Of a stretch of DNA of 64,000 nucleotides, positions 1 to 64,000 are shown piece after piece (positions within the stretch are counted from its first letter, which is position 1; each line of letters starts with the position of its first letter). A model generated the notes under the pieces. The model had not been told where the DNA came from. It saw only the letters and a list, made by a program, of their open reading frames with translations, and did no database searches. A program made the translations under genes and the position numbers. The stretch covers positions 5,394 through 69,393 of the forward strand of contig CALWAS010000019.1 in assembly GCA_944375905.1 (NCBI GenBank). The letters run 5' to 3'. This DNA is from an uncultured Bacilli bacterium. GTDB lineage: Bacteria; Bacillota_I; Bacilli_A; RFN20; CAG-826.

Positions 1-112
1 TGGCGGCCTTGAATGCCTTGAGGCCGTTTTCAGTCTTCTCCGCATCGTGGAGGCCCCGATGGGCGATTCCCTTTTCGAAGCGGGGGTCCAAATAGCTTTT
101 CCAATCACGCAT
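1..112 (-). CDS. glycerophosphodiester phosphodiesterase family protein, N-terminal fragment (runs off the window)
   Basis: Reverse strand from ATG (cat at 110-112) reads MRDWKSYLDPRFEKGIAHRGLHDAEKTENGLKAFKAA. IAHRG is the GDPD-family signature. Only 37 codons are visible. Confidence 0.5.
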   Translation of the reverse strand, partial: MRDWKSYLDPRFEKGIAHRGLHDAEKTENGLKAFKAA

Positions 113-233
113 GGCTCTATGTTAAGCCAAAAACAGGGGCCGTGCTTTCTTCTTCTAAGAAGAAGTTGGGGGTGCTATGATTTCATTCGCCAGGGGACGG
201 CTTTTGTGCCGTGCCCGATACTAGGAGGAAAAC

Positions 234-2894
234 ATGGCAGAAAAGAAATACGTCTTCTCCTTCAAGGAAGCCACCGAGAAGCACCTCGGCAAGGAAATCC
301 TTGGCGGAAAAGGCTATGGCCTCGCCGAAATGACGGCGGCCGGCGTCAACATCCCGGCTGGTTTCACCATTTCGACCGAAGCCTGCACCCTCTACTACGA
401 AAGCGGGAAGAAGATCCCCGACTTCGTGTGGGAAGACATCGTGAATCACATTCACGAAGTCGAGAAAGTCGATAACAAGAGCTTCGGGGGCGGAACTGGC
501 GTTCCTCTCCTCGTCTCCGTTCGCTCGGGCGCCCGCATCTCGATGCCGGGCATGATGGACACGATCCTCAACCTCGGTCTCAACGACACGACCGTGGAGG
601 AACTCGCCAAGGCCAGCAGCAATGAGCGCTTTGCCTACGACTGCTACCGCCGCTTCATCCTCATGTTCACGAACATCGCCAAGGGCCATCCCCGTACCGA
701 CATGGACCGGATGCTCGACGAAATCAAGGAAAAGCACGGCTATAAGCTCGACACCGAGGTCACGACCGAACAGCTCAAGGACCTCGTCGTCAAGTACAAG
801 GCCTATTACAAGAAGACCTTCGGGGAAGATTTCCCGACCGATCCTTACGTTCAGCTTCGCGAAGCGGTCGCGGCCGTCTTCCGCAGCTGGGACAACGAAC
901 GCGCCAACGTGTACCGTCAGATGAACGGCATCCCCTACGAGTGGGGCACTGCCGTCAACGTCCAGACGATGGTCTTCGGCAACATGGGCGAGGATAGCGG
1001 CACCGGCGTTGCCTTCTCCCGCAACCCCTCGACCGGCGAAAAGAAGATCTATGCCGAGTTCCTCCCGAATGCCCAGGGCGAAGACGTCGTCGCCGGCATC
1101 CGGACCCCGCTTCACATCGACGAACTCGCGAAGCGGATGCCCGAAGTCTATAAAGAGTTCATGGCCACCATCGAGCGCATGGAGCACTACTTCCGCGACA
1201 TGCAGGACATGGAGTACACCATCGAGCGCGGAAGGCTCTACTTCCTCCAGACCCGCAATGGCAAGAGGACGGCCCGCGCCGCTGTCAAGATCGCCTGCGA
1301 TCTCGTCGACGAAGGACTCATCGACGAAGAAGAAGCGACCCTTCGCGTCGAGCCGAAGGCCCTCAATGACCTTCTCCACCCGACCTTCGATCCGGCCGAT
1401 CTCAAGAAGCACGCCCCGATCGCGACTGGCCTCCCGGCTTCCCCGGGTGCCGGCACCGGCGCTCTCGTCTTCTCCGCCGACGAAGCCAAGGAACGCCACG
1501 ACGCTGGCGAGAAAGTCGTTCTTGCCCGCGCCGAGACCTCCCCTGAGGACATCATCGGCATGGTCAACGCCGAAGCCATCATCACGGCTCGCGGCGGCAT
1601 GACCTCCCACGCGGCCGTCGTTGCCCGTTCGATGGGCAAGTGCTGCGTCGCCGGCTGCACCGACGCCATCATCGACGAAGAAGCCAAGACCATGACCATC
1701 AAGGGCCATGTCTACAAAGATGGCGACATCGTCTCGGTCGATGGTTCCACCGGCTATGTCTACGAAGGCGCCATCGCGATGATCGACGCCTCGCTCTCTG
1801 GCGACTTCGGCCGCCTCATGGGCTGGGCCGACAAATACCGCAGGCTCAAGATCCGCGCCAACTGCAACACCCCGCTCGATGCGGAGAACGCTCGCAAGTT
1901 CGGCGCCGAAGGCATCGGTCTCTGCCGCACGGAGCGTATGTTCTTCGCCGACGATCGTATCCTCAACATGAGGTCGATGATCCTCTCGGATACCGCCGAG
2001 CAGCGCGAAGCCGCCCTTGAGCGTCTCCGGCCGTACCAGGTCTCCGACTTCTATGCCATGTACATGGCCAACCCCGATAGCCATGTCTGCATCCGTCTCC
2101 TCGATCCGCCTCTCCACGAGTTCCTCCCGGAAATCCACGAAGAAGAGAAGATCGAAGGCATCGCCAAGGCCCTCGGCGTCACTGTTAAGAAGGTCAAGGA
2201 TCGGATCGGACAGCTCCACCAGGCCAACCCGATGATGGGTTTCCGCGGCTGCCGTCTCTGCGTTGCCTACCCGGAAATCTACCGCATGCAGGCCACTGCC
2301 ATCATCCAAGCTGCCCTCAAGGCCAGCAAGGAACTCGGCCACGACATCGAGCCGGAAATCATGATCCCGCTCGCCGGCGAGCTTAAGGAGTTCAAGTGGG
2401 CCAAGACCGTCGTCACCGAGGCCGTCGAGGCCGAGATGAAGAAGGAAGGCCACACCCTCTCCTACAAGATCGGCACCATGATCGAGATTCCGAGAGCCTG
2501 CCTCCGCGCTGGCGACATCGCCAAGGAAGCCGAGTTCTTCTCCTTCGGGACCAACGACCTCACGCAGCTCACCATGGGCTTCTCCCGCGATGACAGCGGC
2601 CAGTTCCTCCCCTTCTACTACGATCGCAAGATCTATGAGTTCGACCCCTTCCAGACCGTCGACAAGGAAGGCGTCGGCGAACTCGTCAAGATCGCCTTCG
2701 ACCGCGGCCGTGCCACTCGCCCCGAGCTCATCGTCGGCGTTTGCGGCGAGACCGGCGGCGATCCGGCTTCCATCGAGTTCTACGACAGCGTCGGCCTCGA
2801 TTACGTCTCCTGCTCTCCGTTCCGGGTTCCGCTTGCCCGCCTTGCCGCGGCCCAGGCGAACATCCGCCACAAGAGGGCGGTTGCCAAGAAGTAA
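234..2894 (+). CDS. ppdK: pyruvate, phosphate dikinase
   Basis: 886-aa ORF. N-terminal ATP-grasp region (GGKGYGLAEM), phosphohistidine motif GGMTSHAAVVARSMGK, C-terminal PEP-utilising TIM barrel. AGGAGG lies 6 nt upstream of the ATG. Confidence 0.97.
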   Translation: MAEKKYVFSFKEATEKHLGKEILGGKGYGLAEMTAAGVNIPAGFTISTEACTLYYESGKKIPDFVWEDIVNHIHEVEKVDNKSFGGGTGVPLLVSVRSGARISMPGMMDTILNLGLNDTTVEELAKASSNERFAYDCYRRFILMFTNIAKGHPRTDMDRMLDEIKEKHGYKLDTEVTTEQLKDLVVKYKAYYKKTFGEDFPTDPYVQLREAVAAVFRSWDNERANVYRQMNGIPYEWGTAVNVQTMVFGNMGEDSGTGVAFSRNPSTGEKKIYAEFLPNAQGEDVVAGIRTPLHIDELAKRMPEVYKEFMATIERMEHYFRDMQDMEYTIERGRLYFLQTRNGKRTARAAVKIACDLVDEGLIDEEEATLRVEPKALNDLLHPTFDPADLKKHAPIATGLPASPGAGTGALVFSADEAKERHDAGEKVVLARAETSPEDIIGMVNAEAIITARGGMTSHAAVVARSMGKCCVAGCTDAIIDEEAKTMTIKGHVYKDGDIVSVDGSTGYVYEGAIAMIDASLSGDFGRLMGWADKYRRLKIRANCNTPLDAENARKFGAEGIGLCRTERMFFADDRILNMRSMILSDTAEQREAALERLRPYQVSDFYAMYMANPDSHVCIRLLDPPLHEFLPEIHEEEKIEGIAKALGVTVKKVKDRIGQLHQANPMMGFRGCRLCVAYPEIYRMQATAIIQAALKASKELGHDIEPEIMIPLAGELKEFKWAKTVVTEAVEAEMKKEGHTLSYKIGTMIEIPRACLRAGDIAKEAEFFSFGTNDLTQLTMGFSRDDSGQFLPFYYDRKIYEFDPFQTVDKEGVGELVKIAFDRGRATRPELIVGVCGETGGDPASIEFYDSVGLDYVSCSPFRVPLARLAAAQANIRHKRAVAKK

Positions 2895-2912
2895 AGCTTC
2901 CGGCAATCAAAG

Positions 2913-2943
2913 GAGCTCACCCGTCTGGGTGGGCTCTTTTTTT
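2913..2943 (+). terminator. intrinsic terminator after ppdK
   Basis: 10-bp stem GAGCTCACCC/GGGTGGGCTC with loop GTCT, followed by a 7-T run. Confidence 0.75.
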
Positions 2944-2985
2944 CTACCGCTCAAGGCCAAAGGCTGGTTAAATGGGGAGCGGCAT

Positions 2986-3612
2986 ATGAAACGAAGCGAA
3001 AAAGAGAAAATGCTGGCTGGCGAAATATACAACCCGTCGGACCCGGAGCTTTCGCGGCTAGCCATCGAAGCCAAGCACAAGGCATACCTTCTTAACCAAT
3101 GCGATCCGTCGGACTCGATGGAATACGAAAAAAGACTGCGGAGCCTTTTCCCCCTCTTGGGGCCCAATTCATACATAGCCCCGAATGTACAAGTCGATTA
3201 CGGAATCAATTTCGCCACCGGGAAGAACTTCTTCGCCAATTATGGGCTGGTCGTCCTGGATTGCTGCCCGGTCACGGTAGGAGACGACGTCATGTGCGGC
3301 GTAGGCGTGCACATCGTCACGCCCGTGCATCCGTTGCTCTCGGAAGAGCGAAGCCAACGGCTCCATGAAGACGGCCGAATCTACGATTACGAATACGCTA
3401 AGCCAATCGCGATCGGCAACGGAGTATGGCTTGCTTCCGACGTAACCGTTTGCGGAGGGGTAAGGATCGGCGACCGTTCCGTAATCGCGGCCGGCGCCGT
3501 CGTTGTAAATGACATTCCTCCTGACGTTTTAGCCGGAGGGGTGCCTTGCAAGGTCATAAGAAAGCTTACCGAGGAAGACCGACTCGGCATTTACAAAGCG
3601 AATGGCGATTAA
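2986..3612 (+). CDS. maltose/galactoside O-acetyltransferase family (left-handed beta-helix)
   Basis: An internal ATG at 2986 in the 2590..3612 ORF gives MKRSEKEKMLAGEIYNPSDPEL (Mac-domain-like N-terminus), then hexapeptide repeats (IGNGVWLASDVTVCGGVRIGDRSVIAAGAVV). The upstream part of the ORF overlaps ppdK and its terminator. Confidence 0.85.
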   Translation: MKRSEKEKMLAGEIYNPSDPELSRLAIEAKHKAYLLNQCDPSDSMEYEKRLRSLFPLLGPNSYIAPNVQVDYGINFATGKNFFANYGLVVLDCCPVTVGDDVMCGVGVHIVTPVHPLLSEERSQRLHEDGRIYDYEYAKPIAIGNGVWLASDVTVCGGVRIGDRSVIAAGAVVVNDIPPDVLAGGVPCKVIRKLTEEDRLGIYKANGD

Positions 3613-3818
3613 TCGAATTCGTTTAGCAAAAGCGTCTTTTCGCTTTCGTAATCGAAGGCGGTGATTTCCTGCTTTCGAAAAGCTACCTCCAAGACCGCCA
3701 TCGCTTGGCTTTTGGCCTTGGACAAACGCAGTCTTTCAACCTCTTGAAGGATTTTTTCGCGAGAAGAAAGGCTTTTTTGCGGGGATTTTTTCTTAAAAAG
3801 CTTTGAAATGAAACTCAT
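3609..3818 (-). CDS. hypothetical 69-aa protein, last gene of the DUF362/macro operon
   Basis: Its ATG overlaps the macro-gene stop as ATGA (3815-3818). Predicted helical, with a K-rich N-terminus. No recognisable family. Its stop overlaps the convergent acetyltransferase stop. Confidence 0.5.
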   Translation of the reverse strand: MSFISKLFKKKSPQKSLSSREKILQEVERLRLSKAKSQAMAVLEVAFRKQEITAFDYESEKTLLLNEFD

Positions 3819-4609
3819 TGCAGCAGTTCTCCGTAAATCTCAGAGTCCTCTTTGTCAACAATGGCGAAGATGATAATGGGAGCCGTATCGTGACGGTTTA
3901 GATAAGTGTCTACGGCATCGACGGCAATCCGCGCCGCTTCTTTCTTGGGATAGCGGTTGCCTCCCGTGCCTAGCGCCGGAAAAGCGATGGTTTTGAGTCC
4001 GGCTTCCTCGGCCAGGCGTAACGACGACCAATAGCAGTACTTGAGGTCCGTCTCGTCTTTGCGGGAAGGGCGGACGCCGACTTTCGGGGCAATGGCATGG
4101 ATGACGTAACTTGCCGGTATGTTTCTCGCTTTGGTAAGAAACGCTTTGCCAGGCGCGGCAAGAGACCCATGGAGTTCGTTTCGATAAGGAGCTAGCTCCT
4201 CGAGGAGCGAAAGTCCGCACGCCTGGTGAATCTGCGCATCAAGCGAAGTGTCGAAGGGGACTTTCGATCCCTCCAAAGTAGGAGAAGCAGAATCGACGAT
4301 TGCATCTACTTGAAGGCGGAGAATATCCCCCTCGTAGACAGCGACCTTTGCCAGCCCGCTGACCGGTAGCGAATAGGCGCTTACCCAGCCGCGTTCGCGG
4401 CTCTCTTCGGAGAGAATCCCATCGAGGGCCAAAACGACTTCCTGTGGCGCCCTTTTGGTTCCGAAAAAGGAAACGAGGGCCGCAAGGGCCCTTCGTTTTT
4501 CGCTATAGGTGGCCAATCTCGGCGGGATGAATCGCTCAAAAGACGGAAGCTCGCCTCGAAAGTACGAGAGGAGAAAATCGACTCTTTGCTCGCGACTCGC
4601 GAAGTTCAT
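3815..4609 (-). CDS. macrodomain protein (protein-ADP-ribose hydrolase-like, with N-terminal helical extension)
   Basis: 264 aa. Macro-fold motifs DAIVDSASPTLEG, VIHAIAPKVG and IAFPALGTGGNRYP. The roughly 90-aa N-terminal extension resembles the SirTM-associated macro subfamily. ATGA overlap with the upstream gene. Confidence 0.85.
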   Translation of the reverse strand: MNFASREQRVDFLLSYFRGELPSFERFIPPRLATYSEKRRALAALVSFFGTKRAPQEVVLALDGILSEESRERGWVSAYSLPVSGLAKVAVYEGDILRLQVDAIVDSASPTLEGSKVPFDTSLDAQIHQACGLSLLEELAPYRNELHGSLAAPGKAFLTKARNIPASYVIHAIAPKVGVRPSRKDETDLKYCYWSSLRLAEEAGLKTIAFPALGTGGNRYPKKEAARIAVDAVDTYLNRHDTAPIIIFAIVDKEDSEIYGELLQ

Positions 4610-5721
4610 TTCATCTCAATCAGTTCGTACTCGCGAGAACCGAGACCGATTTCCTGGCCATGGATAAGCGCGGCTTCCCAGTCAACATGCGGATTGGAGT
4701 CGTGGAACACCTGTCCGGTCGCTTCTTCTTTCGCGAGACGATCGCCCAATTGAGAATTGCGGAATGCCGTCTGCTTGTTGCAAAGGTCGACGCAAGCCTG
4801 ATCAAGGGCGACCGGGTCAGTAGAGCAAAGCATTCCGACGTCAGGAATGATCGGGGCATCGTTTTCGCCATGGCAGTCGCAATTCGGCGAAACGTCGGTA
4901 ATGAGGCTTATGTGGAAGCAGGGACGTCCGGTGACAACGGCTTTGGCGTATTCGGCCATCTTGTAACCCAAAAGCGTATTGGAGTTGTACTCGATGGGAG
5001 AAATGGCATCGAAGGCGCAGGCGCCAATGCAGCGGCCGCACCCCTTGCACTTCTCTAGGTCGACAACGGCTTTGTTATCGACGTAGGTGATGGCGTCCGA
5101 ACCGCATTCCTTGGCGCATTTGCGGCAGCCGCGGCACTTGTCATGATCGAACCGCGGTTTTCCGTTGCTGTGCTGGTCCATTTTGCCGGCTCTTGAGCCG
5201 CAGCCCATGCCGATGTTCTTGATGGCCCCGCCAAATCCGGCTTCCTCGTGTCCTTTGAAATGGCTGAGTGAAATAAAGATGTCCGCATCCATTACAGCGC
5301 GGCCAATATGGGCTTCTTTGATATAGGTTCCGCCCTCAACGGGAACCTCCACTTCATCCGTTCCCTTCAAACCATCGCCAATTATTACGTGGCAGCCGGT
5401 CGTGGTTTCGTTAAAACCGTTTAATTGGGCGCAAGTGAGATGATCTAGGGCGTTTTTTCGATATCCAGGGTAAAGAGTGTTGCAGTCGGTCAAAAACGGC
5501 CTGCCGCCCTGTTCCTTGACGAGATCGGCAACCGCTTTAGCGTAATTCGGGCGAAGGAACGAAAGGTTCCCGTACTCGCCGAAATGCATCTTGATGGCAA
5601 CGAACTTTCCATCAAAATCAATGTCTTTCAACCCGCCCTTTATCAAAAGGCGCTGAAGTTTGTGAGTTAGAGATTCACCAACCTTAACGCGAAAATCAGC
5701 AAAAAAGACCTTGCTAGACAT
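4606..5721 (-). CDS. DUF362 domain protein with 2x[4Fe-4S] ferredoxin insert
   Basis: 371 aa. Two CxxCxxCxxxC motifs (CRGCRKCAKEC, CKGCGRCIGAC). DUF362-like N- and C-terminal parts (FVAIKMHFGE, NCDCHG). GGAGG lies 9 nt upstream. Confidence 0.85.
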   Translation of the reverse strand: MSSKVFFADFRVKVGESLTHKLQRLLIKGGLKDIDFDGKFVAIKMHFGEYGNLSFLRPNYAKAVADLVKEQGGRPFLTDCNTLYPGYRKNALDHLTCAQLNGFNETTTGCHVIIGDGLKGTDEVEVPVEGGTYIKEAHIGRAVMDADIFISLSHFKGHEEAGFGGAIKNIGMGCGSRAGKMDQHSNGKPRFDHDKCRGCRKCAKECGSDAITYVDNKAVVDLEKCKGCGRCIGACAFDAISPIEYNSNTLLGYKMAEYAKAVVTGRPCFHISLITDVSPNCDCHGENDAPIIPDVGMLCSTDPVALDQACVDLCNKQTAFRNSQLGDRLAKEEATGQVFHDSNPHVDWEAALIHGQEIGLGSREYELIEMK

Positions 5722-5734
5722 TCCTTATAACCTC

Positions 5735-6100
5735 CTAAAGCTTGTCGATGGCATTTTTAAACGATGTGGTCCCTTTAATTTTAGCCTCATCGGTGTTCGT
5801 ATTAACCACGGGGTTTCTGCTTTTTGGCAATCCGGAAACCGCTATCAGGTCTTGCTCGCGCTTCGGCAAAATTGTGGGTTGTGTCGGAGAAGGAATCTTT
5901 TGGCCAGCCGCGAGTTGAAATGGGATGCCGTTGGTTCTTACAACAGCTTTGAGAAAAAGGGTTACGGCTGCAGTCATCGATAGACCGATATCGTCGAGTA
6001 CGACTTCGGCCGAATGTTTTAGTTCACCATCAATTCGTAAATTAAGCGTATCTTTTGACATTTCATCGAAATAATAATCGATTTTTTGATGTAAAGCCAT
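5735..6100 (-). CDS. RelB/DinJ-family ribbon-helix-helix protein with a roughly 60-aa C-terminal extension
   Basis: LNLRIDGELKHSAEVVLDDIGLSMTAAVTLFLKAVVRTNGIPF matches the DinJ antitoxin fold pattern. Neither candidate start (M1 or M14) has an SD. The stop overlaps the SD of the DUF362 gene. Confidence 0.65.
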   Translation of the reverse strand: MALHQKIDYYFDEMSKDTLNLRIDGELKHSAEVVLDDIGLSMTAAVTLFLKAVVRTNGIPFQLAAGQKIPSPTQPTILPKREQDLIAVSGLPKSRNPVVNTNTDEAKIKGTTSFKNAIDKL

Positions 6101-6140
6101 TGTAACGTCGTTGTAACGCTATTTGCATTACGTTAACGTA
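6101..6140. promoter_or_regulatory. putative operator array upstream of the dinJ-like gene
   Basis: Direct repeats TGTAACG at 6101-6107 and 6112-6118 (11-nt phasing), plus the perfect 12-bp palindrome TACGTTAACGTA at 6129-6140, which contains the same TAACG/CGTTA half-sites. Confidence 0.4.
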
Positions 6141-6159
6141 CTACCAAGTGCTGCAAAAC

Positions 6160-6181
6160 GAAAAAAGCCTCCACAGAGGCT
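6160..6181 (-). terminator. intrinsic terminator after the 91-aa repeat-protein gene
   Basis: Hairpin AGCCTC-CACA-GAGGCT at 6166-6181. An A-run at 6161-6166 gives a T-run on the minus strand. Confidence 0.6.
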
Positions 6182-6200
6182 CGGTTATATTCAATGTGCT

Positions 6201-6476
6201 TTAGCCTATGGCCTTAAGCTGAATGTCGTTTCGCGAATCAATTTCGCCTTTTAACGATCCTCCGAAGTAAACATCGCCAACATCATCGATGTATCCAATC
6301 TTGACCCCATTGCGATAGAACCCACCTTCCGAATCAATTTGGCAAAATACCTTATTGCCCACATAGAGAATGCCCACGCCTTCGCTGTCAGAATCGACAT
6401 ACCCTATTCTTTCGCCGTTCAGATAAACATCTCTGTTGTAAACGCAAGTCCAATCCATATAAGGTCTGCAATGCAA
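6201..6476 (-). CDS. small protein with four internal ~17-aa repeats (4-fold beta-flower-like)
   Basis: 91 aa with four repeats of the pattern Y-x-N/G-G-x-x-I-G-Y-I/V-D (VYLNGERIGYVDSD / LYVGNKVFCQIDSEG / FYRNGVKIGYIDDVG / VYFGGSLKGEIDSRN). AT-rich flanks and its own terminator. Confidence 0.55.
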   Translation of the reverse strand: MHCRPYMDWTCVYNRDVYLNGERIGYVDSDSEGVGILYVGNKVFCQIDSEGGFYRNGVKIGYIDDVGDVYFGGSLKGEIDSRNDIQLKAIG

Positions 6477-6530
6477 TTTAAGATATAGATTTTAGGTATA
6501 GAAATACTTAGGTAATATCGAACCTATATG

Positions 6531-7940
6531 TCATTTATCTTTATTATTCTTCTTTAATTCCGCCCGCTTATGAAGCACAATCGAGTATCCAGGCTTGTTT
6601 GATTGGCGGCTTCTGGCAATTGCCATGGCATCCTGTTCAACGTTGTCTGTAATCGTGCTCCCTGCGGCTACGAAACACCCGTTTCCAAGAACGACCGGGG
6701 ATATCAAGGTAGACCCGGAACCGACAAAAACGCGATCGCCGATGTCGCTGTGGAATTTATTAACGCCATCGTAATTGGCAACGATCGTTCCGCATCCAAT
6801 GTTGCACCCAGATCCGATCTTCGCGTCGCCTAGATACGAAAGATGCATGGCCTTCGTCCCTTCACCGAAGTCGACGTTCTTTAATTCCATGAAGTTGCCG
6901 ATATGGCCTTTGTCATGGACCTTGCTATTTCCCCTAAGGCGCGCAAACGGACCAACCTGAACTTCTTCGCCAAGCTCGCAATCGACGACATGGGAGAAAG
7001 TGATGAAACCTCTTGAACCCATTTTTACGTTTTCGAGGTATGAATTGGGCCCGATTACGCTCTCTTCCCCGATCTCGGTCGCTCCCAAAATAGTGGTATT
7101 GGGCTTTATAACCGCGTCTGCGCCGATCTTTACGTATGGCCCGATATAGGCGGTTTCGGGATCTTCGATCGTAACGCCGCTAAGCATTAGGGCCTCATTG
7201 ATCCTTTTTTGGAGTGCCTTCGCGGCGGCAGCCAATTGAACGCGATCGTTGATACCGGACATTTCAACGGGATCAGGAGCGACGTAGCCATCTACCTTAA
7301 GTCCCTTATTCGCAAAAATGGAAATGACATCGGTCAGGTAATATTCGCCGGCGGCGTTGTCTGTCGTCAAAAGCTTCAACGACTCGAACAGGGTCCTGTT
7401 GTCGAATACATAAACGCCGGCATTGACTTCTTTTATGTTGTTTTGGTCTCCGACGAGATCCTTCTGCTCGACGATTCCTTTGACCAGCCCGTTTTCCCTA
7501 ACGATACGGCCATATCCTTTTGGGTTATCCGCGTGGAAGGTCAAAACAGTCAAATCATTATGATTGTTTTCGTGAAATTCAAAGAGGTTTTGCAGGGTTT
7601 TTCCCTTAAGAAGGGGCGTGTCGCCGCAGCATACGATGGTTTCGCCGTCCATTCCTTCGAGGAGAGGGGCCGCCATCATGACGGCATGTCCGGATCCCTT
7701 CTGTTCCTTTTGCCAGACGATGTCGGCGCGACCTTCCGCTATTTTCTTCGACGTCTCGCCGCCGAAGCCAAGCACCGTTATCAGCTTGCTAAGCGAGCAC
7801 GTCTCCAGCGCGTCCATAACGTATCCGAGGAGAGGAACGCCCAAAATGGGATAGGAAACCTTCGAGACATCGTCTCGCTTCGACTTCATTCTCGAGCCCT
7901 TCCCGGCGGCGAGGATGATTGCATATCTTGTATTGGCCAT
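6531..7940 (-). CDS. glmU: bifunctional UDP-GlcNAc diphosphorylase / GlcN-1-P N-acetyltransferase
   Basis: 469 aa. N-terminal LAAGKGSRM nucleotidyltransferase motif and C-terminal hexapeptide-repeat domain. Confidence 0.95.
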   Translation of the reverse strand: MANTRYAIILAAGKGSRMKSKRDDVSKVSYPILGVPLLGYVMDALETCSLSKLITVLGFGGETSKKIAEGRADIVWQKEQKGSGHAVMMAAPLLEGMDGETIVCCGDTPLLKGKTLQNLFEFHENNHNDLTVLTFHADNPKGYGRIVRENGLVKGIVEQKDLVGDQNNIKEVNAGVYVFDNRTLFESLKLLTTDNAAGEYYLTDVISIFANKGLKVDGYVAPDPVEMSGINDRVQLAAAAKALQKRINEALMLSGVTIEDPETAYIGPYVKIGADAVIKPNTTILGATEIGEESVIGPNSYLENVKMGSRGFITFSHVVDCELGEEVQVGPFARLRGNSKVHDKGHIGNFMELKNVDFGEGTKAMHLSYLGDAKIGSGCNIGCGTIVANYDGVNKFHSDIGDRVFVGSGSTLISPVVLGNGCFVAAGSTITDNVEQDAMAIARSRQSNKPGYSIVLHKRAELKKNNKDK

Positions 7941-7947
7941 GGGCCAA

Positions 7948-8859
7948 TTATACTAGTGTCTTGGTCAGCCTTGTAACGTAGCCAAGTTCGTCGTACTTCC
8001 TGTAGGATTCCTTGGCCAGTCTTTGGTCGTTTGTTAAGGCAAAGACGGTTGAGCCGGATCCGCTCATCGAAACGGCTTTGAAACCGTCAAAGCGGAGAAA
8101 CTCAATTATTTCATCGATTTCCGGAAGTAGATTTATGCTAGCCGCCATAAGATCGTTGCCGATGGCTTTTCCAAGGGCGGCATCGTCGCCTTGCTTCAAG
8201 GCCTCTACGACTTTGGCGGTATCGGTTGTAAGCGGTTGGCATTTGAGCTCGTCATACGTCTCGAAAACTTTTTTGGTCGAAAGGCCGGTTACGGGTTTTA
8301 CCAAAAGGCAATAAAAGGACTTGCTTAGCTCGAACGGCTCAAGCCTTTCTCCGATACCGCGAACGATAGACGGCTTCATTGAAAGGAAGAAAGGAACGTC
8401 GGCCCCGATTTGGAGCCCGATTTCGCTTAGGATTTCCGGCGTCGTCTTAATGCCAAGAAGGTTCACAAGCCCCTTCATGACGGCCGCCGCATTGCTTGAG
8501 CCGCCGCCAAGACCGGCCGCAAAAGGTATTTCTTTGTGAATGTTCACGACGAAGTTTTCCTTGAAGCCGAAAGCCTCGCGCATCTTTTCGATTGCCTTGG
8601 TACAAAGGTTGTGGCGAGGGAAATCAAGGCTCGCATCGTCGCACGTGACGAAGGTATCGACCGAATACGGCGCCTTGCTAATCGATATGACGTCGTGAAG
8701 ATCGAGTGGCAAATTTACCATTTCGAGATCGTGGAAGCCGTTTGAAAGGGATGAAATGACTTTGATCGAGACGTTGATCTTGGCACACGACCTAACGACT
8801 AGGCTGCTTCGATGGAAGAACATACTGACAGGCAGAATATTAGTTGAAAGACGCCTCAT
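7948..8859 (-). CDS. ispE: 4-diphosphocytidyl-2-C-methyl-D-erythritol kinase
   Basis: AKINVSIKV N-terminus and GHMP kinase motif PFAAGLGGGSSNAAAV. ATGA overlap with the rsmA stop. An alternative start at M13 (8823) is possible. Confidence 0.9.
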   Translation of the reverse strand: MRRLSTNILPVSMFFHRSSLVVRSCAKINVSIKVISSLSNGFHDLEMVNLPLDLHDVISISKAPYSVDTFVTCDDASLDFPRHNLCTKAIEKMREAFGFKENFVVNIHKEIPFAAGLGGGSSNAAAVMKGLVNLLGIKTTPEILSEIGLQIGADVPFFLSMKPSIVRGIGERLEPFELSKSFYCLLVKPVTGLSTKKVFETYDELKCQPLTTDTAKVVEALKQGDDAALGKAIGNDLMAASINLLPEIDEIIEFLRFDGFKAVSMSGSGSTVFALTNDQRLAKESYRKYDELGYVTRLTKTLV

Positions 8860-9662
8860 TGCAACGAGGAAAGTAGCTTTGCGAAAGCGTCGATATCGAG
8901 CTCCTCTGGCCGCTTCCTTGCATCAATGCAGGATTTTAGCAGCGCCGATGCCGCTTTCTCGCCGTTTCCCAAATAAGCCGAGAGGCTATTGAGAACCGTT
9001 TTTCGGCGCCGGGAGAAAAGAGCCTTCGCAAGCGCGTAGAGCGCGCTGGCACGCTCAATCGACACCCCGCCCTTCCTACTCAAGGAAAAGACGGTGGAAG
9101 AGACATGCGGACGCGGGACGAAAGAAGACGGAGGGACGTTTAGAAGCCGCTTGCCCTCATAAAGAAACGAAATGAGGACGTTCATGGGGCCGTAATCCTC
9201 CCCGGAGGTCGCTGCCAGGCGCGAATAGGCTTCTTTTTGAACCATGAAGACGGCCTTTTGACATTTGGACGCGGTGAGAAGGAAGCGCTCGATGATCGAA
9301 CTCGTTATGTAGTAAGGGAGGTTCCCGATGATCTTGTCATAGCTAGACAAGTCGGCCGAGAGGACGTTTTGGAGCTTTGGGTGAATGCCGTTCAAAGAGG
9401 CAAAGTCCTCTTTCAGCTTTTCAATGAACCGCGAGTCGATGTCAAATAGATCGCAATCTCCGGAGGTCAGGGAAAGGAAATAGCTAAGGGATCCGGCGCC
9501 CGGGCCGATTTCGAGAACCTTCTCCCCGGGATGGATATCGAGGGCGTCGACTATCTGCTCGGCGACTTTCTGATCGACAAGGAAGTTCTGGCCGATGTCC
9601 TTCGAGGCCATCAGCTCGTATTGCTTTATTTTCTCGAAATACTTATCGGCATTCATCTTCAA
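8856..9662 (-). CDS. rsmA: 16S rRNA (adenine1518/1519-N6)-dimethyltransferase
   Basis: GQNFLVD and SAM motif LEIGPGAGSLS. 268 aa. Confidence 0.95.
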   Translation of the reverse strand: MKMNADKYFEKIKQYELMASKDIGQNFLVDQKVAEQIVDALDIHPGEKVLEIGPGAGSLSYFLSLTSGDCDLFDIDSRFIEKLKEDFASLNGIHPKLQNVLSADLSSYDKIIGNLPYYITSSIIERFLLTASKCQKAVFMVQKEAYSRLAATSGEDYGPMNVLISFLYEGKRLLNVPPSSFVPRPHVSSTVFSLSRKGGVSIERASALYALAKALFSRRRKTVLNSLSAYLGNGEKAASALLKSCIDARKRPEELDIDAFAKLLSSLQ

Positions 9663-10182
9663 GCTCCTTTAGAGTAATCCCCAGCGCGTTTATCCGACGA
9701 AGGAAGCTTTTCCCGTTTGTATGACCTAAGTGGAATTTGCGGGCGATTTTTTCTCTTAAGGCCGAGGAATCGGGGCTCCCTATGAGGCCGAGGGAAGTAA
9801 GGTCGGAAACGGTTATGGCGCCTCTAGGCGCCTCGCTGCCGCCGGGAAGCAAATGGGCAAGCGCGTCCATCACCGTTTCCGGATCGCTTTCGGCGACGCC
9901 GACCTTTCCGCCCTTTATGCACTTTTCTTTAGGGACGAAAGCCTCAAGGACCCCTGGGATCTCCCTGGCGATGATGTTCCTAATCCTTGTCCCTGGATAA
10001 TCCGGGTCCGTAAGAACGATGATTTTCCTTCTGGAGGCCGCCTCTTTAAGGAAGTCGATTGTTTCACGTGGAACGGCACTTCCGTTTGTCGTGACGACAT
10101 CGCAGTCCAAAAAAGTTCCGATGAAGTCGGAGTCCGTCTTTCCTTCAACGACCAAAATGGCGTCAATGACCGCTTTTTTCAT
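9643..10182 (-). CDS. rnmV: ribonuclease M5 (TOPRIM)
   Basis: ILVVEGKTD ... IIVLTDPDYPGTRIR TOPRIM pattern. 179 aa. ATGA overlap with the tatD stop. Confidence 0.9.
   Translation of the reverse strand: MKKAVIDAILVVEGKTDSDFIGTFLDCDVVTTNGSAVPRETIDFLKEAASRRKIIVLTDPDYPGTRIRNIIAREIPGVLEAFVPKEKCIKGGKVGVAESDPETVMDALAHLLPGGSEAPRGAITVSDLTSLGLIGSPDSSALREKIARKFHLGHTNGKSFLRRINALGITLKELEDECR
10060..10075. other. parS-like site 1 (TGTTTCACGTGGAACG)
   Basis: 14/16 match to the Bacillus parS consensus TGTTNCACGTGAAACA. Lies inside rnmV coding sequence (encodes VPRET). Confidence 0.45.
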
Positions 10183-10952
10183 AGTTTCACGTGGAACAAC
10201 CTTATAAAATTGTCGCTCGTTTTTTCAGCAACTACCCTTAAGGGTAGGTCCTTCAGTGCCGAAACCGCTTCGGCAATCAATGGTATGTATTTGGGCTCGT
10301 TCCTTTTCCCTCGGAAGGGAACCGGGGTCATATAAGGCGAATCGGTTTCGAGTAGCAGGCGATCGATGGGGCATTCTTTCACGCATTCTTTCGGAGAAAC
10401 GGCATTTTTGAAAGTTATGGGGCCGTCGAAGCCGAAATAGAGGCCCAACTCGGCGAATTGCCTAAGCATCTCCGGAGAACCGCTATAGCAATGGAGAACT
10501 GCCGAATGCAGAGCATTGTGTTCCCTTAGCATTTCATAAGTATCCTGGCTCGCGTCCCTGGCGTGAATCGAGAGAGGCAAGCCGAGTCTATTGGCCAGTT
10601 CGATTTGGGCGGCGAAGCATCGTTTCTGAGAAAGCTTTGTCTCCTCTTTGCTGTCCCAATGGTAATCGAGACCGCATTCTCCTATGGCTAGGCATTTGTC
10701 GTCCGTTGCCAATTTCTCGATTTCGAGCAGGTCTTCCTTCCAAGACGGAGTGATGTTTTCCGGCTGGATGCCGGCCGCAAAATAAACGCCATCGAATTTC
10801 CTTGCGATGTCCCTTGCAAGGCGCGAGCTGGCAAGATCCCATCCGGGAATCAGCATCATCGTCACGCCGTTTTCCTTTGCCTCGGCAATCGCCTTAGAAA
10901 AATCGCTCGCAAAAGCCTCGTCGTTTAAATGAACGTGGGAATCTACCAGCAT
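10179..10952 (-). CDS. tatD: TatD-family metal-dependent DNase/hydrolase (YabD-like)
   Basis: MLVDSHVHLND start and TIM-barrel His motifs. The ATG at 10952 is preferred over the GTG at 10970 because mnmE stops at 10957. Confidence 0.9.
   Translation of the reverse strand: MLVDSHVHLNDEAFASDFSKAIAEAKENGVTMMLIPGWDLASSRLARDIARKFDGVYFAAGIQPENITPSWKEDLLEIEKLATDDKCLAIGECGLDYHWDSKEETKLSQKRCFAAQIELANRLGLPLSIHARDASQDTYEMLREHNALHSAVLHCYSGSPEMLRQFAELGLYFGFDGPITFKNAVSPKECVKECPIDRLLLETDSPYMTPVPFRGKRNEPKYIPLIAEAVSALKDLPLRVVAEKTSDNFIRLFHVKL
10183..10198. other. parS-like site 2 (AGTTTCACGTGGAACA)
   Basis: 14/16 match to the parS consensus. Shares the 14-nt core GTTTCACGTGGAAC with site 1, but lies in the last codons of tatD (LFHVKL) in a different reading frame. 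Confidence 0.45.
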
Positions 10953-10956
10953 AATT

Positions 10957-12291
10957 TCACTTACCCACACAGAAGCGAGAGAATATCTCTTCGCTCAAAT
11001 CAAGCGTCGCCTCTTCCCCAAGGAGGCGTCGCACGGCCGAATACGCCGACAAAACGGAGCTCGAAGCCAAGTCGATCGCTCCCGATTCGAAGCACGAGAC
11101 GGCCTCGTCCAAATCGCTGCTTGCGTTCTTGAGAAGAGAGAGCTGCCGGCTGGAGGAAAGGGACGGCCGAGCAAAAGCCCCGTTCGATATTCCGGCCTTC
11201 TCGGCCAAAGCATCGAGAATAGGCTCTCGCTCTCCTTTGATGGCGGAAAGATAAATCCGGCCGCCATCCGCCTTTTTCTCCCTTAGAAGGTCGCTTTTGT
11301 TGACGGCCACCAAGAAAATCTTGCCTTTGGCGAGACCCTCCACCAGGCGTTCTTCCTCGTCGAATGGCTTATCTTCGTCGAGCACGAGGAGGACGGCATC
11401 CGCCTCCTTAACGGCATTGAGCGATTTCTCGATTCCTATCTTCTCTATCGACTCCGGGTTGTCCCTAAGACCTGCCGTATCGAGGAAAAGGAAGGTCAGA
11501 CCCTTATGCCGAACGGATCCCTCGACGATGTCGCGGGTCGTCCCCGCGGCCTCGCTTACGATGGCCTTGTCTTCCTTCAACAAGGCGTTGAGGATGGTCG
11601 ACTTCCCAACGTTTGGCCTTCCTACGATGGCAACCTTGATTCCGTCCTTGATAATGCGCCCTTCTTCGCCCTCGGCGATCAACGAGTCGATTTCTTGCTT
11701 GATCGATTTGGCTTTGGATTTCGCTTCATCGACGGAAAGGGCCGTCTCTTCCTCGTATTCCGGAAAATCGAATCCCACTTCGACCGAAGAAAGCAAATCG
11801 GCCAATCGGTCTCTAACAGGCTTAAGAAGGGAGCTGGCCTTCCCTTCAAGGGAAAGGAGCGCCAGCTTTCTGGACTCGTCGCTGGCGGCTTCGATGATGT
11901 CGTTGACCGCTTCGGCTTCGACAAGATCCATTTTCCCGTTTAGAAAAGCCCGGGAAGTGAATTCCCCGTTTTTGGCATATCTGGCCCCTAGGGCGAGAAA
12001 AGAGTCGATTATCCGTTCGGAAAGGAGCGGATTGCCATGGCAAATCACTTCAACGGTATCTTCTCCCGTCATCGAATGGGCGGCTGGATAGGCCAAAACG
12101 ACGACTTGGTCGATCCTTTGCCCGTTTTCGTCTTTCCAGTACCCGACGAATGATGATCTTTCCTCGGTTTCCGCCACTTTCTTTTGAAACAGGGCAGCGG
12201 CAATGGAAAAAACGCCCTCGCCGGTCGAGCGAACGACGGCGAGCGCGCTTTTGAGAGGCGGCGTAGCAAGAGCTACGATGGGCTTTCCCAT
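10957..12291 (-). CDS. mnmE: tRNA modification GTPase MnmE
   Basis: Start chosen at MGKPIVALATPP (12291), 1 nt after the upstream gene's stop. G-domain GRPNVGKSTILNALL and DTAGLR. C-terminal FCVGK tetrapeptide motif. Confidence 0.95.
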   Translation of the reverse strand: MGKPIVALATPPLKSALAVVRSTGEGVFSIAAALFQKKVAETEERSSFVGYWKDENGQRIDQVVVLAYPAAHSMTGEDTVEVICHGNPLLSERIIDSFLALGARYAKNGEFTSRAFLNGKMDLVEAEAVNDIIEAASDESRKLALLSLEGKASSLLKPVRDRLADLLSSVEVGFDFPEYEEETALSVDEAKSKAKSIKQEIDSLIAEGEEGRIIKDGIKVAIVGRPNVGKSTILNALLKEDKAIVSEAAGTTRDIVEGSVRHKGLTFLFLDTAGLRDNPESIEKIGIEKSLNAVKEADAVLLVLDEDKPFDEEERLVEGLAKGKIFLVAVNKSDLLREKKADGGRIYLSAIKGEREPILDALAEKAGISNGAFARPSLSSSRQLSLLKNASSDLDEAVSCFESGAIDLASSSVLSAYSAVRRLLGEEATLDLSEEIFSRFCVGK

Positions 12292-12292
12292 G

Positions 12293-13648
12293 TCAGTCTT
12301 TCCGCATCTTCCCCTTAACGGAGTGCACGCGAATGCTTCCGCCCATCGATTTGGCGAGCCCGCGGGCGTAGGCAATCGCCTCTTCCTGGGTCGCGAAGAG
12401 CCTTATGGCCTTGACGCCGGTAGCGAGTTTTACCTGCCATTTGCCGCTGTCGGGCTGACGCGAAACGTGATAGACCCTCGGGCGGTTGTTGTAAGTCGCG
12501 ATGCCTTTGGTCTTTTCGGCAGCCATCGTGGCCCTCTCCTCGGCTTCTTCGGTTTCCGGATCGGAAGACGTAATGGTGACTCCGTCTATCTTCGTCTCGT
12601 CTTTGGCCGCGGCCTTCTTGGGGGCTGCAACCGTGACGCGGCCATTTTTGGGTAGAGGCTCTTCTCGATAGGCGTCGGCCAGCTCCTTGTTGGGCTTCTT
12701 AACGAGAATGACTTTCCTTCTCTCTACCGGGGCTGGGGTCTCGACGACCGGGGACGGCGCCTCTTCGACGACCGGCGCGGGAGTTTGCTCCGGCGCTTCC
12801 TCGGCCTTGGGTTCGGCTTCTTCCTCGGCTTTTTCAGGCTCGGGCACGACCGGCACTTCCGTGGGGGCCGCTTCTTCTTCGACAGCCGGTTCGGCAGGGA
12901 CTTCCTCGACAATCATCTTCGGTTCCTTCTTGGCCTCGGATTTTTCCTCGGCGCTAGCAAGCCCGTGCTGAATGAGCCAATAGATCACCCCGACGAGATA
13001 GGATCCAACGGCCGTCCCGACAATGGAAAGGATGAAGACGTAAAGCTCGACGTGCGCGTAATCGAAGAACGGATAACCGGCAAACCCGTCGGGCAGACCC
13101 CAATTGAAGACGCCGAACAAGGCGTTCATGACCAAGTAGGCATAAGCGACGACTGGATAAAGAAGCGTCAAAACGAACGGGGTTTTGGGGGTAAATTCGG
13201 TGAAAAGGCCGCTAATGAGCGCGAGAACGGGCGCGATTACGATGAGCCCGTAGACATTGTGGCCGATCCCGTTCCATTCAATGGCGGCAATGGGATCCTT
13301 GTAAAGGAAGCTCACGATAACGGTGAAAATCGCCGCCGAAACGGCCGAGACGGTTGCCGAGTTTTTGCAGTAAACCCAGAACTTCCCTTTCACTTCCGGC
13401 TTCTTTAGACGGACGATGTCGAGGATTATCTGGGCCAGCAAGGCGATGCCAAGGAAGCCGTCGGCAACGTAAATGAACAGGTAAAGAAGATGCCTTGGGG
13501 AACGGTTTATGGTAGCGACGGCCGGCCACATGCTCGGCCACCCCTCAACGCCGAAGTATTGGCAAAAGAACGATGCCAATATCACCAATAGGATGAGGAA
13601 CGCTAGCAGGTTCAGAACCAAAGAAGCGACGGTGCGGGATTTTTTCAT
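12293..13648 (-). CDS. polytopic membrane protein - E/P/A-rich linker - C-terminal DUF2188-like domain
   Basis: 451 aa. About 6 hydrophobic helices in the first ~240 aa, then an acidic Pro-rich linker (PEPEKAEEEAEPKAEEAPEQTPAP). The C-terminus YHVSRQPDSGKWQVKLATGVKAIRLFATQEEAIAYARGLAKSMGGSIRVHSVKG fits the DUF2188 pattern. Confidence 0.75.
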   Translation of the reverse strand: MKKSRTVASLVLNLLAFLILLVILASFFCQYFGVEGWPSMWPAVATINRSPRHLLYLFIYVADGFLGIALLAQIILDIVRLKKPEVKGKFWVYCKNSATVSAVSAAIFTVIVSFLYKDPIAAIEWNGIGHNVYGLIVIAPVLALISGLFTEFTPKTPFVLTLLYPVVAYAYLVMNALFGVFNWGLPDGFAGYPFFDYAHVELYVFILSIVGTAVGSYLVGVIYWLIQHGLASAEEKSEAKKEPKMIVEEVPAEPAVEEEAAPTEVPVVPEPEKAEEEAEPKAEEAPEQTPAPVVEEAPSPVVETPAPVERRKVILVKKPNKELADAYREEPLPKNGRVTVAAPKKAAAKDETKIDGVTITSSDPETEEAEERATMAAEKTKGIATYNNRPRVYHVSRQPDSGKWQVKLATGVKAIRLFATQEEAIAYARGLAKSMGGSIRVHSVKGKMRKD

Positions 13649-13718
13649 GCGCTTTCTCCTTCTTTACTAATTATCAATAATGATATATGCGCCGGGCTTT
13701 TAATTGCAAAAAATCATA

Positions 13719-13740
13719 GAAAAAGCGGCCCGGAGGCCGC
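13719..13740 (-). terminator. intrinsic terminator after jag
   Basis: GCGGCC-CGGA-GGCCGC hairpin at 13725-13740. The A-run on the plus strand gives a T-run on the minus strand. Lies 5 nt downstream of the jag stop. Confidence 0.6.
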
Positions 13741-13744
13741 GTTT

Positions 13745-14344
13745 TCAATCGACGTACTTGATTACGACGCGGCGCTCGGAGCCTTCTCCCTCGCTTTCGG
13801 TGGAGATGTGTTCCATTCCGTTGAGGCAATTATGGACAACCCGGCGCTCGTCGGGCGTCATCGGCTCGAGCTTGCTGTCCATCTTGTCGCGGAGGACATC
13901 GCGGGCAACGCGCTTGGCGATTCTTTCGATCCGCTCGTACTTGTCTTCCTTGTATCCGCCAACGTCAAGGAGAATCCGGAAACGATGATGGAACTTGTTA
14001 GAGACGGCAAGCCTCACCAATTCGTTGATGGCCTGAAGCGTGCGGCCGCCCTTGCCGATGAGAACGGGATTGCGTTCGCTGTCGATCAAGATGCGGATCA
14101 CGTCGTCCTCGACGGTCGCGGAGGTGGTGACGTCGATGCCTAGGGCGGCAATCGATTCTTTTAGGTATTCCTGAGCGTAGTCGACGGCATCGTCGAGGCC
14201 GTAGACCTCGATGGTGGCTTTCTTGGAAAAGAGGCCGTTCTTTTCTTCTATGACCTTATAGGCGAGCGACTTGGCGTCGACGCCCTGATCGATGGCCGCG
14301 TCTTCGAGAGCCGCCTCGACCGTCTTGTTGGTGTATTGCTTCAT
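13745..14344 (-). CDS. jag: RNA-binding protein Jag/KhpB (Jag_N-KH-R3H)
   Basis: 199 aa. N-terminus TVEAALEDAAIDQGVD (Jag_N), KH-like IGKGGRTLQAI, R3H-like C-terminus. ATGA overlap with yidC. Confidence 0.9.
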   Translation of the reverse strand: MKQYTNKTVEAALEDAAIDQGVDAKSLAYKVIEEKNGLFSKKATIEVYGLDDAVDYAQEYLKESIAALGIDVTTSATVEDDVIRILIDSERNPVLIGKGGRTLQAINELVRLAVSNKFHHRFRILLDVGGYKEDKYERIERIAKRVARDVLRDKMDSKLEPMTPDERRVVHNCLNGMEHISTESEGEGSERRVVIKYVD

Positions 14345-15936
14345 TTTGCTCCTCCGTTCCTCTTTTTGAGTTTACGACCCATGAAGTATTGGGTTATTGC
14401 CGTTTGAATCATCGAGATGAGGGCGCCGATGGCCCAGTAGATACCCATGGCTGCCGGAAGCGAGAAGCCCATCACGATGGTAATCACGACCATTATGATG
14501 TTTACCCACTTCATCGTCTTGGCGTTCTTGTCGGCGGCCGGGTTGGCCGTCATCTTCTGGAGCTTCTTGTTGCGGCGTTTCGTGATCCACTGCGGAAGCA
14601 TCATCGCCAAGAACTGCAGCGTTCCCATGATGATGAAGAGGACTAGAGCCGTCCACCATCCGGTGGAATTAAGGTACCATTCGCCGGTAAAGTTGAAGAT
14701 TATCGACGAAATCGAACTCGATAACTGCAAGTTGAGGAATTCGCCGGAGGTAAGGGCGGCGCTCCCTTGGAGGGCGCCCCAAACCGCAATGAAGATCGGG
14801 AACTGGAAGACCAGCACCAAGATCATCGAAAGCGGATTGATGTGGTTCCGCTTATAGAGAAGCATTTGCTCTTGCCCAAGGCGCTGGCGCTCGGCTTGGT
14901 TGGTGTTCGAATTCGGGTATTTGGCCTGCAATTTGGCTAGCTGCGGTTGGATGGCTTGGGTCTTTTGCTGATCCAGGGTGCTCTTCAAGGTGAGCAACTG
15001 GACGACAGCGCGGACGATGAAGGTCACGAAAACGATCGACCAAATCTGTCCAACGCCGCTCAGCGACGGATCGAGGCCGTTCGCGAACGTGTCGACAAGC
15101 CAAGCCACGGGGTAGACGATCAATCCTTCAAGGAAGCCCTTGCCCCAGGCATAGCCCCAGTCTTTCAAAGACATCGAGACCTGCCAATTGCCGTTCGGAC
15201 CGTAATGGCCGTAGGCATCGTTTATCGTGTCGTTGGGGACGGTGGCGATGCATCCGCGGTTGACGAACATCGTGTTCTGGACCGTCGTCTTGTAGAAGTT
15301 CAGGAAGTCGTTGCTAATCGAGGCGGAAATCCCAAGTTCGAGATCTATTTCATCGATCCACTGGTCGAAATTGCCCCAGAGGGTGTCGTTCTCGCCATAG
15401 AACTTGACGTAGCCGAAAAGACGGAGAACCGAGTCGTCGTTCTTGCTTACGCCCGCTTCCAAACCGGTGACGTCCGGTTCGCTGTACGGGTTTATTTCCG
15501 CTGCGGTTATCGTCGAGGTCGAGTAGTTGTATCCGTTCTCGTTGGCGGTGGCGATGGCTTCGTCTAGAACCTTCTGGTCAAGCGCTTTCCAAAACTCATA
15601 AGTCGGGGCGACATAATGAGAACTGGCGGCCGAGGCCAAGACGTTGGAATCGAGATACTGTGCCTTCTTGGCGGCATAGGTGCCGTCGGCGTTCACCGGA
15701 ATGTAGGCATAGAGGCTATCGTTGTCATCGTAGACCTTCCACGATAGGCCTTCTCCACGGTATTCCTCCGGGATTTCGTCGGCGTCGCAGTAGACGGTTA
15801 CCCCCTGCTCATAGGCATAGCCGAGGCCGGCTAAGTCGCTATTCGAGCAGAACGAAGCCGTGCAACTCGAAAGGGCAAAGGCCCCGCCGACGAGAACGAG
15901 GCCCCCCAATAGTTTGATCTTCGCGGACTTTTTCAA
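14341..15936 (-). CDS. yidC: membrane insertase YidC, lipoprotein form with a large N-terminal ectodomain
   Basis: Signal peptide plus lipobox ALSSC. A roughly 250-aa soluble region precedes the conserved 5-TM core (IVRAVVQLLTLKS ... QAKYP ... LYKRNHINPL). Basic C-terminal tail. Confidence 0.9.
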   Translation of the reverse strand: MKKSAKIKLLGGLVLVGGAFALSSCTASFCSNSDLAGLGYAYEQGVTVYCDADEIPEEYRGEGLSWKVYDDNDSLYAYIPVNADGTYAAKKAQYLDSNVLASAASSHYVAPTYEFWKALDQKVLDEAIATANENGYNYSTSTITAAEINPYSEPDVTGLEAGVSKNDDSVLRLFGYVKFYGENDTLWGNFDQWIDEIDLELGISASISNDFLNFYKTTVQNTMFVNRGCIATVPNDTINDAYGHYGPNGNWQVSMSLKDWGYAWGKGFLEGLIVYPVAWLVDTFANGLDPSLSGVGQIWSIVFVTFIVRAVVQLLTLKSTLDQQKTQAIQPQLAKLQAKYPNSNTNQAERQRLGQEQMLLYKRNHINPLSMILVLVFQFPIFIAVWGALQGSAALTSGEFLNLQLSSSISSIIFNFTGEWYLNSTGWWTALVLFIIMGTLQFLAMMLPQWITKRRNKKLQKMTANPAADKNAKTMKWVNIIMVVITIVMGFSLPAAMGIYWAIGALISMIQTAITQYFMGRKLKKRNGGAK

Positions 15937-16262
15937 TGTTGGACTCCAAGTTTGCCAAGAGCCGCGAGCAGCTCCTCCTTCGCTTCCGCGAAAGAGGATG
16001 GCTCGTAGCTCCTTCTGGCTACGACGACGAGATCGATCGGGCTATCTGCCGACACGGCTCCGTCGACGATGGCGCGGAGCTGACGCTTGATTTTATTGCG
16101 TCGAACCGCGTTCCCGTTCTTTTTGGAAACCGAGATCCCCACGCGGGCTTTGCTCTCGCCTTCGCGGAGGAAGACGAGAAGGCTCGGCGTTTTGATGGAG
16201 CGGCCCTTCCGTTCGATTTCGACGAACTCTTCGTGACGGAGGATCCGGTTGCCTTTTTTCAT
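15933..16262 (-). CDS. rnpA: ribonuclease P protein component
   Basis: 109 aa with the RNR-like motif AVRRNKIKRQLRAI. ATGA overlap with the yidC start. Lies directly downstream of rpmH. Confidence 0.9.
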   Translation of the reverse strand: MKKGNRILRHEEFVEIERKGRSIKTPSLLVFLREGESKARVGISVSKKNGNAVRRNKIKRQLRAIVDGAVSADSPIDLVVVARRSYEPSSFAEAKEELLAALGKLGVQH

Positions 16263-16265
16263 CGC

Positions 16266-16400
16266 TTAGGCAGCAATGCGGGCGCGGCCCTTGGCGCGGC
16301 GGCGGGCAAGTACTTTCCGGCCGTTGTGGGTGGCCATCCTGGCGCGGAAGCCAGCGACGTTCCGATGTTTGACCTTGGAAGGCTGATACGGTTTCTTCAT
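16266..16400 (-). CDS. rpmH: 50S ribosomal protein L34
   Basis: The internal ATG at 16400 gives the 44-aa [50 protein letters not shown] lies 8 nt upstream. A TATAAT-like -10 (minus strand) is at 16432-16437. Confidence 0.95.
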
Positions 16401-16562
16401 GTTTATATCCTCCGAAAATGCGTGCGGGGTGATTATAGCCAGCCAAGGGGGACCCCACAACAAAAACCGCGTATGCGCGTGCGACACAAAGCAAATGTCA
16501 CAATTGACAGTTTTGGATGGCGGTGATTCCCAAAAGCGCCTTGCCATCGAGCCTTCCTGCCT

Positions 16563-16907
16563 TTTTCCACACACGATTGAGAGTATGGAAAACTTTCAAC
16601 AGCGGCAGGCAAAAGACGGAAGCCCAAACAGGAGAAAAAGTCCAGAATTTCTTTTCCACACACATGTTGACGGATTTTCCACAATTTGGTTGATATATCG
16701 CCTTTTGGTCGATGGAATCTTTTCTTTTTGAAGATAATTGTCAGTGGATAACGGTTCGAAATTCGCTGTTTTCCACAGCTGAAGTTTTCCACCGACTTTA
16801 TCCACAAGTTTTCCACATGTGAAAAGTTGTGGAAAACCTAAATAAGTCGGCACGGCGCGGGGTTTTTCTTCTTTTGATTGTGGATAACTTAACGAAAAAG
16901 TGGAAAA
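16563..16907. other. oriC DnaA-box cluster (rpmH-dnaA spacer)
   Basis: Perfect TTATCCACA at 16798-16806 (+) and 16879-16887 (-). TTTTCCACA at 16563, 16652, 16675, 16769 and 16809 (+) and 16828 (-). TTATCCACT at 16743 (-). Weaker boxes at 16785 and 16899. Gene orientation flips here. Confidence 0.88.
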
Positions 16908-16953
16908 TCCTTCCACAATTCCTCCTTTTGGCTAAACTTACGGCGTCAAACCT

Positions 16954-18312
16954 ATGGAAAACACCCTCAGCGAACTAACGGCCCTATGGGGACGGGTTCT
17001 AAATCGAATCAAAGCCGAACTCGCGGACGACCCCCTCGTTTACGACAGCTTTTTCAAAGACTCCTACATCCATTCCCTCGACGGGAAGACGATCAATGTC
17101 GTCGTGAATTCCTCCCTAGCCGTCCAAATACTTCGCTCGCAGTACGAAAAAACGGTGCTCGGTGCGCTGGCCGATTGTACCGAAACCAACTTCGACGTCC
17201 ATTTCCTAAGCAAGGATCAGATATCGTCTTCTGCCGCGATAAAGCCCGCAAAACCCGCTTATTTTTCTGATTCTTACATAAATCCGAACTACACTTTCGA
17301 CAATTTCGTCGTCGGGGAAAGCAATCGCGAAGCCTACCAAGCGTCCCTCATGATCGCCCAGAACCCCGGCCACCTCTACAACCCGGTCCTGATCTTCGGC
17401 GAATCGGGGCTCGGCAAAACCCACCTCCTTCACGCCATCGGCAACAAAGTCAAAAGCAAGTACCCGGCAATGAAGGTGCTTTACATACACGCGCAGGAAT
17501 TCCTCAACGAATACGTTAAGTTCGTTTCCGGGGACATGGCCGGCATCTCCATATCGGACTGGTTCAAAAACGAGGTCGACTTCCTGCTCATCGACGATGT
17601 GCAGTTCCTTGCGAACAAGGAAAGGACCGAGGAGACTTTCTTCACCATTTACAACGACTTCTACAGCCGCGGGAAGCAAGTCGTCCTCACCTGCGACCAG
17701 CACCCAAGCAAGCTGAACGGACTCGACGAAAGGCTAAAGACGAGATTCGTCCAGGGGCTGCCGCTCTGCATAGCCCAGCCGGAACGCGAAACCTGCGAGC
17801 AGATCTTGCGAATGAGAATCAGGGCGAACGGCCTCAAGGAAAGCGATTTCGACCCCGAGGTCATCACCTTCTTCGCCAACACCTTCCACAAGAACGTTAG
17901 GGAACTCGAAGGGGCTTTCGACCGGTTGCTCTTCTTTGCCGTCCAAATGAACGGGTCCAACCACGTAACCCTAAAAATAGCTCAGACGGCCGTCTCTTCC
18001 CTGGTCGACGTCAAAGCGGCGACAGGCACGCTTTCCGCCGAGAAAGTAATCGACGCGGTGGCCGACTATTACGGCATACCCTCTTACCAGCTGACCGGCA
18101 AAATCAGGACGTCGCAGATCGCCTTGGCCCGGCACATCGCCATGTACCTCATACGCTCAAGGCTTGACGCCCCCTTTGCCAAAATCGGCTCTCTCTTCGG
18201 GGGACGCGACCACGCTACGGTGATGAACGGTGTAAACAAAGTGGAGAACTCGTTGAAAACGGACAAAGGTCTCCAAAAGGCGGTTTCCGACATTAATAAG
18301 AGATTGAAATAG
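16954..18312 (+). CDS. dnaA: chromosomal replication initiator DnaA
   Basis: 452 aa. AAA+ Walker A GESGLGKTHLLHAIGN and C-terminal DNA-binding domain (IALARHIAMYLIR ... HATV). Confidence 0.98.
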   Translation: MENTLSELTALWGRVLNRIKAELADDPLVYDSFFKDSYIHSLDGKTINVVVNSSLAVQILRSQYEKTVLGALADCTETNFDVHFLSKDQISSSAAIKPAKPAYFSDSYINPNYTFDNFVVGESNREAYQASLMIAQNPGHLYNPVLIFGESGLGKTHLLHAIGNKVKSKYPAMKVLYIHAQEFLNEYVKFVSGDMAGISISDWFKNEVDFLLIDDVQFLANKERTEETFFTIYNDFYSRGKQVVLTCDQHPSKLNGLDERLKTRFVQGLPLCIAQPERETCEQILRMRIRANGLKESDFDPEVITFFANTFHKNVRELEGAFDRLLFFAVQMNGSNHVTLKIAQTAVSSLVDVKAATGTLSAEKVIDAVADYYGIPSYQLTGKIRTSQIALARHIAMYLIRSRLDAPFAKIGSLFGGRDHATVMNGVNKVENSLKTDKGLQKAVSDINKRLK

Positions 18313-18396
18313 TCAGGAGCAATCGAATGAATCAGTTGCTAAAAGCTATGAATTCAGGCCTCGGACGCCGACGCGTTTCGCCGCTTGAAATAAGAC

Positions 18397-18448
18397 TTTT
18401 CCACCATTTCCACCGCCCTAATAATAATTAGTCGTATATATTTCCTAT
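18397..18448. other. candidate second oriC half: weak DnaA boxes, GC cluster, TAA trios, AT-rich unwinding region
   Basis: TTTTCCACC (18397-18405) and ATTTCCACC (18406-18414), then GCCC, then TAATAATAATTAGTCGTATATATTTCCTAT. Located in the dnaA-dnaN spacer, as in Bacillus. Confidence 0.4.
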
Positions 18449-18467
18449 CGGGAAAGGATGTATTGAT

Positions 18468-19589
18468 ATGCGCTTCACTATCGACAAAGAACAATTTCTG
18501 AAGGGTCTGCTCATCGCTTCGCACGGCATCGGAGCCAAATCGGTCCTTCCGGAGCTGCTGTGCTTCAAGCTCGAACTGACCGATGCCGGACTCGACATCG
18601 AGGCGAGCGGCAGCGACCTAACGATATGGACCCTCGTTCCAAGCAAAATCAACGGAACCGAAATCATCCGCAACGCCCAGCCTGGCGCGACCCTCATTTC
18701 GGCCCACGTCCTCACCGAAGTAATCCGGAAGATGGACGGAAAGGAAATCAGCCTCGAAGTCATAGACAATCGAATCGCCAAAATAGAAGACGGGACGGCT
18801 TCCTTTAAGCTGAACTGCATCTCGGCCGGGGAATACCCGGATATTTCAAACGACAAGAACGGCGTCGCCCTTGTCATGCCGTGCGCGGAACTCGCCAAGC
18901 TTTGCGAGCAGACGGCCTTTGCCGCCTTCGAGAAGGACACGAGGCCCATCCTTACCGCCATCAATCTATCGGCCCAAGGGGGAACCCTCACCGCCATCGC
19001 GACGAACTCCGCCCGCCTATCGAGGAAAGAGGTGTCGATCGATCCTTCGGTCCGCTTCGTTGCCAACGTCCCGGCCAAATCGCTCGTGGAAGTCACTCGC
19101 CTCTTTGAGGGGGCCGAGGAAGTCGAGATCGTGGTGGCCCCCAAGAAAATTCTCTTCTCCTTTGGAACCACCCTCGTTTCCAGCCGCGTATTCGAGGACG
19201 ATTACCCGGTAAATGGCTCGATCGTGCCCCAGAGCTTCAATTACTTCCTTTCCGTCAACGCGGCCCAGTTCCTCAACGCCATCGACCGCGTTTCGATTCT
19301 CTCCCGCGACCATGGGACGGTCGTTAAGCTTTCGATGGACGAGGATCGCGTCGAGGTCTCGTCTTCCGGCGATCAGACCGGCAGCGGCGTCGAGCGCCTC
19401 GCGGCCGTCCAGTACACCGGGAGCCGCCTCGACATCGCCTTCAACGCCCTCTTCGTCACGCAGGCAGTCAAGGCCGTCGGCAGCGAGGACGTAACCCTCT
19501 GCTTCACCGCCGAGATGAAGCCTTTCGTGGTCAAGAACCCGAACGACGAATCGATCGTCGAGCTGATCACGCCGATGCGCACCCGCTGA
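18468..19589 (+). CDS. dnaN: DNA polymerase III beta sliding clamp
   Basis: 373 aa. MRFTIDKEQFLKGL start and three-domain clamp length. Canonical position after dnaA. Confidence 0.97.
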   Translation: MRFTIDKEQFLKGLLIASHGIGAKSVLPELLCFKLELTDAGLDIEASGSDLTIWTLVPSKINGTEIIRNAQPGATLISAHVLTEVIRKMDGKEISLEVIDNRIAKIEDGTASFKLNCISAGEYPDISNDKNGVALVMPCAELAKLCEQTAFAAFEKDTRPILTAINLSAQGGTLTAIATNSARLSRKEVSIDPSVRFVANVPAKSLVEVTRLFEGAEEVEIVVAPKKILFSFGTTLVSSRVFEDDYPVNGSIVPQSFNYFLSVNAAQFLNAIDRVSILSRDHGTVVKLSMDEDRVEVSSSGDQTGSGVERLAAVQYTGSRLDIAFNALFVTQAVKAVGSEDVTLCFTAEMKPFVVKNPNDESIVELITPMRTR

Positions 19590-19610
19590 CCCGTTCTGAA
19601 AATGCCAGAA

Positions 19611-19637
19611 AGCGCCCTTAGGGGCGTTTTCTTTTTT
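19611..19637 (+). terminator. intrinsic terminator after dnaN
   Basis: AGCGCCC-TTAG-GGGCGT stem followed by TTTTCTTTTTT. Confidence 0.7.
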
Positions 19638-19661
19638 ACTACTATGTAGTAAACTTACCGC

Positions 19662-19901
19662 ATGGGAAAAACGCTTCCGACGCCGGTTTCGCTATCCACC
19701 CCCTACATCACCCTCGGGCAGCTTTTGAAGTATGCATCCGTGGTCGATGAAGGAAGCGAGGCAAAGCGCCTCATCGTGGCTGGGGAAGTCAAGGTGAACG
19801 GAGAGACCGAGACCCGGCGGGGGCGGAAGCTCCGTCCCGGCGACGCGGTCGAGGTACGGGGAAGGGTTTTTGCCCTAACGGCCGAAGATGAAGCTTCTTA
19901 G
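19662..19901 (+). CDS. yaaA: S4-domain RNA-binding protein YaaA
   Basis: 79 aa. LGQLLKYASVVDEGSEAKRLIVAGEVKVNGETETRRGRKLRPGD is S4-like. Conserved dnaN-yaaA-recF position. Confidence 0.8.
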   Translation: MGKTLPTPVSLSTPYITLGQLLKYASVVDEGSEAKRLIVAGEVKVNGETETRRGRKLRPGDAVEVRGRVFALTAEDEAS

Positions 19902-20949
19902 GCTTTCGCTCCGCTCCTTCCGGAACTACGACGAATGCCGGATCGAGCCGGGCGAGGGCGTGAACCTTTTTCTCGGCGAAAACGGGAGCGGAAAGACGAA
20001 CCTCGCCGAAGCCGTCTACTGCCTCTCGCTTGGGCGCGGCTGGCGAAGCCCCGACATTGCCCCGCTCATCAAGGACGGAGCCAAGGAGGCCCTCGTCGAG
20101 GCGAGAGTCGAGTCGCGCGGGCTGACGCACGACATCGAACTGCGCTTCATGAAAAAGGGCCGCCAAGCGAAAATCGACGGCCACCCGGTCAGGAAGCTCT
20201 CCGAGCTATCGAGCCTCGTCTCCGTCGTCTCCTACGCTCCGGAGGACGCCCTCTTCTACAAAGGCCCTCCCGGCGTCAGGCGCGCCTTCCTCGACCTCGC
20301 CATCTCCAAGGCCGACGAAGGCTACTTCCGCTTGGCAAAGACGCACCATAAGCTCCTCGAGGAACGAAACGCGTTGCTGAAGGGCGAGACGGTCGACCGG
20401 CTGGCCCTGGAAGTGCTGACCGAGCGACTCGTGATGTGCGAGGCCCCAATCGACGAGGCGCGCAAGAAGTTCCTCTCCCTACTCGAGCATCGGGTGTCGG
20501 GTTTGCTGAGCGAGCTCAAGGGCGAGGAGATGGAGGCGAGAATCGACTACCGGCCGTTCTTGAAAAGCGACGACCCGATCCCCGAGGCGAGGGCGCTCTA
20601 CGCAAGGGCGCTCGCGACCGACCTCGAGAGAAGGACGACGACGGTCGGCACCCATCGCGAGGACTTCGCCCTCCTCGAGGACGGGAAGTCGGTCGGGGCC
20701 TACGGCTCCCAAGGCGAAAATCGCCTCGCCTCGATAGCCACCAAGCTGGCGCCGGCCATGATGGCGGGCAAAGAAGGCTCGATTGTCATTCTCGACGACG
20801 CTTGGAGCGAACTCGACGAGAAGCGGGGCGAGAATCTCAAGGCCCTCCTACCTAGGCTTGGGCAATGCTTCGTTACGGCGACGTCATTCGACTACGAAGG
20901 CGCACGCCGGTTCGATATCGGCCGCGGGACCGCGGCCACGGAGGAATGA
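19888..20949 (+). CDS. recF: DNA replication/repair protein RecF
   Basis: 353 aa. Walker [16 protein letters not shown] and signature SQGENRL. 14-nt overlap with yaaA. Confidence 0.95.
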
Positions 20950-20950
20950 A

Positions 20951-22990
20951 ATGGCAGACGAAGAAAAGAAAGCGGTCGAAGCGATCCCCGAGGAAGATCG
21001 TTTCGTCTACCGGGAGGTCTCTAGCGACAACGAGACGGTCATTGAAAAGGCCGACTCGAAATACACCGCCGAGAACATTCAGGTTCTCGAGGGCCTCGAG
21101 GCCGTCAGGAAGCGGCCTGGCATGTACATCGGAACGACGGCTGCTGCCGGTCTCCACCACCTCGTCTGGGAGATCGTCGACAACGCCATCGACGAGGCGC
21201 TTGCCGGCTACTGCCGCCACATCGAGGTGACGATCAACCCCGGCAACTCGGTTACCGTCCAGGACGATGGCCGCGGCATCCCGGTCGACAAGGTGGCCAA
21301 AAGCGGCCTATCCGGCGTCGAGACGGCTTACACCATGCTTCACGCCGGCGGCAAATTCGGGGAGGGCGGCGGATACAAGGTTTCCGGCGGCCTCCACGGC
21401 GTCGGCGCCTCGGTCGTCAACGCCCTTTCGCTTTGGTGCGAAGTAACCGTCCATAAAGACGGCGGCATCTACTTCGTTCGCTTTGAAGACGGCGGCAAGA
21501 TAAAAGAGCACCTCAAGCGGATCGGCGACTGCTCCGATTCCGGAACCAAGGTAACCTTCCTTCCCGATCCTTCGGTCTTCACCGAAACGACCATCTTCAA
21601 TTACGAAACCATCAAGAACCACCTCCGCCAGATGGCCTTCCTCAACGGCGGGGTCAAGATCACCATCACCGACGCGAGGGAAGACGAGCCCAAGACCGAG
21701 TCGTTCCTCTTCGACGGCGGCATCAAGGAATACGTTTCCTTCATCAATACCGGCAAACTTCCGATCAATCAGGACGTGATCTACTGCTCGGGCGCCGAGG
21801 AAGTCACCCTCCTCGACGGGACGAACGAACGGATTTACGCCGAAATCGCGATGCAGTGGACCGACCATTACAACAGCGACGGCGTCTATTCCTTCTGCAA
21901 CAACATATCGACGAAGGAGGGCGGCACCCACGTCGAAGGCTTCAACATGGCCCTCAACCGGACGATCAACGATTATGCCCGCTCCTTCAAGCTCCTCGAC
22001 GACAAATCGCCGAATTTCACGACGGACGATTGCCGCGAGGGCCTTACCTGCGTCATTTCGGTCAAGCACCCGAACCCGCAATACGAAGGCCAGACCAAGA
22101 CCAAGCTCGGCAATAGCGAAGTCCGCAAGATCGTCTCGACGATCGTCGGCCAGCAGCTGAAGCAATATCTCCTCGAGCATCCGGATGCCGCCAAAGCCAT
22201 CGTCGAAAAGGTCAAGACGGCCGCCAAGGGACGGCTCGCCGCCCAAGCGGCCAGGGAGACGATCAGGAAGACGTCGCTAGGCGTCACCACCCTCCCCGGC
22301 AAGTTGGCCGATTGCTCGAGCAAGAACCCGGAAGAGTGCGAGCTCTACATCGTCGAGGGCGATTCGGCCGGCGGCTCGGCCAAGACCGGCCGCGACCGCA
22401 AGACCCAGGCCATCCTTCCGCTCCGCGGCAAGATCCTCAACGTCGAGAAAGCCCGCGAGGACCGCATCTTCAAAAACGGGGAAATCGGCAACATGATCAC
22501 CGCGATCGGAGCCGGGATCCGCGACAACTTCGACGTCAGCAAGATCCGCTATCACAAGATCGTCATCATGACCGATGCCGATGTCGACGGCGACCACATC
22601 CGCATTCTCTTGCTCACCTTCTTCTACCGCTTCATGAAGCCGCTTCTCGAGGGCGGATATGTCTACATTGCCCAACCGCCGCTATACAAGGTCGAGGTTC
22701 GCGGCAACGCCTACTACGCCTACAACGACGATCAGCTCGAAGAGCTCAAGAAGGCTCTTGATTTGAAGCCCGGATACCCGTTCCAACGCTACAAGGGCCT
22801 TGGCGAAATGGATGCCCAACAGCTTTGGGAAACGACCATGGATCCGGCCGTCAGGAAGATGATCCGCATCACGATCGACGACGCCGCCAGGGCGGAGAAG
22901 GCCTTTTCCGACCTCATGGGCGACGAAGTCGAGCCGCGCAAGCAGTTCATCTCGAAGAACGCGAAGTTCGTCCAGAACCTCGACATATAA
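20951..22990 (+). CDS. gyrB: DNA gyrase subunit B
   Basis: The internal ATG at 20951 ([10 protein letters not shown]), 1 nt after the recF stop, is preferred over the ORF-track start at 20783. GHKL ATPase ([21 protein letters not shown]), [23 protein letters not shown]. Confidence 0.97.
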
Positions 22991-23004
22991 GGGGGTAGCC
23001 ACTA

Positions 23005-25638
23005 ATGGATAACGAAGAAAAGAAAGACCTTCCGGAAGGAGTCCAGGCTGGAATCGCTTCCGGATTGACCGAGCGCGAAATCACCGAGGAAGTTGAAACC
23101 GCCTTCCTTTCCTACGCGATGTCGGTCATCGAGGCCCGGGCCATTCCCGATGTGAGGGACGGTCTCAAGCCCGTTCAGCGCCGTGTCATCTACGGCATGA
23201 ACGAGGCCGGGATGCAGCCTGGGAAGCCATACAAGAAATCGGCGCGTATCGTCGGCGACGTCATGGGCAAATACCACCCGCACGGCGATAGCGCCATCTA
23301 CATGACCCTCGTCCGCCTCGCCCAGCCTTTCTCGATGAGGTACACCCTCGTCGACGGACACGGCAACTTCGGCTCGGTCGACGGCGATGCCCCGGCCGCC
23401 ATGCGTTATACCGAGGCGAGGATGAACCGCCTCTCGGTCGAAATGGTCCGCGATCTCGACAAGGACACGGTCGATTTCGTCTCGAACTACGATGGCACCG
23501 AAAAGGAGCCTAGCGTCCTTCCTTCCCGCTTCCCGAACCTCGTCGTGAACGGCTCGGAAGGCATTGCCGTCGGCATGGCGACCAACATGCCGCCCCACAA
23601 CCTTTCCGAGGCGATCGACGCGGTCGTGGCCCTTGCCAAGAACCCCGATCTCACCCCGCTTGAGCTGATGCAGAATTACATCCACGGCCCGGATTTCCCG
23701 ACCGGTGGCGTCATTCTCGGCCGGCAAGGCATTCTCGATTACTTCGAGAAGGGGACCGGGTCGGTTACCATCCGTTCCAAATTCGAAATCGAGGAAGAGA
23801 GCGCCGGGCGCTCGCGGATCATCGTCAGCGAGATTCCTTACCAGGTCAACAAATCGGCCATGATCGAGAACATGGCCAATCTCGTCCGCGACAAGGTAAT
23901 CGACGGGATTTCGGACATCCGCGACGAGTCGAACAAGGAAGGCATCAGGGTCGTCATCGAGGTCAAGCGCGATTTCATGCCGGAAGTCGTGGCCAACAAC
24001 CTCCTCAAGCACACCCAACTCCAGATCAACTTCGGGGTCATCAACCTTTGCCTTGTCGACGGCGAGCCGAAGATCCTCCCGATGAAGGAACTCCTATCCA
24101 ATTACATCAGGTTCCAGATTGAGGTTTTGACGCGCCGGACCAAGTTCCTCCTCAAGCGCGACAGCGACCGCGACCACATCGTCCAGGGATTGATCCTTGC
24201 CCACGACAACATCGACGAAGTCATCCACATCATCCGCGACAGCAAAAACGACGAGGAGTCGACTTCCCGCCTCCACGAGCGCTTCGGCCTAAGCGAAGCC
24301 CAGACGGCTGCCATCCTCGCGATGACCCTCCGCCGCCTTCAAGGGCTCGAGCAGGAGAAGCTGCGCGCCGAGCACGCCGAGCTAGAGAAGAACATCGCCG
24401 AGTACAACCGCCTCCTTTCGAGCGAGGACAACATCAGGGAACTGATGGTCGAGGAACTCCTCGAGGTCAAATCGCGCTTCGGCGACAAGCGGCTGACCGA
24501 GATTTCCGACGAGGCGGCCAACATCGACAACGAAGACCTGCTGCCTCAGGAAGACATCGTCATCGTCCTTACCAAGAACGGATACCTCAAGCGGATGAAC
24601 GACCATTCGTTCCGTACCCAGAACCGCGGAGGACGCGGGGTGAGGGGCATCTCGACGACGGCCGGCGACATGGTCTCGATCATGCTCCACGCCAAAACGC
24701 ATACCGACATTCTCTTCTTCTCGAGCTATGGGATCGTCTACCGCCTTCGCGGCTACATGATCCCGGACGGAAGCAGGGACGGGAAAGGCATACCGGCGAT
24801 CAACCTTCTCAACCTCGAACAGGAGGAGAAGATCGTCTCGATCGTGCCGTGCGACGATTATCCGGAAGGCGACTACCTCTTCTTCGCGACCGTCCAAGGC
24901 ATCGTGAAGCGGACCGCCCTTAGCGAATTCGCTTCCATCCATCAAAACGGCAAGCGGGCCCTTTCGCTCAAAGAGGGCGATGCCTTGCTCGACGTGAAGC
25001 GGACCGACGGAACGGCCATCGTTTCCCTTGCTTCGAGCAACGGCAAAGTCTGCTCTTTCTTTGAAAGCGATGTCAGGGCGATGGGGCGCTCGGCCGCTGG
25101 CGTCAAGGGCATGGACCTTTCCGACGGCAGCTCCCTCGTCGATGTCACCACTTCGATGGAAGGCGACAAGATCCTCGTCCTCACCGACAAGGGCTTCGGC
25201 AAGATCTCGTATTGCAAGGATACCGACGTCACGATGGAGGACGGGAGCACCCGCCATTACGACGGCTACCGCCTTACCAGCCGGGGAGCCAAGGGCGTCC
25301 TGTCGCTCAAGATGACGCCGAAGACCGGCGCGCTTACGGCGATGAGGGCCGTGCACGGCGACGAAGACCTCATGGTCATCTCGACGCACGGAATCGTCAT
25401 CCGGATGCCGCTCGAGCAGGTGAAGGTCGCTGGGCGCAACACGCAGGGCGTCAAGATAATCGCCCTCGATCCGCGTCAGAAGGTGGCTTCCCTCGCCATC
25501 GTCCCGCACGTCGAAGAAAGCGCGGCGGAGGAGGAGGCGGAACCGGAAGAGGTCAATCCTGCGCTCGTCGGGGAAGACGAGGGCAAGAAGGACGAGCCGG
25601 TTCACGTCCCGACCAAAGAGGAAATCGAGGGCGAGTAA
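23005..25638 (+). CDS. gyrA: DNA gyrase subunit A
   Basis: 877 aa. Catalytic-Tyr region [14 protein letters not shown]-like [16 protein letters not shown], beta-pinwheel CTD, acidic E-rich tail. Confidence 0.97.
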
Positions 25639-25641
25639 AGG

Positions 25642-26652
25642 GTGAAGGTCCTTATCGACTACGATCCGAGCCCGAGGGCCGACCGCTTCTTGGGGACTCG
25701 GCTTCGCAAGAACATCAAGGGCGCCCTCGAACTCGTCGGCACCTCGTGGGTCGAGTCGATGTTCGCCGGCCCGGACATCGTCCACCTTCTTTCTCCCGAC
25801 GACGAGGCGAGGGCCCATGACGCTCGGGAAGAAGGGGCTGCCCTCGTCGTGAGCGCCCTATACGCGGAAGACGACCCGACGGCCCGCTTCACGGTTCTTT
25901 CGGGAGACGGCACCCGCTCGCTAAAATCGAAGTCGGAGCGCCTTCTCTCGGAGGCCGACGCCGTCCTCGTTCCGAGCGAGGCGGCCCGGGCCGCCCTCGT
26001 TTCCCTTGGGATCGAGGAGGGGAAGATCAACGTCGTCACCCCAGGCGTCAACCTCGCGAGATTCGACCCTCGCAGCGACGTCGAGAAGATCATCTTCCGC
26101 CGCTACTTCAGGCTTAGCGAGGCTCAGCCTTATTGCCTCTCGGTCGGAACCATCGACGACGAGGACAAGATCGAGGCCCTTTCCAAAATCGCGGCACTCG
26201 TGCCTTCGGTTCATTTCTATTACCTGGGAGCTGCCGGGAAAACGCCCGCAAAAGCCTCTTATCTTCATAGAAAAGAGAAAAAGCTGCCGCATAATCTGTT
26301 CCTCACGCCGCTAATCGAGGACGATGTCTATCGCTCTGGGATGATCGGCGCGCGGGCCTACATAAGCTTCTCTTCCCTTTCGAGCGACGAGATCGTGGTC
26401 CTCGAGGCCTTTGCCTCCAAGACCCCGGTCCTCGCCCTCGGCCGGCCCTACTGGTCGAACGGGTTGCTCGAGAGCAAGTCCTATCGCTGTTTCCAAAGCA
26501 TCGAAAGGCTCGCCAAAGGCATCGAAACGCTCTCCCTCGAGAAAAAGCCGACGGGTATAATCGAGGGGTACCGCCTCGCCCGCTCGCGATCGCTCAAAGA
26601 GCTCGGGAGGGAACTGATGGGGATCTACGGACGCGTATTGCCCCGCCCCTAG
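25642..26652 (+). CDS. glycosyltransferase family 4-like (GT-B fold)
   Basis: 336 aa with a GTG start 3 nt after the gyrA stop. ADAVLVPSEAARAAL ... VVTPGVNLARF and EIVVLEAFASKTPVLA resemble GT4 C-terminal domain motifs. Confidence 0.7.
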   Translation: MKVLIDYDPSPRADRFLGTRLRKNIKGALELVGTSWVESMFAGPDIVHLLSPDDEARAHDAREEGAALVVSALYAEDDPTARFTVLSGDGTRSLKSKSERLLSEADAVLVPSEAARAALVSLGIEEGKINVVTPGVNLARFDPRSDVEKIIFRRYFRLSEAQPYCLSVGTIDDEDKIEALSKIAALVPSVHFYYLGAAGKTPAKASYLHRKEKKLPHNLFLTPLIEDDVYRSGMIGARAYISFSSLSSDEIVVLEAFASKTPVLALGRPYWSNGLLESKSYRCFQSIERLAKGIETLSLEKKPTGIIEGYRLARSRSLKELGRELMGIYGRVLPRP

Positions 26653-26667
26653 AAAGAAGGTCAAAAG

Positions 26668-27948
26668 ATGATTGACATCCATTACATCGAAGAACATCCG
26701 GAAGAGGTAAGGGAACGGCTGAAGAAGAAAAACTGGGATTTCGATCCGAAGCCCGTTCTCGACTTGATCGAGGAAAGGAGGTCGCTCCGTCACGAAGTCG
26801 AGGCGGCCAAAGCCGAACAGAACCGCCTTTCGGGACTTGTTCCGGCCAAGAAAAAAGCCGGAGAAGACGTCCGCCCGATCTTTGAGGAAGTAAAGAAGAT
26901 CGGCGCCGAAAACAAAGCCAAGGAAGAACGCCTCAAGGAAGTCGAGGACGGCATCAAGGCCCTCGTCGAAGTGCTCCCCAACCTCCCCGATCCCGACCTC
27001 GCCCCGGGCGGCAAGGAAGACAACGAGCCGATTTACAAATGGGGAACCCCCCGCAAGTTCGACCCGAAGACGATGAAAGACCACGTCGAGCTCGCGGAAT
27101 CGCTCGGCCTCATCGATTACAAGCGGGCCGCGAAGGTTTCCGGAAGCGGAACCTGGATCTACACGGGTCTCGGCGCCCGCCTGGAATGGGCGCTCATCAA
27201 TTATTTCGTCGCCAATCACCTCGCCGACGGCTACGAGATGATCCTCCCGCCGCACATCCTCAATTACGAAAGCGGATATACGGCCGGACAGTTCCCGAAG
27301 TTTCAGGACGAAGTGTTCTGGCTTCAGGGGATGGAACCCCGCAAGTTCATCCTCCCGACCGCCGAGACGGCTCTCGTGAACCTCTATCGGAACGAGATTC
27401 TTTCCTATAAGGATCTGCCGAAGAAGTTCTTCGCCTACACCCCCTGCTACCGCAAGGAGGCCGGCAGCTACCGGACCGAGGAACGCGGAATGATCAGGGG
27501 ATACCAATTCAACAAGGTCGAGATGGTCCAATACACGACCGACGACGGAAGCGACGCCGCCTTCGAGGAACTCGTGAAGAAAGCCCAGCGCCTCATCGAG
27601 GGCCTCGGACTTGCCTATCAGGTCGACAAACTCGCGGCTGCCGATTGCTCCCATTCGATGGCGAGGACCTACGACATCGAGGTCTACATTCCGTCGATGG
27701 GCATATACAAGGAAGTGTCCTCCGTTTCCAATGCCCGCGACTATCAAGCCCGCCGCGGCATGATCCGTTACAAAGACGAAGCCGGCAAAACCCACTTCTG
27801 CCACACCTTGAACGGGTCGGGCCTCGCGACTTCGCGTGTCTTCCCGGCCCTCCTCGAGGAGAATCAGCAACCCGATGGATCGGTCGTGATCCCGGAAGTC
27901 CTCCGTCCGTTCATGGGCGGGGTCAGCAAGATCGAGCCGAAGAAGTGA
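26668..27948 (+). CDS. serS: seryl-tRNA synthetase
   Basis: 426 aa. N-terminal coiled-coil arm and class II core (PTAETALVNLY, CYRKEAGS, GSGLATSRV). Confidence 0.97.
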   Translation: MIDIHYIEEHPEEVRERLKKKNWDFDPKPVLDLIEERRSLRHEVEAAKAEQNRLSGLVPAKKKAGEDVRPIFEEVKKIGAENKAKEERLKEVEDGIKALVEVLPNLPDPDLAPGGKEDNEPIYKWGTPRKFDPKTMKDHVELAESLGLIDYKRAAKVSGSGTWIYTGLGARLEWALINYFVANHLADGYEMILPPHILNYESGYTAGQFPKFQDEVFWLQGMEPRKFILPTAETALVNLYRNEILSYKDLPKKFFAYTPCYRKEAGSYRTEERGMIRGYQFNKVEMVQYTTDDGSDAAFEELVKKAQRLIEGLGLAYQVDKLAAADCSHSMARTYDIEVYIPSMGIYKEVSSVSNARDYQARRGMIRYKDEAGKTHFCHTLNGSGLATSRVFPALLEENQQPDGSVVIPEVLRPFMGGVSKIEPKK

Positions 27949-27955
27949 AAGCAAA

Positions 27956-27999
27956 AGACCGCCGCAGCTCCCAAACGAGGGGATGGGCGGTCTTTTTTT
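27956..27999 (+). terminator. intrinsic terminator after serS
   Basis: AGACCGCC ... GGCGGTCT stem with an inner CTCCC/GGGGA pairing, followed by a 7-T run. Confidence 0.7.
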
Positions 28000-28130
28000 C
28001 TGTCTTCCGAAGCAATGCACGATCGGCAGCTGGGAGCAGGTAAGACAATTGTAACATAAAAGTTTGTTTTCACAACCAACCTTTGTCTTTCCTTTTAGGT
28101 GGGCTTTTCCTTCTTTCGGCGTATAATGCC

Positions 28131-28216
28131 TACGCCATCGCGATGGAAGGTTTCCGAACCAGGTCAGGCGGGGAACCGAGCAGCCTTAAGGCTTCCGACC
28201 ATGCGCGGTGGTTTTT
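28131..28216 (+). ncRNA. ffs: signal recognition particle RNA, small (4.5S-like) type
   Basis: The conserved domain IV sequence CCAGGTCAGGCGG-GGAA-CCGAGCAGCC matches the AGGUCAGG..GGAA..AGCAGCC core. The closing helix CCATCGCG/CGCGGTGG is fully paired. TATAAT sits at 28122-28127, and a T-run follows the 3' end. Confidence 0.82.
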
Positions 28217-28235
28217 ATCTTGCTAACATACTGCC

Positions 28236-28682
28236 GTGAACGACGAAGAACTCATGAACGAAGCCCTCATCGAGGCCAAGAGGGCATATGACGAGGGGGA
28301 AGTACCGGTCGGGGCCGTCGTTGCCCTCGACGGGGAAATCGTAGGGCGCGGCCACAACGGACGGGAGGAAAAGCATTCGATCGCTTCGCATGCGGAAATC
28401 GAGGCGATTCTCGACGCCGAGAGGAACCTCGGCCGGACGAGGCTCGACGGATGCAGCATTTACGTCACTCTCGAGCCGTGCCTCATGTGTGCCGGCGCGA
28501 TCATCCAAAGCAGGCTTTTCCGCCTCGTTTACGCCGTTGACGATCCGAAGGCCGGGGCCGTAAGGAGCCGTTTTCACGCTTTCGACGATCCGACCGAAGA
28601 CGGCGTCCCTCTCCTTTCCGTTGGCCTAAGAGGAGAGGAAGCCGCGAAGTTACTTCGTGCTTTCTTCCTCGAAAGGCGTTAA
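28236..28682 (+). CDS. tadA: tRNA adenosine(34) deaminase
   Basis: 148 aa with a GTG start. Zinc motifs HAEIEAI and TLEPCLMCAGAI. Confidence 0.92.
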   Translation: MNDEELMNEALIEAKRAYDEGEVPVGAVVALDGEIVGRGHNGREEKHSIASHAEIEAILDAERNLGRTRLDGCSIYVTLEPCLMCAGAIIQSRLFRLVYAVDDPKAGAVRSRFHAFDDPTEDGVPLLSVGLRGEEAAKLLRAFFLERR

Positions 28683-28686
28683 TTAA

Positions 28687-31575
28687 ATGGCAGAAATGGA
28701 AAACGCCCCTCTTCTTCTTTTGCACGGCATCGGAAAGGACTATTCGGTCGACGGGCATCCCTTCAGGGCCCTCGACGAAATAAGCGTTTCCTTTCCGCGT
28801 CGCGGATTCGTGTCGATCCTCGGGCCTTCGGGCTGCGGCAAAACGACCCTCCTCAACATCATCGGCGGACTCGATCGGGCCAGCCGGGGAGAGCTTGTGA
28901 TCGACGGGAAGAGCACTGCCTCCTATCGCGATGCCGATTGGGACGCTTATCGAAATGCCCGCCTGGGCTTCGTCTTCCAAAGCTATAACCTGATTGAGCG
29001 GGAAAGCGCGCTCGCCAATGTCGAGCTGCCCCTTTTATTGGCTGGGGTTTCCTCCTCCAAAAGGAAAAAGATGGCTCTCAAGGCCCTTTCTAGGGTCGGC
29101 CTCGACGGAATATCCTCGAAAAAGCCCAACCAGCTTTCGGGCGGCCAGATGCAGCGGGTTGCCATTGCCAGGGCAATCGTGGGAAGCCCGTCGATCGTCT
29201 TGGCCGACGAGCCGACGGGCGCCCTCGATAGCGCCTCGTCGAAAACGGTTGCCGAAATATTGAAGGAGATATCGAAAGACCGGCTCGTCATCCTCGTAAC
29301 CCACAACCGGGAATTGGCCTTGCGTTATAGCGATCGCGTCATCGAGATGGCCGACGGCAGGATCGTTTCCGATTCGAGCCCCCTTCCCGTCGATGAAGGC
29401 GGAACCGAAGGAAAGCGCCACGAAAAGACTTCCATGTCCTTCCTTTCGGCAATCAAAAACGCCGTCATGAGCGCTTTCGCGAAAAAAGGACGCACCTTCC
29501 TTACCGCGATTGCCTCGAGTGTCGGCATAGCCGGGGTAGCCCTCGTGCTTTCGATTTCCAGTGGCTTTTCCTCTTATGTCTCGACCGTCGAGACATCGAT
29601 GGCGTCCGCCGTGCCGATTACCATATCGAAGCGGACGATGGCTTACGCATCGTCGAGCGCGGGAAGTTCGAGCGGGGAAGAATATCCGGACGAGGATGTC
29701 GTCTATGCCTACGAGACAACCGGGCAGAGCTATGTCGTGAGAACCAACGACCTCAGCCGCGAATACGTGGAGTATGTCGAAGCGCTTGTGAGTGATCCGG
29801 AACTGAAGTCGAGGAACCTCGCAAGCGACGTCATAGTCGAGCGCGAGAATCTTTCGTTCAACATCATCACCTCGTCTACCCTCGACGAAAGCGATCCGAA
29901 CGCTTCGTTCTTCCTCCTCGACCAAGGGGCATCGGCTTCACAGTCGTCCTTGACGTCGATGGTCACTTCGGCCAGCTCGCTTCCGACGAGCATTTTCCAT
30001 CCTCTATACGGGATAGGAAGCGAGGAAGACCCGAGCGACCAATACGACCTGATATACGGGCGCTTTCCGAAGGACCCGACCGACCTCGTATTGATCGTCG
30101 ATAGGAAAAACCAAGTTAACATATCGACGCTCAAGGGGCTCGGCATCGTGGACGATTCGGCTTCCGGAGGAACGGCGGTTTCCTTTGCCGATATTGTCGA
30201 AAAGAAAAAATACAAGGCGTATTTGCAGAAGGATTTCTATGATTCGGAGCACACTTTGAGCTATGTTGACGAAGCGTATTCCAACGTTAGGATCGTCTCC
30301 GACGGAAACGGCGGGTTTGATGCCGTAAGCGATGGCTTGGAGCCGAAGGAGGTCACGGCTTACCTTGCTCCCGGAACGGATTCCGATTCCTACCGCGACT
30401 TTTACTTCGACGAGAGCCACAACCCGATCGAACTTCGAATCGTCGGAATCATCCGGCCCAGCCGAAATAGCTTCATATCCACGATGCCGTGCAGCATCGG
30501 CTACCTGCCGTCCATGGATGCCCTTTTTCAAGGCGAGAGCAATGACGAAACGCGGGCAATGGCCGAAAAGCAGACCACGAACTGGTACATTCCGAAAACC
30601 AATTATCAAAAGGAGGACGGACTCGCGGCGCTCAACGAATTGCTCGACGATCTTCAGCCCGTCCTTCAAGGAAATCCCCTGGATCTTTCTTCCCTTTCGG
30701 AACTCGCCGCTTCCATTTCCGATCTTCTCTGCTATCGAAGCTTCTTCGCTCCTTGGAGTTATATCGAAACGAAATACGCCCCCGACCGACTTACCATGTA
30801 CGGAATGCTCGCCTATTCGAGAAAGGTTGGCGGCCATTTCAAAGAGGAGAAAGCCAAAAAGGTCGTGGACGGGCTTATGGGAAACGACCCGACGGGCCTT
30901 TACCTCTTCTTATCCTCCCTCTTTGATGGCTCGTTCTTCTCGGCGACTTCCGAGGTAGCGAACGCCATGGATTTGATTGCCTATGCCGAAGCGTATTCGT
31001 TAGTGAGCGACATACTCGTCTTCCCGTCATCGATGACCACCAAAGGCGATTTGAAGGCTTATCTTGACGCCTACAACGAAGGCCGGCCCGAGGCCCAGCG
31101 CGTGACTTACGTCGACGCGATGAGCGACTTTACAGAGTCGCTTGGCGAACTCGTTTCCGTCTTGGCGGTCGTCTTAATACTTTTCGCCTCCATTTCTCTT
31201 TTCGTTTCGTCGATCATGATGGCGGTAATTACGTATGTATCAGTTCTCGAAAGAACGAAGGAAATCGGTATACTTAGGGCATGCGGCGCTCGCAAAAGAG
31301 ACGTGGGGCGGCTCTTTGAGGCGGAATGCATGTTGGTCGGGGCTCTTGCCGGAATCATCGGCGTGGCCTTGTCCTACATCCTTACAATCCCGCTTAACTT
31401 GATCATCTCGTCCTTGTTCTCTTCCTACATTGCCTTGGGCAATCTAGCGAGCCTTCCGCTCTGGATCGGCCTCGTCCTCGTCGTCTGCTCGATTGCCCTC
31501 TCCTTTATATCGGGTCTCGTGCCGGCACGTATTGCGGCTCGCCGGAATCCTGTCGAAGCTTTAAGGAGCGAGTAG
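28687..31575 (+). CDS. fused ABC transporter ATP-binding / FtsX-type permease (MacB-like)
   Basis: 962 aa. Walker [10 protein letters not shown], signature [14 protein letters not shown], Walker [15 protein letters not shown] helix, a roughly 560-aa extracytoplasmic region, and the C-terminal FtsX 3-TM bundle ([16 protein letters not shown]). Confidence 0.85.
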
Positions 31576-31579
31576 GAAA

Positions 31580-34075
31580 ATGAAAGACATCGCCAGTCGG
31601 CTTGCCGCCGAATTAAACAAGCGAATTGCCAATGCCCGGCCCATCGAGGCCGATTTCATGTACGGCCTTAGCGACGAAGAGGTGGCCGAACGGAAGAAAG
31701 ACGGTCTTGGCAACAAGGTCAAGAAGCAGGTAACCAAATCGTATTGGCGGATATTGGCCGATAATTTCCTGACGTTCTTCAACATCGTCTTCTTCGTGAT
31801 CGCGGCCCTCATGATCATCGGAAGGCTCCCCATCACTTCGTTCTTTTTCCTCGGCCCGCTTTGCTTAAACATCGCCATCGGCCTTTTGGCCGACATTCGC
31901 GTGCGCTTACTAACCGATCGCCTCAGGGTGGTCACGGGCGAGAGAGCGACCGTCATGCGGAACGGAAAGGAGATTTCCCTGCCCCTCGGGGAACTCGTTC
32001 TTAGCGACATCGTCGTCATAAAAGCCGGGGACCAGATACCGTGCGACTCATTGATCGTTTCCGGCGATCTCGAGGTCGACGAATCCCTTCTTACCGGAGA
32101 GAGCGATACGGTGAAAAAGAAAGAAGGGGATCGCATCCTCTCCGGCTCGTTCGCGAAAGCCGGGAAGTGCTACGCTCGAATCGAGAAGGTCGGTTCGGCC
32201 AATTATGCCGAGTCCCTTCAAAAAGAAGCAAAGCGCTGGACGCGCCCGAAAAGCGAAATCAAACGCACATGCCTGGCGATCTTCTGGACGACGGGCATAA
32301 CGGCGATCGTCATGGGGCTTGCGATGTTCGCCACGGAGCTCATTCAAAACGGATGGTTCGAGTCCCTGGAGGAATACGGCGATTTCATAAAGTCGCTCTC
32401 CGGATCCCTCGTGGCGATGATCCCAGCCGGTCTTTACGTCCTCACTTCCGCTACGCTCGCCATCGGCGTCTACAACCTTTACAAGAAGCGGATGAACGTT
32501 CAGGAACTTTATTGCATCGAGATGCTGGCCCGCGTCGACACCGTTTGCTTCGACAAGACGGGAACCCTCACGGACGGAAAGCTTCAGGTTGGCGAAGTTT
32601 TCCAATACGACGAAACGAGCCTCGACGAGATCAAAGGCATCCTTGCCAGCCTCGAGGAGGCGACGGGCGATAGCAACGCGACCTCGGAAGCCTTGCTGCG
32701 CTTTTCCTCTGGCGAGGAGACCATGCCGGCTTCCCTCGTCGTCCCATTCGACAGCGGGCGTAAATACGCGGCCGCCACGTTCGAAGGCAAGGGAACCTAC
32801 ATAATCGGGGCAAGCGAGTTCATCAACGGAAAAATGCCCGACATTGCCATCAAGGATGCAACCCGCCTGATGAAATCCGGCTACCGGATCATTGGCCTTT
32901 TTCATTCGAAAGATCCAATAAAAGACGGAAAAATTCCCAGCAAATCCTCATTGATTTGCCAAATTTCGCTTATCGATCACATAAAGGAAGACGCCAAGTC
33001 AAACATTGAATGGTTCCAGTCTTCCGGAGTCCAGGTAAAAATCATTTCCGGAGACAACCCGCTCACCGTTTCCGAAATCGCCAGGCGGTGCGGCGTCGCC
33101 GGTGCCGATCGATTCATTTCGATGGAAAACGTGAAAGACGAGGACATCCAAAAGGCCGTTGCCGAATACTCGGTATTTGGCCGCGTTAGGCCGGAACAAA
33201 AAGCCAAGATCGTCGAAGCCATTCAAAACGAAGGGCACAAGGTTGCCATGACCGGCGACGGCGTCAACGACATACTAGCCCTCAAGAAAGCCGATTGCTC
33301 GATCGCGATGGCTTCTGGTTCCTCTGCCGCGCGCAACGTTGCCCATATGGTTAGCTTGGACAACGATTTCAGCAAATTGCCGGCAGTCGTCAAAGAAGGC
33401 CGACGTGTCATAAACAACATTCAGCGAACCGCTTCCCTCTTCCTTTCGAAGACCACGTTTGCAATCGTTCTATCCCTCGTCTTCCTGATAACCGACTGGG
33501 CCGTCGGCTACGACTACCCGCTTTCCACGAACAACATGACCATGTGGGAGTTCTTCACGATCGGCCTTGCTGGGTTCTTCCTCGCTTTGCAGCCATCGAA
33601 CGAGAGGCTTGAGGGAAAGGTCATGTTCAACATTCTTTCGAAGGCGCTTCCGGCCGGGCTTTGCGAAGCCCTCTCGGTAGGGCTTTGCTATTTGCTGGCC
33701 GCCTTCTACCCTGCCCTTTGGAGCGGCGATGGACAGTTGATAATAACGATGGCGACGATTTCGTTTACCCTGATTTCCCTATTTGCCTTCTTCCGCGTCT
33801 GCTTCCCGTTCGACAAATACAGATCATGGGTGTTCTTGCTGGTTCTCGCCGGCCTTGTATTGACCTTCGTCGTCGATCGCTACGCTCTATACCCGAACGG
33901 TTACGAGGCTTTCGGGCTTAACTTCGGCCTTCTTACCGGGGGCGAGCATGGCATTTACACTATCCTTATGATTGCTGGTATCCTCGTGGTGTGCCTTGTC
34001 ATATACTACGCGTCGGTCCAGCTGATCAACCGTCTTGGCAAGAAGAAGGAGAGCTACGATGAGAATCGCGCCTGA
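31580..34075 (+). CDS. cation-translocating P-type ATPase (specificity not assignable)
   Basis: 831 aa. TGES, phosphorylation site CFDKTGTLT, hinge MTGDGVNDILALKKAD. About 10 TM segments. Confidence 0.9.
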   Translation: MKDIASRLAAELNKRIANARPIEADFMYGLSDEEVAERKKDGLGNKVKKQVTKSYWRILADNFLTFFNIVFFVIAALMIIGRLPITSFFFLGPLCLNIAIGLLADIRVRLLTDRLRVVTGERATVMRNGKEISLPLGELVLSDIVVIKAGDQIPCDSLIVSGDLEVDESLLTGESDTVKKKEGDRILSGSFAKAGKCYARIEKVGSANYAESLQKEAKRWTRPKSEIKRTCLAIFWTTGITAIVMGLAMFATELIQNGWFESLEEYGDFIKSLSGSLVAMIPAGLYVLTSATLAIGVYNLYKKRMNVQELYCIEMLARVDTVCFDKTGTLTDGKLQVGEVFQYDETSLDEIKGILASLEEATGDSNATSEALLRFSSGEETMPASLVVPFDSGRKYAAATFEGKGTYIIGASEFINGKMPDIAIKDATRLMKSGYRIIGLFHSKDPIKDGKIPSKSSLICQISLIDHIKEDAKSNIEWFQSSGVQVKIISGDNPLTVSEIARRCGVAGADRFISMENVKDEDIQKAVAEYSVFGRVRPEQKAKIVEAIQNEGHKVAMTGDGVNDILALKKADCSIAMASGSSAARNVAHMVSLDNDFSKLPAVVKEGRRVINNIQRTASLFLSKTTFAIVLSLVFLITDWAVGYDYPLSTNNMTMWEFFTIGLAGFFLALQPSNERLEGKVMFNILSKALPAGLCEALSVGLCYLLAAFYPALWSGDGQLIITMATISFTLISLFAFFRVCFPFDKYRSWVFLLVLAGLVLTFVVDRYALYPNGYEAFGLNFGLLTGGEHGIYTILMIAGILVVCLVIYYASVQLINRLGKKKESYDENRA

Positions 34076-34961
34076 AGTCGAGCAAGCCCTAGCCGAGAAG
34101 AAAGCGGTCGTCGCCCTTGAAAGCACGATCATTTCTCACGGCATGCCGTATCCGAAGAATCTGGAAACGGCCTACGCCCTGGAGGATATAATCCGGGAAG
34201 AAGGGGCCGTTCCGGCAACGATCGGCCTTGTCGAAGGAGAAATCGTCATCGGGCTTTCCCACTCGGAGATCGAGGAACTCGCCAAGCGGAAGGGCGTAAG
34301 GAAGGTTTCAAAACGTGACCTTCCGATCGCGATGGCAAATGGCGAATGGGGTGTGACGACCGTGAGCGGAACCATCCTTTGCGCCTCGAAAGCCGGGATT
34401 GACGTCTTTGCCACCGGCGGCATTGGCGGCGTCCATCGCGGAGCCGAAAAGACTTTCGACGTTTCCCGCGACCTTCTTGAGCTCGGCAGCGAGCCGATGC
34501 TTGTCGTCTGCTCCGGCGCCAAGGCCATTCTCGACCTTCCGAAAACGATAGAGGTGCTTGAAACGCAGGGAGTCACCGTCCTTTCCTACGAGAGCGACAG
34601 CTTCGCTTCCTTTTATTCGCGTTCCTCCGGGCTCCCCGTCGATTATGTCTTCCACGATCCATCCGAGGCGGCCAAGGTCCTAAAAGCCCGCCGTGACCTC
34701 GAACTGACTGGCGGAATTCTCGTTTCGAACCCGTGTCCCGAGGATATGGCCATGGACAATAAGGTCATCGAGAAAGTCATCGAAGAAGCGGTAAAGGAAG
34801 CCGATAAGAACGAAATCCACGGCAAATCCCTTACGCCTTTCCTCCTTTCTAGGATTGCCGAACTCACGAAAGGCGACTCCCTTGAAACCAATATGGCTCT
34901 TGTGAAGAACAACGCCCGACTCGGGGCGAGGATCGCGGTTGCCTACGCGAAGATGAAATAG
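34059..34961 (+). CDS. psuG: pseudouridine-5'-phosphate glycosidase
   Basis: The ATG at 34059 (MRIAPEVEQAL), preceded by AGGAG, is preferred over the ORF-track start at 34035. ALESTIISHGMPYP motif. Overlaps the ATPase 3' end by 17 nt. Confidence 0.9.
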   Translation: MRIAPEVEQALAEKKAVVALESTIISHGMPYPKNLETAYALEDIIREEGAVPATIGLVEGEIVIGLSHSEIEELAKRKGVRKVSKRDLPIAMANGEWGVTTVSGTILCASKAGIDVFATGGIGGVHRGAEKTFDVSRDLLELGSEPMLVVCSGAKAILDLPKTIEVLETQGVTVLSYESDSFASFYSRSSGLPVDYVFHDPSEAAKVLKARRDLELTGGILVSNPCPEDMAMDNKVIEKVIEEAVKEADKNEIHGKSLTPFLLSRIAELTKGDSLETNMALVKNNARLGARIAVAYAKMK

Positions 34962-34964
34962 ACG

Positions 34965-35522
34965 ATGCTAACCGAAGCCAAATTCAAGCGGGCGTTGAGG
35001 GAGATGATGCTTTCGTCGCCGCTTAAAGACATAACCGTCAGATCCCTATGCGAGTATTGCGGATCCCACCGCCAGACTTTCTATTACCACTATCAGGACA
35101 TATACGACCTCTTGAATTCGATCTTCCTGACCGAAACCGTCCCCGGATTCATCGAAGGGGCAGAACCGACGTCCAACTTGAAGGCAATCCAGACCTATGC
35201 CAAGGACAATTTCGCGTTTTTGAGGGCCGCCTACAATTCCGCGGCTAGCGAATTGCCGGACGACTTCTTCTTTTCGAAGGTAATGACGAGCTGTTTTTCC
35301 TTTTACGCCAAGCGTCCTCCCGAAGGCCTAAGCAAAGAAGGAACCAGGGTGGCTTGCCGCCGCTTTTCGAGGATGGTCGCCGATGAATACGGGTACCTTT
35401 TCCGCAATCAGGAAGTTACTCCCCTCCGCTTCGACCGTCAGATGACGCGCTTTCTCGCCGTTGCCAAAGATCGTCTTTTCCCGGCCATCGTCTCGGCAAC
35501 CGTTGAAGAAAGAAAACGTTAA
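34965..35522 (+). CDS. TetR-family regulator (DhaS-like subgroup)
   Basis: 185 aa. HTH region ITVRSLCEYCGSHRQTFYYHYQDIYDLL is typical of the probable dihydroxyacetone-kinase-regulator TetR clade. Confidence 0.72.
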   Translation: MLTEAKFKRALREMMLSSPLKDITVRSLCEYCGSHRQTFYYHYQDIYDLLNSIFLTETVPGFIEGAEPTSNLKAIQTYAKDNFAFLRAAYNSAASELPDDFFFSKVMTSCFSFYAKRPPEGLSKEGTRVACRRFSRMVADEYGYLFRNQEVTPLRFDRQMTRFLAVAKDRLFPAIVSATVEERKR

Positions 35523-35688
35523 ACTGTAGATTGCTCCCACCAATGGCCTATAATGGCCATGCCTTGCGGCAGACACGTCGTCAAGCCTCCCTTAGGCCTC
35601 GAGACCAATTAGGAACACGTGTGGTTGGCCTAGCCAGTCACGAAGCCAAGGGAACGCCGGAAGAGCGTCCCCAAAAGGAGGTTGAAAC

Positions 35689-36981
35689 ATGAAGAAAAGC
35701 GAGATCATGGGATATCTCGTCTACGCGATCCTTTTCGCAATGGCGATATTGGTCGGCATTTTCGTCGTCCGCCCGATCATGACCGATTACGGAAGCTACG
35801 CCCCGATGGAGCCAATCGTTTTCCTAATCGTGGCGATAGTCGTCGGAATCGTGCTGAACGCCGCTTTCATCGAGCTTGGCCATTTCGTAGGGGCCAAGAT
35901 CGGGCATTACAAGGTGTATTTCCTCACCTGTCTTTGGCTTGGCTGGAAGGAAAAGGAAGGAAAGATGCGCTTTGGCGCCCAAGGTTTCGACGGATTCCTC
36001 GGGGAGACGAAGATTGCTCCGAAGAACGACAAGTCCAACCCAAAGCCTTTCATCTACATGCCGTTGGTTTTCTTCCTGATCGAGGTAATTGCCGGCGTCG
36101 TTCTCATAGCCATCAGCACTTCGTATGCGGAGGGGCCGGAAGCCAATCTTACCTGGGAATGGTACAAGCTCCTTGGCATCGTGATTCTGACCTGCGGAGG
36201 AATCGTCTACGTCTATGACATTTTCCCTGCTGCGCTGGACAGCAAGAACGACGGCTATCTCCTTACCGTCCTCACCAACAAGACAAACATCGAGGCCTAT
36301 AACGATCTTCTAAGCGCCGAATACAAAATCTACAAAGGCGAGAAGACCGAGGGCAATAAGATTTACGACAAAGTGACCAACTTCACGAGTCGGATCAATG
36401 CGATATCCACCGCTGCCGCAATTGAAGATGGAGATTATGCAAAGGCCATCGCGATCGTCGATAAGACGATTGCCTGCAAAGACGATGTTTCCTCGTTCAT
36501 CTACGAAGATGCTTGTGCGGACAAAGTTAGCCTCCTTCTTCTTAGCGGAAAAGAAGAGGAAGGGCGCAAGGAATACATTTCCTACCCGCTTGAAGTCAAA
36601 AAGCACATCGCTTCGATGTCGACTCCTGCCGCCGTGCGCACTTACATTCTCGTAAGCGGCCTCATCGATGAATCGAAGGGCGAACTCGAAGGAGCGATTT
36701 CCAAGGTCGATGCCGTTTTGAAAAAAGGATCCGAACAGACGCGCGCGAGCGACACCAAATTGGTCAAGGATGCGATAAAGCTGGTTCTTGAACGCCATCC
36801 CGATTGGGATCTATCCGCCTATAACCTCAACTTGGGAGAAGAGCAAAAGCCCTCGTCTGACGAAAAAGCCGCTTCTGATGCGCCCGAAGTAGCGAGTGAT
36901 GCTCCTACGCCGGAAAAGACTCAAGAAAATGACGAGAAAGCCCCGGCTGAAGAGAAGGATAAGGGCGAGGATCAACAATAA
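35689..36981 (+). CDS. membrane protein with a degenerate M50 (site-2 protease-like) core and a cytoplasmic helical/acidic tail
   Basis: 430 aa. IELGHFVGAK sits where M50 proteases have HExGH. A later FPAALDSKNDGYLL resembles the M50 NxxPxxxLDG motif. The C-terminal ~230 aa are soluble, TPR-like, and end in an E/P/A-rich tail. Confidence 0.6.
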   Translation: MKKSEIMGYLVYAILFAMAILVGIFVVRPIMTDYGSYAPMEPIVFLIVAIVVGIVLNAAFIELGHFVGAKIGHYKVYFLTCLWLGWKEKEGKMRFGAQGFDGFLGETKIAPKNDKSNPKPFIYMPLVFFLIEVIAGVVLIAISTSYAEGPEANLTWEWYKLLGIVILTCGGIVYVYDIFPAALDSKNDGYLLTVLTNKTNIEAYNDLLSAEYKIYKGEKTEGNKIYDKVTNFTSRINAISTAAAIEDGDYAKAIAIVDKTIACKDDVSSFIYEDACADKVSLLLLSGKEEEGRKEYISYPLEVKKHIASMSTPAAVRTYILVSGLIDESKGELEGAISKVDAVLKKGSEQTRASDTKLVKDAIKLVLERHPDWDLSAYNLNLGEEQKPSSDEKAASDAPEVASDAPTPEKTQENDEKAPAEEKDKGEDQQ

Positions 36982-37002
36982 GCGGTTGGAATGCCGCAAG
37001 AA

Positions 37003-37032
37003 GGCGCCGTTCAAAAACGGTGCCTTTTCTTT
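37003..37032 (+). terminator. intrinsic terminator
   Basis: GGCGCCGT-TCAAAA-ACGGTGCC stem followed by TTTTCTTT. Confidence 0.75.
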
Positions 37033-37069
37033 ATAAGCAGATTCAGTATTCCGTCAGTGAAAAAGCGTT

Positions 37070-37690
37070 TTACCGCTTCCAAAGGTTTCTGTAGAGATCG
37101 GCGGCTATTAGCTTTTTAAAGGCCTTTCCCGGAACCGAGGAAGCAAAGGATGTTATGTCTTCGGCTTTCAAATGGCGTTCCCGTATGTAATTCGAAAGGG
37201 TGCTCGAATTCGCCTTTACCTCATCGATCGAAGCGCCGGACAGATAGGTTAGAAACGCTAAAGTGTCCACGTTTTCGACCGTGACCGGACTATACGGCTT
37301 TCTCAGGGTGAAGCGCTTGGAAAACATGTAGACTTTTTTCTTTATGGACGTTGCCTTGTTCGTAACGACCTCCAATTCATCCTCGTCGGAAAGGCTTCCA
37401 TTCAAATAAAACCGAATGAAAGACTTTCCCGAAAAGAATCCGTACACCTCTCCCTGAGATTCGATGTAGCGGAGACGGATGGCATCGATGGCAGTCGGCG
37501 TCAAAGACGGGTTCTTATTTGGCATGAAGAATATTCCATAGGCGAATGATTTGACCAGCCCAGCTTTACGCAATTCGAATAAGTCAGATTTAATGGTTTC
37601 AAGGTCGACCGATTTGGTCTTTAGTTGCTCGGCTTGGAATAGCTCGCCCGGCTTGAATCGTCTTTGTATTATGGAATAAGTCTGATTCAT
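37070..37690 (-). CDS. hypothetical protein, AbiEi/DUF6088-like (winged-helix N-terminus)
   Basis: 206 aa. ELRKAGLVKSFAYGIFFMP resembles the AbiEi-antitoxin wHTH pattern (L..G.l.r...GiY). The gene and its upstream spacer are clearly AT-richer than neighbouring genes. No partner nucleotidyltransferase gene is adjacent. Confidence 0.4.
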   Translation of the reverse strand: MNQTYSIIQRRFKPGELFQAEQLKTKSVDLETIKSDLFELRKAGLVKSFAYGIFFMPNKNPSLTPTAIDAIRLRYIESQGEVYGFFSGKSFIRFYLNGSLSDEDELEVVTNKATSIKKKVYMFSKRFTLRKPYSPVTVENVDTLAFLTYLSGASIDEVKANSSTLSNYIRERHLKAEDITSFASSVPGKAFKKLIAADLYRNLWKR

Positions 37691-37809
37691 GATTAAAAAT
37701 AAAAACTAATAATTAGGTATTAAAAAGAATAGTAAATATCAAAATATTTATCAATATGGTGAAAATAAAAAAGCAGGAAGGATCCTGCTTTCAAACCGCT
37801 TGGGCGATG

Positions 37810-39129
37810 CTATTTGCCGCCGATCGACATGCTTCTCACATAGACGTCTGGCGACGAAATTCCATCAAGGCCGAGGACGGCGTTGGAATCTATGTCCTTG
37901 ATGTCTTCCATCATCTTGAGAAGGCTTCCGCTTAACGTAATGAGAGTGAGAGGCTCACACGTTTTTCCATCCCTTATCATGAATCCCGAGGCTTGGCATG
38001 AGAAGTCTCCGTTAATTGAGTTCATTCCGGTGCCGAGACCCTGAATCGACGTGATGTAAACGCCTTTCTTGATGGGGGCAATCATCTCTTCGAAACCCTT
38101 CTTCGACGGCTTTACGAAGATTGTTCCGTACCCAATCCCAATCTTTCCGCCGGAAAATTCAGCATTGCCAGTCGATTCAACGCCATCTTTTTTCGCTGTA
38201 TCGCGGTTATAAAGATAAGTTTCGAGTCGGCCGTTCTTTATGATGTTCTTGTTGTAGCGGGCAACCCCTTCAACATCGAAATACGAGAAGAACGGCGTTT
38301 TTTCCAACGGCCTTTCGGAAACGGTAAGCTTGCTGGAACCGACCTTCGTACCGAGCTTGCCGGCCAAGAACGAAGATTTCTTTTGAACTTGCTCACTGCT
38401 GGCAGCCGACACCACATAGTCAATTAAAGAGGCGAACACATCGTTCTTGATGACGGTGGGATATTTTCCGCTCTCGCAAGGAACCCCGCCAAACTGGCTG
38501 CGGACATCTTTGATCGCCTCGTCGATCATCTTGGCAAGATTCATCTTGGAAGGATCGATTCCGAAATCGAATTGATCGCTGTTGCGAAGTTCTTCGCCGT
38601 TTCTTGCATATAGCGCGACGACATAATAGTAGGAACTCTTTTTGTTGACGAGTTTCAATCCGTGCGAATTGTAGAACTCTGAGGAGCTCGAGACCTTCTC
38701 GAAAGACGCATTGAAATCAGTGATGCGAGGCTCTTTCGCTCGAGCCCCTTCTTCTAATTGGTAAAGATTTTTAAGTACATCGTCCAAGGCAATCGAATCA
38801 ATCGACTTGTTGTATATGTTCTTTTTGCGATACTTCGGCGAGCCGGGGAAAAAATCCGTTCCGCTTCCGGACTCGTTGGCTTTGGCGGCCTTTATTATCC
38901 CGTCAACTAGCCATGGTATGGTTTTTTGATCGATTCGATCGGTTCTCACGCTTCCATAACGTCCTTCGAAAAGGCCGGAGGCAACCGCGGATTGGTTGTC
39001 CGCGATGCTATAGTTCTCTATCGCGTGATTGAATGTTTCGATCGAAGAGCATTTGGAACGGTTGATAACGAGCTGAGAAGCGGTGATTCCGCGTTCTTTT
39101 GCTAGTTCGAAAAACTTTTTGACGTTCAT
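37810..39129 (-). CDS. pmbA: TldD/PmbA-family metalloprotease subunit (PmbA/TldE-like)
   Basis: 439 aa of TldD/PmbA fold length and pattern, without the HExxxH motif. ATGA-type overlap with tldD (39126-39129). Confidence 0.88.
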   Translation of the reverse strand: MNVKKFFELAKERGITASQLVINRSKCSSIETFNHAIENYSIADNQSAVASGLFEGRYGSVRTDRIDQKTIPWLVDGIIKAAKANESGSGTDFFPGSPKYRKKNIYNKSIDSIALDDVLKNLYQLEEGARAKEPRITDFNASFEKVSSSSEFYNSHGLKLVNKKSSYYYVVALYARNGEELRNSDQFDFGIDPSKMNLAKMIDEAIKDVRSQFGGVPCESGKYPTVIKNDVFASLIDYVVSAASSEQVQKKSSFLAGKLGTKVGSSKLTVSERPLEKTPFFSYFDVEGVARYNKNIIKNGRLETYLYNRDTAKKDGVESTGNAEFSGGKIGIGYGTIFVKPSKKGFEEMIAPIKKGVYITSIQGLGTGMNSINGDFSCQASGFMIRDGKTCEPLTLITLSGSLLKMMEDIKDIDSNAVLGLDGISSPDVYVRSMSIGGK

Positions 39130-40532
39130 TCGAGTTTACCTCCCCGTCCACCGACGGTAATTTCCTTAAGGCGAATCGTGGGCTGTCCAACGCAAACAGG
39201 AATGCTTCCGGATGCAGCTCCGCAATACCCCTGTCCCAGGTCAAGATCGTTTCCCACGCGGTCAATGTTCATCAAAACCTCGTCTCCTCGCCCTATGAGC
39301 GTGCAGCCTTTGACCGGTTCCGCTATCTTCCCGTCTCTTACTATGTAGGCTTCGCAAGCCGAAAAGTTGAATTCGCCCGTGCTTGGGTCAACCGATCCTC
39401 CACCGAAATCCGCTACATATATTCCCAGCTTCGTATCTTTCACGATGTCTTGAGGATCGTCTTTTCCGGCTGCTATGTAGGTGTTTGACATGCGGCTGGT
39501 AGGGGCATATCGGTAAGACTGGCGCCTTGAGGTTCCGTTCGGCTCCATATTCAGCCGGCGCCCGTTGAGTCTATCCACGAGATATCCAACGCAAATCCCG
39601 TCTTTAATCAATTGGTTTTTATGTGTTCCAACGCCTTCGTCATCGACGTTCGAAGACCCGAACGCACCCCCTATGGTGCCATCGTCGAAAGCCGAAACGA
39701 TCGGGCTTGCAATCTGTTTTCCTATGCAGTTTGAGAAAATCGACAGATTCCTTGAAGTGGCGCTGGCCTCCAGTGGGTGGCCGCACGACTCGTGGAACAA
39801 AACGCCTCCCCATCCGTTGGCAATGATCACGGGATAGCGTCCGGAGGGACATTCTTTGGCGGAAAGCATGGTTATGGCCTTCTTTGCTGCTTTCCTGGCT
39901 ATTTCGGCCGGGTCGTTTTTCGCCTGGCATTCTTTCCAGCCGCAGGCAAGGCCTGGGCCCATCCGGCCGGTTTCGGTGCTCTTTCCATCACTTGCTACGC
40001 AGCTAATCGAGAGGCGGACGCGGCATTCGACGTTGTCACTCTCAATGGCATTTGGGCCGCTAGCCGAAACGACGTTCCTAACGCTTTTCGTGCTTGATAG
40101 CGAGGCCATGATCCTTACGAGTCTTTCGTCGTATTCTTTGGCGGCTTCGTAACCCTTTCTAAGGTAGGCAAGCTTTTCTTCGAGCGGGGCTTCGATGACG
40201 GGGTCGGGAACCCGATTTACCTTGCCGACTCGCGCCTTGGAGATAGTCTCTACTTTTATGGTTCTTTCACCCTCGAAGCTTTTGGCTAGGTCGGCAGCCA
40301 AGGAAAGAAGGGATTTTTTCGAAAAGTCGCTGGTCGTTCCGTAAACCGAGCCAAGGCCCTTCAGGATGCGAATTCCAACTCCGCTTGTTTTCGACAAAGC
40401 CGGGGGTTCGCTTTTTCCGTTGTCGAGAAGGAGCGATTCGCTATCGGTGTCTTCGTAGAATATTTCCGCATAGTCGCCGCCAGTCGAAAGAGCTTCGTTG
40501 AGCGCGGCGATCAAGAGGGATCTGCTAATCAT
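39126..40532 (-). CDS. tldD: metalloprotease TldD
   Basis: 468 aa. GGDYAEIFYED N-terminus and zinc motif HESCGHPLE. Confidence 0.92.
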   Translation of the reverse strand: MISRSLLIAALNEALSTGGDYAEIFYEDTDSESLLLDNGKSEPPALSKTSGVGIRILKGLGSVYGTTSDFSKKSLLSLAADLAKSFEGERTIKVETISKARVGKVNRVPDPVIEAPLEEKLAYLRKGYEAAKEYDERLVRIMASLSSTKSVRNVVSASGPNAIESDNVECRVRLSISCVASDGKSTETGRMGPGLACGWKECQAKNDPAEIARKAAKKAITMLSAKECPSGRYPVIIANGWGGVLFHESCGHPLEASATSRNLSIFSNCIGKQIASPIVSAFDDGTIGGAFGSSNVDDEGVGTHKNQLIKDGICVGYLVDRLNGRRLNMEPNGTSRRQSYRYAPTSRMSNTYIAAGKDDPQDIVKDTKLGIYVADFGGGSVDPSTGEFNFSACEAYIVRDGKIAEPVKGCTLIGRGDEVLMNIDRVGNDLDLGQGYCGAASGSIPVCVGQPTIRLKEITVGGRGGKLE

Positions 40533-40622
40533 CTATTCCATTTCCTCCGTCGGCTATGCTAGACGAGTTTTGAAAAAAGGAAAGCATTAATACAGACGCC
40601 AGTCATCGTTTAAAATCAGCTC

Positions 40623-41219
40623 ATGGAAAAGATGGGTTTCTCATCGCTTAAGGAAGGGTGGGAAAGGCTAAGGCCTCTTCTAAGTCGGGAAGACATCCGT
40701 TTCATAGCGTCCAAAGACACCTTCCGCAAAAGGCTTAGAGGATTCTTGACCCCCGCATACTGGAAAAGAGAGCGCCTTATTAAGGAGTCAAGCGTCGTGT
40801 GGGGCTTGGTGTTCAAGGAGTGGCACGGCAATCCCTCGGAAGCAGGCAATTACTACCGGGATTGGGTGCTTTTTTCGCCATCGACATCCGTCAACGAGGA
40901 TCCCCGTCTTTTGTTTGAAGCCGCGAGCGCTCTTCGAAGCGGAAAAGAGACGCCTCCGAAAAGCAAGAAAGAGATCTCGCTCCGCAATGTTCTCGAAAAG
41001 CCGCTTAGCGACGCAAGCTACTTCAAATTGCCTCCAGAGGCAACAGGAGGCGAACTAATCTATCTCTCGATCGTTGAAAGGCCATATGATTTGAACGACG
41101 GTTTCAATTTGGGGCTTCACCCGGTTCTCATGAATCCGTCCATAAGCAAGGAAATCATTTTTCTTCCAAACAAGTATTGGCGCGAGGAAGAAAAGAAAAG
41201 GGAGACGCAAAATGGCTAG
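40623..41219 (+). CDS. hypothetical protein
   Basis: 198-aa ORF with no recognisable motif. 8-nt overlap with the downstream MBL gene suggests co-translation. Confidence 0.5.
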   Translation: MEKMGFSSLKEGWERLRPLLSREDIRFIASKDTFRKRLRGFLTPAYWKRERLIKESSVVWGLVFKEWHGNPSEAGNYYRDWVLFSPSTSVNEDPRLLFEAASALRSGKETPPKSKKEISLRNVLEKPLSDASYFKLPPEATGGELIYLSIVERPYDLNDGFNLGLHPVLMNPSISKEIIFLPNKYWREEEKKRETQNG

Positions 41220-41814
41220 GCTCTTTTATCAAGGACACAGCAGTTTCCGCATCACTTCGGACGCTGGGAAAGTGTGTTTCATCGATCCTTTTGCGGGCGT
41301 CGGATATCAAACGCCGGCCGACTTGGTTCTCATAACGCACGAGCATTACGACCACAATGCCATCGACAAGATAACGATGGCTCCGGGCTGCGTGGTCATT
41401 CGAAGCAAAGACGCCATAAATGGTGGAATATACAGGGAATTTGCGGAGAAAGGATACAAAATCAAGGCAGTGCCTGCTTACAATTCCCACCACCCCAGAG
41501 GTTTTGGTTGCGGCTATCTAATCGAGGTAGACGGCGTGAAGATATACCATGCTGGCGACACTGACTTCATACCGGAGATGGCCTCGCTCAAAGGCGAGAA
41601 TATCAATTATGCGCTTCTTCCAATCGACGGCTTCTATACGATGAGCCCGGAGGATGCCGATCGCGCTGCCGAGGCGATTGCTCCGGTCCACTTCATTCCA
41701 ATGCATATGAAACCGGGCATGGATTTCGTCATGGCGCAGGCCATGAAGGTCCATTCTCCTCGAGCCATGCTGATGCGCCCGAACGACGAAATAACGTTGG
41801 AGAAAGGATTTTAG
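41212..41814 (+). CDS. MBL-fold metallo-hydrolase (UPF0173-like)
   Basis: 200 aa. LVLITHEHYDHN (HxHxDH) and a downstream HAGDT. Confidence 0.85.
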   Translation: MARLFYQGHSSFRITSDAGKVCFIDPFAGVGYQTPADLVLITHEHYDHNAIDKITMAPGCVVIRSKDAINGGIYREFAEKGYKIKAVPAYNSHHPRGFGCGYLIEVDGVKIYHAGDTDFIPEMASLKGENINYALLPIDGFYTMSPEDADRAAEAIAPVHFIPMHMKPGMDFVMAQAMKVHSPRAMLMRPNDEITLEKGF

Positions 41815-41815
41815 G

Positions 41816-42337
41816 ATGGAAGCGCGTGCCATTTTGAAGAAGCTGGCCCTTTACCTGGTTTTCTTCGTTGCCTCGGTCATCTTCACTTACTTCATGACTT
41901 CCATAGGCCTTTTCTTCTTCTCCGAAGGGGCGTTCCCGGTTGAAGAAGAGCCTCTTTTTGGGAAAATCGTCATGCCGATCATGTATGCGGCGGTGGCCTT
42001 GGGCGTTTCCCTCGTCGTCGAGTTCGGCGTGCTTGGGACCCCGAGCGAACCCACGGAGAGAAAAATCTTCGCTTGGGGACTTGTCGTCGTCTTCCTCTTT
42101 CACTTGGCTGTGCTGGCCGTCGTCCTCATCGTCGGATCGACTTTCATCAAGCCAGAGCATCCTGACTTTTCCTTCCTTGCCGTTCCCCTCGTCCCTCCTT
42201 TGGTCTTCGTTTTGGGCCAACTTGCATACGGCATTTCGATGCTTGTAAGCCTTATGAGGACTCATAAAGAAGAAAATGGTCCGAATTTGGCGGAAAAAGC
42301 TAACGTAATTGATGGAAAACGAGACGACTGTGTTTAA
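41816..42337 (+). CDS. hypothetical membrane protein (about 4 TM)
   Basis: 173 aa with hydrophobic helices. Starts 1 nt after the MBL stop. Confidence 0.55.
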   Translation: MEARAILKKLALYLVFFVASVIFTYFMTSIGLFFFSEGAFPVEEEPLFGKIVMPIMYAAVALGVSLVVEFGVLGTPSEPTERKIFAWGLVVVFLFHLAVLAVVLIVGSTFIKPEHPDFSFLAVPLVPPLVFVLGQLAYGISMLVSLMRTHKEENGPNLAEKANVIDGKRDDCV

Positions 42338-42404
42338 AATGAAAACAATTAGGGGGAGGGGTTGGCGCTTCTGCCCCGAAAGTCCCGAATAGGAGGAGAC
42401 AAAA

Positions 42405-43277
42405 ATGTACAAGTGCCCGAAGTGCGGACAGGTCTTCGAAGGAGAGGCCCGATTCTGCCCCAATTGCGGACAGCCGTTTGTTTATCCCGCTCAGGAAGAC
42501 GAGGGGAAGACCCTTCATGTCTACCTTCACCACGTAAAAGAAGAGGAAGAGGCTCCGAAGAAGGAAGAACCGCTTCCAATCGAGGAGCCGGCGCCAGCCA
42601 AGGCGGAAGAGGAACCCGAAGAAACCGAAACCGTTGGCAAGCCGGTGGACAATGCGGTCCAACGCAAGTATGTTGCCTCGGCGGTGTTCGGCGCCATCGC
42701 CAACTTGATGGGACTCGGCCTTCTCGTCTTCGCGGTCGTCTTCTGCTATGTGGTGCCGGTTGGCTTCCTGAACGGCGAGACCTGGAGTTTCCAAGCCGAG
42801 GTGGCCACGACTCTCAATTACTTCATTAATTCCATAAAGAACTTCGATGGAACCACCGAGGGCGTGATCGGACTCGTTGCCCAAATCATCCCGCTTTGCC
42901 TTGCCCTAATCGGAGCCATCTTCGCGATCGTCGATTTCTTCGTGCTTTGCGTCTACGGCGCGAAGAGCCACGAAAAGGTTTCCAAGCTTGCCATTTCCAC
43001 TGCCGGCGGAAAGGGCGGGAAGGGAGTCGCTTCCCACGTTTGGCCCGCTTTTGCTTTTATCTTCGGTGCCACGCTCATTTACAACGTCATCTCGTGCGTG
43101 CTTCTCGTCATCTACCAAAACGAGGGATTTCCCATTATCGACTTCAAATGGGACCACGCTCTATTCACTTACATCGCGATTGGCATCCTCGTCGTTTACT
43201 TCATCTTCGCCATCATTGCCTCGAGCATTCTTCGCTCGGTCAAGAAGGACATCAGGAAGACGCTTCTTCTCAACTAG
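42405..43277 (+). CDS. zinc-ribbon domain membrane protein
   Basis: N-terminal CPKCG-x11-CPNCG zinc ribbon, an acidic E/P linker, then about 5 TM helices. AGGAGG-like SD (ataggaggag) upstream. Confidence 0.7.
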   Translation: MYKCPKCGQVFEGEARFCPNCGQPFVYPAQEDEGKTLHVYLHHVKEEEEAPKKEEPLPIEEPAPAKAEEEPEETETVGKPVDNAVQRKYVASAVFGAIANLMGLGLLVFAVVFCYVVPVGFLNGETWSFQAEVATTLNYFINSIKNFDGTTEGVIGLVAQIIPLCLALIGAIFAIVDFFVLCVYGAKSHEKVSKLAISTAGGKGGKGVASHVWPAFAFIFGATLIYNVISCVLLVIYQNEGFPIIDFKWDHALFTYIAIGILVVYFIFAIIASSILRSVKKDIRKTLLLN

Positions 43278-43296
43278 TTTCGATTTGGAATCGGCA

Positions 43297-43318
43297 GGGG
43301 CCCCTTTGGGCCCCTTTT
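43297..43318 (+). terminator. intrinsic terminator
   Basis: GGGGCCC-CTTT-GGGCCCC stem followed by TTTT. Confidence 0.65.
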
Positions 43319-43321
43319 CCA

Positions 43322-43350
43322 TTGAAAAAGTCAATTTCTGCCTGTATCAT
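43322..43350 (+). promoter_or_regulatory. sigma-A-type promoter of rpmE
   Basis: TTGAAA (43322-43327), a 17-nt spacer, then TATCAT (43345-43350), 54 nt upstream of the rpmE ATG. Confidence 0.5.
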
Positions 43351-43404
43351 CTTGACCGCAACTCTCTTTGTGGGAGAAGCCCACAAGGCTGAAAGGAGTG
43401 AAAC

Positions 43405-43623
43405 ATGAAGAAAGGCATCCATCCCGAGTACCACGAGTGCACGGTGACCTGCGTCAGCTGCGGGAACACGTTCAAGACCGGAAGCGTCCTTAAGGAAATC
43501 AAGGTCGAAACATGCAGCAACTGCCATCCCTTCTACACCGGGAAGCAGCGCAACGTCCAAGCCGATGGCCGCATCGACAAGTTCAACAAGAAACTTGCCA
43601 AGGCCCAGAACAGCGGGAAGTAA
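43405..43623 (+). CDS. rpmE: 50S ribosomal protein L31 (zinc-binding type A)
   Basis: 72 aa. [11 protein letters not shown] start with CVSCGN and [13 protein letters not shown] Cys pairs. Confidence 0.95.
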
Positions 43624-43707
43624 GTCGTTAGCTATTGCGGCCGCGGTGAAATCCGCGGCCTTTCCTTTATAAGGAAACGCCATTACGATTAACCACGGGA
43701 GAGATCC

Positions 43708-45315
43708 ATGAGCAAGAAGTTCTATATTACGACGCCGATTTACTATCCGAGTGCTTCTCCGCACCTCGGCCACGCCTATTGCACGACTTTGTCCGATGTC
43801 ATTGCCCGCGGAAAGAGAATGCGCGGATATGACACCTTCTTTTTGACCGGGCTTGACGAGCATGGCGAGAAAATAGAAGAAAACGCCAAGGCGAAGGGCA
43901 TTACTCCCCAAGAGTTCGTCGACGAAGTGGCCGTGAAGTTCATCGACCTTTGGAAAACGATGGGAATCTCCTACGATCATTTCATAAGGACGACCGACAA
44001 AAGCCACGTCGAAACGGTCAAGAAGATCTTTTCCCGCTTCGCCAAGCAAGACGACGTCTACCTCTCGAGCTATGAGGGCTGGTATTGCGTCCACGAGGAA
44101 AGCTATTGGACGGAGACTCAGGTCGGTCCCGAACACCTTTGCCCCGAATGCCATCGTCCGGTCGAGAAAAAGGAAGAGCCGGCTTATTTCTTCCGCTGCA
44201 GCAAATACGTCGGCGACCTTTTGAAGTTCTATGACGAGCACCCGGATTTCGTCATTCCGGAAGGCCGCAAGACTGAAATGATCAACAACTTCATCAAGCC
44301 AGGGCTGACCGACCTATGCGTTACCAGGACGACTTTCGATTGGGGAATCCCGATCAACGAGGCCGCGGGACATGTAATCTACGTGTGGTTGGATGCCCTA
44401 ACGAATTACATTTCCGCTTTGGGCTACCTTCAAGAGGACGATTCCCTCTTCAAGCGCTTCTGGGAAGATCCGGAGACCGAAATCGTTCACGTCATCGGCG
44501 CGGACATCAATCGTTTCCACACGATTTACTGGCCGATGTTCCTTGAAGCACTGGGCCTTCGCGAGCCGACTCACGTCTTCGTCCACGGGCTCATGATGAT
44601 GAAAGACGGAAAGATGTCGAAGTCGAAGGGAAACGTTATTCCCGTTCCACCTCTCGTCGAGCATTTCGGCGTCGATGCCGTTCGCTACTATCTAACGAGG
44701 GAAATCGTTTTCGGGCAGGACGGGCAGTTTACCCCGGAACAGTTTGTCGACCGGCTAAACATCGATTTGGCAAACGACCTTGGCAATCTCCTCAACCGCA
44801 CCGTTTCCATGATAGAGAAATACTTTGGCGGCGAGATCCCTCCTTACGAGGGAGACTTGAACGATCTTGACAGAAATCTCTATGACGCTGCCAGGGAAAC
44901 GGTAAGGACATATGAAAGCCTCGTTGATTCATTGAAAGTCACCGAAGCGTACGCATCGGTCATGGACCTCGTATCCAAGGCCAACAAATACATCGAGCAG
45001 TCGGCTCCGTGGGCACTGGCCAAGGATCCTGAGAAAAAGCCGCTTTTGGCTTCCTGCATGGCTCACCTTGCAGGCGTGCTTTTCCTAGCTGGCGAATTGC
45101 TTAGCCCCATCTTGATAACAAAGAGCAACGACCTCTTCGACCAACTTGGTCTCGCCAAGGAAGAGCGGACCTACGAAAAGGCAACTTCATTGTCGTCGCT
45201 AGGCGGACACCGCGTGGTAAAGGGCACGCCTTTGTTCCCGCGTCTCGATGTGGCCAAGGAAACCGAATTCATAAAGAACCTCATGGCCGCGCCGAAGGAA
45301 AAGGCCGCGGCTTGA
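43708..45315 (+). CDS. metG: methionyl-tRNA synthetase (short form, no C-terminal tRNA-binding domain)
   Basis: 535 aa. HIGH-type motif SPHLGHAY, zinc knuckle CPECHRP, KMSKS. Confidence 0.97.
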   Translation: MSKKFYITTPIYYPSASPHLGHAYCTTLSDVIARGKRMRGYDTFFLTGLDEHGEKIEENAKAKGITPQEFVDEVAVKFIDLWKTMGISYDHFIRTTDKSHVETVKKIFSRFAKQDDVYLSSYEGWYCVHEESYWTETQVGPEHLCPECHRPVEKKEEPAYFFRCSKYVGDLLKFYDEHPDFVIPEGRKTEMINNFIKPGLTDLCVTRTTFDWGIPINEAAGHVIYVWLDALTNYISALGYLQEDDSLFKRFWEDPETEIVHVIGADINRFHTIYWPMFLEALGLREPTHVFVHGLMMMKDGKMSKSKGNVIPVPPLVEHFGVDAVRYYLTREIVFGQDGQFTPEQFVDRLNIDLANDLGNLLNRTVSMIEKYFGGEIPPYEGDLNDLDRNLYDAARETVRTYESLVDSLKVTEAYASVMDLVSKANKYIEQSAPWALAKDPEKKPLLASCMAHLAGVLFLAGELLSPILITKSNDLFDQLGLAKEERTYEKATSLSSLGGHRVVKGTPLFPRLDVAKETEFIKNLMAAPKEKAAA

Positions 45316-46673
45316 AGATGGAACGGATTCCTGCCTACGAAGGAAAGTGCATCGGCTACACCCACCTCGGGGTCGGCATTTTCCTTTCCCCTTCCTTCGA
45401 AGGCAGGATTCTTGTTTCCGGAATGGTGCCCGGCGACGAAGGATTTGTGGAAATTTCATACAAAAGAGCCGGGAATTGCTTTGGTAAAATCAAAAAATTG
45501 ACCGCTCTTTCCAAAGACAGGATCGTCCCGGCATGCCCGGTTCATACTTCCTGCGGCGGGTGCTTATTCCAAAACGTTTCCTATGAACGCCAACTCGGCT
45601 TCAAAAAAGAGCTCGTCGAATCGCAACTGAAGCGCGTCGACGGACTGTCGTTTTCTCTAGAAGACACGGTTCCGAGCATTCCGAACACCGGAATTCGGAA
45701 CAAGGTGCAAGTTCCTTTTGGCCGCGACAGAAAGGGAAGGCTGGTATATGGCTTCTACAAAGAACTCAGCCATGAAATCGTCCCTTATCCCGATTGCGTA
45801 AACGCCGACCCCAGGGCAAATGCCATTTTGTCGAAAGTGCATGACGCGGCGATGCGCACGGGCCTCGCCCCATACGACGAAAGGAACGAGAGCGGAGAGC
45901 TTCGGCATGCCATAGTAAGAACAAGCCGCTTTTATGACGAAAAGATGCTCACCATCGTCACGAAAGACAGGGACTTCCCCGAGAAGGAAGAGTTCTTTGA
46001 CCTCATCGCTGCATCTCTTGGGAAAGCCGATCACCTCATCCACAACATTAACGGCAAAAGCACAAACGTCATTCTCGGGAGCGAAGAGGAGGTTATCTAT
46101 GGGACCCCCTATTTGCGCGATCGACTTCTTGGGAAAGAGTTCCTGATCTCGTCCCGCTCTTTTTATCAGACCAATCCCTACATTGCCGAGAAAGTTTACG
46201 AAACGGTTCGAGAGGAACTTGAACTAAGCGGAGAGGAAACCGTTCTCGATGCATACGGCGGAATAGGGACCATCGGAATCGTGCTTAGCGACAAAGCAAA
46301 GGAAGTCATTTCGGTGGAAAACGTTTGCCAGGCGACTCTCGACGCAAGGAAGAATGCCGAGCTCAATGGCGTGCGCAACTTCGAAGCCGTTTGCCTCGAT
46401 GTTGGCGAAGCTCTTGAGAAAATGGCCAAAGACGGAAAGAAGATCGACGTAGCCGTTCTCGATCCGGCCCGCAGGGGATGCGGCCGCTTTGCCTGCGAGA
46501 AGATTCTTGAACTCGCGCCGGCCAAGATCGCCTACGTTTCGTGCTCTCCTATGTCGCTAGCGAAAGACCTCGATGTGCTCAAGGACAATTACTTCATTCG
46601 TCTGGTTAAGCCATTCGACATGTTCCCTTTTACCCCACATGTCGAGACGGTCGTCATTCTATCGAGAAAATGA
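45312..46673 (+). CDS. rlmD: 23S rRNA (uracil-C5)-methyltransferase, RlmD/RumA family
   Basis: 453 aa. TRAM-like N-terminus, Fe-S Cys cluster (CPVHTSCGGC), SAM fold LDAYGGIGTIG, DPARRGC, catalytic YVSCSP. ATGA overlap with metG. Confidence 0.9.
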   Translation: MKMERIPAYEGKCIGYTHLGVGIFLSPSFEGRILVSGMVPGDEGFVEISYKRAGNCFGKIKKLTALSKDRIVPACPVHTSCGGCLFQNVSYERQLGFKKELVESQLKRVDGLSFSLEDTVPSIPNTGIRNKVQVPFGRDRKGRLVYGFYKELSHEIVPYPDCVNADPRANAILSKVHDAAMRTGLAPYDERNESGELRHAIVRTSRFYDEKMLTIVTKDRDFPEKEEFFDLIAASLGKADHLIHNINGKSTNVILGSEEEVIYGTPYLRDRLLGKEFLISSRSFYQTNPYIAEKVYETVREELELSGEETVLDAYGGIGTIGIVLSDKAKEVISVENVCQATLDARKNAELNGVRNFEAVCLDVGEALEKMAKDGKKIDVAVLDPARRGCGRFACEKILELAPAKIAYVSCSPMSLAKDLDVLKDNYFIRLVKPFDMFPFTPHVETVVILSRK

Positions 46674-46686
46674 ACTTTTTTAGCCT

Positions 46687-47667
46687 TTAGGAAAGGTATT
46701 TCGAGAAAAAGGAAACAATCCTTTCCCAAGGGATGGCATTTTTTCCTCCTCCATCATAAAGGTCGGTATGAACGGCGTCGGGAATCGACAGGAAGAACTT
46801 GTTTTCCGAATATTTGTTGCCGTCCATCATGCGGTCGTAGGCATCCTTTCCGAAATAATATGAGTGGGCCTTTTGACCATGCATTATCAATACGGAGGAA
46901 CGTATCTCGTTTGAATAGACGTCAATCGGCTGGTTCATGAAGGAAATGCACCCGATTTTGGCCCATCCACCGTTCGAATTGAGGGAGCGCGGATGATAAC
47001 CGCGTTTGGTCTTGTAGTAATCGTAGTAGTCTTTGACGAAGAAGGGTGCGTCGGCCGGAAGCGGATCGACTACTCCGCCTGCTAGCGGATAGTTCCCTTC
47101 AATGTAGTCTTTCGTTCTTTCCTTACTGAGGGCGACCCTTTTGGCGTGGCGAGCTTCTTCGTTGTTTTCACTGTCGAAATAACCGTTGGCATTCACCCTC
47201 GACATATCGTACATGGTTGAGACGAGGGTCGCTTTGATCCTCGTATCGATGGCTGCCGCATTGAGGGCAAGCCCTCCCCAACCGCAAATTCCGATGATTC
47301 CGATTTTTTCGCGGTCTACCTCGGAAGAAGCGGAAAGATAGTCGACCGCGGCTTGGAAATCTTCCGTGTTGATGTCCGGGGAAGCCATGTAGCGCGGGAA
47401 CCCTCCGCTTTCGCCAGTGAAAGATGGATCGAAGGCGATTGTCAAAAAGCCATTCTCGGCCATTTTTTGGGCATAAAGGCCGGATGCTTGTTCTTTCGCT
47501 GCTCCAAAGGGTCCGCAAACGGCGATGGCCGGGAGCCTTCCTTTTGCCCCGATCGGCTTATATTTGTCAGCTACTAGCTCTATGCCGTATCGATTGCGGA
47601 AACTAATTTTTTCGTGTTCGGCTTTCTCGCTTTTCGGGAAAGTCTTGTCCCAAATTTCGGCATTCAT
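46687..47667 (-). CDS. alpha/beta hydrolase (Cys-nucleophile, dienelactone-hydrolase-like)
   Basis: Start moved to the ATG at 47667 (MNAEIWDK), which has GGAGGA 7 nt upstream. Nucleophile-elbow-like GICGWGG. Confidence 0.8.
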   Translation of the reverse strand: MNAEIWDKTFPKSEKAEHEKISFRNRYGIELVADKYKPIGAKGRLPAIAVCGPFGAAKEQASGLYAQKMAENGFLTIAFDPSFTGESGGFPRYMASPDINTEDFQAAVDYLSASSEVDREKIGIIGICGWGGLALNAAAIDTRIKATLVSTMYDMSRVNANGYFDSENNEEARHAKRVALSKERTKDYIEGNYPLAGGVVDPLPADAPFFVKDYYDYYKTKRGYHPRSLNSNGGWAKIGCISFMNQPIDVYSNEIRSSVLIMHGQKAHSYYFGKDAYDRMMDGNKYSENKFFLSIPDAVHTDLYDGGGKNAIPWERIVSFFSKYLS

Positions 47668-48128
47668 GTCTGCTCCTCCGAAAACCAATATAGATAAAAA
47701 GGCTCAATCCCGGCGAAATATGACTTTCTAAAATGGCCCCCTTGCCTATTTGGCATTGTTTTAAGGACTTTTAAAAATGGGCGAGCCTTGATTCAAACGC
47801 AGCGTGCTTTTTAATTTGATAGCGAAAATTTAAGTAGAAAAACGGATGCCTTGCAATTTCACAAAGTCTATTTTTAACCTCGTTTTAAAAATGGCGCCGA
47901 TAGCTTGGCATTCCATTTTTCATTGACGAAGAAACATTAATTGCTCGGCCGTGGTGTTTCCTTTTTTGAGGACATGGGCTCGGCAACCAAAAACGCCTTC
48001 ACGTTTTCCTGTTCTTCCTTTCTCAGCCTCTGACAGATTCCTTGATTTAACGGAAAAAATGACGATTTCGGACAGGTCCCGGGGTTCCTTGACTTTAATC
48101 TTTGGCATGTTACCCTAGGCTAGCCAGA

Positions 48129-48149
48129 GCCGAGCGCTCGGCCTTTTTT
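48129..48149 (+). terminator. short plus-strand hairpin with T6, 33 nt upstream of the MATE gene (possible attenuator)
   Basis: GCCGA-GCGC-TCGGC followed by CTTTTTT. No plus-strand gene lies upstream. Confidence 0.4.
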
Positions 48150-48181
48150 AGGGTAAGCCCCTTTAGTTTTGAGGTGATTCC

Positions 48182-49552
48182 ATGAAGGACCAAGCATTTT
48201 TCGAGCGGACTAAAATTCCAAAGCTTTTTCTTTATGCGGCCATTCCCGGTGCCATCGGGATGTTTGCGTCCGTCATTTACCAATTTGTCGATGCCATTTT
48301 CGTTTCCCACGCCCTAGGCCCAACTGCCTTTGCCGCCGTCAACCTCGGCTTTCCTTTCGTCATAGCGGCCTTCGCCGTTTCCGACATGATTGCCGTAGGC
48401 TCCTCTGTCTTGATATCGATCAAGATGGGGCGGAAGGAATACTCGGATGCCAACCGTCTCTTTACCAACGCCGTTTTGTTGATCCTTATCGTTACCGTCG
48501 CCCTTGGCCTTTTCTTCGGAACATCGGCACGCTGGCTTATCTCCCTGATGGGCGCGGAAGGGGAACTTCTGGAAATGGCCAGTTCATATCTAAGGATATA
48601 TTCGGCCTTTTTGCCCCTGACTGCGTATTTCTTCGCCTTTGATAACTACCTTCGCATCTGCGGGAAGATCAAGACAAGCATGACGATCAATCTCATATCG
48701 TCCTTTTTAATAATCGGATTAGAGGCCATATTCCTTTTTGCCTTGCGCCTTCCCCTTTGGTCTTCGGCCCTGGCGGCCTGCCTTTCGTTTGCTTTTGGGG
48801 CGCTTGCCTCGTCAATGCCGTTCCTCCTTGGCAAGCTTCAGCTGCGATTGGCGAAGCCGCATTTCGAATGGAAGGAGAATTGGGCTATCGCCAGAAACGG
48901 CTTTCCATCCTTTTTGAGCAACATTGCCGGACGCGTCACGTCCGTCGTGTTCAACACGCTTTTGCTTTCGATGGGAGGGGAAGCTGCCATCAATGCCTAT
49001 GGCGTCCTCATGTACGTAGACGGATTCGTTCTGTCGATTCTTTATGGAATGTGCGATTCGTTGCAGCCAGCCATTGGCTATAACTACGGCGCGAGGAAAA
49101 TGGACCGCGTGAAAAAACTCGGAGGCTTATGCTTTTTGGCTTCCGGGTTGGTCTGTCTCGTCGGGCTTTTGGCATGTTTACTTGCCCCCGGTCCAATATC
49201 GTCTCTATTCCTCAATTCCTCTAGCGTCGCGGAAATAGGCATCTCGGAAGCAGCGCTTTTCGTCTTCGGCTTTTCGTACCTGCTCAGGTGGGTTTCCTAT
49301 GCAGGGCAAAGTTATAGCTCGGCCCTTGAGAGGCCCGGCGCTTCGCTTCTAATTTCCGTTTCGCACAACATGTTCTTTCCGCTCGTCCTTGTCGGTTGCC
49401 TTTACACCTTGGGTCTCGATGGCATTTGGCTCAATTTTCCGCTGACAAGCGTCGGCTCGGCCATCGTTACCGGCGCGACGTTTTTCTTCCTGATCAAGAA
49501 AAGCGGCCTTTTCGAAAGGCCGCTCACCCTTGAAGAAAACGCCGACGTCTGA
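48182..49552 (+). CDS. MATE-family efflux transporter
   Basis: 456 aa with 12 predicted TM segments and two homologous halves. The N-terminus FFERTKIPKLFLYAAIPGAIGMFASVIYQFVDAIFV is typical of MATE. Confidence 0.88.
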   Translation: MKDQAFFERTKIPKLFLYAAIPGAIGMFASVIYQFVDAIFVSHALGPTAFAAVNLGFPFVIAAFAVSDMIAVGSSVLISIKMGRKEYSDANRLFTNAVLLILIVTVALGLFFGTSARWLISLMGAEGELLEMASSYLRIYSAFLPLTAYFFAFDNYLRICGKIKTSMTINLISSFLIIGLEAIFLFALRLPLWSSALAACLSFAFGALASSMPFLLGKLQLRLAKPHFEWKENWAIARNGFPSFLSNIAGRVTSVVFNTLLLSMGGEAAINAYGVLMYVDGFVLSILYGMCDSLQPAIGYNYGARKMDRVKKLGGLCFLASGLVCLVGLLACLLAPGPISSLFLNSSSVAEIGISEAALFVFGFSYLLRWVSYAGQSYSSALERPGASLLISVSHNMFFPLVLVGCLYTLGLDGIWLNFPLTSVGSAIVTGATFFFLIKKSGLFERPLTLEENADV

Positions 49553-49589
49553 GGGCGATGCAAATTGAGCCAGCAGCAGGATTGCCGCT

Positions 49590-51281
49590 TTATCCCAGCC
49601 GAATGGCAAATTCGCCTTCGGAAAGCACGTCGATTTTGGAAGCGTTAGAAATTAGCGGCTTGCCATCGAGGGAAAGCGGAGATTTGCCCATGTTTATTTC
49701 GAGAGCGGCCTCTTCGCTTCCGAGCCTTCTTTCCAAGCGAAGAAGGCCGTCTTTCTCGGTTGCATGGAATTCGCCTGAGCGGAATGGCTCCCTGCTTTTG
49801 AGATCGAGTAGGCTCCTGACCGTTTTGCTGTGTTGAGAGATGGAAGAGGCCTTCTCCCACGGGAAGCAGCGGCGGCAGTCCGGGTCCATTTCACCTTCGA
49901 GAGGAATCTCGTCTCCATAATAAATGCACGGCATTCCCGGATAGAAAACGATGATTGCCATGGCTGTCTCAAGTGCTTTCACATTCCCTTTGGCAAGGGT
50001 GATGAAGCGCGCCGTATCATGGCTGTCTATGAGATTCAGCATCATCTTCGTTACGTTCTTGCGATATAGGAGGTAGATGTCGTTCAAACGATCGGCCATT
50101 TCCTTTGCGCTTAGGCATTTCGCGACGATGAAATCGACCATGGCGTAATAGAGCGGATAGTTCATCATGCCGTCGAATTCGTCTCCCCGGAGGAAGGAGG
50201 GACCGACATGCCAGTTCTCGCCGATCAGGATCGCTTCCGGGAATCTTTCTTTCACGATGTCGTGCAGGCGTCTCCAGAAGCGGTGGGAAATCTCGTCTCC
50301 CACGTCGAGACGCCAGCCATCGATGCCAAGCTCCAAATAATGGAGCGCAACATCCTGGAGATAATGTTCGGCTTCCGCGTTGTCCACGTTGATCTTCGGC
50401 ATGTAGGCAGCGCTCGAAAAAGTTTCGTAGTTTCTTTTGAGAAAAGACGGCTTCTCGCCTTTCAGGCAAAACCATTTCGCATACGGGGAGCCGTATCCGT
50501 TTTCCACGACGTCCTGGAACTTGTCCGAAAAGAACGACATATGGTTGTAAACCCCGTCGAGGATGATGCGCATGCCTTTGCGGTGGGCCTTGTCGATCAA
50601 TTCCCGAAGATCGTCTTCGCTCCCGAATTGCGGGTCGATTTTCATATAGTCGAGGGTGTCGTATTTGTGATTGGTGCCAGAAAGGAAAATGGGGGTCAGG
50701 TAAATGGCGTTTGCCCCGACTTCCTTGATGTAATCGAGGGAATCGATTATTCCGCGCAAGTCTCCGCCGGCATGGGAATCGCGTTCCGGGGAAGCTCCCC
50801 ACGCCATGTTGACGTAGGTTAGGTCCTTGTCGCGGTTGCCCATCTTGAAACGATCGGGGAAGATTTGATAGAACCTCGCTCCCTCTACCCATGACGGGAC
50901 GTGAACGCAGTCGCTTTCGTGGACGTAAGGAAACTGGAAGTAGTCTTTGTAGGAATCTTCGAATCGATAGCTTTCCGTTAGTCCTCTTTCGGTCAGGAAA
51001 AGCGAATCGCCTTTGCGATCGACGAGCTCGAAGACATATGCGATCCTTCGGTCGTCAAGCGGGGCAATTGCCGAGTAATAGGAGAAGAGGCCGTCGCTTC
51101 TTTCGAAGGAAAGGTCGATGACGTGCCTGCTTTTCGAAAAGAGGTACTTGTTTCCGTAGTGAACGGCGATCCTTTTGATTTCATCGCCTTTTTTTGCTCG
51201 AAGGCGAAAATATAGAGACGACGTATCGATTGGGTCGACGTAGGGGTAATCGGGTATGTGGTAGATTGCTTCTTTGACCAT
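49590..51281 (-). CDS. GH13 alpha-glycosidase (neopullulanase / cyclomaltodextrinase type)
   Basis: 563 aa with an N-terminal dimerisation domain. Conserved regions AIYLTPIF, GWRLDVGDE, IGENWH, NLIDSHDT. Confidence 0.92.
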   Translation of the reverse strand: MVKEAIYHIPDYPYVDPIDTSSLYFRLRAKKGDEIKRIAVHYGNKYLFSKSRHVIDLSFERSDGLFSYYSAIAPLDDRRIAYVFELVDRKGDSLFLTERGLTESYRFEDSYKDYFQFPYVHESDCVHVPSWVEGARFYQIFPDRFKMGNRDKDLTYVNMAWGASPERDSHAGGDLRGIIDSLDYIKEVGANAIYLTPIFLSGTNHKYDTLDYMKIDPQFGSEDDLRELIDKAHRKGMRIILDGVYNHMSFFSDKFQDVVENGYGSPYAKWFCLKGEKPSFLKRNYETFSSAAYMPKINVDNAEAEHYLQDVALHYLELGIDGWRLDVGDEISHRFWRRLHDIVKERFPEAILIGENWHVGPSFLRGDEFDGMMNYPLYYAMVDFIVAKCLSAKEMADRLNDIYLLYRKNVTKMMLNLIDSHDTARFITLAKGNVKALETAMAIIVFYPGMPCIYYGDEIPLEGEMDPDCRRCFPWEKASSISQHSKTVRSLLDLKSREPFRSGEFHATEKDGLLRLERRLGSEEAALEINMGKSPLSLDGKPLISNASKIDVLSEGEFAIRLG

Positions 51282-51366
51282 GCCTCAAATCATAGACAAA
51301 TTAACGTCGAACTTCCTCAACGAGACTTCTCTTTTTTTCGCATGTAGACGATCAAAGACACATAGA

Positions 51367-51924
51367 TCAGGTCGCTATTCGGCACTTTGTAGAGAAGCTT
51401 TTCGCCTTTGTTGAAACCGATATCGGTAGGGTCGGTTTCTCACCCCATTTTAAGTTGATGTAGGATTCGTCTTTGCCCCTCTCGCCGCGGAAAAAGCGGT
51501 CAGGGAAGATTTGATAGAAAACGGCGTTTTGCGTCCATTCGGGCAATCGCGGCACGGCGCCTTCGTGAACGTACGGGTATTGAAAGAAATCCTCGTAGGA
51601 GTGCTCGAAGTCATAGCCTTTGGAGAGGCCGCGCTCGGAAAGGAAGAGGCTTTCGCCGCCTTCTTTTATCTCGAATACGCAGGCCAAGCGGGGATCGTCT
51701 AGCTGGCAGACCGCCTCGAAATAGACGAAGTTCCTCGTTTCGTATAGCGGTTTTGCCTCGGCGGTGTTTCGCCTTTTGGGGAATAGGTACTTGTTTCCGA
51801 AATGAACGAGTACTTTGTCGCCTTTGTCCTCGATTCCAAGGCGCAGGCGAAATAGAAACATCCCCTTTCCAAGCGGCGTGGCAAAGGGCGATTCGCTTTG
51901 GTGATAGATGGCCGATTCGTTCAT
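51367..51924 (-). pseudogene. truncated paralogue of the adjacent GH13 gene (N-terminal ~165 aa only)
   Basis: Collinear with the 49590..51281 protein from AIYH through FYQIFPDRF ... KWGEKPT. Similarity is then lost, with a stop 20 codons later. The whole catalytic barrel is missing. Confidence 0.7.
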
Positions 51925-51976
51925 GTTTTTAAGTAAGGGGTCAATTCTTGTCTTCTTTCGGTATAATTACCGGCTG

Positions 51977-52753
51977 ATGGCTAGGAAGAGGGTTACGCTC
52001 AAGGACATTGCGAAGGAGGCCGGGGTTTCCATCGCGACCGTCTCCTATGTTCTTTCCGAGAGGAAGGACCAGAAGATTTCGGATGCCAAGAGGAAGAAGA
52101 TCCTCCAGCTGGCCAATCTTTACCATTACGTCAAGAATCCGTCCGCTTCCTCCTTGGCGCTTGGGCGCCGCAATCTCGTTTCCCTTCTTTTTCCCGAGGC
52201 GTCTTGCCTTTTGGAGAAGGCCAACGACTTCATCGTCTCGGAACGTCTTTCCCTCGCCTTCCTTGAAAGGGGATACCAGACGGCCATCGAGGCTTCCAAG
52301 CTGATGCCGACCGGACACGGAAGCGACGCGATCATCGCCTTCGGGTTCGACAAGTCACGCTTTCAGGAAGTCGGGGACAATATCTTCGTCCCGCTCATAG
52401 CGGTCGATTCGATCATTGACCTCTGGCTTTTCAACGAGGTGAACGACGATTACGACTCTCTCGAAAGGGGAGTCCTGATGTCGCTTCCGCTTCGCTCGTC
52501 CTCGTATCGGGATTATCTTTCTTCCCGCTTTGAGCTAAGAGTCGTAAGCGACGAAGCCGAAGCCATCGACACGGCCAGGAACAATCCCGGTCTCTATGTG
52601 CGCGACCCGGCTCTCATGTCGCTCCTTCAGAGGGAAGGAATCGCCTTCAGGGATATCGACGCTTTCCGCGCCGCCAAGTTGGAAGGCATCGTCGAAACGA
52701 CGATTGCCTCGATTAACGAGGAAGGCGATTCCGCCCATCTCAAGGTCAAGTAG
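51977..52753 (+). CDS. LacI-family transcriptional regulator (short)
   Basis: The ATG at 51977 gives MARKRVTLKDIAKEAGVSIATVSYVLS (LacI HTH). TATAAT at 51962-51967 and the absence of an SD suggest a leaderless mRNA. A terminator hairpin GGCGCCGGG...CCCGGCGCC plus T-run lies at about 52773-52805. Confidence 0.8.
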   Translation: MARKRVTLKDIAKEAGVSIATVSYVLSERKDQKISDAKRKKILQLANLYHYVKNPSASSLALGRRNLVSLLFPEASCLLEKANDFIVSERLSLAFLERGYQTAIEASKLMPTGHGSDAIIAFGFDKSRFQEVGDNIFVPLIAVDSIIDLWLFNEVNDDYDSLERGVLMSLPLRSSSYRDYLSSRFELRVVSDEAEAIDTARNNPGLYVRDPALMSLLQREGIAFRDIDAFRAAKLEGIVETTIASINEEGDSAHLKVK

Positions 52754-52811
52754 GCAATAAGGAACGAGGAAGGCGCCGGGGGAAAGAGATCCCGGCGCCT
52801 TTTTCCTCTTC

Positions 52812-52979
52812 CTAGGCTAAGGTCGTGGGGGTGACGGTAACCATTTGCGAGTAGACGTTGATCGCAATGTTGTAGCTACCGGCGACGAGGCATTTGAAGT
52901 TGTAGTTCTTGTCGGCTGGCGCATAGGCTGCCCAGGCTGGCGTATCGTCGGCAAGGGTCTCCGGCTTTTTCTTAAACAT
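52812..52979 (-). CDS. candidate 55-aa small protein (below the ORF-track cutoff)
   Basis: AAAGGAGGACAAGC-ATG gives MFKKKPETLADDTPAWAAYAPADKNYNFKCLVAGSYNIAINVYSQMVTVTPTTLA. Strong SD at ideal spacing. Operator-like palindromes lie just upstream. Confidence 0.35.
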   Translation of the reverse strand: MFKKKPETLADDTPAWAAYAPADKNYNFKCLVAGSYNIAINVYSQMVTVTPTTLA

Positions 52980-53061
52980 GCTTGTCCTCCTTTGCTTGTG
53001 AACTTAAGCGTTTAAGTTGCTTAAGCGATAAAGTGACGATAAACGCATGTCAATACGGAAT

Positions 53062-53075
53062 TGAAAGCGCTTGCA
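53062..53075. promoter_or_regulatory. cre / LacI-family operator-like palindrome TGAAAGCGCTTGCA
   Basis: Matches the TGNAANCGNTTNCA pattern. Lies in the divergent spacer between the 55-aa ORF and the epimerase gene. Additional CTTAAGCG repeats are at 53003 and 53020. Confidence 0.5.
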
Positions 53076-53157
53076 TTCGCGCGCGCATGTGTAAATATTT
53101 TGTGTTGGTTATCACTACCACGTTGCCCGTGGCTTCTTATTGGCGCACACTTTAGCC

Positions 53158-54132
53158 ATGGCAAAGAAATGTTATGTCACCGGTTCCGGTGGAATGGTCG
53201 GCACCCATCTTGTTGAAGCCCTCCATAAGGCTGGCTACCGCGTCGAAGGATCCTATTACAATCCGACGGTCGAGCTAGACGAAGTGCTTGCCCTTCCGGC
53301 GGACAAGCTTTTTGAGCTCGACATCAGGGACCACGCGAAAATGAAGGAGTACCTCTCATCCTACCGCCCCGATATCGTTTTCCACCTCGCCGCCCAATCC
53401 TTCCCGGTGAAGAGTTGGTCGGATCCCTATTACACGATGGACGTCAACGTGAACGGGACCGTCGGGCTTCTCGAAGCGGTGAAGGACATCAAGAAAGAGG
53501 ATCCCTCCTACGATCCGAACATCGTCATCATCTCGTCTTCGGCCATCTACGGGGAAGCCCTCCTTTCCTATACGCCGGATAACCTTCCGGACGAAAGTTG
53601 CCCTCTGCTCCCGCTTCACCCGTACGGCGTGAGCAAGGTTGCCGAGGATCTACTGGCTTTCCAGTATCAAAGAAACTACGGTCTCCGCACCTGCCGCATC
53701 CGTTTGTTCAACTGCACCGGCCCTCGAAAGAAGGGCGACATCACGGGCGACTTCACCTATCGGGCGGTCATGGCCGAAAAGAACGGGACCGACACCCTGG
53801 TGGTCGGAAACCTCTCCGCGACCAGGGCCATCCTCGACGTGAGGGATCTCTGTTCTGCCCTCATGATCCTTGGAGAGAAGCTGGTTCCCGGCGAGGCTTA
53901 CAACATCTGCTCGAGCCACGTCTTCAAGATGACGCACGTAATCGAGTGCATCGAGGAAGTCACCGGCAAGAAATTCAAGCTCATCCAGGATCCGAAGCTC
54001 CTGAGGGCAGCCGACGAAAGGCTTTATGCCGGGCGCTGCGACAAGATCAAGGCCCTTGGCTGGGAAGAAAAGCTCACGTATCTCGATACCGTCCGCGACA
54101 TGATCAACTATTGGCGGGAAAAGCTTCTCTAA
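53158..54132 (+). CDS. NAD-dependent epimerase/dehydratase (extended SDR)
   Basis: The ATG at 53158 gives MAKKCYVTGSGGMVGTHLVEAL (Rossmann GxxGxxG). Catalytic YGVSK (YxxxK). Confidence 0.88.
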   Translation: MAKKCYVTGSGGMVGTHLVEALHKAGYRVEGSYYNPTVELDEVLALPADKLFELDIRDHAKMKEYLSSYRPDIVFHLAAQSFPVKSWSDPYYTMDVNVNGTVGLLEAVKDIKKEDPSYDPNIVIISSSAIYGEALLSYTPDNLPDESCPLLPLHPYGVSKVAEDLLAFQYQRNYGLRTCRIRLFNCTGPRKKGDITGDFTYRAVMAEKNGTDTLVVGNLSATRAILDVRDLCSALMILGEKLVPGEAYNICSSHVFKMTHVIECIEEVTGKKFKLIQDPKLLRAADERLYAGRCDKIKALGWEEKLTYLDTVRDMINYWREKLL

Positions 54133-54144
54133 TTAACAAGCACA

Positions 54145-54174
54145 AAAAGAAAAGGCGCCGACCGGCGCCTTTTT
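54145..54174. terminator. bidirectional intrinsic terminator
   Basis: GGCGCCG-AC-CGGCGCC palindrome flanked by an A-run and a T-run, between convergent genes. Confidence 0.75.
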
Positions 54175-54186
54175 GAATGGATCTCG

Positions 54187-55317
54187 TTAGGCGATTCTCT
54201 TGCTCGGGAAGAGAAGATTGACCCTTGCCATTGGGATGTAAAGAGCCTCGAGGCAAGCGAGGGTGACGGCCCCCGTTACCGGAATGTAGACCCCGTTGTA
54301 GGCAACGGCTGCCGGCAGGGTGTATCCGTAGATGACCATCGAGGAAACCGTCGAGCCGAAGAGGCGGACGAGGGTCATGAGGATCGAACCGATGGCGATG
54401 TAAAGGAATCCCCATTTGTTCCATCCTTCCTTTCCGGAGAAGACGAGCTTGCTAAAGAAGCCGAGGCAGGCAATCGAGCCGAAGCCGATCAGGTAATCGA
54501 ACGGATAGGTCTGGAAGCCGTATCCATCGGTAAGGCAGGTTATCAGGCCATAGACGAGGCCGCCGGCGATGAAGCCTTTGGTCGGGCCGTGTCGAAGGGC
54601 GATTACGGAAAGAGGAACGAGTCCCAAATTGATCGATCCGCCGGAAGCTCCGACGGGAATCTTTATGAACTGAAGGGCAATGGCCAGCGCCGAAAGAATT
54701 CCGATTTCCGATATGTCCCGTATGGAAATGGATACTTCCTGGGTCGAAAGGGAAAGGCTCACGATGGCCGAAACGAATAGAAGGACGGCCATGACGAGCG
54801 TTCCCGAGGAGAACGATGGGGCGGCCGCGGCCAGGTAATCGTATCCGGGTCCTCCCCAATCGAGAGCGATGTCATAGCCGATGGCGTGCCAGCATTCCCC
54901 GTAGGCCAATAGACTCGGGGAGACGAGGATGAGGACGCCGGCGACGAGGGAAACCATCGAGGCAGCTAGTGATAGCTGGGCGATGTATTTCCTGCAAATC
55001 GCCCCTATGATTAGCAAAATCAAGGAAACGACCGGCAGCATGTACACCCAAAGGACCATCCAGTTGACGCCGTTTTCAAAGAAGGAAGCAAAGAACAATT
55101 CGCTTTCTCCGACGGCCTCGAACACGTAGCCCGAGGTCCATTCCCCATCTTCGTTTAGCACCGGTCCTCCCGAAACGGAGATGACGTTTTGCTCGAATTG
55201 CGGGGCCGTGAGGGCCAAGAAGACGACTGCAGCGAAGACGATGGCCACGAGCCAAAGCCACTTTTTCAGGAATTCCTGCAGGTCGAATTCCCTTTTCGCG
55301 CTTGCCTGTTCATCCAT
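54187..55317 (-). CDS. thiT: ThiT-like ECF-transporter S component fused to a ~190-aa N-terminal multi-TM extension
   Basis: The C-terminal half (LSALAIALQFIKIPVGASGGSINLGLVPLSVIALRHGPTKGF ... PFDYLIGFG) fits ThiT. A TPP riboswitch lies immediately upstream. The N-terminal half has about 4 extra TM helices. Confidence 0.78.
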   Translation of the reverse strand: MDEQASAKREFDLQEFLKKWLWLVAIVFAAVVFLALTAPQFEQNVISVSGGPVLNEDGEWTSGYVFEAVGESELFFASFFENGVNWMVLWVYMLPVVSLILLIIGAICRKYIAQLSLAASMVSLVAGVLILVSPSLLAYGECWHAIGYDIALDWGGPGYDYLAAAAPSFSSGTLVMAVLLFVSAIVSLSLSTQEVSISIRDISEIGILSALAIALQFIKIPVGASGGSINLGLVPLSVIALRHGPTKGFIAGGLVYGLITCLTDGYGFQTYPFDYLIGFGSIACLGFFSKLVFSGKEGWNKWGFLYIAIGSILMTLVRLFGSTVSSMVIYGYTLPAAVAYNGVYIPVTGAVTLACLEALYIPMARVNLLFPSKRIA

Positions 55318-55320
55318 TTA

Positions 55321-55445
55321 AAAAGCCTCCTTTTGCTCAGGAGGCACCCAAAGAAAAATGGTTACCTCCGCCAGCATTATCTGGATCAGGTACCGTCGGG
55401 CCGCCGTTATCGGCCCCTCTCAGCCTCCTCGGGGAAGCTCCGGGC
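55321..55445 (-). promoter_or_regulatory. TPP (THI-box) riboswitch with an SD-sequestering terminator hairpin
   Basis: The minus strand reads GGCTGAGAGGGGCC...GGTACCTGATCCAGATAATGCTGGCGGAGG. CTGAGA is at 55418-55423 and ACCTGATCCAGATAATGCTGGCG at 55369-55391. The hairpin GCCTCC-TGAGCAAAA-GGAGGC (55325-55345) pairs with the SD and is followed by T5. Confidence 0.88.
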
Positions 55446-55504
55446 AAGAAAATGATAGAGCCTCTTCCTCTTCTTTCAAGGGCGGTTTTGCTAAGATTCT
55501 CGCC

Positions 55505-56137
55505 GTGAACAATTTTTGGAAAGAGAAAACGGAACTTCCGGAAGGGCTCAAGGCTGAGCTCGGGGAGCTTGCAAGCGGGGAACCCGTCTTTTCGTTTCAG
55601 ATCGGAAATAGGAGGGCAGCCCTCCTCAAAGTCGACCATCGCGCATTCAGGAAGGCCTTCGACCTCAACCGGCCCTATCTTTTTCATGGAGAATTCACCG
55701 CCAAGGGAGAAGACAACGACTATTCGAAGGCCGATACCTATCTCCTCGAAGGCGGCCTCGCGGGGTTTGCCGTTTCGTCTGACGGCTGGGCATATTCGCT
55801 TTTCTCCAACGAGAGGGGAGGCTTCTTGAAGGGCGTCGCCCCGTTTTTCAAAAAGAAGTCGAACAAACTCTGCTGCCTTTGCGGCGAGCATAACGATAGG
55901 CTAGCAAGGGCTTATTCCGACCTCCTCGGCTATGTCTTGGCAGCCGAGACAGCCGACGACGAAGCGAGGATGAGAACGTATTACGACGACGAATTTGTCA
56001 ATTATTTCGTGGAAATGAACGGTAAGCCCCGTCATCTTTTCTTCGTCGCGCCTCCGTTGAAGGAAAAGGCGAAGACGGTCGCAAGCTACTACGACGGCGT
56101 AGATTTCATATCCTCTCTATACCCATTGGAATCCTGA
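55505..56137 (+). CDS. hypothetical protein, possibly GNAT-like; start uncertain
   Basis: The ORF-track start (55358) overlaps the antisense TPP aptamer. The first plausible in-frame start downstream is the GTG at 55505. GLAGFAVSSDGWAYSLFSN ... KLCCLCGEHNDRLARAYSDLLGY loosely resembles an uncharacterised acetyltransferase-fold family. Confidence 0.4.
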   Translation: MNNFWKEKTELPEGLKAELGELASGEPVFSFQIGNRRAALLKVDHRAFRKAFDLNRPYLFHGEFTAKGEDNDYSKADTYLLEGGLAGFAVSSDGWAYSLFSNERGGFLKGVAPFFKKKSNKLCCLCGEHNDRLARAYSDLLGYVLAAETADDEARMRTYYDDEFVNYFVEMNGKPRHLFFVAPPLKEKAKTVASYYDGVDFISSLYPLES

Positions 56138-56184
56138 TTTCCTTGCCCGGAACGGTTCACAAACCATACAATGTTTTTAAACAT

Positions 56185-56862
56185 ATGCACAATATCAAGG
56201 TAATCGAGGTCAGGCAGTCGGTTTTTGCCCACAACGAGAAGAAAGCCGACGAACTCCGCCTTAAGCTTAAGGAGCAGGGAACATACCTCCTCAACGTCAT
56301 GTCGTCGCCGGGAAGCGGCAAGACGACCCTTTTGGTCGCCCTCATCAACCTGCTCAAGGAGAAGCTCAGGATCGGCGTCATGGAAGCCGACATCGATGCG
56401 CGGGTCGACGCGGACAAGGTTCACGGGCTGACCGGCGTCAAAACGATCGAGCTTCATACCGGCGGCGCTTGCCATCTCGACGCGAAAATGTGCGAGGAAG
56501 GGCTCGATGCCCTCGGGGTCGACGGCCTCGATCTCGTCATCCTCGAGAATGTCGGGAACCTAGTCTGCCCGGCTGAATTCGATACCGGATCCGCCTCGAA
56601 CCTAAATATCCTTTCGATCCCGGAAGGCGACGACAAGCCGCTCAAGTATCCGCTCATGTTCCAGGTTTGCTCGGCCTTCGTCTTCTCGAAAATCGATACG
56701 ATGCCCGTCTTCGACTTTTCGATCGAACGCGCCAAGGCGAACATCCTCAAGCTCAATGGAAAAGCGCGTTTCTTCCCGGTTTCGGCCAAAACCGGAGAGG
56801 GAATGGACGAACTGGCTGCCTACATCTACGAAACGGTTAGGGCCTTCAAAGAAGGTCGCTAA
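56185..56862 (+). CDS. hypB: hydrogenase/urease nickel-incorporation GTPase HypB
   Basis: The ATG at 56185 is preferred over the TTG at 56143. P-loop SSPGSGKTTLL, ENVGNLVCPAEFD, and SKID (NKxD-like). No His-rich or CxxCGC N-terminus. Confidence 0.9.
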   Translation: MHNIKVIEVRQSVFAHNEKKADELRLKLKEQGTYLLNVMSSPGSGKTTLLVALINLLKEKLRIGVMEADIDARVDADKVHGLTGVKTIELHTGGACHLDAKMCEEGLDALGVDGLDLVILENVGNLVCPAEFDTGSASNLNILSIPEGDDKPLKYPLMFQVCSAFVFSKIDTMPVFDFSIERAKANILKLNGKARFFPVSAKTGEGMDELAAYIYETVRAFKEGR

Positions 56863-56888
56863 GACATAGTTCCATAAGGAGGATGGAT

Positions 56889-59735
56889 ATGGACGAGAAG
56901 AAGTACCGCGTCGAACGCCAAGGCTACGCCGAGGAAGAATACCGCCTCGGCGCAAGGAAGAATTCGCTTCCGGCCGGAGAAAAGGAGCGGAAGTGGATAA
57001 CTCGGCTCGCCAACCACATCCAGAATCTTCCGACGGCCCATGTCGTGGCCGGAGACCCCGAATACAACGCCCTGGCTTGCTGCGTAAGCGACGAAGAGGC
57101 GAAGATCGTCTGCAAGATGAAGCTTCGGAAGCACTACTCGCTTGCCGAGCTCATCAAGAAGACGAAACTCGCCAAGGAAGTCATCGAGCCGCTTCTTACC
57201 AACCTCGCGATGACTGGCGTTCTCATGTATGACCCCGAGGATCCAGAAGTCGGCCCCGATTCCGAGAACAAGAAGCAGGGCGGCTATTGGGTTCCGATTT
57301 TCGTCCCCGGCATCATGGAGTGCCTCGTCGACAACGTGAAGCTCGCGGAAGCCCACCCGGAAATCCCGAAGGCATTCAACGAATACACCATCAAGCGGAT
57401 CATGCCGCTTGCCGGCAACCTTCCCGTCGGCGGCGGCGTCATGCGCGTCATCCCGATCGAGAAAGCCATCAAGGACGACCCCAAGCACACCGTTGACGAG
57501 GAAATCAGCCATTACGTCGAGACGGCAACCGATATCTGCGTCTCGCCGTGTTCTTGCCGGGTAGCCCGAAGGATCCAAGGCGAAGGATGCGGCCATCTCG
57601 AAGATGACATGTGCATCCAGTTCAATGAGGCCGCCCGCGCCTTCATCCACGCGGGAAGGGGACGGAGGATTAGCAAGGAAGAGTGCTATGAGATCCTCAA
57701 GAAGGCCGAAGACAACGGCCTCATGCACGAAATGCCGAATACCGACGGCGTCGGTTCGACCCACGCCCTTTGCAACTGCTGCGGCTGCTCGTGCTTTTCG
57801 CTCCGGACTGGCGAGTATTTCCATACCGCCACGATGGTAAGGAGCAACTACATTTCGAAGATCGATCCGGACAAGTGCGTAGCCTGCGGCGAATGCGTCG
57901 AAGCCTGCCCGATGAACGCCTTGAAGCTCGGCGAGCGGCTTCCGAACAAGAAGCCGATCAAGGTCAAGACGCCGCTTAGTGCCTTCGACCACAAGTGGGG
58001 TGCCGACAAGTGGAACCCCGATTACCGCTACAACCGCGAGTACGTAATGGAAGAGACCGGCACGGCCCCCTGCAAGGTCGCCTGCCCCGCCCATATCGCG
58101 ATCGAAGGCTATTTGGAGTTGGCCCGGCAGGGACGCTTTGCCGAAGCGCTTGCCCTCATCAAGGAAAAGAACCCGCTCCCGGCCGTTTGCGGCCGCGTTT
58201 GCAATAAGCGCTGCGAAGACGCCTGCACGAGGGGAAGCATCGACTCGCCCATTTCGATCGACGAGGTCAAGAAATACATTGCCCAGCTCGATATTGAGCA
58301 AAAGACGCGGGTTTTGCCGAGGATAGAGCATCCGGAATTCGCCTCGATCAAGATGGCGGTCGTCGGTTCGGGCCCGGCTGGGATTTCCTGCGCCTACTAC
58401 CTTGCCGCCAAAGGGTACAGCGTTACCGTTTTCGAAAAGGAAGAGCGTCTCGGCGGCATGCTTACGCTAGGCATTCCCTCCTTCCGGTTGGAGAAGGACA
58501 TCGTCGAAGCCGAAATCGCCGTCCTCAAAGACCTTGGCGTCGAGTTCAAGACCGGCGTCGAGGTCGGAAAGAACGTCTCCATCTCCGAACTTAAGGAAGA
58601 AGGCTACAAGGCCATCTATCTTGCCATCGGTGCCCAGGACGGGAGAAAGCTCGGGGTGCCGGGAGAAGAAAACCAAGGCGTTCTCTCGGGCATTGCCTTC
58701 CTGAAGGCCGTCAACCTCGGAAAGGCCCCGCGCCTCCACGGTCGCGTCGCCATCATGGGCGGCGGCAACGTCGCGATCGACGTCGCGAGGACGGCCATCC
58801 GCTATGGCGCTTCGGCCGTCGACCTCTATTGCCTCGAGGGCCGGGACATCATGACCGCGGCCAAAGAGGAAATCGAAGAGGCCGAGAAGGAAGGCATCCT
58901 CATCCACAACGGATGGGGCGTGAAGGAATTCCAAGGCGAGAGGGGAACGCTCAAGAAGGCCGTTCTCAAGAAGTGCGTTTCGGTCTACGACGAGCATTAC
59001 CGCTTCAATCCGGCCTACGATGAAAAACAGCTCCTCGAAGTCGAGTGCGATTTCTTCATCTCGGCCATTGGCCAAAGCTACCGCTGGGGGCATCTCCTCG
59101 ACGGGACCGGCTGCACGCTTCTTCCGTCGGGACGCATAAAGGCCGACCCGCTCACCTATCAAAGCGACGACCCCGACATCTTCGTCGGCGGCGATTGCTA
59201 TCTCGGGCCGCGCTTCGCCATCGATGCCATCGCGACCGGGAAGGAAGGCGCGGAGAGCATGCACCGGCACGTTCACGAAGGTCAGTCCCTCCTTGTCGGG
59301 CGGGCTCAGAACCCGTATCTCGCTTCCTACATGCTCGACAAGGACAACATCGTCGTCCAGGGATTCGACAATGCCCCGCGGGTCGAGGTGCGAGTCCAAA
59401 AGCTCGACGATCCGATGAAGGACGGCCGCGTCATCCTTAGCGAGGAAGAAGTTAAGAAGGAAGCCGGGCGCTGCCTCAAGTGCGGCCGGACCTACGTCGA
59501 CGAGACGATGTGCGTCGGCTGCGGCCTATGCACGACCAAGTGCAAATTCGATGCCATCAGCCTCGTCCGCCGTTTCGACGCCTATGGCGTTCCCTACGAG
59601 AAGTCGACGACGAATGCCGCTCCTCACCTCATTTCCCGGAACCTGAAGATCGTCTTCACCGGAAAGGGAAAGGAAAAGGAAGTAAGCAAGGACCTCCTCG
59701 ACAAGCAAGACGCCAGGAAGGAAACGATTCGCTGA
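56889..59735 (+). CDS. multidomain Fe-S flavoprotein: Cys-rich Fe-S module + GltD/NfnB-like NAD(P)H:FAD oxidoreductase + C-terminal ferredoxin
   Basis: The second ATG (56889) has better AGGAGG spacing. N-terminal module: CVSPCSC, CGHLEDDMC, CNCCGCSC, CVACGECVEACP. Middle: CPAHIAIEGY ... CGRVCNKRCEDAC, VAVVGSGPAGISCAYYLA, IMGGGNVAID. C-terminus: CLKCG ... CVGCGLCTTKC. Confidence 0.85.
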   Translation: MDEKKYRVERQGYAEEEYRLGARKNSLPAGEKERKWITRLANHIQNLPTAHVVAGDPEYNALACCVSDEEAKIVCKMKLRKHYSLAELIKKTKLAKEVIEPLLTNLAMTGVLMYDPEDPEVGPDSENKKQGGYWVPIFVPGIMECLVDNVKLAEAHPEIPKAFNEYTIKRIMPLAGNLPVGGGVMRVIPIEKAIKDDPKHTVDEEISHYVETATDICVSPCSCRVARRIQGEGCGHLEDDMCIQFNEAARAFIHAGRGRRISKEECYEILKKAEDNGLMHEMPNTDGVGSTHALCNCCGCSCFSLRTGEYFHTATMVRSNYISKIDPDKCVACGECVEACPMNALKLGERLPNKKPIKVKTPLSAFDHKWGADKWNPDYRYNREYVMEETGTAPCKVACPAHIAIEGYLELARQGRFAEALALIKEKNPLPAVCGRVCNKRCEDACTRGSIDSPISIDEVKKYIAQLDIEQKTRVLPRIEHPEFASIKMAVVGSGPAGISCAYYLAAKGYSVTVFEKEERLGGMLTLGIPSFRLEKDIVEAEIAVLKDLGVEFKTGVEVGKNVSISELKEEGYKAIYLAIGAQDGRKLGVPGEENQGVLSGIAFLKAVNLGKAPRLHGRVAIMGGGNVAIDVARTAIRYGASAVDLYCLEGRDIMTAAKEEIEEAEKEGILIHNGWGVKEFQGERGTLKKAVLKKCVSVYDEHYRFNPAYDEKQLLEVECDFFISAIGQSYRWGHLLDGTGCTLLPSGRIKADPLTYQSDDPDIFVGGDCYLGPRFAIDAIATGKEGAESMHRHVHEGQSLLVGRAQNPYLASYMLDKDNIVVQGFDNAPRVEVRVQKLDDPMKDGRVILSEEEVKKEAGRCLKCGRTYVDETMCVGCGLCTTKCKFDAISLVRRFDAYGVPYEKSTTNAAPHLISRNLKIVFTGKGKEKEVSKDLLDKQDARKETIR

Positions 59736-59738
59736 TCC

Positions 59739-60083
59739 ATGCACGAAATGGGAATCTGCCTCGAGCTTTTCGCTTCCCTCCGCGACGTGATGAAAGAGAA
59801 CGGGATAACCGCGCTCTCCTCGGTGACTTTGACCCTCGGCAAGGCTTCCATGGTCGTGCCGAGGTACATGAAGGATTGCTGGGAAATCGCTAGGGACGGA
59901 ACCGAATTCGCCTCGACCGAGCTCAAGATCGTCGAGACGCCCGCCCACGGACGATGCCTAGACTGCGGATTCGTTTTCGACATCGAGAAATTCGACCGCA
60001 AATGCCCGAAGTGCGGGGCCGTCGATTCATTCGTTCCGCTCGATGGCAAGGAATGTGAGATAACCGAGATCGAGGCTGCGTAA
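59739..60083 (+). CDS. hypA: nickel metallochaperone HypA
   Basis: 114 aa. MHE N-terminal Ni motif and zinc site CLDCG-x12-CPKCG. Starts 3 nt after the preceding stop. Confidence 0.9.
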   Translation: MHEMGICLELFASLRDVMKENGITALSSVTLTLGKASMVVPRYMKDCWEIARDGTEFASTELKIVETPAHGRCLDCGFVFDIEKFDRKCPKCGAVDSFVPLDGKECEITEIEAA

Positions 60084-60098
60084 CCAAAATGCATCAAA

Positions 60099-60125
60099 TT
60101 AGCACTCTCCACTTGCGAGTGCTAA
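60099..60125. promoter_or_regulatory. CIRCE element (HrcA operator)
   Basis: Perfect TTAGCACTC-N9-GAGTGCTAA, 42 nt upstream of the clpB ATG. Confidence 0.92.
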
Positions 60126-60167
60126 AAAGTTGTCCTAAGATTCTGCCGCAAAGGAGGTTTTATCGTT

Positions 60168-62285
60168 ATGGACAACGGAATGATGGATTATCAAAACGAC
60201 GAGAACATCCTTGAGAAGTTCGGTCGCAACATCAATTCGGACGTCAAGGCCGGCAAGATCGACCCGGTCATCGGCCGCGACGACGAAATACGCAAAGTCA
60301 TCCAGATTCTTGCCCGCAAAAGCAAGAACAACGTCATCCTTCTAGGCGAGCCGGGCGTTGGCAAGACTGCCATCGTCGAAGGCCTGGCCGAGCGGATCGT
60401 CAAAGACGACGTTCCGACCTCCCTCAAGGACAAGGAAGTATACGAGCTCGACATGGGAGCCCTCCTCGCCGGAGCCAAATACCGCGGCGAATTCGAGGAG
60501 CGTCTCAAGGCCGTCCTCAACAAGATAAAGAACAGCAACGGCAAGATCATCCTCTTCATCGACGAGATACATCTCATCGTGGGGGCCGGTCGCACGGACG
60601 GGGCCATGGATGCCTCGAACATGCTCAAGCCATTGCTCGCCCGCGGCGAAATCGACTGCATCGGGGCCACGACCCTCAACGAGTATCGAAACTACATCGA
60701 AAAGGACCGCGCCCTCGAGCGCCGCTTTCAGCCTGTCATGGTCGGTGAACCGACCGTCGAGGACACCGTTTCGATTCTCCGCGGCCTCAAGGAGCGCTTC
60801 GAGTCGTTCCACGGCGTCGAGATCACCGACGGGGCCCTCGTGGCCGCGGCCGTCCTCTCGAACCGCTACATCACCAATCGCTTCCTTCCCGACAAAGCCA
60901 TCGATCTCGTCGACGAAGCTTGCGCGACCATAAAGGTCGAAATCGAGTCGATGCCGGTCGAACTCGACGAAGTAAACCGCAAGATCCGGCAGCTCGAGGT
61001 CGAGAAGGTCAATCTCGCCAAGGAAAAGGACGAGTCGAGCAAGAAACGCCTCGCCGACCTTGAAGGAGAGCTTTCCTCCCTCAAGAAGCAAAACGACGAG
61101 CTCACCAAGAAGTGGGAAGTCGAAAAAGGCGAGATCAACGAAGCCAAGGAGCTAAAGAAAAGGATCGAGAAGGCCAAGTTCGACCTTCAGACGTCTTTCT
61201 CGCACGGCGACTACGAAACGGCTTCCCGCCTCCAATACCAGGAAATCCCGGAAATGGAAAAGCGCCTTTCCGCTATATCCAAGAAGGGCGCGGACGAAGA
61301 GCGCCTCGTCAACGAGGTGGTGGACGAGGATCTAATCGCCAAGATCGTCTCCAAGATGACGAACATCCCTGTTTCGAGGATCGAGAAGGGGGACCGCGAA
61401 AAAGTCCTCGACCTCAAGAAGACCCTTGAGGCACGGGTAATCGGCCAAGACGAGGCCATAACCCTCGTCTCGAATGCCATTCTCCGTCAGCGGGCCGGCA
61501 TCCAGAACCCGAATCGGCCAATCGGAAGCTTTCTCTTCCTCGGGCCGACCGGCGTTGGTAAAACCGAGGTCAGCAAGGCCTTGGCGGAAGCCCTCTTCGA
61601 CAACGAGAACAACATCATCAGGATCGACATGTCCGAGTACATGGAAAAGTACTCGGTCAGCCGTCTCATCGGGGCCCCGCCTGGATACGTCGGCTACGAA
61701 GAAGGGGGCCAGCTTACCGAAAAGGTGAGGCGGAACCCCTATTCGATCGTCCTCTTCGACGAAATCGAGAAGGCGAACCCGGAGGTTTACAACCTCTTGC
61801 TCCAGATTCTCGACGAAGGGCGGCTTACCGACAGCCAAGGGCGGCTCGTCGATTTCAAGAACACCATCATCATCATGACGAGCAACCTCGGGAGCGATTA
61901 CATCCTAGAGGGACACAAAGAGATGGTGGAGCCGCTCCTTCACCAGACCTTCAAGCCGGAATTCCTCAACCGGATCGACGAAATCGTCTACTTCAATCCG
62001 CTGGGGAAAGAGGTGCAGAAGGACATCGTCAAGAAGATGCTTGGCGAGCTTAGGCATCGTCTCGAAGGGCGTTACTACGAAGTCGATTTCGATGAATCGC
62101 TCGTCGATTACATCCTCGATAGCGCCTACACCCCGAAATACGGTGCCCGGCCGCTAAAGCGCTTCATCTCCGACAAGATCGAGACTTTCCTCGCGACGAA
62201 GATCGTCGAAGGGAGCCTCTCGACCGAGAAGGCCTACTGTCTATCCTACGATGGGAAAGACGGGCTCCTTCTCAAGGCGAAATAG
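60168..62285 (+). CDS. clpB: ClpB disaggregase lacking the N-terminal domain
   Basis: 705 aa. NBD1 [15 protein letters not shown], a coiled-coil M-domain ([18 protein letters not shown]...), and NBD2 GPTGVGKTE. The protein begins about 20 aa before NBD1. Confidence 0.95.
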
Positions 62286-62350
62286 CCTTAGAGGCCCTTC
62301 CAAGCAGGGAGGGCCTTTTCGCTCTTTATATTGCATAAGGAGGTTGAACC

Positions 62351-63220
62351 ATGGGTCTCGCAAACATCATATTCGCCCATTACGCGCTCAAGAACGACCG
62401 CAAGCGCGACAAAGGAAAGGTGCTCCCAAGCGACATCAGGGAATGGAAGGATCTTTCCTATTCTCCCGACGATGGAGTCTGGGGCATGCTCGACGTTTAC
62501 CGTCCCGACCGGGAAGGCGTCTTTCCCCTCATCGTCGTCGTCCATGGCGGGGGCTTCATCTACGGGACGAAGGAAATTTACTCGCGTTACGCGAAAACCC
62601 TCGCCCACGAGGGATACGTGGTGGCCTGCTACAACTATCCGCTGGCTCCCAATAAGCGCTTCCCGTATCAGCTGAAGTCGCTCGACATGCTCATGGCCTT
62701 TCTTAAGGAAAGAAGCGGCGAGTTCGCTTTCGATCCCGACCATGTCTATCTATATGGCGATTCGGCCGGCGCCTCCCTCTCGCTTCAATACGCGATCATT
62801 ATGAGCAACGAGGAATATAGGAAACTGTTCCCCGAGCTGAAGCTCCCGCTTCCGATCAGCGGGCTCTCGCTCAACTGCGGGCTCTATGAGGACCTTGGAT
62901 CATCGGGCGGCACCAACGAGTTCATGATGTGGCGGAACTATCTGCCGCGCCATCGGGATAAAGACGACCCGCGCTTCAAGATCGTCGAAAACATAACTTC
63001 AAGTCTTCCGCCGTGCTTCGTCATGACGAGCGACGGGGATTTCCTCTTGCCTGGAAACGCCCCCTTGATCGAGAAGCTCAAGGAAGAAAAAGTCCCTTAT
63101 CTATATGTCGAGCAAAAGGGAAAAGAGAAACCGTTAGGACATGTCTTCCATCTCGACGTCGATACCGACGACGCAATTGAAGTAAGACGAAAATCCCAGC
63201 AATTCCTGTCTAAATTTTGA
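62351..63220 (+). CDS. alpha/beta hydrolase, HSL-type esterase/lipase
   Basis: 289 aa. Oxyanion HGGGF and nucleophile elbow GDSAGA. Confidence 0.85.
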   Translation: MGLANIIFAHYALKNDRKRDKGKVLPSDIREWKDLSYSPDDGVWGMLDVYRPDREGVFPLIVVVHGGGFIYGTKEIYSRYAKTLAHEGYVVACYNYPLAPNKRFPYQLKSLDMLMAFLKERSGEFAFDPDHVYLYGDSAGASLSLQYAIIMSNEEYRKLFPELKLPLPISGLSLNCGLYEDLGSSGGTNEFMMWRNYLPRHRDKDDPRFKIVENITSSLPPCFVMTSDGDFLLPGNAPLIEKLKEEKVPYLYVEQKGKEKPLGHVFHLDVDTDDAIEVRRKSQQFLSKF

Positions 63221-63241
63221 GATTCATGGAAAAAGGAAGGG

Positions 63242-63895
63242 TTATTGCCCTTCCTTTTTTTCCTGTTCTTCTTTCCGATGGGCCTTGAGCGTCCTATAGC
63301 GGTGGATGAGGAGGACGACCGCGGTGACTGGAATGCCGAGGATGAGCAAATACCCAAGCTCCCATCCTTGGCCGGCATCGATGTCGAGTCCCATTTCGAC
63401 GTAAATGGCTATTAGCAGCGTCCAGATGACCCCGATGGTCAAAAGGAAGTTCCATGATTTCTTGCCCCAGGCGGCGTTGAAGGCGATGAGGACGAAAAAG
63501 GAGATGGGAACGGCCCAGACGAAGGATATCCATCCCTGCCAGGCCCAACCCATGAGAAGGTCGCTCACGAAAAGGAAGGTCGCGAGGGTCCAGACCGAGA
63601 CGACCCCGAGGCTCGTGATGATTATCTTGTTGGAAATTACGGTCCTAGGATCGTTTTCCCCGACTTCCTTGAGGACGGAGTCGCTTTGCTGATGGGTCAG
63701 GAAATCGAGGGTCACCCCATAGAAGTCCGCTAGTTCATAAAGGGTGTTGAGGTCGGGAAGGGCTTCTCCGCGTTCCCATTTGGATATGGCTTTGTCACTA
63801 TAGGAAAAGCGTTCGGCCAGCTGGCCTTGGGTCAGGCCACGGTGTTTCCTCAACATGGCGAGGTTCCTTCCGACGATGGGGGTGATGTCGATCAT
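63242..63895 (-). CDS. XRE-family HTH regulator fused to a 4-TM membrane domain
   Basis: 217 aa. LRKHRGLTQGQLAERFSYSDKAISKWERGEALPDLNTLYELADFYG, followed by hydrophobic helices and a basic tail. Confidence 0.8.
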   Translation of the reverse strand: MIDITPIVGRNLAMLRKHRGLTQGQLAERFSYSDKAISKWERGEALPDLNTLYELADFYGVTLDFLTHQQSDSVLKEVGENDPRTVISNKIIITSLGVVSVWTLATFLFVSDLLMGWAWQGWISFVWAVPISFFVLIAFNAAWGKKSWNFLLTIGVIWTLLIAIYVEMGLDIDAGQGWELGYLLILGIPVTAVVLLIHRYRTLKAHRKEEQEKKEGQ

Positions 63896-64000
63896 GCGTG
63901 CCGTATTTTAGCACCCGGGCTTAGGCAAAAGAAAAGAGCGCCTTTTGCGGCGCCCGGGTTGAGACACTTTGTCGGTCTTCGTCTTAGAAATCGATGATGA

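Follow-up and report, generated by a model that had tools for sequence, protein, structure and literature searches.

The window, the 64,000-nt stretch of DNA analysed here, contains a four-gene operon encoding a RelB/DinJ-like RHH protein, a DUF362 Fe-S protein, a macrodomain protein (macro) and a 69-aa protein. On balance and with moderate confidence, we interpret it as an RHH-autoregulated operon derived from a relB–Zn-Macro pair that occupies the glmU/ppdK locus genus-wide, into which a DUF362 gene was inserted, which has no SirTM, and in which the macrodomain is catalytically degenerate. The operon is a variant of the SirTM/Zn-Macro type of system with a redox partner, and not a classical toxin–antitoxin pair. 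In such systems, Zn-Macros (zinc-dependent macrodomains) are usually paired with SirTM, an ADP-ribosylating sirtuin. It belongs to a SirTM-less lineage, described below by its anatomy, protein families, motif loss, synteny, monophyly, absence of SirTM, GcvH and LplA, and selection values.

Organization of the operon

The host genus consists of small-genome gut Bacilli, in which the locus lies between glmU and ppdK. ORF calls returned the four packed genes reported in the initial annotation, all on the minus strand, at positions 5735–6100, 4606–5721, 3815–4609 and 3609–3818. The junctions described there could also be read in the sequence: the TAG stop codon of the relB-like gene overlaps an AGGAGG located 9 nt ahead of the DUF362 ATG, and ATGA overlaps join DUF362 to macro (4606–4609) and macro to the 69-aa ORF, orf69 (3815–3818). 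The same gene order and tight spacing were seen again in at least nine loci of the genus; thus, the arrangement is more than chance, and together with the overlaps it bears out the view of one tightly coupled operon. At the 3′ end, the orf69 stop codon overlaps that of a convergent maltose-acetyltransferase-like gene ending at 3612. At the 5′ end, the operon's own transcription unit is bounded by a hairpin (6165–6182, minus strand) that resembles a terminator of the upstream 91-aa gene and is made up of a 7-pair stem followed by a T-run. The upstream end is AT-richer, as had been noted, with a G+C content of 0.40–0.455 across positions ≈5400–6800 versus 0.50–0.645 in the flanks.

The RelB-like protein and its promoter region

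The first gene (minus strand) matched the RelB/DinJ families PF04221 (E = 1.7e-11) and TIGR02384 (63.6 bits; cut-off 45.65), confirming that the leading gene is of the RHH type, but not the 121-aa start at 6100. The TIGR02384 alignment begins at residue 14, the homologue in a sister strain (73% identical, with a 93% identical macro) is called as 108 aa, and the ATG at 6100 falls within a TACAAT −10-like box with operator half-sites on both sides. The likeliest start is therefore the ATG at 6061 (M14), with the gene spanning 5735–6061 and encoding 108 aa. The RHH is N-terminal and leads, through a variable linker of low complexity, to a conserved C-terminal motif, TSFKNAIDKL; the genus alignment shows conservation of the RHH and of this motif in the form S-[IF]-[KR]-x-A-I-[DE]-K-[LF]. 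Binding to a partner protein, with the macrodomain as the likeliest candidate, is the probable role of this tail (…SIKKAIDKL). A Pfam/NCBIfam profile search gave no match to a RelE/YafQ-type family in any neighbouring ORF, in agreement with the reported lack of such a toxin; what follows downstream is DUF362, macro and the 69-aa ORF without a family match. Between near-identical strains, dS is 0.96 for relB and 1.58 for the adjacent 91-aa gene, versus 0.067 for glmU, making both genes hypervariable.

A putative promoter/operator was delineated at 6099–6140 (minus strand) by reading the sequence and comparing ten loci of the genus. It comprises the palindrome TACGTTAACGTA (6129–6140), GCGTTACA (6112–6119), CGTTACA (6101–6107) and the TACAAT −10-like box (6099–6104), all on the minus strand. 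All ten loci had an inverted repeat, GTAACGC-N5..13-GCGTTAC or a near match to it, ahead of their relB homologue, and it adjoined a TATAAT-like box in at least seven of them. The RelB-like protein would bind the GTAACGC/GCGTTAC repeat, which overlaps the −10 box, and thereby repress the operon.

The DUF362 Fe-S protein

The second gene (4606–5721, minus strand) encodes a 371-aa DUF362 protein that matched PF04015 over model positions 1–200 of 200 with 197.3 bits, above the gathering cut-off. Matches to Fer4 families placed a 2×[4Fe-4S] ferredoxin domain as an insert at residues ≈189–245, and residues 136–185 matched Lar_N (E = 5.8e-4). Four cysteines (C80, C174, C281 and C283) were invariant or near-invariant in an alignment of 35 sequences. 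When the AF2 model (pLDDT 87, pTM 0.88) was searched with Foldseek, the best matches, 6C1W, 2YJG, 7S91 and 5HUQ, were of the LarA type (probability 1.0, E = 1e-6 to 1e-4, TM 0.33–0.42), and the model thus predicts a LarA-like fold. Pfam clan CL0471 places the LarA superfamily of nickel-pincer nucleotide racemases as sister to DUF362; no match of DUF362 to LarA was found at the sequence level, and H158/K168/H184 reproduce the spacing of H174/K184/H200 in LarA (PMC11770544). Unlike LarA, the DUF362 protein has the inserted ferredoxin domain and extra conserved cysteines, and the LarC nickel insertase (PF01969) is missing from seven of seven genomes of the genus, while the control genomes matched. 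Within the operon, it is DUF362 that is strongly constrained (dN/dS of 0.02–0.06).

The macrodomain and the 69-aa ORF

The third gene (3815–4609, minus strand) encodes a 264-aa macrodomain of a degenerate Zn-Macro type. It matched PF01661 with 93.4 bits, and its PDB matches were of the MacroD type. The Zn-Macro 8RSI aligned over the full length of the protein (residues 6–263 on 5–259 of 8RSI, E = 3.9e-36), and residues 5–264 aligned to positions 3–261 of 265 in the protein-ADP-ribose hydrolase model NF003163, with a score of 162.7 bits that lies under the equivalog cut-off of 272. In these alignments, both the 3-alpha-bundle N-extension and the macro fold are kept; the long N-terminal extension, previously considered typical of SirTM-linked hydrolases, is indeed homologous to that of SirTM-linked Zn-Macros.

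The motifs were read from a gap-free alignment to 8RSI and 5KIV and from comparison with congeners. At the position of the zinc loop, LLGCFIPMHNCID of 8RSI aligns without gaps with LEGSKVPFDTSLD of the window macro, in which Cx4HxC has become Sx4DxS, so that the C/H/C ligands are now S/D/S. DAIVNAAN is replaced by DAIVDSAS, with loss of both asparagines of the NAAN motif, and STGxFxFP by GTGGNRYP. The Dx3H dyad is kept in the window (LDAQIH) and lost in the sister species (LEAQIQ in L027 and L028). Zn-Macro activity strictly needs zinc (PMC11490716), and with both the zinc loop and NAAN gone, the window macro has most likely lost ADP-ribosylhydrolase activity. A different metal could be bound by the S/D/S loop, but a 93% identical strain has Gly instead of the Asp at the former His ligand position. 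Of the original suggestion that an Fe-S protein is linked to ADP-ribose removal under RHH control, the single operon thus stands, but removal is doubtful.

Purifying selection acts on the macro gene (dN/dS of 0.094 and 0.107, or about 0.1). It lies on a long branch of the macro tree, is split in congener G003, and between subclades is only 43% identical, compared to 90% for DUF362 and 78% for GlmU. The protein would most likely be retained as a non-catalytic accessory that binds ADP-ribose or a partner.

The last gene (3609–3818, minus strand), coupled to macro through the ATGA overlap, had no Pfam, NCBIfam or PADLOC match, and sequence comparison revealed no similarity to SirTM. Within the subclade of the window, it is retained at five loci (the window, L003, L027, L028 and G003), with 68–94% identity and a dN/dS of 0.06–0.2 in distant pairs. 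An RNA-seq library, which may contain DNA, yielded a single 216-nt contig that crosses the macro/orf69 junction (98.6% identity). The ORF sits where SirTM stands in two congeners, and its product would fill the former SirTM position.

Candidate partners elsewhere in the genome

No SirTM was found in the window or in the 97%-complete genome, whose profile searches also gave no GcvH-L or LplA2 partner, extending to the genome an absence first noted at the locus. GcvH (PF01597) and LplA (PF03099) were missing from six genomes including that of the window, while the control genomes matched; DarT (PF14487) had no match in the six genomes, nor in any control genome. PADLOC returned no relevant defence match for any protein, SirTM included. 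The genome's only sirtuin is a canonical Sir2 with the catalytic His (C6:12011–12793).

Distribution within and outside the genus

At least ten further congeners carry the relB–Zn-Macro pair at this glmU/ppdK locus, and all 17 relB-linked macros fall into one clade (100/99 in the macro tree). Most congeners have this pair without DUF362, which is found between relB and macro in one subclade only. The conserved core is therefore relB–macro, not DUF362–macro. The DUF362 proteins of the genus are monophyletic (96/94), and the phylogeny points to a single, horizontal gain; G009 has DUF362 alone, at a different locus. Among orthologues that are 60–72% identical (Lachnospiraceae, Bacteroidales, Treponema and Oscillospiraceae), none of 74 loci outside the genus had relB nearby, and four, of the Oscillospiraceae type, had a convergent short MacroD. 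DUF362–macro co-location, the lack of which in other genomes the initial annotation regarded as weakening its case, is thus kept in the genus subclade, but 70 of the 74 orthologous loci elsewhere have no macro gene. In all DUF362-bearing loci of the genus, the DUF362–macro junction is tight (4-nt or 1-nt overlaps, or gaps of ≤46 nt) despite deep divergence. Furthermore, four congeners have a second, diverged DUF362 paralogue next to or close to another degenerate macro-like gene.

A cognate sirTM/gcvH-L operon elsewhere, combined with a coupling unique to this strain, had been named as a further weakening case. SirTM is absent from the window genome and lies directly downstream of macro in two congeners, G017 and G025, which makes the window operon the SirTM-less form. 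In the SirTM of these congeners, Gln replaces the catalytic His, and identity to a 5A3A-like SirTM is 57%; together with macro, this SirTM would constitute a complete writer/eraser switch for ADP-ribosylation. It may be ancestral or a later gain, a single gain appearing more parsimonious on the macro tree. Many congeners have an intact Zn-loop and no SirTM, indicating that Zn-Macros have a SirTM-independent role there and that loss of the writer alone does not explain the decay of macro. In G009, Sir2 is present and a macro match is absent, as it is in many other congeners.

Relation to known systems

SirTM/Zn-Macro systems (Rack et al. 2015, PMC4518038; Ariza et al. 2024, PMC11490716) include an extended GcvH-L/Zn-Macro/SirTM/LplA2 operon with OYE/LLM oxidoreductases. 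The window macro is homologous over its full length and has the 3-alpha-bundle, the MacroD-type core and Dx3H, two congeners carry SirTM right after it, and the operon contains a redox protein, as do the extended operons. DUF362 occupies the slot directly upstream of macro that GcvH-L, the substrate, holds in the staphylococcal/streptococcal operon. The window differs in the lack of SirTM, GcvH-L and LplA from its genome, the loss of the Zn-loop and NAAN, a partner of the DUF362/2×[4Fe-4S] type, a RelB-family RHH gene in first position, and a 69-aa ORF replacing SirTM. Among 80 SirTM loci from gut metagenomes, 73 had an adjacent Zn-Macro and 34 had a PNPOx+2×[4Fe-4S] gene, usually directly upstream of macro, giving the order PNPOx-2×[4Fe-4S], Zn-Macro, SirTM in these 34. 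No report of this redox link was found in the literature searched.

The resemblance to RelBE and DinJ–YafQ lies in the RelB/DinJ RHH first gene with its C-terminal tail, the palindromic operator at the promoter and the tight overlaps. In contrast to these systems, there is no RelE, YafQ or ParE toxin, the invariant partner in the genus is a macrodomain, and the locus is inherited vertically at a syntenic chromosomal position. DarTG shares a macrodomain protein in a small toxin–antitoxin-like operon, but the window macro is of the Zn-Macro/MacroD type with the 3-alpha-bundle rather than DarG-like and has no C-terminal DarT-binding domain; the search for DarT gave no match here or in any control genome. 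The nitrogenase Fe protein is switched by reversible ADP-ribosylation through DraT/DraG. This offers a possible conceptual precedent for ADP-ribosylation of an Fe-S redox protein, although the enzyme families are unrelated and modification of the window's Fe-S protein is purely hypothetical.

Alternative explanations

The operon might be one of convenience, in which chance placed DUF362 between relB and macro and the genes are merely co-transcribed, each protein acting alone with no ADP-ribose link. We consider this unlikely. It would fit the rarity of macro and the absence of relB beside DUF362 orthologues, the solitary DUF362 of G009 and the many relB–macro pairs without DUF362, but not a DUF362–macro junction that has stayed tight through deep divergence, a second paralogue again near a degenerate macro-like gene, the four Oscillospiraceae-type pairings with MacroD, or the Fe-S/flavin proteins that hold the same slot before Zn-Macro–SirTM elsewhere. 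An improbable alternative is that macro is still an enzyme, a zinc-independent hydrolase of, for example, Sir2-made O-acetyl-ADP-ribose or another derivative, so that the operon clears ADP-ribose metabolites. A canonical sirtuin is indeed present, purifying selection acts on the gene, Dx3H, the Gly-rich diphosphate loop and the Asp of DAIV that binds adenine are kept, and NCBIfam O-acetyl-ADP-ribose deacetylase models scored ≈105 bits, under their cut-offs. Yet both NAAN asparagines and all three Zn ligands are gone in a subfamily in which activity tracks zinc binding (PMC11490716), the former His position varies between close strains, the gene is split in G003, and G009 has Sir2 without a macro match, many other congeners likewise lacking one.

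Very improbable, in our estimate, is a toxin–antitoxin-like or defence module, in which the RelB-like antitoxin neutralises macro, DUF362 or, ancestrally, SirTM, or in which the pair guards against ADP-ribosylating toxins of phages or competitors. The bicistronic relB–macro arrangement with overlaps typical of type II toxin–antitoxin systems, the antitoxin-family RHH with its conserved, partner-like C-terminal motif, the palindromic operator, the AT-rich region and the hypervariability of relB and the 91-aa gene would all suit such a module. Against it, the operon genes include no known toxin family, PADLOC gave only a weak BrxP match (E = 0.0016) across the Fer4 region of DUF362, and the fixed, syntenic chromosomal locus with vertical inheritance genus-wide is unlike typical mobile toxin–antitoxin or defence islands. 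We know of no toxins of the macrodomain or DUF362 type.

Implications

We thus return to the RHH-regulated, SirTM-less derivative of a relB–Zn-Macro pair. In one subclade, a horizontally acquired DUF362 protein with a LarA-like fold, two [4Fe-4S] clusters and conserved cysteines would have entered between relB and macro and remained linked to macro. Its co-transcription with macro may be opportunistic, the orthologues in other phyla usually being stand-alone; we nevertheless infer a functional link between DUF362 and ADP-ribosylation. A broader proposal, which we regard as possible but doubtful, is that RelB-like RHH and Zn-Macro proteins form an undescribed regulatory or toxin–antitoxin-like pair, that SirTM/Zn-Macro switches of gut anaerobes act on the Fe-S/flavin protein encoded upstream (DUF362-2×[4Fe-4S] in this genus and PNPOx-2×[4Fe-4S] in many other gut bacteria), and that the window macro is a pseudo-enzyme that binds the Fe-S partner or the RHH tail. 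If true, the upstream Fe-S/flavin redox proteins would be hitherto unknown substrates of the "minimal" SirTM/Zn-Macro pairs.

Organization of the Operon

The initial annotation described four tightly packed genes on the minus strand, and a reading of the ORFs in the window found all four where it had placed them: an RHH (RelB/DinJ) gene, hereafter relB, at 5735–6100 (PF04221, E = 1.7e-11; TIGR02384, 63.6 bits, above cut-off), a DUF362 gene with an inserted 2×[4Fe-4S] domain at 4606–5721 (PF04015, 197 bits), a macrodomain gene, macro, at 3815–4609 (PF01661, 93 bits), and a 69-aa ORF, orf69, at 3609–3818, for which family searches returned no match. The close junctions and the AT-richness it reported were also seen. 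The TAG stop codon of the RHH gene overlaps an AGGAGG, and ATGA overlaps join DUF362 to macro and macro to orf69; the G+C fraction is 0.40–0.455 across ≈5400–6800, compared to 0.50–0.645 in the flanks. A terminator-like hairpin at 6165–6182 closes the upstream 91-aa gene, so that the operon block has its own 5′ end. At the other end, the stop codons of orf69 and of a convergent maltose-acetyltransferase-like gene share 4 nt (3609–3612), leaving no intergenic space for a terminator. Transcript support consists of a single short RNA-library contig. Logan contigs of three chicken-gut DNA runs, which may include the sample behind the window assembly, map to the stretch, and two of them (X1 and X2) span all of it with zero differences.

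We considered the possibility that orf69 was a SirTM remnant (SirTM being the ADP-ribosylating sirtuin usually paired with a zinc-dependent macrodomain, or Zn-Macro), and rejected it when tblastn and blastp found no similarity (best E = 0.5–1.8). A SHOCT domain, suspected from the C-terminal motif, had no Pfam match even at E = 5. The upstream 91-aa repeat protein (6201–6476) also lacks a family match and is kept beside glmU in the DUF362-bearing loci checked. Its gene is among the fastest-diverging of the region, with 84% identity between strains in which GlmU is 98% identical. When 3609–7940 of the window was compared with the same region of a near-identical strain (L003), synonymous divergence was 0.067 for glmU, 0.074 for orf69 and 0.36 for macro, rising to 0.57 for DUF362, 0.96 for relB and 1.58 for the 91-aa gene. 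Divergence this uneven suggests that alleles were recombined or replaced around a centre in the AT-rich relB/91-aa segment.

The RHH Protein and Its Putative Operator

The likely start of the RHH gene is at 6061, for a product of 108 aa: the alignment to the family model begins at residue 14, the gene of a sister strain is called at 108 aa, and the ATG at 6100 falls within a TACAAT box (6099–6104). Ten loci of the genus were compared, and in each the region upstream of relB contains the inverted repeat GTAACGC-N5..13-GCGTTAC or a close variant of it. At least seven of the ten have a TATAAT-like box that the repeat flanks or overlaps. The corresponding window elements are TACGTTAACGTA (6129–6140), GCGTTACA (6112–6119) and CGTTACA (6101–6107), besides the TACAAT box.

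Alignment of the RelB-like proteins revealed conservation in the RHH domain and in a C-terminal motif, S-[IF]-[KR]-x-A-I-[DE]-K-[LF], common to loci with and without DUF362; the charged linker is variable. Because the macrodomain is the sole invariant partner of relB, this motif probably contacts the macrodomain, as antitoxin tails do toxins. As had been claimed, there is no RelE-type toxin. The PADLOC defence-system models gave no relevant match, and a literature search found no description of an RHH–macrodomain pair.

The Macrodomain Protein

The macro protein had been assigned to the SirTM-linked type with an N-terminal extension. This part of the assignment stood: solved Zn-Macros (8RSI, E = 3.9e-36; also 5KIV) can be aligned along the entire protein, and NF003163 aligns over its positions 3–261 of 265, at 162.7 bits where the cut-off is 272. 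The defining motifs, however, are gone in gap-free alignments: NAAN is replaced by DSAS, the Cx4HxC zinc loop (LGCFIPMHNC) by EGSKVPFDTS, and STGxFxFP by GTGGNRYP. Identical substitutions were found in the closest relatives (P0001, L027 and L028). The position of the former His ligand is occupied by Asp in the window and by Gly in a 93%-identical strain, which argues against a substitute metal site.

The window macro gene is not drifting; dN/dS was 0.094 and 0.107 in two close pairs. Between subclades, macro is 43% identical, compared to 90% for DUF362 and 78% for GlmU. The window macro protein sits on a long branch of the tree. In one congener (G003, a single MAG), the macro gene (L013:7998–8863) is split into ORFs of 195 and 93 aa by an apparent frameshift.

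Loss of the zinc site recurs independently in another congener (G023) and in P0009 (L187:4584–5804). The latter is an unrelated orphan Zn-Macro homologue near ctsR/mcsB with no adjacent SirTM, in which the same C/H/C to S/D/S replacement has occurred and the His of Dx3H is also missing. Several SirTM-less congeners in which the Cx4HxC loop is intact weaken the general rule that a zinc site is lost because its writer has gone.

Searches for a SirTM Writer

Outside the genus, the closest relatives of the macro protein adjoin proteins of 279–287 aa that have no Pfam match and that match the solved SirTM 5A3A (E = 2.6e-68 and 3.8e-34). Pfam SIR2 is unsuitable as a detector, since SirTMs score below its cut-off (17.8 bits), and the searches were made with SirTM protein sequences instead. 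With this query, no homologue was found in the window genome, in agreement with the absence of a SirTM partner reported initially; the only weak match was a canonical, His-bearing Sir2 (C6:12011–12793). The PF02146 match in the genome is this canonical sirtuin, with the catalytic His. GcvH and LplA, also reported as absent, were found in none of the six genomes tested, while the controls were positive; thus, the known SirTM substrate system is not present in the genus. DarT gave no match, but that family was also unmatched in the control genomes.

In two congeners (G017 and G025), a SirTM with the diagnostic Gln in YTQGDYGLFQC lies directly 3′ of macro, so that these species have the order relB–DUF362–Zn-Macro–SirTM. 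Either SirTM was ancestral and has been lost repeatedly, or it was gained once in the lineage of these two species.

The relB–macro Core and the Acquisition of DUF362

The window genome (1.22 Mb in 27 contigs, 97% complete) comes from chicken gut. Sixty relatives were scanned for DUF362 and Macro, and the resulting loci were read. The order relB–DUF362–macro occurs in at least nine loci of the genus, always between ispE–glmU–(91-aa gene) and convergent acetyltransferase/ppdK genes. Most congeners have a plain relB–Zn-Macro bicistron at this glmU/ppdK locus, the genes being 3–15 nt apart or overlapping. The 17 relB-linked macros all fall in one clade (support 100/99), distinct from the Zn-Macros that are paired with SirTM in other bacteria, and the DUF362 proteins of the genus are monophyletic (96/94), nested among Treponema and Lachnospiraceae sequences. 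From the bicistrons at the shared locus and the gene trees, the conserved core is relB–macro. DUF362 entered the genus in a single acquisition, apparently through horizontal transfer, and its position in one subclade is between relB and macro.

Orthologues of DUF362 beyond the genus share 60–72% identity and occur widely in Lachnospiraceae, Bacteroidales, Treponema and Oscillospiraceae. No macro gene was present in 70 of 74 such loci, and relB was nearby in none. The co-location of DUF362 and macro, on which the initial annotation built its module, is seen in at least nine loci of the genus but is unsupported as a widespread pair. In four related Oscillospiraceae/Clostridia loci (L097, L100, L102 and L103), the gene after the DUF362 orthologue is convergent to it and encodes a short, canonical MacroD-type protein (176–211 aa).

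Four congeners (L020:6904–8860; L021, L022 and L023) have a second, Fer4-less DUF362 paralogue of 324–334 aa. Its gene is arranged divergently with, or no more than 5 kb away from, the gene of a second macro-like protein (≈242 aa; PF01661, 35.5 bits), which is highly degenerate and retains the 3-α-bundle. In another congener (G006; L017:1211–4053), macro is followed by genes for a 462-aa membrane protein and for proteins of 297 and 137 aa that, judged by eye, look ferritin/VIT1-like and Fur-like, respectively.

The DUF362 Protein

Very strong constraint acts on DUF362 (dN/dS 0.02–0.06). In an alignment of 35 sequences, the eight Cys of the two [4Fe-4S] clusters, C80, C174, C281 and C283, and H158, K168 and H184 are invariant or nearly so. 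The best solved folds for an AlphaFold2 model (pLDDT 87, pTM 0.88) were LarA-type nickel-pincer racemases (probability 1.0, TM 0.33–0.42), and Pfam clan CL0471 is consistent with this likeness (PMC11770544). The H-x9-K-x15-H spacing in the protein (window 4606–5721) falls within a weak Lar_N match and would correspond, by spacing rather than by residue-by-residue alignment, to H174, K184 and H200 of LarA, which are the catalytic His, the cofactor-tethering Lys and the Ni-ligand His, respectively. A search of the PDB gave no link to LarA at the sequence level; the connection consists of the fold, the weak Lar_N match and the residue spacing only. A canonical nickel-pincer cofactor is unlikely, because none of the seven genus genomes tested encodes the nickel insertase LarC.

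SirTM Loci in Metagenomes

A metagenome scan with a SirTM alignment as the query yielded 80 loci (L107–L186), with an adjacent Zn-Macro in 73. A protein of ≈205 aa that combines PNPOx_N with 2×[4Fe-4S] is encoded in 34 of the 80, almost always directly upstream and on the same strand. Counting the upstream position, the gene was present in 23 of the 51 loci with sufficient upstream sequence, and in 11 of 35 SirTM clusters (75% identity). The recurring order in gut metagenomes is PNPOx_N+2×[4Fe-4S] fusion, Zn-Macro, SirTM (e.g., L107:4580–6834). Other proteins in that slot, judged by eye from their sequences, were nitroreductase-like, PNPOx-like, NAD(P)-binding and nicotinamidase-like. None of the 80 loci had relB beside the SirTM/Zn-Macro pair.

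The extended operon that has been characterised encodes GcvH-L, the sole known SirTM substrate, immediately 5′ of macro, and the targets of SirTM/Zn-Macro pairs outside that operon are not known (Ariza et al. 2024, PMC11490716). Two key papers on SirTM/Zn-Macro pairs mention no ferredoxin, Fe-S or PNPOx partner, nor the three-gene order. Because they occupy the position of GcvH-L, the Fe-S proteins, including the DUF362 protein of the genus, are candidate SirTM substrates or redox partners.

Discussion

What the initial annotation observed was confirmed, and its interpretation holds in part. The best reading of the locus is an operon autoregulated by its RHH protein and, from the sequence, a variant of a SirTM/Zn-Macro-type system that lacks SirTM and is catalytically degenerate, built on a genus-specific relB–macro core with an inserted Fe-S enzyme.

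Its value exceeds that of an evolutionary variant in a single genome, since it provides leads both on redox-protein partners of SirTM/Zn-Macro and on the RelB–macrodomain pairing. The loci reached from the window name clonable candidate SirTM substrates, the DUF362/2×[4Fe-4S] protein and the PNPOx/2×[4Fe-4S] fusion; with concrete candidates in the substrate position, the question of SirTM targets becomes directly testable with three purified proteins. A RelB-family RHH protein is added as the conserved partner of a macrodomain. The genus itself forms a natural series, from the full writer/eraser operon, through the eraser only with its zinc site intact, to an eraser that has lost the zinc site and is still selected, and this series can reveal the role of the macrodomain once ADP-ribosylation is gone.

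Follow-up and report, generated by a model that had tools for sequence, protein, structure and literature searches.

Which enzyme do the nickel chaperones HypA and HypB serve when their genes bracket a large iron-sulfur flavoprotein and no recognised nickel enzyme is encoded nearby? This question is raised by a three-gene locus in the window, the whole 64-kb stretch of DNA that was analysed. We refer to the central gene and its product as X.

Organisation of the hypB-X-hypA locus

The first gene, hypB (56185..56862, + strand), encodes a G3E-family GTPase nickel chaperone of 225 aa counted from its ATG (TIGR00073). It is followed by X (56889..59735, +), encoding a 948-aa Fe-S flavoprotein reductase that homologs, motif spacing and an AlphaFold2 model assign to the IsrA family ('clade 9'), and by hypA (59739..60083, +), encoding a nickel metallochaperone of 114 aa (PF01155). 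By their ORF coordinates, all three genes lie in this order and on the + strand, separated by 26 nt (hypB/X) and 3 nt (X/hypA), which bears out the positions and spacings given in an earlier, sequence-only reading of this DNA. Given the 3-nt gap, hypA is probably translationally coupled to X. For X, the start at 56889 was preferred over the in-frame ATG at 56883 because a Shine-Dalgarno sequence, AAGGAGG (56876..56882, +, read from the sequence), sits 6 nt upstream, and the resulting 948-aa product agrees with the gene call on a near-identical contig (L001). A promoter-like sequence, TTGCCC-18-TACAAT (56143..56172, +; 9/12 matches), lies just upstream of hypB and would leave a very short leader ahead of the hypB ATG (56185). 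Promoter-like sites are no more common across the region than in shuffled sequence, so this one is a weak candidate only.

A survey of the window's ORFs of at least 220 aa and of the gene calls on near-identical contigs detected no gene for hydrogenase, urease or CODH and none of hypCDEF or lar, and thus no other nickel-enzyme gene in the 64 kb. This agrees with the earlier statement that [NiFe]-hydrogenase, hypCDEF, urease and CODH genes are absent. The other genes surveyed are housekeeping genes (PPDK, GlmU, IspE, KsgA, TatD, MnmE, YidC, DnaA, DnaN, RecF, GyrBA, SerRS, ABC/P-type ATPases, TldD/PmbA, MetRS, ClpB and others). A [NiFe]-hydrogenase maturation locus was considered and rejected, since neither the 64-kb window nor any inspected 10-kb flank of a related locus contains hypCDEF or a hydrogenase large-subunit gene.

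HypB and HypA retain their nickel-binding residues

HypB scored 225 bits against TIGR00073, well above the equivalog cutoff of 121, and 160 bits against Helicobacter pylori HypB (4lps). In the alignment to the H. pylori protein, GSGKT, the CH motif (GGACHLDA) and ENVGNLVCP are conserved, and the Ni-binding CH...C residues of the G domain are retained. The protein is a short 'type 1' HypB that lacks the His/Cys-rich tail at the N-terminus. HypA scored 94 bits against PF01155 (cutoff 29) and has the MHE nickel motif at its N-terminus, together with two CxxC pairs for a zinc site (C73/C76 and C89/C92). Against TIGR00100, the hydrogenase-maturation equivalog, it reached 63.5 bits, below the cutoff of 88.1. 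The window's HypA therefore represents a divergent subfamily, which, as far as such scores can indicate, is consistent with a client other than hydrogenase.

X is a Cys-rich protein with an inserted NfnB-type module

Domain searches of X identified Fer4 (residues 326-348), Fer4_20 (394-473), Pyr_redox_2 (490-786) and a C-terminal CxxCxxCxxxC motif, with PF00037 matched twice. The AlphaFold2 model of X had a pLDDT of 89.7 and a pTM of 0.90. Residues 1-324 gave no Pfam or NCBIfam match, beyond a faint NCBIfam match to Lrs14 (E 0.07) in a winged-helix-like subdomain (residues ~55-135; 57051..57293, +). This MarR/Lrs14/AbfR2-like subdomain, with weak Foldseek similarity (best E 0.012), is the only part of the N-terminal domain that resembles any PDB entry. 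The Cys-rich core that follows (residues 138-322; 57300..57854, +), the proposed catalytic/nickel site, gave no hit in sequence searches of Pfam, NCBIfam and the PDB, and the model of the N-terminal domain had no Foldseek match at E<=0.001; thus no solved structural relative was found. Eleven residues were invariant in 60/60 homologs (C221, C223, C234, H236, C242, H280, C295, C297, C298, C300 and C302). Nine of these are Cys, and no other cofactor is assigned to the domain. The Cys motifs quoted in the sequence-only reading are all present (CVSPCSC at 217-223, CNCCGCSC at 295-302 and CVACGECVEACP at 330-341), although C217 of CVSPCSC is not conserved, being Ser in 37/60 homologs. The Gly of 'CGC' within CNCCGCSC also varies (G/A/S/E/D). 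A profile of the Cys-rich domain recovered 2,157 cluster representatives, including stand-alone forms of ~350 aa.

The first half of a 2x[4Fe-4S] ferredoxin (residues 326-348, with invariant C330, C333, C336 and C340; PF00037; 57864..57932, +) follows the Cys-rich core. An NfnB-type NAD(P)H/FAD module (PF14691, PF07992; 58065..59288, +) comes next, with 302 bits to 9bov_A, 220 bits to NfnB 5jca_L, and Foldseek E values of 1e-42 to 1e-30 against NfnABC, StnC, NfnB and dihydropyrimidine dehydrogenase (DPD). A CxxC and the second ferredoxin half (residues 862-895, with invariant C862, C865, C875, C878, C881 and C885; 59472..59573, +) lie beyond it. The two halves are contiguous in stand-alone homologs: in one of these (P0206), the segment that immediately follows the first ferredoxin half, residues 305-330, aligns to X 870-895. 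Judged by these alignments, X is a stand-alone-type Cys-domain protein with an NfnB-type module inserted between the halves of one ferredoxin. Of the three-part fusion originally described, the Cys-rich and NAD(P)H-FAD modules stand, and the 'second ferredoxin' is the other half of one split domain. X scored below the NfnB/GltD family cutoffs (PRK12771, 428 bits against 516; TIGR01316, 254 against 472; TIGR01317, 199 against 448). On these scores, X shares the NfnB/GltD module and lies outside the NfnB/GltD family.

X belongs to the IsrA family

IsrA is a putative isoprene reductase of Acetobacterium wieringae ISORED-2, with homologs termed 'clade 9' (Kronen et al. 2023, PMC10134865). X has the 'clade 9' features, namely full-length homology, the Cys-rich 'cluster V', the ferredoxin spacing, the NfnB-like/DPD-II module and the hypA/hypB association. 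Like X, IsrA (VUZ27132.1) is ~900 aa long with an N-terminal domain of ~270-310 aa that lacks InterPro/CDD annotation, adjacent hypA and hypB, an NfnB-type FAD/NAD(P)H module, DPD-II clusters and a C-terminal ferredoxin motif. The CxC pairs are 74 residues apart in both proteins (C180/182 and C254/256 in IsrA; C221/223 and C295/297 in X), and the ferredoxin motif begins 35 residues past the second CxC in both (Fer4 start at 289 in IsrA and 330 in X, a +41 offset). By this architecture and motif spacing, X is a gut-bacterial member of the IsrA 'clade 9' family.

Among 988 IsrA homologs, HypA is encoded nearby in ~73% and HypB in ~56%; isoprene strongly induces IsrA, HypB and HypA in A. wieringae ISORED-2; and insertion of nickel into the Cys-rich N-terminal site, which was likened to the A-cluster, was proposed in 2023 (PMC10134865). 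In Pelotomaculum with isoprene, hypA was up 373-fold and hypB 585-fold. Acetobacterium homologs with 47-49% identity are reported to be unable to reduce isoprene, and a 26-residue insertion at IsrA 756-782 is specific to the isoprene-reducing cluster I (PMC10134865). Because those homologs do not reduce isoprene, the substrate of the gut Bacilli enzyme is probably something other than isoprene itself.

The sequence-only reading had offered two alternatives: the chaperones serve an enzyme encoded elsewhere, or X is an undescribed nickel (or other metal) client or redox partner. The client or partner part is strongly favoured by the conserved arrangement described below and the retained Ni-binding residues, but the family is not undescribed. 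Credit for its discovery belongs to the 2023 paper, and the IsrA family, its HypA/HypB association and the nickel-client hypothesis were already known (PMC10134865). New here are the nine invariant Cys, the finding of no solved relative of their domain, the ~2,100 clusters that include stand-alone forms, and the split-ferredoxin insertion.

The hypB-X-hypA arrangement is conserved

Full-length homologs of X are 890-950 aa long, share 50-84% identity and cover 91-100% of X. The same gene order and strand were found in two gut Bacilli clades, Clostridium isatidis, Gottschalkia purinilytica, Thermobrachium celere and a Faecalibacterium MAG. X identity across these six lineages is 47-84%, and the flanking genes are unrelated. 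An independent metagenome sample had hypB directly upstream of X in 47/69 loci and hypA directly downstream in 39/55, with the exact sandwich in 30 of the 47 informative loci and hypA and/or hypB in another order in 8 more. After clustering of the metagenome X proteins at 90% identity, 22 of 31 clusters were sandwich-only. No hypA or hypB was found within 6-10 kb of X proteins with all Cys motifs in the other 9/47 informative loci and in one spirochaete genome. In C. isatidis, as in 3 of the metagenome loci, a CbiM/NikM-family transporter gene adjoins the module. Stand-alone Cys-domain proteins are reported not to be associated with hypAB (PMC10134865); of the two cases examined here, one lies beside an X-hypA-hypB cluster and the other is on a short contig. 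Since the sandwich recurs in distant lineages with unrelated flanks, the arrangement is conserved in relatives, and the lack of conservation that had been named among the grounds for regarding the locus as a chance insertion was not observed.

X is the favoured client of HypA and HypB

If HypA and HypB matured a nickel enzyme encoded elsewhere ([NiFe]-hydrogenase, CODH or urease), X would be a nickel-free redox partner or co-transcribed for regulatory convenience. HypA and HypB are pleiotropic nickel chaperones in Helicobacter, [NiFe]-hydrogenases are present in Pelotomaculum genomes bearing IsrA homologs, and some X loci lack hypA and hypB. Moreover, a HypA below the TIGR00100 cutoff is still compatible with a hydrogenase HypA, and our survey of this organism's genome was confined to 64 kb. 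However, the sandwich is kept over deep divergence while its flanks change, and none of the 10-kb flanks inspected contained hypCDEF or a hydrogenase gene. Furthermore, the association occurs in A. wieringae ISORED-2, whose genome encodes neither a [NiFe]-hydrogenase nor hypCDEF and provides separate maturases for its other Ni enzymes (PMC10134865). We consider service to an enzyme encoded elsewhere unlikely.

Slightly less probable still is that HypA and HypB deliver Zn, Co or Fe to X, or that X, instead of receiving metal, works on the chaperones, perhaps as the reductase required for metal release. Chaperones for Zn and Co are known among the G3E GTPases (COG0523, CobW, MeaB), HypA falls under its equivalog cutoff, and Co might be a substrate of the adjacent CbiM-family transporter in addition to Ni. 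Against another metal, HypB clears its own cutoff comfortably with CH...C kept, and the MHE Ni site of HypA is kept. Against an accessory role, a 948-aa protein whose NAD(P)H-FAD-4x[4Fe-4S] wire leads to a nine-Cys site has, in the model, the layout of a substrate reductase. That an unrelated gene was inserted by chance between hypB and hypA is ruled out by conservation, the order recurring among different neighbours in most informative metagenome loci and six cultured/MAG lineages, with published neighbourhood statistics spanning 988 homologs (PMC10134865).

The gene identities, domains, conserved arrangement and retained Ni-binding residues of HypA and HypB are established in this analysis, and on this sequence evidence flavoprotein X as a nickel client or partner of HypA and HypB is strongly favoured. 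We think it likely that hypB-X-hypA is a conserved three-gene module comprising an NAD(P)H-dependent IsrA-family reductase and its own two nickel chaperones. Electrons would pass from NAD(P)H to the FAD of the NfnB-type module, then along the DPD-II domain's two [4Fe-4S] clusters and the split ferredoxin's two clusters, to a metal site that the nine invariant N-terminal Cys would form. HypB, a GTPase, would load Ni onto HypA, and HypA would place it into or beside the N-terminal Fe-S site without HypCDEF; the site would therefore be a Ni-Fe-S rather than a NiFe(CN)2CO centre. The nine Cys could also bind iron-sulfur only, for example as a double cubane. The literature searched gave no report of metal analysis, nickel binding or enzyme assay for any family member. 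The enzyme would reduce a bond that resists reduction, most probably the C=C, unactivated or conjugated, of a small hydrophobic compound, in line with the isoprene C=C reduction proposed for A. wieringae (PMC10134865).

More tentatively, and with the odds somewhat against it, the family may constitute a distinct nickel enzyme class, with a nine-Cys Ni-Fe-S centre, HypA/HypB-only maturation, an NfnB-type wire and hydrogenation of unactivated C=C bonds. If so, the members that are common in Bacilli and Clostridia of human and animal guts would have hydrocarbons from the host or the diet as substrates, for example isoprene, terpenes or polyenes. The stand-alone Cys-domain ferredoxins of ~350 aa would then represent the ancestral form, with external reductants driving them. 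To our knowledge, only about ten kinds of nickel enzyme exist, and we know of no established biochemical basis for enzymatic hydrogenation of unactivated alkenes; a nickel-dependent X family would add to both. In uncultured gut Bacilli the module is compact (three genes, one direction, no extra ferredoxin) and would therefore serve well as a minimal construct in heterologous expression. The split-ferredoxin architecture and the list of invariant Cys provide concrete targets for mutagenesis and spectroscopy.

Comparison with known systems

The large subunits of NfnB, StnC and NfnABC (5jca, 8oh5, 9bov, 9n5u), which are electron-bifurcating transhydrogenases, share with X 393-870 one fold at 32-36% identity, comprising the DPD-II 2x[4Fe-4S], FAD and NAD(P)H domains. 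In contrast to them, X adds a 390-aa N-terminal region with the nine-Cys site. No NfnA or GltB partner gene was found near X among the window's ORFs or on a near-identical contig, and we found no evidence of electron bifurcation by X. DPD (1h7w and others) follows the same one-polypeptide logic, and the predicted electron path of X parallels the one in DPD, which runs along an equivalent NADPH-FAD-4x[4Fe-4S] wire to a distal C=C-reducing site. That site is an FMN/TIM-barrel in DPD, whereas in X it is a Cys-rich predicted metal site in a fold without a known relative.

The ACS A-cluster and the CODH C-cluster resemble the proposed site in offering a Cys-rich setting able to hold a cubane and Ni. 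They differ in that the Gly of X's 'CGC' is not conserved, and PDB sequence and Foldseek searches detected no sequence or fold similarity of X to ACS/CODH. ACS and CODH use CooC/AcsF-type ATPases, not HypAB. The H. pylori chaperones are like those of the window in having a 'type 1' HypB with the CH...C site and a HypA with the MHE site and Zn ribbon, and probably in serving a client other than or besides hydrogenase (in H. pylori, hydrogenase and urease). Here, in contrast, the pair brackets its presumed client, and no inspected locus has hypCDEF.

The closest system is IsrA itself. Its gene order is isrA-hypA-hypB-fdx-hypA, whereas the locus described here is hypB-X-hypA, with neither a second hypA nor a stand-alone Cys-domain 'ferredoxin'. 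X is also ~41 residues longer at the N-terminus and belongs to an uncultured gut Bacilli/Firmicutes lineage.

Organisation of the hypB-X-hypA module

The sequence-only reading had placed hypB, a 948-aa ORF (X) and hypA consecutively on the forward strand, and this was borne out: hypB lies at 56185-56862, X at 56889-59735 and hypA at 59739-60083. HypB passed the NCBIfam equivalog TIGR00073 (225 bits against a cutoff of 121), and alignment with H. pylori HypB (4lps) revealed that the GSGKT P-loop, the Cys-His of the G-domain and the Cys of ENVGNLVCP are all kept. HypA passed PF01155 (94 bits against a cutoff of 29) and fell below the cutoff of TIGR00100 (63.5 against 88.1 bits), which makes it a divergent HypA. 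Its nickel site, Met-His-Glu at the N terminus, is retained, as are the two CxxC pairs for zinc. The 948-aa start proposed for X (ATG at 56889) is preferred over the ATG at 56883, because it follows an AAGGAGG ribosome-binding site at a distance of 6 nt. Since hypA starts 3 nt past the stop codon of X, the two genes appear to be translationally coupled. A promoter and terminator scan performed no better than shuffles. No NiCo or other riboswitch was found near the operon, and the sole Rfam match in the window was a small bacterial SRP RNA (RF00169, 50.5 bits) at 28127-28224 (+).

To the 3' side, a perfect CIRCE element (TTAGCACTC-N9-GAGTGCTAA) is located at 60099-60125, between hypA and clpB (60168-62285). 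CIRCE is the HrcA operator of heat-shock genes, so clpB is probably HrcA-regulated and the hyp module under separate control. The gene after hypA is clpB in both gut Bacilli clades with this flank. To the 5' side, a 259-aa ORF at 55358-56137 (+) without a Pfam match precedes hypB on the same strand with a 47-nt gap, and it is possibly, though not necessarily, co-transcribed with the hyp module. It was found upstream of hypB at 42-45% identity in the closest relatives (loci L008, L009 and L010); neither the second gut Bacilli clade nor any locus from outside Bacilli yielded a homolog. Further upstream, 54187-55317 (-) encodes a 376-aa membrane protein. An ECF thiamine S-component of the ThiT/YuaJ type (PF09515) makes up its C-terminal half, and a ~200-residue membrane extension without annotation forms its N-terminal part.

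Hydrogenase, hypCDEF, urease and CODH genes had been reported absent from the window, and this was confirmed: neither these nor lar genes were found among the ORFs of at least 220 aa in the 64 kb or the called genes of near-identical contigs, all of which are housekeeping genes of a replication-origin region. The ENA contig L001 represents a near-identical strain (99.1-99.6% at the protein level) rather than the source of the window itself. Nine DnaA boxes (TTATCCACA, at most one mismatch) cluster at 16563-16887, just upstream of dnaA (16954-18312), and every shuffle gave fewer than the 14 matches counted in the whole window. As yidC and mnmE are also encoded on the minus strand and dnaN-recF-gyrB-gyrA lies downstream of dnaA, this is the chromosomal origin, about 40 kb from the hyp module.

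X contains a split ferredoxin and a Cys-rich domain without a solved relative

X contains Fer4 (residues 326-348), DPD domain II (394-473), Pyr_redox_2 (490-786) and a C-terminal CxxCxxCxxxC motif, and its residues 1-324 matched nothing in Pfam, NCBIfam or PDB sequences. A confident AlphaFold2 model of full-length X was obtained (pLDDT 89.7, pTM 0.90). Foldseek with this model returned only the NfnB/DPD module, with NfnABC, StnC, NfnB and dihydropyrimidine dehydrogenase matching over residues ~393-870. The N-domain modelled alone (pLDDT 68, good across residues 30-300) gave no PDB match at E<=0.001. A winged-helix subdomain (residues ~55-135) weakly resembled MarR/Lrs14 proteins, and the rest of the N-domain was without resemblance. 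Because only this weak likeness was returned, the Cys-rich core has no solved relative.

Short homologs consist of the Cys-rich domain and a complete 2x[4Fe-4S] ferredoxin. When one of these stand-alone proteins, P0206, was aligned with X by BLASTP, its residues 93-298 matched X 133-347 and the directly following residues 305-330 matched X 870-895. X is therefore a short-type protein with an NfnB-type module of ~520 aa inserted between the ferredoxin halves. The supposed second ferredoxin of the sequence-only reading is, on this alignment, the other half of the first. A separate, uncharacterised Fe-S protein that is unrelated to X is encoded at 4606-5721 (-); it belongs to DUF362 and has a 2x[4Fe-4S] ferredoxin inserted into it.

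Invariant residues and spread of the Cys-rich domain

Across 60 homologs, down to 50% identity, nine Cys (221, 223, 234, 242, 295, 297, 298, 300 and 302) and two His (236 and 280) of the N-domain are invariant. Six of the Cys (221, 223, 242, 295, 297 and 302) are invariant in fusions and stand-alone forms alike. H236 was rejected as a universal ligand: the ~900-aa family keeps it without exception, the stand-alone proteins do not. The motif CVSPCSC, singled out earlier, holds in part: C221 and C223 are invariant, but the first Cys (C217) is Ser, Thr or Ala in most homologs, which rules out a nitrile-hydratase-like reading. An ACS-like Cys-Gly-Cys reading of CNCCGCSC is weakened because the Gly varies (G/A/S/E/D) within the family. 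A profile of the core (X residues 128-322) matched 2,157 representatives of 50%-identity clusters at E<=0.001, comprising ~900-aa fusions and many proteins of ~320-400 aa.

The hypB-X-hypA order is conserved

The possibility that the arrangement is shared by relatives was substantiated when HypB, X and HypA of the window were compared by tblastn with all fetched loci. Six lineages keep the order and orientation of hypB, X and hypA: the clade of the window itself (X 80-84% identical), a second gut Bacilli clade (67-70%), Clostridium isatidis (53%), Gottschalkia purinilytica (52%), Thermobrachium celere (52%) and a Faecalibacterium MAG (47%). The flanks were wholly different from lineage to lineage. 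Only a spirochaete MAG had X alone. In the Faecalibacterium MAG (locus L014, 320-4828), a tandem hypB pair, 47% and 49% identical to HypB of the window, precedes the X homolog and hypA.

As an independent sample, 80 metagenome loci were fetched with the Cys-rich-core profile, and HMMs of these HypA and HypB sequences were used to score their ORFs. hypB was directly upstream of X in 47 of 69 informative loci and hypA directly downstream in 39 of 55. Among the 47 loci informative on both flanks, 30 had the exact hypB-X-hypA order, eight had hypA and/or hypB in another order and nine had neither. Clustering X at 90% identity gave 31 clusters, 22 of which contained the exact order only. Other recurring neighbours were DUF5692 (18 loci), TetR (12 loci) and a CbiM/NikM-family transporter (3 loci); DUF5692 and CbiM directly follow hypA in C. 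isatidis.

Seven metagenome loci (L044, L051, L054, L066, L086, L093 and L095) encode X homologs with near-equal profile scores in which CNCCECSC or CNCCDCSC replaces CNCCGCSC, and none has hypA or hypB within 6 kb of X. This group offers a natural test of the family's need for the chaperones. Spirochaetae bacterium HGW-3 (L016) has two X paralogs 10 kb apart (10001-12703 and 22624 onward), without hyp genes. Between them lies a 2-hydroxyacyl-CoA dehydratase-like set (two HGD-D and a BcrAD/BadFG activator), and a CBASS-like SMODS/SAVED defence locus is upstream.

X is a putative IsrA homolog and client of HypA/HypB

Isoprene-reducing Acetobacterium wieringae has a strongly isoprene-induced five-gene operon, isrA-hypA-hypB-ferredoxin-hypA (Kronen et al. 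2023, mSystems, PMC10134865). IsrA, its putative isoprene reductase, has 901 aa, of which the N-terminal ~270 are unannotated. It possesses an NfnB-like FAD/NAD(P)H module, four canonical [4Fe-4S] clusters and, with CxC motifs at C180/182 and C254/256, a 'Cys6' site (PMC10134865). Of its 988 'clade 9' homologs, 73% co-occur with HypA, at a mean distance of 1.05 genes, 56% with HypB, 40% with DUF5692 and 21% with TetR (PMC10134865). The CxC motifs of X (C221/223 and C295/297) and its ferredoxin motif (from 330) keep the IsrA spacing with a uniform +41 offset, and our synteny frequencies agree with the published ones. These two likenesses indicate that X is a clade 9 homolog, and they identify hypB-X-hypA as the commonest layout of the published IsrA-HypAB association. 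The sequence-only reading had offered X as an undescribed client or partner of the chaperones, or the chaperones as serving an enzyme encoded elsewhere. A client or partner of HypA/HypB is favoured; 'undescribed' did not stand, as the family, its HypA/HypB association and the authors' proposal that the Cys-rich site of IsrA receives nickel from HypAB were published in 2023 (PMC10134865).

That the chaperones serve an enzyme elsewhere in the genome, X being a partner, is disfavoured by the deep conservation of the gene order and by the A. wieringae isoprene-reducer genome, which has no [NiFe]-hydrogenase or hypCDEF (PMC10134865); for the present organism, of whose genome these 64 kb were covered, it is a less likely reading. 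Delivery of a metal other than nickel is likewise disfavoured, given the nickel ligands retained in both chaperones. Chance insertion of X between hypB and hypA is refuted by the recurrence of the order. Against a nickel client, X in about one fifth of loci has intact Cys motifs but no hyp genes nearby.

The genes, the domains of X and the conserved order are established by these data, whereas for X as a client of HypA/HypB we infer nickel, an electron path and a substrate class. Because the chaperones keep their nickel ligands and hypCDEF never accompanied the pair in the loci inspected, we would expect Ni(II) simply to be placed in an Fe-S cluster or next to one, rather than built into a NiFe(CN)2CO cofactor. 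Electrons would pass from NAD(P)H through FAD, two DPD-II clusters and two ferredoxin clusters to the nine-Cys centre as the distal catalytic site, a layout shared with dihydropyrimidine dehydrogenase. Whether the family constitutes a new class of nickel enzymes that reduce unactivated alkenes is an important and testable question, already raised in 2023.

Acetobacterium homologs at 47-49% identity are reported not to reduce isoprene (PMC10134865). Two 2026 preprints report hypA 373-fold and hypB 585-fold up during isoprene reduction by Pelotomaculum. In the strain Y study the same protein is put forward as the candidate, and hyp genes are not mentioned. The literature searched reports neither metal content nor activity of a purified family member. 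X adds a new member, from uncultured gut Bacilli, to a family already known but biochemically uncharacterised. New here are the list of invariant Cys and His, the X model, the N-domain without a solved relative, the spread of the core profile, the split ferredoxin and the locus L103, in which a stand-alone Cys-domain form, as found in the isr operon of A. wieringae, lies immediately upstream of an X-hypA-hypB cluster.
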